UHGV virus genome: UHGV-1705688
DNA: 14,677 nucleotides
Strand: one strand, 5' to 3'
Source: a virus
Shown here: positions 1-14,677 of the stretch, piece by piece
Layout of the letters: each line of letters opens with the position of its first letter
Numbering within the stretch: the first letter of the stretch is position 1
The notes under the pieces: generated by a model
What the model saw: the letters and a program-made list of their open reading frames with translations, nothing else
Database searches by the model: none
What the model was told of the DNA's origin: nothing
Made by a program: the position numbers and the translations under genes

Positions 1-390
1 GTCAAAGAAGCCAACAACTCGGGGCATTTTCGATGCTGATGCTGCGCTCCAGATGAGGTTCCCGGCACTATCGAAAACATCCAGATAACCGCTCTGCATT
101 CCGATGTTTCTCGTCGTGCGGATCATGCTGCCTGCATTGTCTTCAAGAAGCTCAGCTCCGGGTAAACCATACTTGTTTACGTCCAGTTTAAGCCACCGCA
201 AGGTTCCGTCATTCCAGAATTGTTGCTGGGTAAATCCCAGCGTGCTTCCGTCACCAAACGGGCTGTCTACCCGGTAAAACCCTTTTTCAGTCACAGCCCC
301 CAGAGAACGCTGATCATAAAAAAGGGTGGACCTGTTTTGCGAATCGACGAGCAACTTCCCGGCACTGTTATAAACTTCGAATCCGCTCAT
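1..390 (-). CDS. Hypothetical protein, 5' portion only (130 codons in window, continues past position 1). Likely tail-tip or fibre-associated accessory protein.
   Basis: ATG at 390..388 overlaps the TGA stop of the upstream 100-aa gene (ATGA overlap). Open frame to the window edge; my translation begins MSGFEVYNSAGKLLVDSQNRSTLFYDQRSLGAV. Not in the ORF track because no stop lies in the window. Family not recognised. Confidence 0.5.
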   Translation of the reverse strand, partial: MSGFEVYNSAGKLLVDSQNRSTLFYDQRSLGAVTEKGFYRVDSPFGDGSTLGFTQQQFWNDGTLRWLKLDVNKYGLPGAELLEDNAGSMIRTTRNIGMQSGYLDVFDSAGNLIWSAASASKMPRVVGFFD

Positions 391-689
391 TGAAAGTTAT
401 AAACCTCAACTGTGAAAGTGAATGCAGGACTACCAGTGGTCGGTAAATAGAATGCAGTGAATCCGCCATTAAAAGCGCGGCAGTAATATTCATTTGCAGT
501 TACGCCAGTTGTAACAATGGATATAAATGAACCATCCTGGGTGATACCGGAAAATGAAACGTCTTTCGTCGTTTCCCCGGCAGCAAATGTTACTGTTGTG
601 CTTCCAATATAGCGGATAGCATAATCACTTAAATCAACGGCAATACGCCCTGCTCCGTCCCAGCATTGCAACCCCTGTGGCATTACCAT
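387..689 (-). CDS. Hypothetical 100-aa protein immediately downstream of J and overlapping it; function unknown.
   Basis: ORF track 387..689. ATG at 689..687 overlaps the J stop (683..685) by 7 nt; a second in-frame ATG lies at 683..681. Its stop overlaps the start of the next gene. Family not recognised. Confidence 0.55.
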   Translation of the reverse strand: MVMPQGLQCWDGAGRIAVDLSDYAIRYIGSTTVTFAAGETTKDVSFSGITQDGSFISIVTTGVTANEYYCRAFNGGFTAFYLPTTGSPAFTFTVEVYNFQ

Positions 690-3600
690 AACCCCATTCT
701 GACACGCAGCACGTTGTTGCTGTCGTAGATTTGAATGAGCGTGCTGGATATCAACATCCTGCCGCCGCCGCCCACACCGTTAATTTCAAACGTTCCCCCT
801 TTATCAAGCTTCCAGCCTACAGAGCCAGCCACATAGTTATTCGACTGGATGTAATTGCCAATTTTTGCATTGCTTATGGTCCCGTCGCCAATAACTGTAT
901 CCCTGATAATGGCCTGGCCATTCTGGATAACGAACGGCAGTGTTACAGTCCCGCCGACCATAGTAGTCACGGCGAAACGGTCTGCCAGGAAGATTACCTG
1001 TGACTGCATGCCGGAGGGTGTATTTTGAACCCCAATACCCATCCCGGCAGCGTAATACTGCCCGTTACTGGACACCCCCACCTTGATGTTATACATCGCG
1101 CTGAGGTTACCGTTTACATCTGCTATAGCCTGTGCGTTGACGTTTATCGCTGCACTGTTTTCGCCTGATTTAACAGTCAGAGTGTTGATTTTTGTTGCCG
1201 AAGCCTGAGTGAAGTCAGCCAGGGTTTCGGTGAGATCGGTTGCATTGGAAATATTGCCACCGGCAGATGCATCCAGCGTAACAAGTGCGCGGGCAACCGC
1301 CGAACTGGTATCCGCAATCGTTGTGTCAATGCGGTCGATGCTGGCGCTGTTTCCGGCATTCGTCACGGTTTGAGATCGACGCGAAGTAACCTGCGCCAGC
1401 CCATTCTGGATTATGGCGATGGCGGAGTTCTTCACTCCCCCAGCCATGCCGTCCACAGACACGCTGATGTTATCGATGCGCTGGCCCAGCGCGGTATCAG
1501 CCGTCGCCACTGTCTGCTCAAGCTCTGAGAGGGAAGACGACACTTCACCGACGGTGCTCGAAAGCTCATTAACGCTGGTCTGAACCTTTCCGACGTCCTG
1601 GGCATTTTTGGCAATATCCTTCGCCTGCTGCTCCAGTTCGTCGTTGGCCTGTTTGATGTCGTCAGCCATGCCAGCAATTTTTTCATTGCTGTCCACCGCG
1701 TTCTCGATCAGGTCTTTGAACGTATCGGAGTCTTTAATTTCCTCCAGAATCACATCTGTGATATCGGAAACATCGATGCTGGCCTGTCCTCGCACCCATT
1801 CTGTGTACCCTGATTCGTTGCCGCTGCGGTCCACCAGCTGCGCGCGGTACCAGAAAATCTGCCCAGCCTTAAGGCCCATCTGCTGATATTTGCGCTGCGG
1901 ATAAGGCACATCGGCCAGCAGCATTGCATCATCTTCGCTACCGGTCAGGCTGTACTGAATTTCCGTCTTCAGCGTGTCTTCGGTATTCGCCGGGAATCCC
2001 CAGTTCAGCTCGATACCGAATACCACGTTTTCAGAAGCGATGAAGCCAACCGGCTTCGGTGGATTGCCCACTTTACCCGTCAGCGTTTTCTCTTCTGAAT
2101 AGCCCCATCCGGATGAAATTTCTGCGGCATTGATTGCGCGCACCCGCACCAGGTAGCGCCCGGCATAAATCCCCGGGACGTCGAATGACGTGGTGGAGGT
2201 GCGCGGCACGTTAACCCAGTTCCCGTCGTTGCGGCGCCATTGCGCTTCATAGGCGATAGCGTTCTGCGCCTGGTCCCAGCTCACGCGCATTGTTTCGACG
2301 CTGATATTTTGCTGAACCACGGAAAACGAGCTGATCACGATATTCGCAGGCGGCGACTGGTTGCCCGGCGGGATCACGCTCACCGGCCGTTGGTCAATGA
2401 TGGCTCCGGTATCGATACGGGCATATTTATCCGGGTCGTGCCATGCGCCGGTAATCGAGAAAGTGCCATCATTGTTATCGGAAACGCTGACAACACGATA
2501 CTGCTGCGCGTAAAGCTCGTCAGATTCAACCACCCAAACAGCTTCGGCCTGTGGCGTCTCACTGTATGCCGTGGTGACTGTGACTGATTCCCCGTTCACG
2601 GCCTGAATGGTCCTGCTCTGCGACGCTCCGGAGGGAAGGTTGAGAATAAGTCGATCACCTGGTGCTGCATCAGCTACGCGGTCAAGTTTGATAACGCGAC
2701 CGTTAACGGCGCTGATGCGGCCGCCCATAACCTTTCCGGAAAGCAGCTCGTCTGCCACGGCGATGATGTAGCCCGGCTGCGGAATGTTTCCGTCCAGCCC
2801 GACATCAAACGAAACAACGCGATCCTTGTTATTGGTGAGAATACCCCAGCGCCCCTTTCGGTTCGCCTCTGACTGCCTGGTGCAGCCGATGGCTGTCATT
2901 TCCAGCTGATTGAAGCCGTACCGCGCCACCAGCGCCTGCTCAAATACCGGCTCCATCGCGTCGGCATAAGCGTTACCCGGGTCTGACCATGAAACCAGCG
3001 CTGTGGTGTAGCGGCTTTTCGTGGTGCTGCTCGAATAGGTGAAGCGACCGCCAACAACGTTAGCGCGCGTATAGCTGTAATCAACATCGCGCGGCATGTC
3101 AGCCAGGGCCACAATCTGATCCCCGCCCCAGTAGGTCATGCCACGGAAGATAGCGGCAAAATCACGCAGGACTGTGTAGGCGTCGTTCCGGTCCTGAATG
3201 TACACGTTGCAGGTATAGCGTGGTTCTGTACCGTTGCCCCCTTTGCCGTCTGGTACCATCTGATCACAATACTGAGCAACCTGATAAAGCGTCCATTTAT
3301 CAATATTCGCAGCGGTCAAACGGTGCCCAAGGCCGAACCGGTCAGAAACAACCAGGTCGTAAAAAATCCACGCAGGGTTATCCGTCCATGCCCACTTAAA
3401 CGCACCGGTCCATGTACCGCTATAAGTGCGGGTTTCAGGGTCGTAGGTATCTGGAACGCGGATAACGCGGCCGCGCGGTTCGCATGAAATTTGAGGAATA
3501 GAGCCGTTGAACTGGCTTGAGTCGAATTCGACGTAGAGCAGCGCGGTGTTCGGGTAGCGCAGTTTGGCGTCAATCACCTCGGTGAAGCTCTGCAGCATCA

Positions 3601-4219
3601 TCGTGTCGCCGATCTTCGCGCTGTTGGCGTCAGAGGTAATCTTACGCAGACGTATTGTCCAGGTGCTGCCAGCCTGCGGTAAATCGATACGGTGGCTGCG
3701 CTCATAACCAGACGTCGTTTTGCCGGTCACGCTGGTATTGAGTACCGTCTGCCATGTGCCGCCGTCCGTCTGTAGGTCAATCGCATAATTGACCGAGTAA
3801 CCCACCAGATCGCCGTCGTCTTCCTGTTTGAAAAGCGAGGGCCATTTAAGACGCAGGCGAACTGCTGAAAGCTGCGTATTGGTAAACGTGCGCGTCCAGG
3901 CTGTGGCACTTGATACCTCAGTTCCTACGCTGATCTCGTTTTCGGTACCGGGAATACCCTGAATATATTTTTGCGCCTGCGTTCCCGCGCGAAACTCCCA
4001 CGTTACCCCGCTGAAGTTTTGGGAGCCGTCAGCATTCTCCAGCGCTGTTCCGTCCAGGTAGATATCTTTGCCGGTTAATTGCCCGGAGAACTCGCCCTCG
4101 CCAAGGGCGATTAAAATTTTCGCCTTCGCAACTGACTGCAGATCATCGGGCTGTTCAGTTGGAGTGCGTGTCTTTGAACTACCGCCTTTGCGGCCTTTAA
4201 TCGCGGTTGCAGTTGCCAT
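683..4219 (-). CDS. J: Tail tip / host specificity protein J (central tail fibre), 1178 aa. Lambda-like N-terminal and central part; longer coiled-coil segment and divergent C-terminal receptor-binding end.
   Basis: Largest ORF in the window, in the lambda position after I. Segments such as GTEPRYTCNVYIQDRNDAYTVLRDF and SQVIFLADRFAV...PFVIQNGQ match lambda J as I recall it; the last part ending GRMLISSTLIQIYDSNNVLRVRMGLW does not. ATG at 4219..4217. Confidence 0.93.
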   Translation of the reverse strand: MATATAIKGRKGGSSKTRTPTEQPDDLQSVAKAKILIALGEGEFSGQLTGKDIYLDGTALENADGSQNFSGVTWEFRAGTQAQKYIQGIPGTENEISVGTEVSSATAWTRTFTNTQLSAVRLRLKWPSLFKQEDDGDLVGYSVNYAIDLQTDGGTWQTVLNTSVTGKTTSGYERSHRIDLPQAGSTWTIRLRKITSDANSAKIGDTMMLQSFTEVIDAKLRYPNTALLYVEFDSSQFNGSIPQISCEPRGRVIRVPDTYDPETRTYSGTWTGAFKWAWTDNPAWIFYDLVVSDRFGLGHRLTAANIDKWTLYQVAQYCDQMVPDGKGGNGTEPRYTCNVYIQDRNDAYTVLRDFAAIFRGMTYWGGDQIVALADMPRDVDYSYTRANVVGGRFTYSSSTTKSRYTTALVSWSDPGNAYADAMEPVFEQALVARYGFNQLEMTAIGCTRQSEANRKGRWGILTNNKDRVVSFDVGLDGNIPQPGYIIAVADELLSGKVMGGRISAVNGRVIKLDRVADAAPGDRLILNLPSGASQSRTIQAVNGESVTVTTAYSETPQAEAVWVVESDELYAQQYRVVSVSDNNDGTFSITGAWHDPDKYARIDTGAIIDQRPVSVIPPGNQSPPANIVISSFSVVQQNISVETMRVSWDQAQNAIAYEAQWRRNDGNWVNVPRTSTTSFDVPGIYAGRYLVRVRAINAAEISSGWGYSEEKTLTGKVGNPPKPVGFIASENVVFGIELNWGFPANTEDTLKTEIQYSLTGSEDDAMLLADVPYPQRKYQQMGLKAGQIFWYRAQLVDRSGNESGYTEWVRGQASIDVSDITDVILEEIKDSDTFKDLIENAVDSNEKIAGMADDIKQANDELEQQAKDIAKNAQDVGKVQTSVNELSSTVGEVSSSLSELEQTVATADTALGQRIDNISVSVDGMAGGVKNSAIAIIQNGLAQVTSRRSQTVTNAGNSASIDRIDTTIADTSSAVARALVTLDASAGGNISNATDLTETLADFTQASATKINTLTVKSGENSAAINVNAQAIADVNGNLSAMYNIKVGVSSNGQYYAAGMGIGVQNTPSGMQSQVIFLADRFAVTTMVGGTVTLPFVIQNGQAIIRDTVIGDGTISNAKIGNYIQSNNYVAGSVGWKLDKGGTFEINGVGGGGRMLISSTLIQIYDSNNVLRVRMGLW

Positions 4220-4230
4220 ATTGCGTCCAT

Positions 4231-4253
4231 AAAAAAAGCCACCCGGAGGTGGC
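4231..4253 (-). terminator. Intrinsic (rho-independent) terminator oriented for minus-strand transcripts, ending 11 nt upstream of the J start codon.
   Basis: Plus-strand GCCACC-CGGA-GGTGGC (4238..4253), a perfect 6-bp GC-rich stem with 4-nt loop, adjacent to A7 (4231..4237); on the minus strand this reads hairpin followed by U7. Confidence 0.6.
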
Positions 4254-4385
4254 TACTGTTTAAATATCAGGCTGTTGGTAACAGGAATCCCTGGTTAATG
4301 TGTAAGCTCAGCCCGCCAGTGGTAGGCCGCTGGCGTTAACTGACCGAGGGATGGCTGAAGTACCCGGTTAAAACGGAGTAATAAG

Positions 4386-4601
4386 ATGATCGAAGAAAAG
4401 TTCGTGGATTTTAGATTTACTCTTGACGAAAATATTCCTAGAGAAATCGCTTTAGAAATTGTGGCTCTAAGACAAGTTACAATGGTATTAACAGCAGCAT
4501 TGCCAGTAGATACAAGGCAACAAGTTATTGAAATCCTATCAAAGACAAACTCACCACAAATTCAAGACATCGTCAAAAATATGAAGCTTATTGACGCCTA
4601 A
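4386..4601 (+). CDS. Hypothetical 71-aa protein in a low-GC insert, antisense to the late operon. Uncertain whether it is expressed.
   Basis: ORF track. ATG at 4386 preceded by GGAG with ~7-nt spacer. A/T-rich third codon positions with AGA/AGG/CTA codons suggest foreign origin. No convincing sigma-70 promoter found in 4254..4385. Overlaps the minus-strand 49-aa ORF by 51 nt. Confidence 0.35.
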   Translation: MIEEKFVDFRFTLDENIPREIALEIVALRQVTMVLTAALPVDTRQQVIEILSKTNSPQIQDIVKNMKLIDA

Positions 4602-4700
4602 TGTCATTGAAGCATCGTACTCTACGGTCTCATGCGGGACCGTTTCATTAACTTCAGATGTTTCATTTTCAGTTTTTTCTACTCGTGACTCAAAAGACAT
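4551..4700 (-). CDS. Hypothetical 49-aa acidic protein in the low-GC insert, co-directional with the late operon. Alternative or partner to the 71-aa plus-strand ORF.
   Basis: My own translation (below the ORF-track length cutoff): MSFESRVEKTENETSEVNETVPHETVEYDASMTLGVNKLHIFDDVLNLW. ATG at 4700..4698 is preceded by a perfect AAGGAG (plus 4707..4712) with 6-nt spacer, 20 nt downstream of the I stop. Confidence 0.3.
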   Translation of the reverse strand: MSFESRVEKTENETSEVNETVPHETVEYDASMTLGVNKLHIFDDVLNLW

Positions 4701-4720
4701 ACACATCTCCTTAACTTAGC

Positions 4721-5326
4721 TTACTGCTGATCTTCGACATAAATTCCGGCAGAAATAATCGCTCCGCCGATTCGACGCTTACCATAAAGCAGAGGCACCG
4801 GGTAGCCTTGCGCTGCAGTGTTGGTTACCCCGCCAAACGCATACGATGCACGGTTATCTGCGCTTTGTTTACTGGCTATGCCTGATGGCTGCGGTGAAAG
4901 CAGCTGAATAACCCCACCGAGGACCAACGAGGCACCAGTGGCAGCAGCAAACCCCGTCAATCCACCAGCAGCGAAAGCAGCGCCAATACCGCCAGAAACA
5001 AAGACTGCAGCAGTTATCAAAACTGCTCCTAATATCGTCTGAAAAAGACCAGCGCGTTTACTACCGATAATTACAGGCATAATCCTTACTACATCGCCTT
5101 CAGAGGGAAAACCCATCTCATCTGCGGCAATATTTCTTTTCCCTTTGAACACCGCGAAAGTTAATCCGCGACGTTTACTGCTGATCATGAAACTTTCGAA
5201 ACCGGGCAATGTTTTACTTAAAGCAATAGCAGCTTCACCAGTTCGCGCTATCAGTCGTTGATGGGTTCTACCGAATGTCTTTCCTAACACTCCGCCGAGC
5301 TGAATTGTTGTCATTACTTCTTTCAT
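4721..5326 (-). CDS. I: Tail assembly protein I, 201 aa.
   Basis: ORF track. Position between K and J; N-terminal pattern and hydrophobic Gly/Ala-rich C-terminal half ending PVPLLYGKRRIGG resemble lambda I. ATG at 5326..5324. Confidence 0.85.
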   Translation of the reverse strand: MKEVMTTIQLGGVLGKTFGRTHQRLIARTGEAAIALSKTLPGFESFMISSKRRGLTFAVFKGKRNIAADEMGFPSEGDVVRIMPVIIGSKRAGLFQTILGAVLITAAVFVSGGIGAAFAAGGLTGFAAATGASLVLGGVIQLLSPQPSGIASKQSADNRASYAFGGVTNTAAQGYPVPLLYGKRRIGGAIISAGIYVEDQQ

Positions 5327-5337
5327 ATTCTCACCAT

Positions 5338-5358
5338 AAAAAAAACCGCCGAAGCGGG
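5338..5358 (-). terminator. Small intrinsic terminator 12 nt after the lipoprotein gene stop and just upstream of the I ribosome-binding site.
   Basis: On the minus strand: CCGC-UUCG-GCGG (4-bp GC stem with UUCG tetraloop) followed by a run of 8 U (plus-strand A8 at 5338..5345). Confidence 0.5.
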
Positions 5359-5369
5359 TTAAGTCTTGG

Positions 5370-5711
5370 TTAGATACAGCGTTCTATTACTTTAATCCGG
5401 CTGTTTATTCGATAAGCAAATAGCCCACCTTGATGACGGAATTCAATCTTGGTAATTCCGCCGTCCGATATTAAATCAACCATCTCAAGTTGAGATTGTG
5501 TAAATACAGTTTTACCACCGTCATAAGGCTGAATAAAAACGCTTCCATATTTTTGGCTTTCTTCTTGCCAGCCAGAGAGTATGCATTCAGCTACTGCGTC
5601 AATTTGTTTCTTCGATTGAAAATTATTTGACGCTGGTTCCTTCCGGAGATCCTGCATACTCGAACAACCAGCCATGATTATCAAAGAAAGTGTCAATAAT
5701 GTTTTTTTCAT
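5370..5711 (-). CDS. Predicted outer-membrane lipoprotein, 113-aa precursor, inserted between K and I. Candidate moron, possibly superinfection exclusion or receptor masking.
   Basis: Inside track ORF 5370..5879, but the true start is the internal ATG at 5711..5709, giving MKKTLLTLSLIIMAGCSS: a basic N-terminus, hydrophobic core and a lipobox-like IMAGC with Ser at +2. Gene is markedly AT-rich versus neighbours and is followed by its own terminator. Lambda has no gene here. Confidence 0.75.
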   Translation of the reverse strand: MKKTLLTLSLIIMAGCSSMQDLRKEPASNNFQSKKQIDAVAECILSGWQEESQKYGSVFIQPYDGGKTVFTQSQLEMVDLISDGGITKIEFRHQGGLFAYRINSRIKVIERCI

Positions 5712-5730
5712 ATCCCTATCCCCTTTGGTT

Positions 5731-5759
5731 TTACAAAAGGTTAGCACAGAGATTTGTAA
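5731..5759 (-). promoter_or_regulatory. Inverted repeat TTACAAA-N15-TTTGTAA spanning the K stop codon, overlapping a weak sigma-70-like -35/-10 candidate for the lipoprotein gene.
   Basis: Plus 5731..5737 TTACAAA and 5753..5759 TTTGTAA are reverse complements. On the minus strand a TTACAA -35-like hexamer and a TGTAAA -10-like hexamer lie ~18 nt apart, 15-20 nt upstream of the lipoprotein ATG. Matches to consensus are modest. Confidence 0.25.
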
Positions 5760-6451
5760 CGTAGAACCTTCATCGTCCTTTCCTGCCAGTAGCCACCATA
5801 CGGCACACGCTGGCTCAGATGTCCATACAGGTGGTGCAGCAGCATATTGCCCTCCAGCAGGATTCCCGCGTGATTCCACTTATCAGCCTGGACCTGCATG
5901 ATCACCATATCGCCGGGTTTCGGTGGTCCGTCGAATTCACGGAATCCGCACTCATACCAGCAATCCTGATAGAAGTTGTCCGGATAGTCGTTTTCCCACC
6001 AGGGATAATCAACCCGGTAATCGTGGAGCTCGATACCATGCGTTTGCCGGAAATAGCTCATTACCAGCCCCCAGCAGTCGAAGTGTCCAAGCACAAACGG
6101 ACGCTCCAGCAGTGGCAGTTCTCCGCGCGGCTGGATGGTGCGTAAATCCCCCTCCGGCCAGCTCACAATATGCCAGGGTAAAAGCGTTGCGTCGCATTGC
6201 GCTTTATCCAGTTCGCTCGGCTGCGTAGTGGCGTCAGGGTGACTGTGAACGATGGCGATCACCGTACCCCAGTCCTCAGCAGCTGCATAGTCTTCTGGCG
6301 ACAGGTGAAAATGTTCTGTCGGCTCGGTAGCGAGGTTACTACATGGAAAATATTTCTCTACCCGGCTCTTTTGCGCCACCACGCCGCAACACTCATGAGG
6401 ATATTCAGCTGCAGCATGCGCCATAATCGCATCGATGGTTTTCTGACGCAT
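5741..6451 (-). CDS. K: Tail assembly protein K, 236 aa, with a JAMM/MPN metalloprotease-like domain and an NlpC/P60-like cysteine peptidase domain.
   Basis: ORF track. HSHPDATTQPSELD fits the JAMM motif HxH-x7-S-x2-D; the C-terminal half has a conserved Cys (FDCWGLV) and His (HAGILLEG), consistent with NlpC/P60. Lambda position between L and I. Confidence 0.9.
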   Translation of the reverse strand: MRQKTIDAIMAHAAAEYPHECCGVVAQKSRVEKYFPCSNLATEPTEHFHLSPEDYAAAEDWGTVIAIVHSHPDATTQPSELDKAQCDATLLPWHIVSWPEGDLRTIQPRGELPLLERPFVLGHFDCWGLVMSYFRQTHGIELHDYRVDYPWWENDYPDNFYQDCWYECGFREFDGPPKPGDMVIMQVQADKWNHAGILLEGNMLLHHLYGHLSQRVPYGGYWQERTMKVLRYKSLC

Positions 6452-6452
6452 A

Positions 6453-7208
6453 TCAACTCCTGATCAAAGACGTGCCCGGGAAGCCACCAAACGAGAGTTC
6501 GTTATCTTCGCCGAATCGGAGTTTGCAGGCCGTCAGCGTGCCGTTGCATTCATCCAGCGACGGATCGCTTACCGGGTTGTTGTTTTTGTCGAAATAGCGC
6601 GTACCGGCATAGTCGCAGCCATCGCCGGTTCGGTACTTGTTCCGGATGCACCATGTGCACAGAGAATGAAGCTGGCGGGTAGGTATCATCAGCCCCTGCA
6701 GATCCATAGGGCTGGATAGTGTGAACTCAACAACTTCATTGGTTTCACTGCTCTTTGCATCGATGTAGAAAACCTTCAGCTTCTCCTGGGTCGGATCGGC
6801 TGTCGGATTGCCTCCGGTGAAGTTTCTCGCATCGAGATACTTACCAAGGGTGTCATGTATCGTCACCTTCGCCTGCAGCATATCGTCGTAAGCCAGGCAA
6901 AGCGCGGTGATCGAACTGTCGAGGTTAGCAACCGAAAGTTTTGGCTGGGCACTACTTCCCGAGGTTGAAGCCTCGATCCCCTCAATCTGACACGGCCAGG
7001 CTTTATACTCCTCACCCTGCCACCAGATGGACTTCGCTGGAAGTTTATTCTCATCCCCGCCTGCAGCCTCAATCTCTTCCGGGGTATGCGCGATGTTATG
7101 TGCGTGGAAGCGGAGTACATCTGACATACCGAACGCCGTGCCATCGACAGAAAAAAGCCGGACTTCATTGCCCGGCTCGAGTTTTTGATAATCAGCATTA
7201 AGACTCAT
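6453..7208 (-). CDS. L: Minor tail protein L, 251 aa, with C-terminal cysteine cluster (probable Fe-S site).
   Basis: ORF track. Start ATG overlaps the M stop (ATGA). C-terminal CTWC...C...C cysteine cluster as in lambda gpL. Synteny M-L-K. Confidence 0.9.
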   Translation of the reverse strand: MSLNADYQKLEPGNEVRLFSVDGTAFGMSDVLRFHAHNIAHTPEEIEAAGGDENKLPAKSIWWQGEEYKAWPCQIEGIEASTSGSSAQPKLSVANLDSSITALCLAYDDMLQAKVTIHDTLGKYLDARNFTGGNPTADPTQEKLKVFYIDAKSSETNEVVEFTLSSPMDLQGLMIPTRQLHSLCTWCIRNKYRTGDGCDYAGTRYFDKNNNPVSDPSLDECNGTLTACKLRFGEDNELSFGGFPGTSLIRS

Positions 7209-7552
7209 GGTGCAAATGCCTGTTCAAACGTTGCGGTTACGGTTATCACTTTTACGTTTTTAACCACCTTTTTGAGCGTGTCAGCCTCGACACGCCACAG
7301 CGCGGTATCGCCGAAAGGCGGAGTGAAAATAAACGACTTCACTTTATGCCGCCGAAGGAAAGCGTGAATTTCATTCGCTGTAGTCGGATCCCCTGAAAAG
7401 GAATATTCATAGGTACGAATCTCATCATTCAGGCCGGAGCCGCTCACCTGTGCGTACCCGTCGCCGAACTGAACCTTCCTGACTGTGTCTTTGCTTCCCT
7501 CGGTGGGCTGGCTGGAAACCTTAATGCCCCAGGGGAATGTTTCTATCGTCAT
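7205..7552 (-). CDS. M: Minor tail protein M, 115 aa.
   Basis: ORF track. Size and position between H and L; VRKVQFGDGYAQ resembles lambda M VRKVRFGDGYSQ as recalled. Confidence 0.85.
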   Translation of the reverse strand: MTIETFPWGIKVSSQPTEGSKDTVRKVQFGDGYAQVSGSGLNDEIRTYEYSFSGDPTTANEIHAFLRRHKVKSFIFTPPFGDTALWRVEADTLKKVVKNVKVITVTATFEQAFAP

Positions 7553-7557
7553 AACTG

Positions 7558-10074
7558 TTACCTGCGATTGGTCGCATTCCAGATAAGCCCACCGGGCTGG
7601 ATTGCCCTGGCGATACCCTCGTTGACAGATTTATTAATCACCTGCTCATACGCCTTACCCAGCCTGTCTCCGTCGTTTTGCTGCTGTGCGTTACCGGAAG
7701 CATTCTCGACCGTCACCGGGGCATATACACTGACACCGAAAGGTGCTGCAGCCGGGCCTGTACCACCGCCCCCGACATACCCTCCCGTGGCATAGCCTTT
7801 CATCATCCGGTAAAGATTGCCGACGCCGATCCGACTGGTAGCCTCTTTGGTGAAAACAAATTCGCCACGGTGAACGACACCTGCGGGTTCATATTTCCCA
7901 CCCGAACCGGTGAATCCCCCGCTGGCAAACCCCAGCGCCGTGGAGGCTGAATCTACCAGTCCGGTCATTGCCTGCTTCAGCAGAATTTGTGTCAGCATGG
8001 AGAGCGTGGAGCGGGTAAAGTCAGCCCAGTCAGCCTTTCCGCGTGTCAGCATGTCTGCCATATTCTGCCCGATGCCATCAAACGTACTGGTGGCAACCGA
8101 CTTCATCTGGCCATAAGCATCTGAAGCGGAATCAACATAATCTGCCCATGCGGATTTGGCCCCGGATTGCCAGTCGTCCCGCAGCTTATCCTGCTCGGCG
8201 TAATACGCCTGCAGCGCCTGCAGCTCATTCTGATAACCAGCGTCGTTCTCCGAACCGCCACCATTTTTCCAGCCCTGAAGAAGCTGGGCCTCCTCATTGC
8301 GGCGTTGTGCTGCACGACTGCTCATACCAGCACTTTCCGCAAGGGCTCGGGTTTTCTCGCCGATCTGCGTGACGTATTTTTGGGACGTATCCTGCAGGCG
8401 GTTAAGCCGCTCCTGCGCCACTATCTGATCGCCAAGCTTCGCATTCAGCTCCGCACGGGAAAGCACCTCACTTTTACTGGCCAGCAGGGATTTTTCCTCA
8501 GCAGAAAGCGTTCGGGTCTTCGCGGCCTCTTCCAGAACCGTAAAGCGGGACTGCTGACGCCACAGCTCCTGACGCTGCTGGCTGATGGTGTCATTGATGC
8601 TCTTATGCTCCTGCAGGGTGCGCAGCTGTGTCTGTAGCTCCAGCGTCTGGGCACTGGCCGTATCGGTGGCACGGGCACCTGCGGGGGTTCTGATTGCCGG
8701 GGTCTTCTTCGGCTTTTTAAGGGTGTCTTCGTACTCTTTTTTCGCGGCAGCCAGGTTGATGTTGTAGTCAGCCTGGAGGATCCGCCCCTCTTTCAGCGCC
8801 TTGTTGAGCTCGCTCTGCCTGGCCGTGTATTTCTCCAGTGCCGTCTGCGTTTTGGCATAGTTTGCCTGTGCCTGCGCAGCATACTTCTGGCGATCCGATT
8901 CCGCAGCCGCTTCGCGCGATGCATTCTCTTCGTTCGCCCTGGCAATTCCCGCCTGCTGCTGCGCCATATCCAGCGCAAGCCTGGCCGTTTCGCGGTCATT
9001 CCAGAATCGGGCGCGAGCCTCATCATTGACATATCGGTCACCTTTACGCAGGTTCCAGATTTCATCAGCTTTTTTGAACGCGGCTTCGGCTTTTGCCACC
9101 ATCTCCTGCGCGGTGTCAGGTCGGCCAATATCGAGGGCTGCATCCCACATCGACTTGAAGGCGCGCTTCAGGGAGTCCGCTGAAGACTCTATCGTCCCCA
9201 TATTGTCGCGGATGGCTTTGGTCTGATCGTTGAATCCGGCTGTAGCCGCCTCGTTAGCCGCCTGCAGTGCGCCAGCCTCATCACCGGCACGCTGCAGCTG
9301 CGCCACATGGGCAATCTGTTCTGCGGTAACGTTATGGAACTGCTGGGCCATCGCGATCAGGCCCGATGTCGGGTCAGTTGCGAGCTTGCCGTAGGCTGCA
9401 GCGACTTTCTCCACCGGCACGCCGGAGGCATCAGTAAACCGCGCCACCGCCTGGCTCATTTCATCAAAGCGCGAGCCAGTACGCACACCTGCATTGATAA
9501 GCTCGGTCAGGGCTTCACTGGTCTGGTTGAACGTTAGCCCCGCTGCCTGTCCGTTCCGCGCCAGTGCCAGCATGCGGTCAGCTGTCAGTCCGGCTGTGTT
9601 CCCCGACAGTACCAGCGTTTTGTTGAAATCAGACAGAGTGGAAGAGCCCTGGTACCAGGCATAGAACAACGCGCCCGTTGCAACGGACAATGCACCAATG
9701 CCGACCATCAACGGGGAAATCGTCCCCAGCAACGCCCGGAATGTCGGAATGATCCCGCCAAAGGAGTCCTTAACCTGACCGCCCTGCTGAAGCAGAATCA
9801 GCCAGGGGTTCTGCCCACCCGCCAGCTGCGTGGCCACGTCAGTAAACTGCGCCGGGAGCATACGCATCGCTGCGTTATACTGACCCACTGAAATACCGGC
9901 CTTACGCGCGGCGTTCTCCTGGCGGCTGAAGGACTGCTGGATACGTAACGCTTCATCGTTTGCCGTATTGCCGGTCTGTTTTAATTCTTTTTTGACGTAG
10001 CTGAGCTGCTCGTTGAATTTTGTCGAGTTAACGTCAAGGTTAACGACCAGATCACCGACTGCCGTCTGGGCCAT
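7558..10074 (-). CDS. H: Tail tape measure protein H, 838 aa.
   Basis: ORF track. Long stretches match lambda H as recalled (AGISVGQYNAAMRMLPAQFTDVATQLAGGQNPWLILLQQGGQVKDSFGG; GKYEPAGVVHRGEFVFTKEATSRIGVGNLYRMMKGYATGGYVG). ATG at 10074..10072 overlaps the end of the T frame. Confidence 0.93.
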   Translation of the reverse strand: MAQTAVGDLVVNLDVNSTKFNEQLSYVKKELKQTGNTANDEALRIQQSFSRQENAARKAGISVGQYNAAMRMLPAQFTDVATQLAGGQNPWLILLQQGGQVKDSFGGIIPTFRALLGTISPLMVGIGALSVATGALFYAWYQGSSTLSDFNKTLVLSGNTAGLTADRMLALARNGQAAGLTFNQTSEALTELINAGVRTGSRFDEMSQAVARFTDASGVPVEKVAAAYGKLATDPTSGLIAMAQQFHNVTAEQIAHVAQLQRAGDEAGALQAANEAATAGFNDQTKAIRDNMGTIESSADSLKRAFKSMWDAALDIGRPDTAQEMVAKAEAAFKKADEIWNLRKGDRYVNDEARARFWNDRETARLALDMAQQQAGIARANEENASREAAAESDRQKYAAQAQANYAKTQTALEKYTARQSELNKALKEGRILQADYNINLAAAKKEYEDTLKKPKKTPAIRTPAGARATDTASAQTLELQTQLRTLQEHKSINDTISQQRQELWRQQSRFTVLEEAAKTRTLSAEEKSLLASKSEVLSRAELNAKLGDQIVAQERLNRLQDTSQKYVTQIGEKTRALAESAGMSSRAAQRRNEEAQLLQGWKNGGGSENDAGYQNELQALQAYYAEQDKLRDDWQSGAKSAWADYVDSASDAYGQMKSVATSTFDGIGQNMADMLTRGKADWADFTRSTLSMLTQILLKQAMTGLVDSASTALGFASGGFTGSGGKYEPAGVVHRGEFVFTKEATSRIGVGNLYRMMKGYATGGYVGGGGTGPAAAPFGVSVYAPVTVENASGNAQQQNDGDRLGKAYEQVINKSVNEGIARAIQPGGLIWNATNRR

Positions 10075-10803
10075 AGCGCACGCCTCCTGAAATACCTGCA
10101 GCCTTCGCCATCAGCGTATCGTCATCCGGATCATCGATGTCGATGGCTTCCGGTGCAGAGGAAAGAATGCTGAAACTGTCCGGGGTTAACTCCGGATCGG
10201 CAAAAAACAGGGTTGAGATGGTGTAGAGCAAGCCGGAGAAATGTGCGTCCAGCTGCGCATCATGAAAGTAATTGTCCTGGTAGAAGATTTTCCAGTCGCC
10301 GTACTCCGTAGAGGACATGCCAGCAAGCATGGCACGCCAGTCCGGGCGACCGAACTCACGCGCCAGTTTCATGGCAAATTTCAGCTCACTGGCGAGGACT
10401 TTTCCGCAGTAACGGGTTCAGCGGGATCATTACGTTCTTCACCGGATGAAGTCGGTTCTTCAATGACAGGCGCAATCATCCCGGACAGGAGTTTCACCTT
10501 ATATTCCGCTTCGGCAACCAGTTCGGTCGGCCATGACTGCATGACCTCATCCTGAATCTTTGCCACTTCCGCCGCCGCATTTTCTCCCTGGGAGCCTTTC
10601 AGTTCGTGGCCGTGCCAGAGTGACATCGCCACGAGGAACGCCCCACTTTTTACGGTGAGGGTGATGGCCGCCTGAAAATCGCCAGCTTCAACTGCCTCCA
10701 GCTGCTTCAGGTATTCGAGGTATTCAATACGCTGAAGCGCCGAAAGCTGGAACAATGTGACGCTGCTGCCGTTGCATTCAAGCAGTTCGCTCTTTAGAAA
10801 CAT
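10052..10803 (-). CDS. GT: G-T tail assembly chaperone fusion, made by programmed -1 ribosomal frameshift near the end of G (slip site at plus 10399..10405).
   Basis: The T-frame ORF (track 10052..10372) is open upstream of its first Met back to the slip site, reading GKVLASELKFAMKLAREFGRP. G ends 4 codons after the GAA-AAG site. Arrangement is as in lambda G/G-T. Confidence 0.7.
10381..10803 (-). CDS. G: Tail assembly chaperone G, 140 aa.
   Basis: ORF track. MFLKSELLECNGSSVTLFQLSALQRIE and GAFLVAMSLWH match lambda G as recalled. Lies between V and H. Confidence 0.9.
   Translation of the reverse strand: MFLKSELLECNGSSVTLFQLSALQRIEYLEYLKQLEAVEAGDFQAAITLTVKSGAFLVAMSLWHGHELKGSQGENAAAEVAKIQDEVMQSWPTELVAEAEYKVKLLSGMIAPVIEEPTSSGEERNDPAEPVTAEKSSPVS
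10399..10405 (-). other. Putative -1 programmed frameshift slippery site (minus strand G-GAA-AAG, Lys codon AAG able to re-pair as AAA).
   Basis: Minus strand reads GCG GAA AAG UCC in the G frame; a -1 shift reads GGA AAA GUC and continues into T. The heptamer is not a canonical XXXYYYZ, so the exact slip mechanism is uncertain. Confidence 0.55.
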
Positions 10804-10819
10804 AATTACTCCGGGGGAA

Positions 10820-10835
10820 CGGGGCTCGCGCCCCG
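10820..10835 (-). other. GC-rich hairpin between the V stop and the G ribosome-binding site.
   Basis: Plus CGGGGC-TCGC-GCCCCG, a 6-bp all-GC stem with 4-nt loop, 5 nt from the V stop. No U-run follows, so not a classical terminator. Confidence 0.4.
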
Positions 10836-10839
10836 GTTA

Positions 10840-11577
10840 TCAGGAAACAGTGACTTTGCAGATCGCCACAAAGTTACCGTCATTGCTCATAACGATGATT
10901 TCGACGGTGCCTGCCGCCACGCCGGTGACCGTCAGTGTGTTACCGTTAGCCGTAACTGTGGCTTTGGCCCGGTCAGCTGACGATACGCGGAAGGATTTAT
11001 CTGACGCACTGGCCGGAAGAACAGATACAACCAGTTGCACAGTTTCACCGACCGCAACAGCTGCAGTGGATTTATCCAGGCTGATCCCCGTGACAGCAAT
11101 CGGCGCGGCACCACTGTCTTCTGCCAGTGATGGTTTGCCGTTGTTGGTGATTTTTGCCGTGCGGGTCATGACCTCTTTAGACGAGATGGTCTTGCCGAGA
11201 CTGCTCACCCAGCCCTTAAAGACATCGACAACACCATTCGGATATTTGATTTTATACCCCTTCACGGTGCCTTCATCGAACCAGTTCACCAGGTCCTGCT
11301 GACCGGAATCCTCCGGCATCCATGCGAGCGTCAGGTTTGTTTCACCGGCTGATTTCTGCCCCTGCATCGTTGATGTCCAGTCGGCATTCTCATCATCGAT
11401 GTAGGTGTCATCTTCCGATTCAGCTGTCAGTTCTCCGGGCTGCAGGTCTTTAATCTTTGCCAGGCGCAGCCAGTCAACGTCTGAAAGCGGATTGGCGTAT
11501 GGATCACCAGTTCCGGTGTAAACCCAGAGGGTGGTACCAGCACCTTTTGTTGGTGCCAGCGGGTTTGGTGTGGCCAT
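10840..11577 (-). CDS. V: Major tail tube protein V, 245 aa, with C-terminal Ig-like (Big_2-type) domain.
   Basis: ORF track. [31 protein letters not shown] and [13 protein letters not shown] match lambda V as recalled; C-terminal Thr/Val/Ser-rich beta segment typical of the Ig-like decoration domain. Confidence 0.93.
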
Positions 11578-11584
11578 AGGGTCC

Positions 11585-11983
11585 TCACATGTCGTAAGTA
11601 ATGGAATATTTCAGGTCGGCAGAACTCCACAGCGCCATATCGTCATCGCGCTGGTAGTCATAGCCCTGCTGAACCATTGTGGTGATAAGAGATTCAAGCC
11701 CCGGAACCTCTGCGAGAACCGGATACACTCTCGTCTCCATCCAGTCATCCAGATCAGAATCAGGTACCTGAGCCTCAAGAAAGACTTCGATATGCAGAAT
11801 GGCCTGCCAGCTATCGGCGTCCAGTTCTTCCCCTGTGTATTCCGCATCTGTCAGGTAGACGGCAACAGCGGGAAAATCACCCTCTTCGAGCACTGCAGGT
11901 CTGCCGTCAAAATAAATGACATCAGTACCAATCGCGCTTTCCAGCGCGTCAATAATCACCTTGCGAATATCGCTGTGTTTCAT
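11585..11983 (-). CDS. U: Tail terminator protein U, 132 aa.
   Basis: ORF track. FDGRPAV...[20 protein letters not shown]...HIEVFL and C-terminal YDYQRDDD...[14 protein letters not shown] match lambda U as recalled. ATG overlaps the Z stop (ATGA). Confidence 0.9.
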
Positions 11984-12534
11984 CGTGTCAGAATTAACCT
12001 GAGTTGGTTGGTAAGGGATGCCCGGAGCTCTTTGGGCATATCTGACTCCATGAGCTTCGGCAGTTCTTCTTTAAATGCCGTAGTTAATGGAGCTGCCAGC
12101 GGGATGCTGACCACTTCAATGGGGTAACGAGGTTTTGAAGTCCGCCTCATGACATGCCAGCGACCATTTTTAAGTTGCTGGATAAAGCCGCCCGGAAAAC
12201 GAAATGGCCCTATGCGCAGAACGCTGTTGGCCCCTTTCTTGTCCCGTTTTCTGCGGGAAAGTCGCACGCTTGCGGTACCGAGTTTAATGGCCGGTAAATT
12301 TCCCCGGTTTACCCGGATAAGTGCACGAGGTCTATTGACCGTCGCACGCTTCACCCTGGCGCGTTGCTTTACCAGTTTTCGCGGTACGCGCGTATCTTTT
12401 GATACGACTGCCACGCTGCGGCTGACGGCCCGGTTTGCCACGCGGTTAACGGCCTGCGCCGATGCCCGCGGAACAGCCGTTTTGCTGATGCTGTTAAGGT
12501 TTTCTATGGCCTGTTCAAGGCCTTTTATGGACAT
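11980..12534 (-). CDS. Z: Tail completion protein Z, 184 aa.
   Basis: ORF track. MSIKGLEQAIENLNSISKTAVP and FIQQLKNGRWHVM match lambda Z as recalled. Highly basic protein. Confidence 0.9.
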   Translation of the reverse strand: MSIKGLEQAIENLNSISKTAVPRASAQAVNRVANRAVSRSVAVVSKDTRVPRKLVKQRARVKRATVNRPRALIRVNRGNLPAIKLGTASVRLSRRKRDKKGANSVLRIGPFRFPGGFIQQLKNGRWHVMRRTSKPRYPIEVVSIPLAAPLTTAFKEELPKLMESDMPKELRASLTNQLRLILTR

Positions 12535-12543
12535 ATGCGCTCC

Positions 12544-12897
12544 TTAACGGCGACGCGAAGATGCAGGTGGAGAGCCGTTACCCAGACAGATATGACAGGA
12601 GCCACAGTCATCCGGACCAATACGTTCAACCCAGAATTGCCGACCGTTAATCGTCAGCGTGTCCATACGCTGCAGCTGCCTGACAGTGGCGGTTTCCACA
12701 AACAGGGTCGGGCTGGTTCCTTCAACACGAATCCCGGCACCGGCATATCCGATATTTTCTGGATCATCGAATACACCGACCAGGGTGGCACCTGACAAAG
12801 CGCCTGACATCACCTTTGCCTCTGTGCCCATCACACCACGGATAGCGCTATCAGCTCGCGACATGGCCTCGTCAAAGAGATTATCGAAATCAGCCAT
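12544..12897 (-). CDS. FII: Head-tail joining protein FII, 117 aa.
   Basis: ORF track. MADFDNLFD, VFDDPENIGYAGAGIRVEGTSPTLFV and C-terminal GPDDCGSCH...RRR match lambda FII as recalled; same length. Confidence 0.9.
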   Translation of the reverse strand: MADFDNLFDEAMSRADSAIRGVMGTEAKVMSGALSGATLVGVFDDPENIGYAGAGIRVEGTSPTLFVETATVRQLQRMDTLTINGRQFWVERIGPDDCGSCHICLGNGSPPASSRRR

Positions 12898-12907
12898 GTG
12901 GCCCCCT

Positions 12908-13333
12908 TCAGACTTCGAAAGCCAGCCCCTTTGCGATCAAGTCGTCGGCATCCTGTTCAGATACGCGGATAATCACACCAGGCTCTACGATAGATACCGG
13001 CTCGTTACGCGTGGCATGCAGAGCGTCAATATGCAGGGTGGCCAGCGTTTCTACTGATACCAGGTCACCCGTTGTGGCCGATTCCGTTTTTACTTTTGCC
13101 ACGTTAGCAACATTGTTGTCGGTGCTGTCGGTGCTGTCGGTGCTGTCGGTGCTGTCGGAAGCATTCTGCACGCCGTTTTCACCGTCAACTGACCCGGCAT
13201 TGCCATCCAGTTCCTCTTCAAGCTCAGCAATACGCATCGTCAGTTCCTGAATGGTGCCGCTGGTACTGACCTCGCGGTTAAGCTGGGTCCCAAGTTCATT
13301 CAGGCGGGCGACCAGCTTTTCTTTTTCTGTCAT
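12908..13333 (-). CDS. FI: DNA packaging protein FI, 141 aa, with an acidic linker containing an (S-T-D)n repeat.
   Basis: Track ORF 12908..13369 begins at a GTG inside a hairpin. I place the start at ATG 13333..13331 (MTEKEKLVARLNELGTQLNREV), which aligns with the lambda FI N-terminus MTKDELIARL and has GGAG ~9 nt upstream. Confidence 0.8.
   Translation of the reverse strand: MTEKEKLVARLNELGTQLNREVSTSGTIQELTMRIAELEEELDGNAGSVDGENGVQNASDSTDSTDSTDSTDNNVANVAKVKTESATTGDLVSVETLATLHIDALHATRNEPVSIVEPGVIIRVSEQDADDLIAKGLAFEV
13118..13159 (-). repeat. Perfect 9-bp tandem repeat (plus GTCGGTGCT, 4 full copies plus a partial) inside FI, encoding DSTDSTDSTDSTD.
   Basis: Read directly from the sequence at 13118..13159. 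Unit length is a multiple of 3, so copy-number change keeps the frame. Confidence 0.9.
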
Positions 13334-13351
13334 GGGAAATACTCCAGAAAG

Positions 13352-13369
13352 GTGGCCCGACAGGGCCAC
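13352..13369 (-). other. GC-rich hairpin between the E stop and the FI ribosome-binding site.
   Basis: Plus GTGGCCC-GACA-GGGCCAC, a 7-bp perfect stem with 4-nt loop. No U-run follows on the minus strand. Confidence 0.4.
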
Positions 13370-13378
13370 TGGGGGAAG

Positions 13379-14404
13379 TTATGCCAGTTTGACGGAGACG
13401 AATGCGTCAGGGTCTGGCAGCAGCATCAGCGGAGCTGACTGAATCATGGTGAATTCGCGCGCCGGATCCCCCGACTGCACCCAGTTTTTCGGGTAGCGTG
13501 TCGAGGCATTGATACCTTCGCGCTGGGCATCAGCATCAAGAATGCAGCCATAGGTACGCAGGCCACGAGCCTGGGTATTCCCCAGCACCATTGTCAGGTC
13601 CGGCAGATAATTCTTTTTGACGTCGTTTTCGACGTACTGGCCGGAGTACACCACGATGGCCACATCGCCAAACATCCCCTTGTATGAAACAGCCATACCC
13701 AGGTCTTTCACGGCAGTTTCCAGCTCAGAGTTAGAACCACGACGCGTATCCAGCTTCTTCTCAACAGCCTTGAAGGAACGGAACAGCGCCCAGCCTTTCG
13801 GATCGAACACAATGATGTTGACCACACCGCTGGCGTTGAGCGCGTAGGCTTCAATGTCATCGGTCGGGTCATACGTTTCTTTGTCGCGGGTTGACCATGC
13901 AGCCGCACCGGCCTGGACAATGTTGTTACCAGCGCTGCGGCCCATATCGACTTCAACAGGCTCGAACGCTTCCCCGGTCATGGTGTATTTACCGCTGAGC
14001 ACCGCCGAAACAGCCTGTTTCTCTTCGACCTGAGCAATCGCCAGCTCTTCATCCTTCATGTTCTGAAGGATAATGCGGCGACGGCGATAGACCGGGTCAG
14101 CGAGATTCTGCGGATCCTCATCCGGCAGGCGGCGGAGAGTCATCAGTGGGTTAACTTCGTGTTTCGGCTTCACATAACCCGGCGTGAATTCAGACGTGCT
14201 GCCGCCACGGGAGCGGATCACTTTGCCGGAGACAATCGGCGAGACGTAAAGCGCCATATTGACCAGGCCAGGAATTTGCGACAGGTAAACCTTCTCTGTA
14301 CTGAAGGGATAGGTTTCGCGGAAAAAGATACGCAGGAAAAGCGGATCGAATTTGAATTTCTTCTCATTGACCGCCAGCAGTTGGGCAGTGGTGTAAACGG
14401 ACAT
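13379..14404 (-). CDS. E: Major capsid protein E, 341 aa.
   Basis: ORF track. Near-identical over long stretches to lambda E as recalled (MSVYTTAQLLAVNEKKFKFDPLFLRIFFRE; YLSQIPGLVNMALYVSPIVSG; ARGLRTYGCILDADAQREGINA); same length as lambda E. Confidence 0.95.
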   Translation of the reverse strand: MSVYTTAQLLAVNEKKFKFDPLFLRIFFRETYPFSTEKVYLSQIPGLVNMALYVSPIVSGKVIRSRGGSTSEFTPGYVKPKHEVNPLMTLRRLPDEDPQNLADPVYRRRRIILQNMKDEELAIAQVEEKQAVSAVLSGKYTMTGEAFEPVEVDMGRSAGNNIVQAGAAAWSTRDKETYDPTDDIEAYALNASGVVNIIVFDPKGWALFRSFKAVEKKLDTRRGSNSELETAVKDLGMAVSYKGMFGDVAIVVYSGQYVENDVKKNYLPDLTMVLGNTQARGLRTYGCILDADAQREGINASTRYPKNWVQSGDPAREFTMIQSAPLMLLPDPDAFVSVKLA

Positions 14405-14417
14405 AGATTTTTCCCGT

Positions 14418-14444
14418 AAAAAAAGCCGCGCAAGCGGCTTTTAT
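14418..14444 (-). terminator. Intrinsic terminator-like hairpin with U-run between D and E.
   Basis: Plus A7 (14418..14424) then AGCCGC-GCAA-GCGGCT (6-bp stem) then TTTTAT. On the minus strand the hairpin is followed by U7; it is weaker in the plus orientation. Confidence 0.5.
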
Positions 14445-14472
14445 GAATGATGATGGTTGTAGAAATGCGGAT

Positions 14473-14677
14473 TAAACGATGCTGATTGCAGTACCGGCGA
14501 ACGCGTTACGTTTAATGTTGTCGTCGGTGACGGCAGATGGCCAGAGGACATCTTCAATACGGAAAGAGCCAGATTTGTAATATGCCAGTTCCGCGCTGTT
14601 CTGGTCTGCGGTTACAGCCAGGATGCCCATTGCCACGCCAGCATGAGCACCATCCCAGACGGTCAGCTTGCCAGAAG
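14473..14677 (-). CDS. D: Capsid decoration / head stabilisation protein D, C-terminal portion only (5' end lies beyond the window).
   Basis: My translation of the minus strand from the window edge to the TAA at 14475..14473 gives ...[67 protein letters not shown], matching the lambda D C-terminus ([10 protein letters not shown]) as recalled. Not in the ORF track because no start lies in the window. Confidence 0.9.

Follow-up and report, generated by a model that had tools for sequence, protein, structure and literature searches.

The closest described counterparts of the genes analyzed here are PyoF11 and PyoF12 of the F-type pyocins. These genes always lie directly 3' of the central fibre gene, their products are essential for killing and co-vary with the fibre's final 60 residues, and homologues occur in N15, T1, KS9, and others (Saha et al., bioRxiv 10.1101/2021.02.16.431561). 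The same study described a module 1 (the fibre end with F11 and F12) and a module 2 (the side fibre and its chaperones), which assort independently. PyoF11 and PyoF12 were detected in particles by mass spectrometry, tomography showed extra density at the end of the fibre, and AlphaFold3 predicted that the two proteins attach at the fibre C terminus, with folds like those of the R-pyocin fibre and Pam1 domains (He et al., PMC12874032). PyoF11 has been assigned one Ig-like domain and PyoF12 two, an assignment that awaits validation (Gu et al., PMC13455828). PA0642 is a putative adhesin on the distal beta-prism; it was found in purified particles by mass spectrometry, and its deletion lowers activity and killing (bioRxiv 10.64898/2026.02.24.707460). 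In the small coliphages, alleles of a locus downstream of gpJ, which includes exclusion genes, predict the terminal receptor (Maffei et al., PMC8594841), and receptor binding has been proven for one such RBP-locus protein (Dunbar et al., PMC12685063).

We analyzed a stretch of 14,677 nucleotides from a virus genome (UHGV-1705688), referred to here as the window. It is the late, structural part of a lambda-like phage or prophage, in which every gene is on the minus strand. Pfam matches identified the major capsid protein E, FI, Z, U, V, G, the tape-measure protein H, M, L, and K, and there was a weak, sub-threshold match to I. J and the two small genes that follow it are laid out as follows.

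683..4219, minus strand: J, a J-like central tail fibre or tail-tip gene (1178 aa, from the ORF and its translation)
387..689, minus strand: ORF-A, 100 aa, or more likely 98 aa if the ATG at 683 is the start; a one-module, PyoF11-like protein matching phrog_7961
1..390, minus strand: ORF-B, the first 130 of 213 codons; a two-module, PyoF12-like protein of Pfam DUF8377 / phrog_4524
4237..4254, minus strand: a terminator-like hairpin with a T-run, directly upstream of the J start (a consensus match only)

A terminator is annotated at the place equivalent to this hairpin in N15, T1, and HK639. The junction between J and ORF-A, ATGGTAATG, straddles the J stop codon: the first ATG of ORF-A (689) gives a 7 nt overlap with the J stop TAA (685..683), and the second (683) gives a TAATG overlap. 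We consider the second start, which would yield 98 aa, more likely because a length of 98 aa is common among database entries and the ORF-A homologues in KS9, N15, T1, Acinetobacter, and E. coli begin three residues ahead of the motif glycine. The stop of ORF-A and the start of ORF-B overlap as ATGA at 390..387, and ORF-B is cut by the window edge after 130 codons (complete relatives have 213 aa). A scan of the window sequence revealed no terminator-like or promoter-like site between J, ORF-A, and ORF-B. These overlaps confirm the arrangement of overlapping genes after J that an earlier note on this DNA had described, and ORF-A and ORF-B appear to be translationally coupled to J within the late tail operon.

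The J protein matched NCBIfam lambda_TipJ (E 1.8e-161), a partial match below the curated cut-off, and gave coiled-coil-type matches across residues 816-1034, with a coiled-coil-like stretch at about 816-1035. It is 55% identical overall to HK639 J, which is named as a predicted fold-switching fibre (PMC12874032), and the identity is much higher over the C-terminal third.

The locus resembles the pyocin genes ('Specificity Module 1'; PA0642 in PAO1) in several respects. ORF-A and ORF-B lie directly 3' of a J-like fibre gene on the same strand, as do their counterparts in every relative examined. Like PyoF11 and PyoF12, they would encode a one-module beta-sandwich protein of ~100 aa and a two-module one of ~215–240 aa, judging from the 213 aa relatives of ORF-B and the strands of AlphaFold2 (AF2) models. 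Their type tracks the central fibre's last tens of residues, and J, like the F-pyocin fibre, has a long coiled coil. ORF-A also matches the same PDB entries as the predicted distal domains of PyoF11 and PyoF12 (the R-pyocin fibre and the Pam1 tailspike). Unlike the pyocin loci, the window belongs to a temperate enterobacterial phage or prophage and not to a tailocin. The link to PyoF11 and PyoF12 runs through KS9 gp39/gp40, N15, and T1, the homologues listed by the pyocin authors, and the KS9, N15, and T1 proteins have in common with ORF-A and ORF-B the hairpin motif described below and the N-terminal ~27 aa alone. The N terminus of ORF-A is homologous to that of KS9 gp39 (MNTGLQIFDGAGRVILD), with an hhalign probability of 84% (E 7.7e-6 over 27 aa), and ORF-B matched KS9 gp40, which carries the motif at its N terminus and at residue 117, at the level of the motif only (E 0.012). 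The structural role that the earlier note had suggested for the two genes is supported indirectly, by the presence of PyoF11 and PyoF12 in particles and their essentiality (PMC12874032; bioRxiv 10.1101/2021.02.16.431561) and by the predicted folds.

We propose, with a probability of about 0.7, that ORF-A and ORF-B are virion proteins that dock through N-terminal beta-hairpins on the C terminus of the J trimer, bind the terminal receptor, and form a cassette that is exchanged. We infer their presence in the virion, the hairpin docking, the receptor binding, and a trigger role by analogy with the systems described above and from the properties of the locus that follow.

The earlier note had recognized neither protein family. 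ORF-A matched phrog_7961 (E 9e-34); searching with the single sequence gave 39 cluster representatives as its relatives and a broader profile gave 170, all of about 96–115 aa. For ORF-B we retrieved 109 cluster representatives, all of which, including 95%-identical ones, carry a precomputed match to PF28254 (DUF8377); through these matches of its homologues ORF-B can be assigned to DUF8377, and it also matches phrog_4524. A search with the DUF8377 profile against 1.8 billion representatives gave just 88 clusters at E <= 0.001, and the family is therefore small. The pair corresponds to the PyoF11/PyoF12 and N15 gp22/gp23 type. We found no curated function or naming paper for either family in the databases and literature, no usable match to ORF-A or ORF-B in Pfam (E up to 1) or NCBIfam (E up to 0.1), and chance-level matches alone (antibody light chains, DIP-eta) in PDB profile searches with both proteins. 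A match to Lom or Tfa, which according to the earlier note would have refuted its reading, was looked for in Pfam and NCBIfam at the same thresholds, and neither these nor Stf turned up: there was no Ail_Lom, tail fibre repeat, or Caudo_TAP match. We also considered the bulb-type (B_lectin) beta-prism lectins and rejected them as a family assignment, having found neither a Pfam B_lectin match nor a beta-prism II structural neighbour.

The AF2 model of ORF-A (pLDDT 86) consists of a hairpin and six strands. That of ORF-B, made with a 95%-identical full-length protein (P0001; pLDDT 88, pTM 0.83), consists of a hairpin and six strands followed by a hairpin and seven strands; domain boundaries were taken from the DSSP strings of the models. 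Residues 102-204 of ORF-B match phrog_2427, a ~100 aa family that is also matched by the ORF-A N terminus and by N15 gp22. From the strand layout and this match, ORF-A is therefore one module and ORF-B two. The idea of related beta-strand modules put forward in the earlier note thus holds in the form of one hairpin-plus-sandwich module in ORF-A and two in ORF-B. Shuffle-calibrated pairwise comparisons gave z scores of 7.8 for ORF-A and KS9 gp39, 6.1 for KS9 gp39 and the C-terminal module of gp40, and 4.8 for modules 1 and 2 of Rtp44, showing modules of different proteins to be linked in a network of similarities that are weak to moderate. When compared with a library of predicted viral structures, ORF-B matched 16 uncharacterized proteins of ~220–290 aa at E <= 0.001, from phages of Acinetobacter, Pseudomonas, Xanthomonas, and Achromobacter, among others. 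The predicted models resemble the receptor-binding domains of the R-pyocin fibre (6CL5/6CL6) and the Pam1 tailspike (7EEA), and they also resemble a solved LptDE-bound RBP.

The feature that recurs in these proteins is a short motif near the start of each module.

633..674, minus strand: the N-terminal hairpin motif of ORF-A, GLQCWDGAGRIAVD (residues 6-19)
343..384, minus strand: copy 1 of the motif in ORF-B, GFEVYNSAGKLLVD (residues 3-16)
46..87, minus strand: copy 2 of the motif in ORF-B, YLDVFDSAGNLIWS (residues 102-115), where the second module begins
390..413, minus strand: the C-terminal strand of ORF-A, TVEVYNFQ (residues 93-100, the last 8)

Both ORF-B peptides had been pointed out in the earlier note, and both are present and conserved; the N-terminal copy in ORF-A and the looser copy at the C terminus of J had been missed. 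The note had also linked TVEVYNFQ to the repeat. This link is weak: EVYN alone is in common, the turn glycine is absent, and the segment does not match the motif expression. It is a conserved C-terminal strand, in which E95, F99, and Q100 are invariant among 27 ORF-A homologues. From the three copies in the window we derived the expression G/Y-h-x-h-[YFW]-[DN]-x-x-G-x-h and applied it to the six-frame ORFs of the window and nine loci (127,037 aa). In this set the strict expression matched the three window copies and the mid-protein sites of N15 gp23, T1 gp31, and mEp237 gp22, the latter three independently of its derivation, and gave zero background matches. A looser expression also matched the N terminus of N15 gp22 and the extreme C terminus of each J examined (IQIYDSNNVLRVRMGLW in the J of the window).

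The motif is the most conserved part of the ORF-A family. G6, Q8, C9, W10, D11, and G14 are invariant among the 27 homologues, and the motif is near-identical in the Acinetobacter, E. coli, and Cronobacter counterparts despite divergence elsewhere. In a 40-sequence alignment of the ORF-B family, G3, F4, and N8 of copy 1 are invariant, as are G101, V105, A116, P123, and R124 in the region of copy 2, and both copies keep most of the invariant columns. A mid-protein motif occurs at the equivalent place in N15 gp23, T1 gp31, mEp237 gp22, KS9 gp40, and the Pseudomonas prophage counterparts. When profiles of ORF-A and of the N- and C-terminal halves of ORF-B were compared by hhalign, a 13–20 aa segment containing the motif was the only part that aligned (E 0.01–0.08). 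With narrow motif HMMs the cross-matches among copies were non-significant, and the top non-self matches were nearly all motif sites of positional homologues. As profile-to-profile scores among the copies are weak (E about 0.01), the repeat is best read as a short structural motif, not a long duplication. In the AF2 models each copy is a predicted beta-hairpin with a D/N-x-x-G turn, with a confidence below that of the adjoining sandwich; the strands span residues 8-10 and 16-19 in ORF-A and 5-7 and 13-16 (pLDDT 65–69) in copy 1 of ORF-B.

The comparison of J genes places the boundary of the exchanged segment within J itself.

785..871, minus strand: the conserved J box, NAKIGNYIQSNNYVAGSVGWKLDKGGTFE (residues 1117-1145), the edge of the exchangeable cassette
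686..784, minus strand: the variable J tail, INGVGGGGRMLISSTLIQIYDSNNVLRVRMGLW (the last 33 aa), which ends in a loose motif copy and is the putative docking site of ORF-A and ORF-B

This loose copy of the motif occupies the last 18 residues of J. The box, NAKIGNYIQSNNYVAGSxGWKLDKGGTFE (short form NAKIGNYIQSNNYVAG...GWKLDK), is near-invariant across J proteins with differing downstream modules. The J gene of mEp237 is 96% identical in DNA to that of the window until, 33 codons ahead of the stop (window position 776), the identity ends; past this breakpoint, mEp237 has an N15-type J tail followed by N15-type gp22/gp23 and cor. N15, T1, and mEp237 have a different pair of the same size in the same slot, then cor, and KS9 has a third type of pair, followed directly by lysis genes.

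The order J, ~100 aa, ~215 aa recurs, its stops and starts overlapping, in Flotzy and HK639 (where the orthologues of ORF-A and ORF-B are gp24 and gp25), Enterobacter prophages, E. coli, Cronobacter, and Acinetobacter. Among phages of E. coli it is shared by Flotzy, HK639, LLS, CharmingMan, LMessi, and Eeyore; Enterobacter prophages that are 95% identical have it too, and the more distant members in E. coli, Cronobacter, and Acinetobacter have J proteins of 1053 to 3501 aa. A scan for the J C terminus with one genome per species yielded 72 loci, which together with 8 phage or prophage loci make ~80. A ~100 + ~215 aa pair is present in 57 of these ~80 J-bearing loci, in Burkholderia, fluorescens-group Pseudomonas, and many Enterobacterales; the scan with one genome per species gave no P. 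aeruginosa locus, and there was no Pseudomonas entry among the best 120 of 170 matches in an alignment-based search with ORF-A-like proteins. Together with the overlaps and the terminator-free junctions, this synteny supports the co-expression with J that the earlier note had proposed.

The type of ORF-A and ORF-B co-varies with the type of J tail. Among 48 non-redundant loci, the identity of the last 35 aa of J correlated with that of ORF1 and ORF2 of the pair (Spearman 0.48 and 0.52, respectively), compared with 0.29 and 0.12 for the preceding 95 aa of J. We then took the 116 locus pairs in which the upstream part of J is >= 80% identical. Where the J tails were >= 70% identical (n = 47), the mean identity was 0.72 for ORF1 and 0.75 for ORF2; where they were < 50% identical (n = 51), it was 0.29 and 0.21. 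Over the range from Acinetobacter to E. coli, four short elements (the J tail, the N termini of ORF-A and ORF-B, and the mid motif of ORF-B) are near-constant and the remainder diverges, the pattern expected for a shared interface. ORF-A, ORF-B, and the final ~33 codons of J most likely make up a single host-range cassette that is exchanged horizontally.

In the Enterobacter prophages, Flotzy, and HK639, the 3' end of ORF-B is overlapped by a gene on the opposite strand whose 120 aa product has a lipoprotein signal (…LLLAAGC…). In these relatives the gene sits just past what would be the window edge, and in HK639 it is present, at 23535-23897, but unannotated. The protein is phrog_25729 and had no PDB match. 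The arrangement parallels that of cor, llp, and rtp45 beside their receptor-binding genes, and RBP loci with exclusion genes are comparably arranged (PMC8594841). By this analogy, the convergent lipoprotein gene of the relatives would probably provide superinfection exclusion.

In the mechanism that we envisage, ORF-A and ORF-B would be co-translated with J and form a distal 'cap' of the central tail fibre. The cap would attach non-covalently to the last ~25–35 residues of the J trimer through the N-terminal beta-hairpins (in ORF-B, also the inter-module one) of the form G-h-x-h-aromatic-D/N-x-x-G, and the variable beta-sandwich modules, one in ORF-A and two in ORF-B, would face the cell surface as the terminal receptor-binding element. 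Engagement of the receptor would trigger a rearrangement of J that opens the tail, the signal entering the metastable coiled-coil region of J, and the cassette would be swapped at the conserved J box. The receptor, we guess, is an outer-membrane protein, since an OMP-binding protein is among the resemblances and a lipoprotein is encoded next door. We also entertain, tentatively, a geometry in which one copy of ORF-A and one of ORF-B supply three hairpin-plus-sandwich modules and bind 1:1 as a pseudo-trimer; the cap would then turn the fibre's C3 symmetry into a single asymmetric face for receptor binding.

Two other readings keep the proteins at the fibre. ORF-A and ORF-B could be assembly chaperones of the C-terminal part of the J trimer that leave before the virion is mature, so that J itself binds the receptor. 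For the pyocin proteins, 'binding to it or acting as chaperones' were the alternatives initially given by Saha et al. (bioRxiv 10.1101/2021.02.16.431561), co-variation with the J tail suits a dedicated chaperone as well as a bound partner, and the counterpart proteins have not been seen in any cryo-EM map. We nevertheless regard this role as unlikely, given that PyoF11, PyoF12, and PA0642 are found in purified particles and that there is tomographic density at the fibre end (PMC12874032; bioRxiv 10.64898/2026.02.24.707460). The predicted folds resemble distal receptor-binding domains and not known fibre chaperones, there is no Caudo_TAP match, and the variable parts evolve fast, as expected of host-facing surfaces. 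The proteins could also be adaptors that mount a downstream side tail fibre on the central fibre without binding a receptor. In HK639, Flotzy, N15, mEp237, and the Enterobacter prophages a tail fibre gene, with a ~420 aa product in HK639, Flotzy, and N15, does lie within ~500 bp. In KS9, however, the pair is followed directly by lysis genes without a fibre gene, and no fibre gene comes next in T1 or in one E. coli locus (L013). Moreover, in F-pyocins the side fibre is bound directly to the central fibre's coiled coil (PMC12874032, PMC13455828), and the independent assortment of modules 1 and 2 (Saha et al., bioRxiv 10.1101/2021.02.16.431561) also argues against an adaptor, a role that we think decidedly improbable.

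The annotation of related proteins points in a different direction, toward host membrane proteins of the lysogenic-conversion or 'moron' kind: RefSeq and PHROG label N15 gp22/gp23 and T1 gp32/gp31 as 'outer membrane protein', 'membrane associated protein', or moron, and the GC content over ORF-A (0.44–0.46) is somewhat below that of J (0.52–0.60). Against this reading, the translations of the two proteins, read by eye, contain no signal peptide, lipobox, or hydrophobic helix, their predicted folds are soluble beta-sandwiches, and their genes are apparently coupled translationally to J in the late tail operon, with no promoter-like site; the true morons of the window differ, being low in GC and in one case having a lipobox. 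We give a moron function hardly any weight. The pair most likely clips onto the end of J and recognizes the host cell, as part of a widespread and barely studied host-range cassette.

If this is correct, the surface molecule used by temperate Enterobacter and E. coli phages of this kind would be set by the ORF-A/ORF-B locus and not by the body of J, and the exchangeable unit would be defined to the codon, comprising the conserved box and the final 33 codons of J together with ORF-A and ORF-B. It could then be used directly to predict host range from sequence and to engineer phages or F-type tailocins. The assignment would also correct the misleading labels of the sister families ('outer membrane protein', 'moron') and give DUF8377 a testable function.

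The sister type nearest in layout is that of N15 gp22/gp23, T1 gp32/gp31, HK022 p24/p25, and mEp237 gp21/gp22, an FhuA-type module with cor that fills the ORF-A/ORF-B slot with proteins of 100 + 225 aa. Its motifs are placed as in ORF-A and ORF-B, at the N terminus of the small protein and, in the large one, at the N terminus and at about residue 105-118, N15 shares the downstream synteny (a fibre gene, then umuD-like), and the module is interchangeable with ORF-A/ORF-B at the breakpoint 33 codons before the J stop. In sequence the two types are distinct: the N15-type proteins fall in PHROG 557/425, as opposed to 7961/4524, were not retrieved by the DUF8377 profile from 1.8 billion proteins at E <= 0.001, and accompany a different J tail type. 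Because cor takes the place of the 120 aa lipoprotein, the N15 type presumably uses a different receptor.

The RBPs of the Rtp44/Oekolampad type, which bind LptD in small siphophages (PDB 9RPT), are one polypeptide where the window has two, and their receptor is proven. Alignment of ORF-A and ORF-B with seven Rtp44-like proteins by hhalign gave probabilities of <= 4%, with the motifs alone aligning; as no significant profile similarity extends past the motifs, ORF-A and ORF-B should not be filed in the Rtp44 protein family. Several of our loci have a single protein of 309–325 aa in the slot of the pair. Four of the six that we examined (L068, L073, L074, and L082) begin with MPQGLY... or MPSGLL..., resembling MAQGIY... 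of Rtp44 and MPQGLQ... of ORF-A, and in these four, as in Rtp44, the motif occurs three times, at about residues 4, 115, and 213. ORF-A and ORF-B add up to 313 aa, and joined end to end they have motifs at 4, 103, and 202. We offer the collinearity of the pair with a three-module single-chain receptor binder as a hypothesis, since profile comparison gives it no homology support beyond the motifs. If the pseudo-trimer geometry were true, the single-chain, three-motif Rtp44/Oekolampad-type proteins, which bind the receptor as monomers, would represent the same solution, and the hairpin motif together with the J tail would serve as a portable 'docking code' with which lambdoid phages and F-type tailocins could be re-targeted by swapping the cassette.

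There is no new principle here, because the same idea has already been proposed for pyocins and small coliphages. The kind of system is already known, recently and largely from predictions, and to it the locus adds a subfamily, DUF8377 with phrog_7961, that is without a published function. Functional analogues lie further afield. T5 pb5 is a separate terminal receptor binder at the end of a trimeric fibre, the pb4 central fibre, and T5 likewise pairs its receptor binder with an exclusion lipoprotein (Llp); in lambda, the C-terminal receptor-binding domain is fused to J.

The short beta-hairpin motif that the earlier note had seen twice in ORF-B (1-390, minus strand), one of the two proposed tail-tip cap genes, is indeed present there in both copies, and two further sites had been overlooked, one in the other cap gene, ORF-A, and one in the tail-tip gene J:

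633-674, minus strand, motif copy at the N terminus of ORF-A, GLQCWDGAGRIAVD
686-739, minus strand, looser form of the motif at the extreme C terminus of J, LIQIYDSNNVLRVRMGLW

Four motif sites in the window are spread over three consecutive proteins (J, ORF-A, and ORF-B). J itself (683-4219, minus strand) also contains a long coiled-coil-like segment (residues about 816-1035) with SMC/Rad50-type matches, which is ~30 residues longer than that of HK639 J. Upstream of J, the following features were found:

4237-4254, minus strand, terminator-like GC-rich hairpin and T-run, directly 5' of the J start codon, within the tail operon
About 4260-4720, low-GC (0.38-0.44) non-tail insert between genes I and J
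4386..4601, plus strand, 71-aa ORF in this insert, antisense to the operon
4551..4706, minus strand, 51-aa ORF in this insert, sense
About 5370-5711, minus strand, low-GC ORF between K (5741-6451) and I (4721-5326), internal start MKKTLLTLSLIIMAGCSS...

A terminator is annotated at the matching position in N15, T1, and HK639, and the hairpin may attenuate expression of J, ORF-A, and ORF-B or separate it from that of the upstream tail genes. Neither ORF of the I/J insert had a significant match in Pfam. The ORF between K and I, a moron-like insertion within the tail-tip gene block, probably encodes a lipoprotein.

A conserved 120-aa lipoprotein gene (MK.LFA.ALLL.AGC...) is convergent with the ORF-B gene and overlaps its 3' end in three comparison loci:

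7356-7718, minus strand, HK639
8607-8969, minus strand, Enterobacter prophage L005
7417-7779, minus strand, L001

The gene is unannotated in the HK639 RefSeq record, and its product, which belongs to a family without assigned function (phrog_25729), is a candidate superinfection-exclusion factor. In the Enterobacter prophages (L005-L007, 9096-12047), a partial fibre gene in inverted orientation and a resolvase/invertase gene come after the side tail fibre gene, which ends in a Peptidase_S74 domain. The region resembles an invertible host-range switch adjoining the cap cassette; a comparable switch has been noted in phage LLS (PMC12315714).

Database labels and gene calls for the counterparts were also inspected. 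Those of N15 and T1 (PHROGs 557 and 425) are:

6528-7507, N15/T1 locus L003
8608-9602, N15/T1 locus L004

Their database entries carry the names "outer membrane protein" and "membrane associated protein" and the category "moron." Reading their translations by eye, we found no signal peptide or membrane helix, and the labels look like legacy misannotation. The Cronobacter ORF-A homologue (L015/L016, 5714-6004) has no call in one assembly and a too-short call (76 aa) in the other; its full frame begins MSGLQCWDGSGKLIVD exactly at the J stop.

Elsewhere, one protein of 309-325 aa takes the place of ORF-A and ORF-B. In L060, L062, L064, L068, L073, L074, and L082, its ORF starts at or just past the J stop; the remaining case is:

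8753-9688, minus strand, single-chain protein of L017

Because these proteins fill the ORF-A/ORF-B slot, and because four of them (L068, L073, L074, and L082) are Rtp44-like and, as in that receptor-binding protein, carry three copies of a G-L-x-h motif (at about residues 4, 115, and 213), our results suggest that the two-gene arrangement and the single-chain proteins may be related by splitting or fusion.

Follow-up and report, generated by a model that had tools for sequence, protein, structure and literature searches.

In phage lambda, gpJ ends in a LamB-binding domain of about 150 aa (lambda aa ~980-1132), and lom lies downstream of J. HK97 J (gp24, 1296 aa in total) continues for about 145 aa past the motif GWKLNKAG, and stf is the next gene. 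In HK022, HK633 and HK542 a short J is followed by a gene of 100 aa, a gene of about 212 aa (gp25 and gp26), the cor lipoprotein gene and a side-fibre gene; J of this type (HK022 gp24, 1183 aa) is also present in HK140 and the mEp phages and is associated with FhuA, on which HK022 depends (PMC6814406). A 'bona fide RBP locus' of YncD type is carried by virulent, T1-like Drexlerviridae (IsaakIselin/Bas10, IME347, NBD2, Henu7), and dependence on YncD is experimental for IsaakIselin (PMC8594841) and IME347 (PMC6499177). Receptor binding has been assigned in homologous systems to proteins encoded downstream of J (PMC8594841, BASEL; bioRxiv 10.64898/2026.04.02.716166; PMC12874032; PMC12309495). PyoF11 and PyoF12, the genes of which lie downstream of a homologous pyocin fibre gene, are essential constituents of the particle and have been modelled on the fibre C-terminus (PMC12874032); for Dhillonvirus, AlphaFold-Multimer places the equivalent proteins at the J end (PMC12309495). 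The C-terminal tip of GpJ has been described as a specificity-associated feature (bioRxiv 10.64898/2026.04.02.716166). The arrangement of a J end with a separate cassette is already described in other phages and is not conceptually new after the literature of 2021-2026.

The window analysed here is a stretch of 14,677 nucleotides (UHGV virus genome UHGV-1705688), of which the J gene and its parts occupy the following positions.

683..4219, minus strand: gene J, 1178 aa and stop codon, encoding the central tail fibre or tip attachment protein (ORF list and translation)
1787..4219, minus strand: J body (aa 1-811) with the hub and the FN3 domains, of HK97/HK022/HK542/HK633 type (amino acid identity)
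1472..1786, minus strand: heptad coiled-coil segment, aa 812-916 (AlphaFold2 helix, 3.5-residue periodicity, weak Pfam matches to coiled-coil families)
1118..1471, minus strand: Ala/Ser/Thr/Asn-rich segment, aa 917-1034, candidate region for a coiled-coil/beta-prism fold switch (composition, AlphaFold2)
749..1147, minus strand: conserved tail-tip fibre domain PF09327, aa 1025-1157 (Pfam, E 3e-48)
686..778, minus strand: J end particular to its class, INGVGGGGRMLISSTLIQIYDSNNVLRVRMGLW (aa 1148-1178), proposed as a docking adaptor (divergence, co-variation)

The J translation ends ...GRMLISSTLIQIYDSNNVLRVRMGLW. Pfam matches are FNIII-A_GpJ (aa 92-218), Phage-tail_3 (aa 344-505) and Phage_Tail_Tip (aa 1025-1157), and PDB sequences matched by J include the F2-pyocin fibre (25vf, E 0), T1 gp33 (9l9p, 2e-278) and lambda J (8iyk, 1.6e-129). 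The N-terminal ~810 residues make up the tail-tip hub and the FN3 domains. Per 40-aa window (aa 41-800), the body is 98-100% identical to J of HK97, HK022, HK633 and HK542; the DNA at window ~2000-4254 is 97-100% identical to HK97/HK022-type J DNA, and values of 93-97.6% were also recorded for J body plus spacer. Lambda J is only 33% identical over J aa 13-861 (BLASTP, E 5e-126), and J is therefore of HK97/HK022 type. The preliminary description had called the body lambda-like, which holds as homology but not as type; hub, FN3, central straight-fibre and tail-tip domains and the gene order M-L-K-I-J are common to both. A temperate siphophage of HK97/HK022 type, with a central tail fibre of Hendrixvirinae type, is the best explanation for the phage that carries J. 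HK97 J is 95.5% identical in nucleotides from the J start to window ~1400 and has a coiled coil and an A/S/T/N-rich segment of equal lengths. With its additional C-terminal residues, and without ORF A and ORF B (see below), HK97 J represents a fused alternative built on this body.

The spacer that separates the tail-tip domain from the last FN3 domain is about 208 aa long in J (aa 812-1019) and about 34 aa in lambda (aa 806-839). The roughly 175 extra residues are the coiled coil plus the A/S/T/N-rich segment, and the BLASTP alignment to lambda J contained no equivalent of the coiled coil. A longer coiled-coil-like stretch rich in Ala, Ser, Thr and Asn had been noticed before; the greater length stands, but the stretch has two distinct parts, a helix (aa 817-916) and strands (aa 917-1034). 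AlphaFold2 predicts an unbroken helix of 100 residues for aa 817-916. This part is an acidic heptad coil with a 3.5-residue hydrophobic periodicity power of 185, versus 11 +/- 11 in shuffled sequences (0/500 reach 185), and it would be trimeric. Residues 917-1034 (118 residues) have an A/S/T/N content of 50.8% versus 29.5% in the J body; here AlphaFold2 gave about seven strands of 14 residues and no helix, with pLDDT ~77-82 at aa 940-1000. A regular expression for the strand pattern SxSxxMxxLxS matched J 10 times versus 8.8 +/- 2.6 times in composition-matched shuffles, which is no enrichment. Spacer length is identical in HK97, HK022 and HK633, and the long spacer is normal for the HK97/HK022-type J family.

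The central fibre of F-type pyocins (25vf) is homologous over the full length (J aa 6-1154 versus 4-1196, E 0), and J aa 873-1154 match aa 917-1196 of the F2 fibre with E 2e-28, a comparison made with F2 rather than F7. By segment length and position, not by alignment to F7, the J coiled coil (812-916) may correspond to the 'spine' of these central fibres (F7 818-921), J 917-~1040 to the fold-switch coil of 163 residues, and the C-terminal ~138 aa to F7 1084-1222 (PMC12874032). A fold switch of the F7 coil has been reported (PMC12874032), and one might be expected in J by analogy; the single AlphaFold2 state obtained with an alignment has strands at aa 920-1034 and the helix at 817-916. F-type pyocins resemble the present locus in having two small downstream genes, the products of which are modelled as receptor-binding domains on the fibre end. 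They are Pseudomonas bacteriocins and not phages, and fold switching and the attachment of side fibres to a helical shaft would be candidate features at most in J and other HK97-type phages.

In the C-terminal third, J can be aligned with lambda J only at aa 1020-1110 (lambda 840-930, 26% identity). No J sequence aligned with lambda aa 931-1132 in BLASTP, so that the pairwise alignment gave no high-identity match to the LamB-binding domain, and the last 79 aa of J had no significant match in lambda J (best E 2.8). A lambda-type C-terminal receptor-binding domain was not found in J. Like HK022 J, J stops directly after the tail-tip domain, about 20 residues beyond PF09327, and the receptor-binding domain is therefore absent rather than divergent; the extreme C-terminus does differ from the LamB-binding end of lambda, as the preliminary description had it, but not as a diverged version of that domain. 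Judged by its sequence, J itself has no receptor-binding domain. AlphaFold2 modelled the C-terminal third with a mean pLDDT of 58.7, and because of this low confidence Foldseek with the C-terminal monomer model returned only noise.

J departs from HK022-type J at nt ~780, and the last ~31 residues differ. The signature ...EING..G.GR...YD...LRVRMGL[WF] is common to the J ends of J, IsaakIselin and IME347, whereas HK022 and T1 have in common the other signature, ...ENYGS..GEGAMK..TISV[KR]D...LRVQ[VI]G.... A search with the last 44 residues of J ranked highest exactly those phages that carry homologues of the two genes that follow J.

387..689, minus strand: ORF A, 100 aa, which opens the cassette and encodes a small protein with a beta-sandwich fold (sequence, AlphaFold2)
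1..390, minus strand: ORF B, codons 1-130, truncated where the contig ends; proposed to encode a receptor-binding protein in the family associated with YncD

The J stop codon and the ATG of ORF A overlap in TAATG, and the ORF A stop and the ORF B start in ATGA. The form of ORF A on record has 98 aa and starts from the second ATG, at 683. ORF A belongs to PHROG 7961 ('unknown function') and is 99% identical to the Flotzy protein and 37% to IsaakIselin bas10_0026. Its AlphaFold2 model is all-beta (pLDDT 84.8), and Foldseek against the PDB gave weak matches (best E 0.02, TM 0.52) to the C-terminal domain of the Sf6 tailspike, to Pam1 and to R-pyocin fibre domains. The idea that ORF A is a separately encoded lambda receptor-binding domain (PMC12309495) was rejected, as lambda J was not among the Foldseek matches in the PDB. 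Full-length relatives of ORF B have 213 aa. The 130 aa present in the window are 94% identical to Flotzy B, 45% (44.7%) to IsaakIselin and 47% to IME347, and full-length Flotzy B is 48.8% identical to IsaakIselin B over 212/213 aa. The threshold for an RBP family, taken from bioRxiv 10.64898/2026.04.02.716166, is >30% identity with >99% coverage, and the full-length ORF B copies of Flotzy and of contig L010, both 94% identical to ORF B, lie within it. PF28254 (DUF8377) was found on full-length ORF B copies; a local copy of Pfam gave no match for ORF A and the partial ORF B, and both matched PDB sequences at chance level only. PHROG 2427 has matches in residues 1-46 of ORF A and in residues 102-161 of Flotzy ORF B. 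A candidate hairpin motif, phi-x-phi-[YWF]-[DN]-x-x-[GN]-x-phi-phi-phi, was noted at the J end, at the ORF A N-terminus and at two sites in ORF B; the share of the J end in it was dropped after hhalign, run with profiles of ORF A and of the J C-terminus, gave no match (probability 0.06%, E 0.74).

A lipoprotein gene lies just past the contig end in relatives (Flotzy, CharmingMan, L010 and 78/80 related loci) and is 31% identical to IsaakIselin bas10_0024; its product would probably exclude superinfecting phages. The locus shares three features with YncD-class loci: J without a C-terminal extension, small cassette genes directly next to it, and a matching J tip. The J end is 59% identical to that of the YncD-type Drexlerviridae over the last 44 aa, with the terminus RVRMGL[WF], and identities are 37% for ORF A, 45-49% for ORF B and 31% for the lipoprotein. 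The Drexlerviridae have another J body, and their cassette is convergent to J, whereas ORF A and ORF B here are co-directional with it and translationally coupled. The same cassette is present in the lambdoid phages Flotzy, LLS, HK639, CharmingMan, LMessi and Eeyore (last 44 aa of J 95-100%, ORF A 73-99%, ORF B 86-94%). CharmingMan and LMessi also have an HK97-type J body; in CharmingMan 32 aa of the coil are missing, and its ORF A and ORF B are 75-88% identical. In HK022 gp25 has only marginal N-terminal similarity to ORF A (E 0.004), gp26 has no detectable similarity to ORF B, and Cor is unrelated to the lipoprotein, which is on the opposite strand. Since J end, ORF A, ORF B and lipoprotein are all unlike those of HK022, a different receptor is predicted.

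A survey covered 160 IMG/VR viral loci, isolates included, in two sets with ORF A and HK022 gp25 as queries. J end type and ORF A family matched in 79/79 and 79/79 cases (158 loci) with no crossover, in sets that hold close relatives of the query only (72-99% for ORF A, 79-100% for HK022 gp25) and loci that are phylogenetically non-independent. Correlating the C-terminal type with neighbouring accessory genes across genomes had been proposed earlier as a check. The ORF B type of the window occurred in 79/80 loci of the one set versus 0/80 of the other, the reverse type in 0/80 versus 80/80, and the lipoprotein (78/80) and cor (76/80) stayed in their respective sets, again without crossover. 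The four upstream J segments occurred in 33 identity-class combinations in each set. J end, ORF A, ORF B and lipoprotein always travel together in the survey, and the upstream J segments reassort freely. The J end lies right next to ORF A, and tight linkage rather than functional constraint may account for part of their perfect co-variation. Across 79 loci the J end has 11 variants, which are one to four substitutions apart.

The reading preferred here, and a probable one, is that of an adaptor with a separate cassette, in which the J end docks separately encoded proteins. The last ~31 J residues would act as an adaptor specific to the class, onto which the proteins encoded by ORF A and ORF B (~213 aa) would dock, and these proteins, rather than J, would contact the outer-membrane receptor; homologues of 37-49% identity and the co-variation both suggest docking and receptor binding by ORF A and ORF B. 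It is quite improbable that the J C-terminus recognises a non-LamB receptor directly, as the preliminary description had implied in taking it for the receptor-binding end. The J end is class-specific and unlike the lambda and HK022 types, and J does carry the specificity domain in lambda, in HK97-type phages and in TolC/LamB-specific Drexlerviridae (PMC8594841; bioRxiv 10.64898/2026.04.02.716166), but the C-terminal extension of 140-150 aa seen in those J proteins that bind a receptor themselves is missing here. The ~20 residues beyond PF09327 are too short for this; a J end so nearly invariant is in keeping with a surface that contacts another protein, and it is always accompanied by ORF A and ORF B and co-varies with the whole cassette.

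ORF A and ORF B might instead be assembly chaperones or non-virion accessories for J or side fibres, in which case host range would be determined by some other gene, such as the side tail fibre gene after the cassette. This is unlikely. Annotation by PHROGs ('unknown function') and Pfam (DUF) is uninformative, chaperone genes often come after phage fibre genes, and a structural or chaperone-like role has been raised (PMC12309495). However, PyoF11 and PyoF12, their putative pyocin counterparts, are found in pyocin particles and set killing specificity (PMC12874032), and cassette type predicts the experimental receptor with no exceptions in BASEL and 81 siphoviruses (PMC8594841; bioRxiv 10.64898/2026.04.02.716166). 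The cassette lipoprotein, moreover, is an analogue of Cor, a protein that blocks the cognate receptor (PMC3594210), and this is sensible only where the cassette determines which receptor is used. As for the J gene itself, its DNA is mosaic, and the mosaic is very improbably an assembly artefact in which related, co-occurring phages were joined at conserved stretches. The window is a whole metagenome contig (ENA ERZ772969, NODE_1857) with a coverage of 10.5, the breakpoints are within conserved sequence, and no isolate in the phage collection, the six lambdoid phages with the same cassette included, closely matches the entire J gene. Yet contig L010, from an independent sample, is identical to window 211-883 and so spans the junction at ~840 independently, the isolates CharmingMan and LMessi combine an HK97-type J with this arrangement overall, and free reassortment of J segments is also seen in the 160 loci, isolates among them.

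The DNA match to HK97/HK633 type stops at ~1379-1406. Identities in 30-nt windows delimit one further feature.

211..840, minus strand: recently exchanged block of ~630 bp, the last ~52 J codons, the whole of ORF A and the first ~60 ORF B codons (30-nt window identities)

This block is at least 99% identical in nucleotides to Flotzy, the J body of which is only ~65% identical, in agreement with the module swapping at the tail tip suggested earlier. Metagenome contigs of independent origin match the block at the same level. The exchangeable unit can be given as extending from J residue ~1148, after the conserved GWKLDKGGTFE, through ORF A, ORF B and the lipoprotein gene. The cassette would move as one unit via recombination in conserved sequence upstream of J residue ~1147. 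A rule on the exchangeable unit drawn from 160 loci is practical for engineering and for host-range prediction.

The cassette belongs to the family of YncD-dependent virulent phages, and the likely receptor is therefore the TonB-dependent transporter YncD or an orthologue, an assignment that we hold to be slightly better than even. YncD is proven as the receptor in the Drexlerviridae cassette phages and is predicted here from sequence; in the literature searched, no published receptor was found for a lambdoid phage with a YncD-class cassette. With a YncD-class cassette and no lambda-type binding domain in J, the earlier expectation of a receptor other than LamB is supported. Receptor prediction for this contig should use the cassette and not J. 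J-like proteins are annotated 'host specificity protein', yet many are without a receptor-binding domain, and for these two small 'hypothetical' genes hold the specificity. Two further readings are rather tentative: the ~220-residue spacer of coiled coil and A/S/T/N-rich segment may be a metastable spring, and the last 31 J residues may be a strict docking code, by which temperate gut lambdoid phages could take a YncD-specific cap from virulent T1-like phages. G+C content is 0.44-0.46 across ORF A versus 0.55-0.60 in the J body. Among complete E. coli genomes, 1/5426 covers at least 80% of window 1-1400, at 79% identity, and the cassette is commoner in prophages of Enterobacter, Klebsiella and Kluyvera.

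The region 683-1900, previously described as a lambda-like J body with a longer coiled-coil stretch and a divergent C-terminal receptor-binding end, comprises the last 405 codons of a single minus-strand gene. The translated product finishes ...GRMLISSTLIQIYDSNNVLRVRMGLW, as given in that preliminary description. Three Pfam domains identify the gene as J, the central tail fibre gene, as do the clearly lambda-homologous tail genes located 5' (H, M, L, K and I). The features considered are:

683..4219, minus strand: J, 1178 aa
J aa 92-218, minus strand: FNIII-A_GpJ (Pfam)
J aa 344-505, minus strand: Phage-tail_3 (Pfam)
J aa 1025-1157, minus strand: Phage_Tail_Tip, PF09327 (Pfam)
387..689, minus strand: ORF A, 100 aa, starting on the J stop codon (TAATG)
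1..390, minus strand: ORF B, first 130 codons, cut by the contig end, starting on the ORF A stop codon (ATGA)

Over its whole length, the J product has homology to T1 gp33 (9l9p) and, at E 0, to the central fibre of the F2 pyocin (PDB 25vf). A terminator-like hairpin (AGCCACCTCCGGGTGGCT, then a T run; window 4237-4254, minus strand) lies ~18 nt 5' of the J start codon and occupies the site of the terminator annotated in the HK97 and HK633 records.

In BLASTP, J aa 13-861 matched lambda J with 33% identity (E 5e-126), and a separate match of 26% identity linked J aa 1020-1110 to the tail-tip fibre domain of lambda (aa 840-930). No part of the window J was aligned by BLASTP to lambda aa 931-1132, which include the LamB-binding domain, and the last 79 residues gave no significant match to any part of lambda J (best E 2.8). 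The reported unlikeness to the lambda C-terminus therefore withstood alignment. The term lambda-like holds for the body as far as homology goes, but understates its near-identity to J of the HK97/HK022 type. From the J start to window ~1380-1400, nucleotide identity with HK97, HK022, HK633 and mEpX1 is 93-97.6% (megablast, phage genomes); the HK542 match in the same identity range spans window ~1620-4254. Compared as proteins in windows of 40 residues, the sequences are 98-100% identical across most of J aa 41-800.

The spacer between the last FN3 and the tail-tip domain, delimited by BLAST anchors, has ~208 residues in J (812-1019) versus ~34 in lambda (806-839), which bears out the greater length claimed earlier. 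Spacer length is exactly equal in HK97, HK022 and HK633, and 32 residues are missing in HK542 and CharmingMan; a long spacer is the norm in this J family. The coiled-coil character and the Ala/Ser/Thr/Asn richness noted for the stretch are both present, but in two separate segments. J aa 817-916 are acidic, show very strong in-phase heptad periodicity (power 185 versus 11 +/- 11 in shuffled sequences, 0/500 shuffles as high) and form a single continuous helix in the AlphaFold2 model. In J aa 917-1034, Ala, Ser, Thr and Asn make up 50.8% of residues versus 29.5% of the body, and AlphaFold2 with an alignment predicts about seven 14-residue beta strands (pLDDT ~77-82 at aa 940-1000, in a model of low overall confidence, 58.7). 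The homologous F7 pyocin fibre has three parts in a row: a 'spine' of ~100 residues, then a coiled coil of 163 and a C-terminal beta structure of ~139 (PMC12874032, a 2026 preprint). The J segments 812-916, 917-~1040 and ~1041-1178 match these in order and length, by position and not by direct alignment. The coiled coil of F7 refolds into a beta-prism upon target binding, and the same switch is predicted for many siphophage fibres (PMC12874032); by analogy, the window J may switch folds as well. In a crude regex search, the strand pattern SxSxxMxxLxS occurred 10 times, versus 8.8 +/- 2.6 in shuffles of matched composition.

J terminates ~20 residues past PF09327 and is followed by small genes in the layout of HK022. 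The divergent C-terminus had been taken for the receptor-binding end; this was the wrong mechanism, and the J end is probably not a receptor-binding domain. HK97 has the same J body, but continues for ~145 residues past GWKLNKAG and lacks the small genes. In HK022, HK633 and HK542, J stops at the same place as in the window, and next come genes for 100-aa and 212-aa proteins and the lipoprotein gene cor. The last ~31 residues of J resemble the ends found in YncD-type phages:

Window: EINGVGGGGRMLISSTLIQIYDSNNVLRVRMGLW
IsaakIselin: EINGSAGNGRLTINNNIIAVYDGNGVLRVRMGLF
IME347: EINGKTGTGRLTINNNTVSVYDANNRLRVRMGLW

A distinct end, ENYGS..GEGAMK.TN.TISV[KR]D...LRVQ[VI]G..., is common to the FhuA-dependent phages HK022 (receptor: PMC6814406) and T1. 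Carriers of ORF A and ORF B rank first in tblastn with the last 44 J residues. The C-terminal tip of GpJ has been flagged as specificity-associated and suggested to mediate compatibility with a receptor-binding protein encoded at the locus (bioRxiv 10.64898/2026.04.02.716166, a 2026 preprint). In Ralstonia phage YO041_1 (L016, 3001-3446), the J end ...TQIYDSNGTLRVRLGVW is 61% identical to the last 44 aa of the window J, and the ~100-codon ORF directly 3' has no detectable similarity to ORF A or ORF B, so this type of end may serve other caps outside enterics. Window 871-990 (J aa ~1077-1117, ...TTMVGGTVTLPFVIQNGQAIIRDTVIGDG...) has only 50-80% nucleotide identity to all phages compared, inside an otherwise conserved tail-tip domain; the 13 nt of this patch covered by L010, an independent contig from another sample carrying the same cassette, are identical there.

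ORF A and ORF B match the lambdoid phages Flotzy, LLS, HK639, Eeyore, CharmingMan and LMessi at 73-99% and 86-94%, respectively, and T1-like phages including IsaakIselin/Bas10, IME347, NBD2 and Henu7 at 37-47%. IsaakIselin and IME347 experimentally require the outer-membrane transporter YncD (PMC8594841; PMC6499177). At this locus, four protein families unrelated to one another have been tied to FhuA, BtuB, LptD or YncD (bioRxiv 10.64898/2026.04.02.716166). Full-length ORF B, from Flotzy or L010, has 48.8% identity to that of IsaakIselin over 212/213 residues, which by the criterion of that preprint places them in one family. A 120-aa lipoprotein gene on the opposite strand (31% identity to the IsaakIselin counterpart) and a side-fibre gene come next in Flotzy, CharmingMan and L010. 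Both the architecture and the cassette are known already, and sequenced phages carry near-identical copies of the latter; one of only two mildly new points is that a YncD-class cassette is common to temperate lambdoid and virulent T1-like phages.

No signal sequence was seen in the translations of ORF A or ORF B. An assignment to the HK022 proteins was rejected; ORF A has only N-terminal similarity to gp25 (E 0.004), and ORF B has none to gp26. ORF A is modelled with confidence by AlphaFold2 (pLDDT 84.8) as a small, all-beta sandwich. [quoted passage not shown] For ORF A, Foldseek gave no match to the lambda J binding domain and thus no support to the suggestion of a detached domain of lambda type (PMC12309495). 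Two matches were obtained to PHROG 2427 (unknown function, 103 aa), one with ORF A residues 1-46 (E 3e-8), the other inside ORF B (aa 102-161 of the Flotzy copy, E 1e-3). In 26 homologues of ORF A, the motif G-L-Q-C-W-D-x-x-G (window 640-683, ORF A aa 3-16) does not vary, and HK022 gp25 has a similar start, YGIQTWDASG.

Co-variation was surveyed in two sets of 80 IMG/VR loci, one with ORF A of the window type and one with gp25 of the HK022 type, the loci being interrelated and each set consisting of close relatives of its query only. Where the J end could be read in the first set, it is ...RMGLW (79/79 loci); in the second it is ...LRVQ[VI]G[KR]LTGVF, or close to it (79/79). The ORF B type and the lipoprotein/cor type follow the same split, without crossover in these sets. 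The J body, coil, Ala/Ser/Thr/Asn-rich segment and tail-tip domain occur in 33 different identity-class combinations per group, so breakpoints are common up to J residue ~1147; between residue 1148 and ORF A none was seen in the surveyed loci. Adjacency alone favours co-inheritance of the J end and ORF A; the contrast with the adjoining upstream tail-tip domain argues for the J end and cassette as a functional unit. The exchange unit starts sharply at J residue ~1148, which is the second mildly new point.

Identity along the window changes in steps:

4254-~2000 (J 1-~740): 97-100% to HK542, HK633, HK97
~2000-1400 (J ~740-940): 81-94% to HK97, HK022, HK633
~1400-840 (J ~940-1127): 50-93% to everything in the phage collection
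840-211 (last ~52 codons of J, ORF A, ORF B start): at least 99% to Flotzy, whose J body is only ~65% identical
210-1 (remaining ORF B present): ~82% to Flotzy

The G+C content is 0.44-0.46 over ORF A versus 0.55-0.60 in the J body. Since the window coincides with a full metagenome contig (ENA ERZ772969 NODE_1857, 14,677 bp, ~10x coverage), chimeric assembly is a formal concern. However, L010 is identical over window 211-883, a span that leaves the junction near 1380-1400 outside, and isolates such as CharmingMan combine this design with a J of the HK97 type. Module swapping at the tail tip, as proposed earlier, was the right reading of the Flotzy-like cassette block. Within ORF B (aa ~61-130, window 1-210), identity to Flotzy and L010 falls from at least 99% to ~77-90%, which points to either another breakpoint or a rapidly evolving surface in the putative receptor-binding protein.

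For J and the cassette of the window we infer that the J trimer would end as a narrow beta structure, the last ~31 residues of which would be read by a cap, with ORF A and ORF B assembling upon the J end. For Dhillonvirus and others, AlphaFold-Multimer favoured a single ~23-kDa ORF B-like protein capping three chains, with a small Ig-like protein alongside (PMC12309495). The cap would bind YncD or an orthologue, and binding may trigger refolding of the coiled coil and the Ala/Ser/Thr/Asn-rich segment, opening the tip (cf. PMC12874032). The role of the lipoprotein in a lysogen would be to block this receptor, much as Cor blocks FhuA (PMC3594210).

Window 4300-14677 is mosaic too. Identity is 93-94% to mEp237, HK225 and N15 in the head and tail-shaft genes (from ~5770 on) and 94.5% to HK140 in the I-K-L region, next to a J body matching HK542/HK633. 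Small ORFs between I and J (4386-4601, plus strand, 71 aa, PHROG 6806, unknown function; 4551-4706, minus strand) sit at the position of the HK97 'moron' and 'reverse moron' gp22/gp23. Between K and I, a 113-aa ORF (5370-5711, minus strand; PHROG 914, unknown function) occupies a position that holds the moron gp20 in HK022 and an annotated lipoprotein in CharmingMan.

Follow-up and report, generated by a model that had tools for sequence, protein, structure and literature searches.

A moron-type insert with a reverse-oriented gene and a conserved leader between tail genes I and J of a lambdoid phage genome

Genes of the I-J insert

The late operon of the window (the whole stretch of 14,677 nucleotides analysed, UHGV virus genome UHGV-1705688) is directed along the minus strand, and its tail assembly gene I (4721..5326, minus) and tail tip gene J (683..4219, minus) are separated by a gap of about 500 bp that holds two convergent ORFs, AT-rich DNA and a terminator before J. 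Gene I was placed from the list of open reading frames, and J from that list together with annotations; the former is called 'tail tip assembly protein I' in the mEp506 and HK97 records, and the DNA of its C-terminal part is kept in all the relatives aligned. Read in the direction of the late operon, the cassette begins right past the stop codon of I and comprises ORF A, the convergent gene B, the hairpin of gene B (located inside A), the promoter region and leader of B, and a terminator abutting J, with the end of the cassette 11 nt before the J ATG. The 3' ends of ORF A and gene B overlap by 51 nt (4551-4601). Regarding base composition, GC content is 0.363 in 4386-4716 (331 bp) and 0.496 in 4255-4385 (131 nt), the values for J and for the whole window being 0.548 and 0.533, respectively. 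The anatomy given in the original prediction, namely two ORFs with their ribosome binding sites, a 51-nt overlap, AT-rich DNA and a terminator 11 nt before J, is thus present in the sequence in all its parts.

The reverse-oriented cargo of this insert is gene B (4386..4601, plus), whose 71-aa product is identical to WP_053263845.1 and whose Shine-Dalgarno sequence GGAG can be read directly at 4375..4378 (plus), 7 nt ahead of the ATG. Nine representatives at 50% clustering make up the family, in which identity descends to 33%, and in homologues at 33-65% identity the length, start and context are preserved, with dN values of 0.29-0.60 and a saturated dS. In addition, the protein matches phrog_6806 at 1.6e-6 (a PHROGs family whose function label is 'unknown') and its AF2 model (pLDDT 79) depicts a soluble-looking three-helix protein. 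The existence of homologues at 33% identity, a dN well below the saturated dS, the phrog_6806 match and the AF2 model together argue that B is a real gene, and sequence comparison assigns it to a true protein family on which purifying selection acts. Members of the family occupy the I-J, M-L and Q-holin junctions as well as positions after tail-tip genes, and in all the phage contexts examined gene B runs antisense to the late genes beside it. A Foldseek comparison of the AF2 model with PDB and BFVD gave no match at E <= 0.001, and searches of ORFs A and B and their relatives against Pfam, NCBIfam, PADLOC and PHROGs returned phrog_6806 for B only. Across Pfam, NCBIfam, PADLOC, PDB and BFVD, neither A nor B matches any characterised family, whether of defence, anti-defence, toxin or other proteins; a role in toxicity, anti-defence or exclusion drew no backing from PADLOC, Pfam or fold searches.

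On the late strand, ORF A (4551..4700, minus) encodes a highly acidic, hydrophilic product of 49 aa, or 51 aa if the first ATG, at 4706, is used. Its Shine-Dalgarno sequence AAGGAG, also read directly, is located at 4708..4713 (minus), 6 nt before the ATG at 4700, which itself lies 20 nt past the I stop codon (4723..4721). A Shine-Dalgarno sequence and ATG placed just past the upstream late gene are also found in Kosakonia and in six other aligned loci (L013, L014, L020, L021, L023 and L025). The A family, of about 75 aa and beginning with MTLEQRIEALEKKVA, accompanies reverse genes at several junctions; a family search gathered 23 database clusters, the window version being recovered at E = 3e-3, and dN/dS in the family core ranges from 0.06 to 0.55. 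A tblastn search of phage genomes with full-length A produced no match, yet mEp213_071 clearly has the motif, and short proteins escape searches of this kind. The version in the window retains only the first ~11-20 residues of the 47-aa family core and lacks its conserved second half (EELAKMMRD..IKNA.RPGG), with Thr instead at the coiled-coil heptad positions. Because so little of the core is left, ORF A looks, as judged from its sequence, like a decayed, shortened remnant of a real family and not like an equal partner of B. The conservation of both strands at the protein level in relatives, a possible outcome of the original prediction, was thus borne out (B down to 33% identity, A in its 23 clusters); of the antisense pair that had been proposed, B stands as a real conserved gene, and A, as an equal partner, does not.

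Leader RNA, promoter and terminators

The stretch of 131 nt between the terminator and gene B, which had been taken for about 130 nt of non-coding DNA, is on sequence grounds the candidate promoter region of gene B followed by a conserved structured 5' leader. Alignments, folding and covariation place this leader at 4308..4385 (plus). In it, stem P1 is formed by TCAGCC (4308-4313, plus) and GGCTGA (4353-4358), and hairpin P2 by 4314-4321 and 4328-4335 (plus). P2 is 92.6% paired and has three pairs with compensatory changes, to which IMG/VR adds many more compensatory variants, and its U.G wobbles appear on the B sense strand only; this strand-specificity of the hairpin supports, indirectly, transcription in the direction of B. 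The minimum free energy of the leader in the window is -30 kcal/mol (z = -2.6), with P1 and P2 reproduced in the fold. RNAalifold applied to the MAFFT alignment recovered P1 only and P2 came from a trimmed alignment, in which one sequence (L013) is one column out of register, so the P2 pairing counts are conservative. Pairing in a third stem, P3 (GAGG/CCUC), reaches only 64%, and this stem is not regarded as established; comparison of the leader with Rfam gave no match at the gathering score.

Conservation is stronger in the leader than in the cargo that it precedes: TCAGCC, GGCTGA and ATGGCTGATTACCTC are invariant in nucleotides, and a Shine-Dalgarno-like AAGGA/GGAG is found at the equivalent place in 17 aligned leader variants. 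The leader stands before different cargos, including gp23 of HK97 and gp23 of HK022. In IMG/VR, 103 of 121 matches have the full leader, and in 96 of these 103 an ORF of 63-99 aa lies downstream of it at a constant spacing, the small proteins encoded showing at least 51 distinct N-termini. A scan of genome contigs with a 16-mer of the leader was dominated by chance matches, leader architecture being visible in 5 of 120.

Upstream of the leader, a weak candidate sigma-70 promoter for gene B with a short spacer can be proposed at 4275..4301 (plus; TTGGTA, 15 nt, TAATGT). It is in register with TTGCTG-15-TATGTT of the aligned sequences L020-L025, a PWM scan giving only weak candidates in this conserved register, and Pantoea-type leaders offer the alternative placement TAGACA-17-TATTCA. 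A consensus promoter scan called no promoter in the leader, TTGGTA-15-TAATGT included. Between the late-strand terminator and the candidate promoter lies an imperfect dyad, CTGTT-TAAAT-ATCAG (4256..4270, no strand), which belongs to a conserved block of the alignment and takes the form CTGAT-N5-ATCAG in relatives.

Two terminator-like hairpins are present. The intrinsic terminator of the late strand (4231..4254, minus), located 11 nt before the start codon of J, reads AGCCACC-UCCG-GGUGGCU followed by U7; its stem (4254..4237) has 7 bp, five of them GC, and a loop of 4, with a folding energy of -13.7 kcal/mol and z = -2.9. Terminator-like sites in the 2-kb region number 4, against 2.2 expected from shuffles, so that the promoter/terminator scan was not enriched; the J-proximal hairpin is credible because it is kept in every relative examined, and the HK97 and HK633 annotations list it as a putative terminator. 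It also occurs at the empty I-J junctions of HK544 and HK633 and before gene L in three aligned loci (L020, L021 and L023). Of the insert's 'own strong terminator', the strong hairpin and U7 are thus real, but they are common to empty junctions; this presence where there is no insert means that the membership of individual parts in the cassette is not fully settled. The second hairpin, terminator-like and assigned to gene B (4624..4649, plus), consists of ACGGTCTC-ATGC-GGGACCGT followed by TTCATT and lies within ORF A, in whose frame it encodes TVPHETV. It folds as an 8-bp stem in a 59-nt fragment (-15.2 kcal/mol), and the U-tract after it, TTCATT, is poor in the window. A homologous hairpin (GCGGYC...GGCCGC with a T-run) is found past the reverse gene in seven aligned loci (L011, L013, L014, L019, L020, L021 and L025).

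Relatives of the insert and its interpretation

The same insert is present in mEp506 at 96% identity, with both ORFs annotated. It is nearly identical in five backbones with divergent flanks (3 variable sites in ~460 nt); these five copies are too alike for a selection test, for which distant homologues were used instead. At the corresponding empty site, HK544 and HK633 have ~53 bp between I and J, versus ~500 bp in the window. The empty sites and the near-identity of the insert in diverging backbones support the view of a horizontally acquired accessory module of foreign composition. Morons, as defined by Juhala et al. (2000), are recognised by extra DNA, differing base composition, a promoter and a terminator of their own and expression from the repressed prophage (PMC3594210). 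The insert displays extra DNA between adjacent genes, a differing base composition and its own terminator.

To our knowledge, genes I and J of lambda are not separated by any other gene. Such a gene-free junction does not hold for HK97 and HK022, since both have genes there. In HK97 (AF069529), gp22 is annotated as 'moron product' and gp23 as 'reverse moron product', with two putative terminators at the I-J junction; in HK022 (AF069308), genes 22 and 23 are both a 'moron gene product' and gp23 is named 'srb protein'. With annotations of this kind at exactly the same junction, the arrangement can no longer be called unusual in this phage group. The two loci share with the window the I-J position, the convergent late-strand/reverse pair with overlapping 3' ends and the J-proximal terminator, and the leader before the reverse gene is identical to that of the window over ~70 nt in HK97 and has the full motif set in HK022. 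A weak alignment connects gp23 of HK022 with the B family (hhalign probability 63%). Unlike these shared elements, gp22 and gp23 of HK97 have no detectable protein similarity to the ORFs of the window, and HK022 gp22 (59 aa) lacks the MTLEQR motif. Allelic homology of HK97 gp22/gp23 to A/B had been expected and was rejected, no alignment being obtained. At the gene 22/gene 23 moron/reverse moron locus, the window thus has another cargo allele, together with a decayed A. This type of locus is already known, having been annotated in HK97 and HK022 since 2000, and GenBank already contains the sequence itself, in mEp506 and in four E. coli prophages.

The insert is probably one allele of a mobile cassette residing in the Q-dependent late operon of lambdoid Enterobacterales phages, whose gene B would be expressed in the lysogen and lowered by antisense late transcription. 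As suggested by the anatomy of the locus, in the lysogen the late operon would be silent, and B would be transcribed from its own promoter up to its own hairpin. In lambdoid antitermination, the Q-modified polymerase reads through terminators. By this rule, after induction the polymerase would pass both hairpins, generating RNA antisense to B and permitting the translation of A. By analogy with the logic of 'non-contiguous operons', B would be an accessory protein of the lysogenic phase whose level falls late in the lytic cycle, most likely a factor of benefit to the prophage, for example in exclusion, defence or host modulation, and A in its full-length form may act as a partner or antagonist expressed late. 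An obligatory antidote role for A is argued against by mEp506, which was deposited as a complete phage genome (recorded host E. coli K-12 MG1655) and has the same short A.

A true two-gene, antisense-coupled pair, in which the 71-aa and the 49-aa products would both be functional, for instance as an effector and its late antidote or as defence and counter-defence, seems unlikely. The strong AAGGAG and ATG of A are present in all copies of the insert, its N-terminal motif MSFESRVEKTE resembles MTLEQRIEALE of the family, in 6 lineages the same reading frame stays open across the B hairpin, full-length A occurs alongside reverse genes at several junctions, and Tai/Ati provides a precedent, all of which speak for such a pair. 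However, A in the window has lost the second half of its core together with the heptad pattern, its dN/dS relative to Kosakonia is ~0.56 over the alignable part, and it has no homology to Ati. Moreover, A is nearly constant next to a widely varying cargo B, a situation hard to reconcile with specific recognition between them.

Lower credence still is given to the idea that only regulatory RNA matters, with the leader, possibly together with the antisense overlap, acting in cis or in trans (as an sRNA or a regulator of read-through into J) and the ORFs being secondary. The excess conservation of the leader over its cargo, with invariant TCAGCC, GGCTGA and ATGGCTGATTACCTC, and the covariation of its hairpin would be expected from it, and the late-strand terminator region, on the other strand, gives isrD- and isrK-like scores, but these are far under the Rfam gathering scores (22.6 versus 37 bits and 22 versus 50 bits, respectively). 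It is also at odds with the ORF of 63-99 aa that follows nearly all full leaders at a fixed distance, with the Shine-Dalgarno-like sequence before the ATG in the 17 variants, and with the clear purifying selection on the B family at the protein level. A locus resembling type I toxin-antitoxin systems, where the mRNA of a small toxin is controlled by an overlapping antisense transcript, would share the 51-nt convergent overlap, the small size of the ORFs and the prophage location; we regard it as highly improbable, given that B looks like a soluble protein of three helices and A is highly acidic, neither being hydrophobic or membrane-like, that at least 51 unrelated small proteins can serve as cargo in exchange for one another, and that PADLOC and Pfam gave no toxin match. 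Strongly disfavoured, and the least probable, is a functionless recombination remnant with chance ORFs. The degeneration of ORF A and the rarity of the insert (4 of 5426 complete E. coli genomes) and of gene B (1 of 50,697 phage records) agree with it, but a remnant of this sort would leave unexplained why length, start and context are preserved among B homologues at 33-65% identity, why their dN is well below dS, and why the leader hairpin covaries.

Returning to the mobile cassette, the copy in the window is, taken alone, an ordinary moron allele. The wider pattern is that in viral contigs a single structured and conserved leader stands ahead of at least 51 different small proteins, that a conserved late-strand partner gene is often present, and that the cassette is antisense in late operons in all contexts examined. 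A more far-reaching proposal, held only tentatively and considered doubtful, is that the scaffold formed by the late-strand A gene, the B terminator, the structured leader and the late-strand terminator represents an undescribed cassette system of lambdoid prophages, comprising dozens of interchangeable lysogen effectors of 63-99 aa, a new cis-regulatory RNA, antisense late silencing and A as a generic late partner or antagonist. Under this proposal, the leader would possibly be pseudoknotted (P1, the covarying P2 and the invariant GATGGCTGATTACCTC), and the 71-aa protein of the window would count among these effectors, serving for instance in defence, exclusion or host modulation. The cassettes constitute a compact and experimentally tractable set of small proteins, expressed in the lysogen if the proposed mechanism is true. 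The leader is a candidate new cis-regulatory RNA, and the cassette is a simple place to study how antisense late transcription switches off prophage accessory genes. The deposited genome records of mEp506, HK022, HK97, mEp213 and SPN3UB are natural starting points.

Comparison with known accessory genes

Several characterised proteins and loci resemble the cassette in part. At the protein level, the mEp506 record labels the gene B ORF as DUF2594/YecF (PF10769), a family of similar size (~71-74 aa) and amphipathic helix pattern, and HK022 gp23 hits YecF by BLASTP at E = 3e-4 in a single pairwise comparison. This label was not reproduced for B: the Pfam HMM gave no match at E <= 1, YecF itself scoring 128.6 bits (8.9e-38) as positive control, and the B profile reached a probability of 0.3% against YecF. 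The small hydrophobic or membrane toxin typical of type I toxin-antitoxin loci is absent from the sequences of both A and B. At the level of gene organization, lambda bor is a lipoprotein gene expressed in the lysogen that is found downstream of Rz, in antisense orientation relative to the late operon, and it is likewise a reverse-oriented moron in late-operon territory. In mEp213 and HK633, the cassette sits after Rz, that is, in the bor position. We know of no sequence relation between bor and the cassette of the window, nor of a conserved leader or an A partner for bor.

The logic of an accessory gene embedded in antisense within a phage operon has been studied in two systems. In the staphylococcal phage 80alpha, tha/ith includes a gene that lies in antisense inside a phage operon and has a promoter of its own, and its two mutually exclusive expression states are tied to lysogeny versus lysis (PMC11087260). 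Unlike the cassette described here, tha/ith is a module of the cI operon, belongs to another host and encodes unrelated proteins, the likeness being one of logic only. Closer in layout is the taiEcA/atiEcA 'non-contiguous operon' of phi80, an experimentally studied precedent for the antisense arrangement in a late operon that the original prediction had pointed to. In this phage, taiEcA is oriented against the Q operon in which it lies; the lysogen expresses it, and its expression drops when Q is produced. The system blocks tail assembly of other phages, and atiEcA, a small late-strand gene adjoining taiEcA, is the counter-gene that prevents autoimmunity (He et al. 2024, PMC11364771). TaiEcA has 204 aa, and the phi80 pair is divergent with a 5' overlap, whereas the pair of the window is convergent with a 3' overlap. 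Homology of B and A to Tai and Ati was rejected (hhalign probabilities <= 0.1%), and nothing in the analysis suggests that the cassette of the window inhibits tail assembly. Non-contiguous operons are recognised by an opposite-strand gene that has a promoter of its own and is nested among co-transcribed genes, and by reciprocal regulation through overlapping antisense transcripts; of these traits, the insert shows the nested antisense gene, and the promoter of B is a weak candidate. What both loci have in common is a reverse accessory gene inside a Q-dependent late operon with a small late-strand gene adjacent to it.

The I-J insert and its relatives

The I-J insert is an allele of the moron cassette known as genes 22/23 in HK97 and HK022. 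According to the annotations of near-identical records, it lies between the late-operon tail genes J (683..4219, minus strand) and I (4721..5326, minus strand), with tail gene K at 5741..6451 (minus strand) and L, M and H farther up the operon. Every measurement of the original prediction on this region stands, including the ORFs, their SDs, the overlap, the GC content and the position of the terminator. Gene B (4386..4601, plus strand) encodes 71 aa and has a GGAG 7 nt upstream, and ORF A (4551..4706, minus strand) encodes 49 aa counted from an ATG at 4700 that stands 6 nt after AAGGAG and 20 nt after the I stop codon; their 3' ends overlap by 51 nt. GC content is 0.36 over 4386-4716, versus 0.50 over 4255-4385 and 0.55 in J, and a minus-strand terminator (4254..4231, hairpin plus U7) ends 11 nt before the J ATG. 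The accompanying interpretation is supported in part: the idea of a small accessory module holds, whereas the views that the insert owns this terminator and that the GC-richer stretch is simply non-coding do not. For the gene I protein, Pfam Lambda_tail_I is only a weak match (E = 0.083, short of the gathering score); all related records nonetheless label the product of 4721-5326 tail assembly protein I.

BLAST against phage records found a 96.3% identical copy of the insert in mEp506, whose record annotates both ORFs, and a partial match in HK97. At the identical junction, the HK97 record places gene 22 ('moron product') on the late strand and gene 23 ('reverse moron product') on the opposite one, convergent and overlapping, together with two putative terminators; in HK022, genes 22/23 are annotated 'moron gene product' and gp23 is named 'srb protein'. 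The same search showed that in HK544, HK633, HK542 and ECP1 the two flanks match and the insert does not. The I-J spacing is only about 53 bp in HK544 and HK633, which bounds the insert at roughly 4255-4716. The J-proximal terminator is still present within those 53 bp; therefore, this element is not simply the insert's own. The insert occurs in 4 of 5426 complete E. coli genomes, and RefSeq annotates the plus-strand ORF only (WP_053263845.1). Comparison of 4255-4716 with related loci L001 and L004-L006 revealed that only 3 of about 460 nt vary over five backbones while the adjoining I and J diverge markedly, a pattern that indicates recent lateral spread of the cassette between HK97-like prophages.

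A block made of the late-strand terminator and a short spacer, TTTTTTTATGG(A/G)CGCAATATG, is kept before J in the window and before L in M-L cassette copies, and also at the 'empty' junctions of HK544 and HK633 (coordinates 4220-4254 in the window, 2850-2890 in related locus L020, about 1120-1155 in L007/L008). Either the empty I-J sites arose by deletion, or cassettes enter at such terminators, which would act as recombination joints. A second low-GC insert (GC 0.39) occupies the K-I junction (5327-5740). Its ORF (5379..5603, minus strand) encodes a 74-aa HK022/HK97 gp20-like protein, 'YebO family protein' in RefSeq, that matches phrog_914 at 2e-18, and the HK97 and HK633 records annotate a terminator just after this gene. 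The genes found there differ in other relatives: E. coli MB06022 and EC23HZZ201 have ORFs of 516 nt and 396 nt. The K-I junction is thus another moron hotspot.

Gene B and its decaying late-strand partner

The plus-strand gene B is real. Homologues with 63-65% identity exist in Kosakonia and metagenomes, and an exhaustive HMMER search yielded nine family representatives at 50% identity, reaching down to 33% identity and all of about 70-80 aa, with pairwise dN of 0.29-0.60 and saturated dS. The protein matches phrog_6806 (unknown function, 1.6e-6) and has nothing in Pfam, NCBIfam or PADLOC. AlphaFold2 modeling from the family alignment predicts three helices (pLDDT 79), and Foldseek found no significant match to this model in PDB or BFVD. 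The label 'DUF2594 containing protein' given to the 71-aa ORF (mEp506, PV340542.1) is not reproducible and should be treated as unverified: the PF10769 model gives B no score, with YecF at 8.9e-38, and comparison of the B-family profile with the YecF sequence reaches a probability of 0.3%. A weak transitive link joins the B family to HK022 gp23 (hhalign probability 63%) and HK022 gp23 to YecF (pairwise E = 3e-4).

B is antisense to the adjoining late genes in every homologue with a readable contig, at differing junctions: I-J in Kosakonia, L013 and L014, M-L in L020, the interval from Q to the holin gene (Arsenophonus, L017), and downstream of tail-tip genes in L019. Hence, B is the cargo carried by a mobile unit that enters late operons in reverse orientation. 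Each of these contexts also has, beginning just past the upstream late gene, a late-strand ORF that is preceded by a good SD, converges with B and overlaps its 3' end. Longer versions of A are clearly homologous (MTLEQRIEALEKKVASL... in L020, MDERIEVLESRIAELEKQ... in L017), and a profile search gathered 23 clusters in Pantoea, Arsenophonus and metagenomes that share a conserved 47-aa core (MTLEQRIEALEKKVAxLTLPxxKxEELAKMMRDxxxExIKNAxRPGG; dN/dS 0.06-0.55) followed by variable tails. In the first 141 nt of the A genes (L020, L021, L023, L025), one antisense frame of the conserved core is stop-free in 4/4, which may be a codon-pattern by-product. The window A still has its SD and ATG plus roughly the first 11 residues (MSFESRVEKTE), lacks the second helix and the heptad hydrophobic residues, and shows a dN/dS of about 0.56 against Kosakonia over the alignable part. 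It is read as the decaying remnant of a second real gene, probably translated still. The B terminator hairpin lies inside A (GCGGYC-N8-GGCCGC then Ts; window form ACGGTCTC-ATGC-GGGACCGT) and is read in the same A frame as AA-xxx-TA in six lineages (TV-PHE-TV in the window), weak extra evidence that A translation across it has been maintained.

Full-length A proteins are again accompanied by a convergent reverse gene, and these differ from the B family (e.g., the cargos of L021, L023 and L025). Such arrangements are found after Rz in mEp213 (mEp213_071, MTLEERITALEKAV..., with mEp213_072) and HK633 (HK633_067), at M-L in SPN3UB (SPN3UB_0032/0033), and in E. coli H6. A minority explanation would make A a specific antidote; against it, A stays constant while the cargo varies widely, and mEp506, a complete phage genome whose recorded host is K-12 MG1655, has a truncated A.

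The structured leader of B

The 131 nt from the J-proximal terminator to the B ATG, which had been taken for GC-richer non-coding sequence, align across cassettes with differing cargos, including HK97 gp23 and HK022 gp23, as a conserved candidate promoter and leader. The order is a dyad (CTGAT-N5-ATCAG), a weak candidate promoter (TTGNTN-15-TA(A/T)(T/G)(G/T)T; window 4275-4301), TCAGCC, the 8-bp hairpin P2, (G/A)AGGGATGGCTGATTACCTC (window variant ...GGCTGAAGTACCC), and the SD followed by the ATG. The consensus scan did not call the window candidate; its sole sigma-70-like call across 3900-5900 is ATGACA-18-CATATT (4607..4578, minus strand), inside A and directed along the late strand into B antisense. 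P2 is 92.6% paired over 17 variants, with compensatory changes at three pairs; pairing drops to 29-45% when the 3' partners are shifted by 1-3 columns, and the covariation score was attained by 2 of 500 shuffles. All seven U.G wobbles at one pair would become A.C mismatches if read from the opposite strand; thus, the hairpin is selected in B-sense RNA. The candidate stem P1 would pair TCAGCC with GGCTGA, which are perfect complements and never vary. The single-sequence MFE fold of the window leader (-30 kcal/mol, z = -2.6) reproduces both stems, versus -25.5 kcal/mol (z = -1.9) for the opposite strand. A third stem, GAGG/CCUC, which would form a pseudoknot, is only 64% paired.

No matching family for the leader was found in Rfam 15. 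An exact 16-mer of it gave at least 121 matches in IMG/VR. Among the matches listed, 103 show the TCAGCC-hairpin architecture in full, and their arms add many more compensatory variants; within these, an ORF of 63-99 aa follows in 96/103, the cargo shows at least 51 distinct N-termini, and a convergent MTLEQR-type ORF accompanies 24/103. Sub-threshold Rfam matches to isrD (22.6 bits, E = 0.046) and isrK (22 bits, E = 0.15), Salmonella prophage sRNAs that are both prophage-island Hfq-binding RNAs, cover the terminator and dyad region of the late strand (window 4231-4268, minus; L033 725-806, minus) and probably reflect generic terminator similarity. An invariant leader block (window 4352-4372; L020-L034) is also readable as a mini-ORF with GAGGG just 0-1 nt before its ATG: ATGGCTGATTACCTC then TGA/TAA (MADYL*) in HK633, SPN3UB, SaltyDalty, L023 and FSL SP-016. 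The window version reads MAEVPG*, and in L020 and L021 the frame continues into the cargo. None of the block's codons varies at its third position, a sign of constraint on RNA or DNA rather than on a peptide. The A family, the interchangeable-cargo pattern and this structured leader absent from Rfam are modestly novel by-products of the analysis; no description of them was found in the searchable literature, a body that does not include the key 2000 paper.

Proposed working and nearest systems

The sequences show the layout of the cassette, its mobility and antisense placement, that B is coding and A a relic, and on which strand the leader hairpin is selected; the working set out here is inferred. 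In the lysogen, B would be driven by its own promoter and its transcript would end at the B hairpin. Q proteins of lambdoid phages act by antitermination; after induction, Q-modified RNA polymerase would be expected to ignore both hairpins and to transcribe A together with the antisense of B, and polymerase collision or duplex RNA could then lower B expression. Tai/Ati membership is excluded by sequence, and the gene geometry is convergent in the window cassette and divergent in phi80 tai/ati. The likeness would reside in the 'non-contiguous operon' logic that the proposed B/A switch may share with phi80 taiEcA/atiEcA and 80alpha tha/ith. That logic has been demonstrated for both pairs: in phi80, tai is expressed in the lysogen and falls upon Q expression, with ati serving as a small counter-defence gene on the late strand (PMC11364771); 80alpha tha/ith is the second case (PMC11087260).

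Follow-up and report, generated by a model that had tools for sequence, protein, structure and literature searches.

A lipoprotein gene between tail genes K and I

The window analysed here is the whole 14,677-nt viral sequence UHGV-1705688, a lambda-like prophage, in which all genes of the K-I-J region lie on the minus strand (Table 1). An additional open reading frame is located between K, which ends 29 nt upstream, and I, which starts 43 nt downstream. That 113 aa is the correct length of the product is clear from its conserved MKK start, preceded at 7 nt by the Shine-Dalgarno sequence GGGGA; a 169-aa reading from a GTG at 5879, which overlaps K in another frame and skips both of these signals, was rejected. 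The ORF is AT-rich, as the initial annotation had stated (GC 0.383 versus 0.541 for K and 0.485 for I; 0.533 for the whole window), and family members have a lower GC content than their flanking genes in 79/79 loci, whatever the host. With a dN/dS of 0.135 (0.10 for the mature part), the gene is under purifying selection, and its reality is far beyond chance.

Table 1. Features of the K-I-J region (positions in the window)
Feature	Position	Strand	Description
Gene K	5741-6451	-	Prok-JAB + NlpC/P60 (Pfam E 7e-21, 7e-22); phrog_30; upstream flank of the slot
K-lipoprotein spacer	5712-5740	-	29 nt; GGGGA ribosome-binding site 7 nt before ATG
Lipoprotein gene (phrog_914)	5370-5711	-	113 codons; translation gives 113-aa precursor; PHROG match
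Signal peptide	5667-5711	-	residues 1-15 (predicted)
Cys16 codon	5664-5666	-	predicted lipidated residue
Stop codon of lipoprotein gene	5370-5372	-	
Terminator-like hairpin	5338-5360	-	stem 5354-5357/5346-5349; UUCG loop 5350-5353; U8 5338-5345
Gene I	4721-5326	-	full-length alignment with lambda gpI, 32% identity, E 1e-19
I codons 1-150	4877-5326	-	N-terminal domain + Gly/Ala-rich hydrophobic helices; co-varies with cargo
I codons 151-201 + stop	4721-4876	-	conserved C-terminal part; lambda counterpart is the plug + beta-strands embedded in gpJ
Gene J	683-4219	-	1178 aa; C-terminal 200 aa (686-1285) of phi80 type

The predicted precursor consists of the signal peptide MKKTLLTLSLIIMAG followed by a mature part that starts with CSS. 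Lys residues stand at positions 2 and 3 of the signal sequence, followed by a hydrophobic core; Cys16 closes the lipobox I-M-A-G-C, and Ser17 takes the +2 position. The translation thus agrees with the earlier reading of the product as a probable lipoprotein precursor with Ser at +2, and the family follows the same pattern: a lipobox is present in 176/187 proteins, and +2 is mostly A, S, V or T and never Asp. A non-Asp residue fits the rule for Lol sorting to the outer membrane, which applies to Enterobacteriaceae only. Signal peptidase II would cut the precursor before Cys16, and the Lol system would then anchor the lipoprotein on the periplasmic side of the outer membrane, in its inner leaflet. 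According to a confident AlphaFold2 model (pLDDT 86.5), the mature 97 residues would form a compact alpha/beta domain with a probable Cys43-Cys112 disulfide; Cys16, Cys43 and Cys112 are invariant in an alignment of 45 diverse relatives.

A profile search, suggested together with the initial annotation, matched residues 1-113 to positions 1-118 of the 118-position profile of phrog_914 (E 1.3e-36), a family annotated as function unknown. Klebsiella, Pseudomonas and Edaphovirga homologues, as well as cargo types 4 and 5 of the K-I slot, likewise match phrog_914. Phages HK140 and mEpX2 encode hypothetical proteins with 99% identity to the lipoprotein, and a search of 1.8 billion representatives places the family size at 92 clusters at 50% identity. 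The family-wide alignment was too diverse for a genome scan, and a Pseudomonas-type sub-alignment was used instead.

Transcription signals around the gene

The sequence between the lipoprotein ORF and I holds the hairpin CCGC-UUCG-GCGG followed by the U-run, ending 11 nt ahead of the I start codon. A hairpin with a T-run is found at the same spot in most family loci, including those of Pseudomonas, with stem sequences that vary by lineage; the Klebsiella branch is without it. In HK97, HK633 and mEp235, an analogous hairpin after gp20 carries the annotation of a terminator. The stem in the window has four G-C pairs (-6.4 kcal/mol), whereas those of relatives mostly have 5-7 bp (about -11.5 kcal/mol). 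A terminator scan that required at least five pairs did not flag the window hairpin, and the regional fold was no better than that of shuffles. Since relatives carry stems of differing sequence at the same spot, we regard the element as conserved and the window copy as weakened by one G-to-T change. The terminator named in the initial annotation corresponds to this UUCG hairpin with its U-run, an element that is conserved in the family but weak in the window. That a terminator-like hairpin is kept while its stems change implies that the gene is transcribed without antitermination, as it would be in a prophage.

A sigma-70 consensus scan upstream of the lipoprotein gene found no site. The best candidate of a relaxed scan, TGGACA-19-TATGGT, lies 83 nt upstream and is a poor match, and the 29-nt spacer is too short to hold a promoter. 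This spacer hardly varies, and synonymous diversity is unusually low over the final 16 codons of K, which could point to a regulatory element or just to the border of the cassette. Of the 'classic moron layout' proposed earlier, the extra gene, the deviant GC content and the terminator-like hairpin are present; for a promoter, the scans gave no more than the poor candidate above.

These signals bear on whether the protein could serve the lytic cycle, being made from the late tail operon to guard progeny against wasteful ejection into debris or vesicles, or to modulate the envelope around lysis, with no role in the prophage. The failure to find a promoter and the position of the gene, which follows K after 29 nt and has a good ribosome-binding site, argue for late co-transcription with the tail genes; the terminator is absent in the Klebsiella branch, and a homologue occurs in a Bordetella phage isolated from sewage. 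However, a conserved terminator right before I would be useless in an antiterminated late transcript. The sole spanin-like signal is a weak signal-peptide match (phrog_6073, E 0.009 over residues 1-22 only) and the gene sits in the tail cluster, outside any lysis cassette, so assignment as an o-spanin (Rz1-like) was rejected. We judge a purely lytic role to be clearly unlikely. As protection from debris still needs a target, it overlaps with the entry block that we favour below and does not exclude it.

The K-I slot is old and its content is hypervariable

K and I overlap in lambda and in phi80 with no gene between them, in keeping with the earlier remark that they are adjacent in lambda, and the lipoprotein gene is accordingly not a constant feature of lambda-like K-I junctions. 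Where phrog_914 homologues occur, they occupy the K-I slot in 80/80 viral contigs and 12/13 genomic loci. Pseudomonas prophages whose K is just 37-47% identical hold the family in this slot, and so does a Bordetella phage with a K of 38% identity. Moreover, the lipoprotein diverges in step with K, L, I and the N-terminus of J (rho 0.82-0.90). Since gamma- and beta-proteobacterial phages share this slot position and divergence runs in parallel, the gene is a long-standing occupant of the slot that lambda and HK97 have lost or replaced. Its description as 'inserted', in the sense of a recent acquisition, is not supported.

Tails with K at least 94% identical have 17 cargo types in the slot, belonging to at least 8 unrelated PHROGs, and the phrog_914 type is the commonest occupant. 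Nearly all cargos are lipoproteins, secreted or membrane proteins, and the slot is empty (a 14-nt gap) in 7/80 loci with the closest K. Such variety is what one would expect if envelope factors were under diversifying pressure. Further genes readily enter the interval between K and the lipoprotein gene. One Pseudomonas locus has two tandem diverged copies of the lipoprotein gene.

The same position has already been termed a moron slot in HK97 and HK022, where it holds gp20 (phrog_5031). Like the lipoprotein, gp20 is directed to the envelope, in its case by an N-terminal transmembrane helix, and a hairpin and T-run come after it at the same position before I. However, gp20 is an unrelated 74-aa membrane protein and no lipoprotein, and it is accompanied by a different I N-terminal type.

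Cargo type is coupled to gpI's N-terminal part

In lambda, gpI is a virion tip protein; published structures suggest that its N-terminal domain and H1/H2 helices leave the tip once the receptor is bound, and their insertion into the outer membrane has been proposed (PMC11101478, PMC12617516). Residues 93-145 of the window I match lambda H1/H2. Among loci with K at least 93% identical, the C-terminal part of I has a mean pairwise identity of 95% versus 62-73% for the N-terminal part. Cargo type is strongly associated with I residues 1-95 (AMI 0.70, rising to 0.83 when K is at least 93% identical) but only weakly with the I C-terminal part (AMI 0.16), and the cargo type of the window pairs with a single I-N type in 18/18 loci. 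At the nucleotide level, cargo identity correlates with that of the 5' 300 nt of I at rho 0.91, as against 0.43 for the 3' 300 nt of K. Where two loci share cargo of at least 97% identity, their I segments are 98.7% identical and never below 92%, and their K segments are 94.7% identical, with 23% of pairs below 92%. This is an asymmetry of linkage, the K segment being as close to the cargo as the I segment.

There are exceptions to one-to-one pairing: I-N type 13 is found with two cargo types as well as with an empty slot, and I-N type 16 with two unrelated cargos. The coupling could also be due to hitch-hiking if recombination hot spots lie at the K/cargo border and within I. A comparable arrangement is known from Pseudomonas phages AH14a (p83) and AH14b (p21), in which a lipoprotein gene lies directly upstream of I in a lambda-like tail cluster; its authors considered it the most intriguing gene of the structural cluster and guessed at a Cor-like role, and a satellite phage retains the pair of I and lipoprotein (PMC4936722). 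These proteins have 140 aa versus 113 aa in the window, and the likeness is one of description and gene position.

Linkage to I also bears on a putative immunity function, i.e. a periplasmic inhibitor of a cell-wall hydrolase, either the NlpC/P60 domain of an incoming K or a type VI amidase (compare Tai/Tsi). The gene directly follows the NlpC/P60 gene, one Edaphovirga homologue is found beside hcp/tssB, and tandem diverged copies, as in the Pseudomonas locus above, are often seen for immunity genes. However, K has not been located in lambda virions (PMC12617516), cargo identity follows I more closely than K, and the border between K and the lipoprotein gene readily accepts other genes. In addition, known amidase immunity proteins are absent among the top fold matches of the lipoprotein, and the type VI context is a single case. 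Such an inhibitor is hence very improbable.

Cargo type is nearly independent of the J tip

The initial annotation considered the lipoprotein to be a candidate exclusion or receptor-masking factor matched to the J variant, akin to Cor and Llp. Precedents of phage exclusion by lipoproteins encoded in tail or structural clusters are Cor, Llp, Rtp45 and Lpp021/Lpp010 (PMC9586334, PMC12685063, PMC11893012). Masking would mean that the lipoprotein binds the periplasmic face of the J receptor and alters its surface loops, thereby preventing adsorption, which is the mode of all structurally or genetically understood exclusion lipoproteins (PMC9586334, PMC12685063). The predicted location on the inner leaflet of the outer membrane would suit this function. 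Over its last 200 aa, the window J shares 82% identity with phi80 J and 84% with that of HK140. The receptor would probably be FhuA, which is used by phi80.

In contrast to what masking implies, cargo type and J tip type show almost no association (AMI 0.09 across 95 non-redundant loci; 0.09-0.12 over the comparisons made), and lipoproteins 96-98% identical are paired with J C-termini only 18-32% identical. The phi80-like tip of the window is shared with phi80, HK446, mEp234 and mEp237, and a protein search of the phage collection did not find the lipoprotein gene in any of these four; the HK446 slot has a different cargo. Moreover, HK140 carries a genuine cor gene adjoining J besides the lipoprotein gene.

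Kinship with the known exclusion lipoproteins was likewise not borne out. Cor of phi80, N15, HK022 and mEp167 (phrog_1119) is also a prophage-encoded outer-membrane lipoprotein of the lambdoid tail region with its own terminator, and it acts on phage entry, as we would expect of the window protein. However, the two are unrelated in sequence (BLASTP E 15): HK022 Cor, used as a control, matches phrog_1119 at E 2.4e-37, and the window protein does not match it. Cor has 77 aa, is encoded downstream of J and is associated with FhuA-type tips, unlike the 113-aa product of the gene between K and I, which is independent of tip type. T5 Llp, Rtp45 and Lpp021/Lpp010 of mEpimmI are, similarly, small periplasm-facing siphophage lipoproteins that exclude superinfecting phages. 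They have a mature mass of ~6-7 kDa (about 55-60 residues), are encoded beside the receptor-binding gene and are specific for the receptor (users of FhuA, LptDE, OmpA/LamB). Here, a 97-residue alpha/beta domain is encoded 1.1 kb upstream of the J start, is uncoupled from the receptor-binding domain, and has no match in PDB sequence and fold comparisons to any solved exclusion lipoprotein, the Llp/Rtp45 type included. The experimentally tested Lpp021, whose gene lies beyond J, was rejected as a relative. We therefore hold receptor masking to be quite improbable, and a block of entry after adsorption is more likely than a receptor mask.

Homology searches and a possible role in lysogenic conversion

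Searches of Pfam gave no match for the lipoprotein or for 39 relatives, hence none to Bor/Iss. NCBIfam yielded nothing useful; across Pfam, NCBIfam and PADLOC the sole match was TrsH, at the level of the signal peptide. No PADLOC anti-phage defence family was matched up to E 1, and a profile-based sequence search of the PDB returned just a signal-peptide match to FlgP. A borderline match to a 2943-aa protein, a trimeric autotransporter adhesin, was treated as spurious. Among the fold neighbours of the model are the lipoproteins Flpp3 and BamC-N as well as helix-grip proteins that bind lipids or ligands. Distant relatives occur in chromosomal, non-phage settings, in Pseudomonas beside HSP20 and in Edaphovirga beside hcp/tssB, so that a general envelope role is possible.

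These fold neighbours and chromosomal relatives, together with the moron-like layout with a terminator and the AT-richness in every host, are consistent with a lysogenic-conversion factor that would serve the host and be unrelated to phage entry, for example one for serum or stress resistance (compare lambda Bor), membrane homeostasis, or ligand or lipid binding through a helix-grip-like fold. Such a factor would, however, leave the strict placement before I and the co-inheritance with the N-terminal part of I unexplained, and no described family, Bor/Iss included, is matched in Pfam. The gene is also rare in E. coli (3/5426 complete genomes), and so extreme a diversity of types at one fixed position is more characteristic of conflict between phages. 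We consider a conversion factor rather unlikely.

A candidate block of phage entry after receptor binding

Overall, we suggest, at a probability of roughly 40%, that the lipoprotein is an envelope-level exclusion factor that would block related phages after receptor binding, with gpI's N-terminal part as its target. The lipoprotein gene, the terminator and the first ~150 codons of I are inherited as one block. Expressed from the prophage or during infection, the protein would stop related phages at the envelope once they have bound their receptor, and so protect the lysogen, or else the infected cell with its progeny. Preferably, it would engage the incoming gpI N-terminal domain and the hydrophobic helices as these leave the tip and enter the outer membrane; that the domain reaches the periplasmic face of this membrane is itself a proposal in the literature. 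Engagement of gpI might then stop channel formation and, subsequently, ejection of the tape-measure protein and DNA.

The closest functional analogy is HK97 gp15, a moron product from the tail cluster that blocks DNA entry after adsorption in a tail-dependent and not a receptor-dependent manner (PMC3594210). Unlike the window lipoprotein, gp15 is an inner-membrane protein, is encoded in another slot and has no homology to it.

A more specific and rather unlikely version of the proposed entry block is that slot lipoproteins, mainly of the phrog_914 type, and the N-terminal two-thirds of gpI form matched, fast-diversifying pairs, in which the lipoprotein, lying on the periplasmic face of the outer membrane, would capture the N-terminal domain and hydrophobic helices that the gpI of a phage of the same type pushes across the membrane, so that channel formation is aborted. 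Matched pairs would account for the hypervariability of gpI residues 1-150 among near-identical tails.

Implications for lambda-like phages

Lambda-like tails are the textbook model of siphophage entry, and we know of no factor that acts on gpI. A widespread lipoprotein family that is fixed between K and I and inherited with the ejected part of gpI offers a testable handle on this entry step, and HK140 and mEpX2 are cultured coliphages with a 99% identical protein. If the protein does not exclude phages, it would be another moron in a slot known since 2000. If the matched-pair reading is true, it would represent a new class of entry exclusion, aimed at the ejected tail-tip protein and not at the receptor. 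If exclusion is true, the K-I slot would be a second specificity locus besides immunity and receptor, with a bearing on prophage competition, on host-range engineering and on how 'hypothetical' genes of tail clusters are read.

A lipoprotein gene and its terminator-like hairpin between K and I

The 113-codon ORF between K and I, whose translation begins MKKTLLTLSLIIMAGCSSMQDLRKEPASNNF, is a real gene, because its product gives a full-length match to PHROG 914 (E = 1.3e-36), the cultured coliphages HK140 (HK140_019) and mEpX2 each encode, in the same position, a hypothetical protein 99% identical to it, an exhaustive HMMER search recovered 92 family clusters at 50% identity, and three cysteines, Cys16 of the lipobox, Cys43 and Cys112, do not vary across 45 diverse members. 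The profile search called for by the initial annotation thus leads to phrog_914, a family of unknown function. Members of the clusters are mostly 100–135 residues long, the exceptions being a few fragments and a few longer calls. A lipobox is found in 31 of 31 inspected sequences from this search and the lipobox pattern in 176 of 187 family proteins, none of which has Asp at +2. In Enterobacteriaceae the residue at +2 directs Lol sorting of lipoproteins, and a residue other than Asp is consistent with sorting to the outer membrane by this pathway. Among close relatives, dN/dS is 0.135 for the lipoprotein (0.10 for its mature part), 0.045 for K and 0.040 for I. The AlphaFold2 model is a confident small alpha/beta domain (pLDDT 86.5) in which helix 37–51 and the C-terminal helix 99–112 each hold one of the two other conserved cysteines; from this we infer that the two may form a disulfide.

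A GGGGA ribosome-binding site lies 7 nt 5' of the ATG, and 29 nt separate the ORF from the K stop codon. With a GC content of 0.383, the ORF is poorer in GC than K (0.541), I (0.485) and the window as a whole (0.533). An AT-rich 113-aa lipoprotein gene with a UUCG hairpin between K and I, as first described, is therefore an accurate account of this locus, and K and I are indeed adjacent in lambda, where, as in phi80, they overlap with no gene between them. ORF lists and public gene calls give a 169-aa version that starts at a GTG within K. We regard this start as an artefact because the extension overlaps K in a different frame and the conserved MKK/lipobox start is lost. Many entries in public protein collections (homologue proteins P0001, P0009 and P0002) are 169 or 153 aa long, from an in-frame GTG or ATG within K, and their lipoprotein signal is therefore invisible to automatic predictors.

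Features of the tail-tip region (window positions)
Feature	Position	Strand	Remark
H	7558-10074	-	tail gene, lambda order
M	7205-7552	-	tail gene, lambda order
L	6453-7208	-	tail gene, lambda order
K	5741-6451	-	tail gene, lambda order; upstream flank of slot
Lipoprotein gene, 113 codons	5370-5711	-	between K and I
Hairpin CCGC-UUCG-GCGG + eight U	5338-5360	-	3' of lipoprotein gene, 11 nt before I start codon
I	4721-5326	-	tail gene, lambda order
I–J cassette	4220-4720		AT-rich, GC 0.41
51-aa ORF	4551-4706	-	I–J cassette
Promoter-like site	4607-4578	-	I–J cassette
71-aa ORF	4386-4601	+	phrog_6806; mEp506 homologue annotated as DUF2594 protein
Strong hairpin AGCCACC-TCCG-GGTGGCT + T7	4254-4237		just before J
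J	683-4219	-	tail gene, lambda order

The window hairpin has a stem of four G-C pairs (-6.4 kcal/mol); a terminator scan of the window did not call it, and the region folds no more stably than shuffled sequences. HK140 and most relatives have ACCCGC-UUCG-GCGGGU at the same spot (about -11.5 kcal/mol), and other lineages, Pseudomonas prophages included, have distinct G+C-rich stems there (GCCCGC/GCGGGC, GCCACC/GGUGG, GCCGCC/GGCGGC, ACCGCC/GGCGGU), each followed by a T-run. Because stems at the same place differ in sequence, the hairpin after the cargo is conserved by structure, and a single G-to-T change has weakened the window copy. The unrelated gp20 cassette of HK97, HK022, HK633 and mEp235 has its own hairpin there, annotated by the depositors as a terminator; no hairpin follows the lipoprotein gene in the Klebsiella branch of the family. 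A terminator directly before I would make sense only for non-antiterminated transcription, for example in a lysogen. The initial annotation had seen here a classic moron layout. Its terminator half holds, but its promoter half is unproven: the scan and a relaxed scan gave no convincing lipoprotein promoter. The spacer lacks the room for one, and the best relaxed site, within K, is poor. At 5712–5790, synonymous diversity in the last 16 codons of K is roughly half that in the remainder of the gene, and most positions of the 29-nt spacer do not vary; such constraint could reflect an embedded regulatory element or simply the left cassette border. The second AT-rich cassette, between I and J, is the counterpart of the gp22/gp23 'moron / reverse moron' slot of HK97 and HK022.

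Age of the family and content of the slot

A relative sits between K and I in 80 of 80 IMG/VR loci that encode one, in 12 of 13 genomic loci from a Pseudomonas-type pattern search (K 37–47% identical to the window K) and in a Bordetella phage. Lipoprotein identity to the window copy tracks that of its neighbours (rho 0.85 for K, 0.90 for I, 0.82 for L and 0.84 for the J N-terminal part), at about twice their divergence rate. The insertion first suggested is thus not borne out as a recent event. Because the lipoprotein gene is poorer in GC than both K and I in all 79 non-redundant loci compared (median -13 points), even in GC-rich hosts (Pseudomonas and Bordetella phages included), AT-richness is a standing property of the gene, kept over long times, and does not point to a recent transfer. 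E. coli seldom carries the gene (3 of 5426 complete genomes).

In a sample of the 80 viral contigs whose K most resembles that of the window (94% identity or more), the slot is empty in 7, holds gp20 in 4, the window lipoprotein type in 19 and other content in 50. Clustering of 95 non-redundant loci at 50% identity gave 17 cargo types, several of them deeply diverged phrog_914 members (type 4 is 22% identical to the window protein, hhalign probability 97.4). The families of the remaining types have lipoboxes (phrog_890, annotated 'lipoprotein', 16082, 18989 and 28385) or signal peptides (phrog_13007 and 2320), and phrog_5031 (gp20) is a membrane protein. The K–I slot is a hypervariable cargo site with occupants that are nearly all predicted to be exported to the envelope.

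Extra genes, where present, lie between K and the lipoprotein gene (homologue loci L040, 5199–6001; L043, 4902–6001; L045, 3654–6001; L089, L092, L096 and L099, upstream of 5001), and insertions between the lipoprotein gene and I occur in two loci only; insertions thus seem to concentrate at a hot spot on the K side of the slot. By eye, the K-side genes resemble Arc-type repressors, KilA-N/Bro-N antirepressor-like proteins and a toxin-antitoxin pair, and one of the two I-side insertions, an ORF of ~170 aa in L057 (6462–6971), looks like an IS200-type transposase. The Pseudomonas prophage L092 has two tandem diverged phrog_914-like lipoprotein genes before I (5001–5348 and 5535–5888), an arrangement often seen for immunity or exclusion genes.

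Cargo, J tip and gene I

The initial annotation had proposed a candidate exclusion or receptor-masking factor, by analogy with Cor-type and Llp-type lipoproteins, matched to the J variant. We found that cargo type is nearly independent of the type of the J tip, the C-terminal receptor-binding end (association score between type classifications, AMI, 0.09 for 95 loci; 0.12 in the same-backbone subset, defined by a K identity of 93% or more). The window cargo type occurs with 13 tip types, and every common tip type with many cargo types. Lipoproteins 96–98% identical to the window's co-occur with J C-termini merely 18–32% identical, and among family members the identity of the lipoprotein is tied more closely to that of the J N-terminal part (rho 0.77) than to that of the last 250 J residues (0.52). 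The window tip is 82% identical to that of phi80, and its class is shared by phi80, HK446, mEp234 and mEp237, in none of which a protein search of the phage collection found the lipoprotein gene; the HK446 slot holds a different cargo, and in phi80 K and I overlap. HK140 carries the same lipoprotein and tip class and, where cor normally lies, a genuine cor gene (order J, gp22, gp23, cor, terminator). The lipoprotein is unrelated to Cor (BLASTP E = 15; a Cor control matches phrog_1119, the lipoprotein does not) and to the experimentally tested Lpp021 of mEp021. Given this independence, the tip class without the gene, the separate cor of HK140 and the lack of kinship with Cor, receptor matching is unsupported and receptor masking very unlikely. 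In the window, orf100 (387–689, phrog_7961) overlaps the stop codon of J, and the ORF after it, with its start at 388, continues past the window edge; the two are homologues of phi80/N15 gp22 and gp23, after which cor comes in HK140 and phi80, and a cor gene probably lies just beyond the window start.

Cargo type is strongly associated with I type (AMI 0.68, 95 loci), but through one part of I only. The score is 0.70 for I residues 1–95 (0.83 in the same-backbone subset), 0.60–0.66 for residues 96–150 and 0.16 for the last 55 residues, segments with mean pairwise identities of 73%, 62% and 95%, respectively, in that subset. I codons 1–150 (4877–5326) form a variation island in a 'tail assembly' protein, which calls for its own explanation. 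One and the same I N-terminal type accompanies the window cargo type in each of 18 loci. Within this type (28 non-redundant loci), the nucleotide identity of the cargo correlates with that of the first 300 nt of I at rho 0.91, versus 0.43 for the equally adjacent last 300 nt of K. For pairs with cargo at least 97% identical, mean identity is 98.7% in the 5' 300 nt of I, 94.7% in the 3' 300 nt of K and 85.3% in the 3' 300 nt of I (0%, 23% and 32% of pairs below 92%). Because linkage favours the I 5' end over the K 3' end, the inheritance unit comprises cargo, terminator and roughly the first 150 codons of I. Hitch-hiking of the block between two hot spots of recombination may account for this joint inheritance.

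The window I aligns with lambda gpI along its whole length (E = 1e-19). By cryo-EM, gpI is a trimeric tail-tip component with an unresolved N-terminal domain, two hydrophobic helices H1/H2 (about residues 101–158), a plug (159–175) and C-terminal strands lodged in gpJ; upon LamB binding the plug opens and H1/H2 and the N-terminal part exit the tip, with outer-membrane insertion proposed (PMC11101478, PMC12617516). By this correspondence, the cargo-linked variable part of I is exactly the one for which entry into the host envelope is proposed, and the conserved part is the one retained in the tail.

Proposed role

Phage exclusion by a tail-cluster lipoprotein is an old idea. Because the cargo-linked part of I is the one proposed to enter the envelope and the cargo is predicted at the periplasmic face of the outer membrane, we suggest, with a probability of roughly 0.4, that the lipoprotein is an envelope-level exclusion factor acting after adsorption. 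Anchored at that face, it would possibly engage the N-terminal part of incoming gpI, whose periplasmic exposure is itself a proposal, and so exclude entry; a mechanism specifically matched to gpI is doubtful. Functionally, the closest known case is the tail-cluster moron gp15 of HK97, which blocks incoming phages according to their tail, irrespective of receptor (PMC3594210). A Pseudomonas study places a lipoprotein gene directly upstream of I and describes a satellite phage that keeps the pair (PMC4936722). However, several points weigh against post-adsorption exclusion: possible hitch-hiking with I, a cargo–I pairing that across cargo types is not strictly one-to-one, the failure of both scans to find a promoter, and distant relatives in non-phage contexts (Pseudomonas chromosomes and an Edaphovirga hcp/tssB locus). 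Host-benefit, lytic-cycle and immunity-like roles jointly take up the remaining probability. In Edaphovirga cremea (L097, 2374–5342) the relative lies two small ORFs downstream of hcp and adjoins tssB (type VI secretion cluster); in Pseudomonas (L106–L108) a more distant chromosomal 124-aa relative, P0205, overlaps a 111-aa gene and adjoins an HSP20 gene.

GenBank already lists the gene product as a hypothetical protein, and ever since the HK97 and HK022 genomes the K–I slot has counted as a moron site. To our knowledge, what is new is the breadth and age of the lipoprotein family at this junction, the near exclusivity of the slot to exported proteins, the independence of its cargo from the receptor-binding tip and the co-inheritance of cargo with the hypervariable, ejected part of gpI. 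HK140 and mEpX2, which carry the same protein, are direct test systems for its role.
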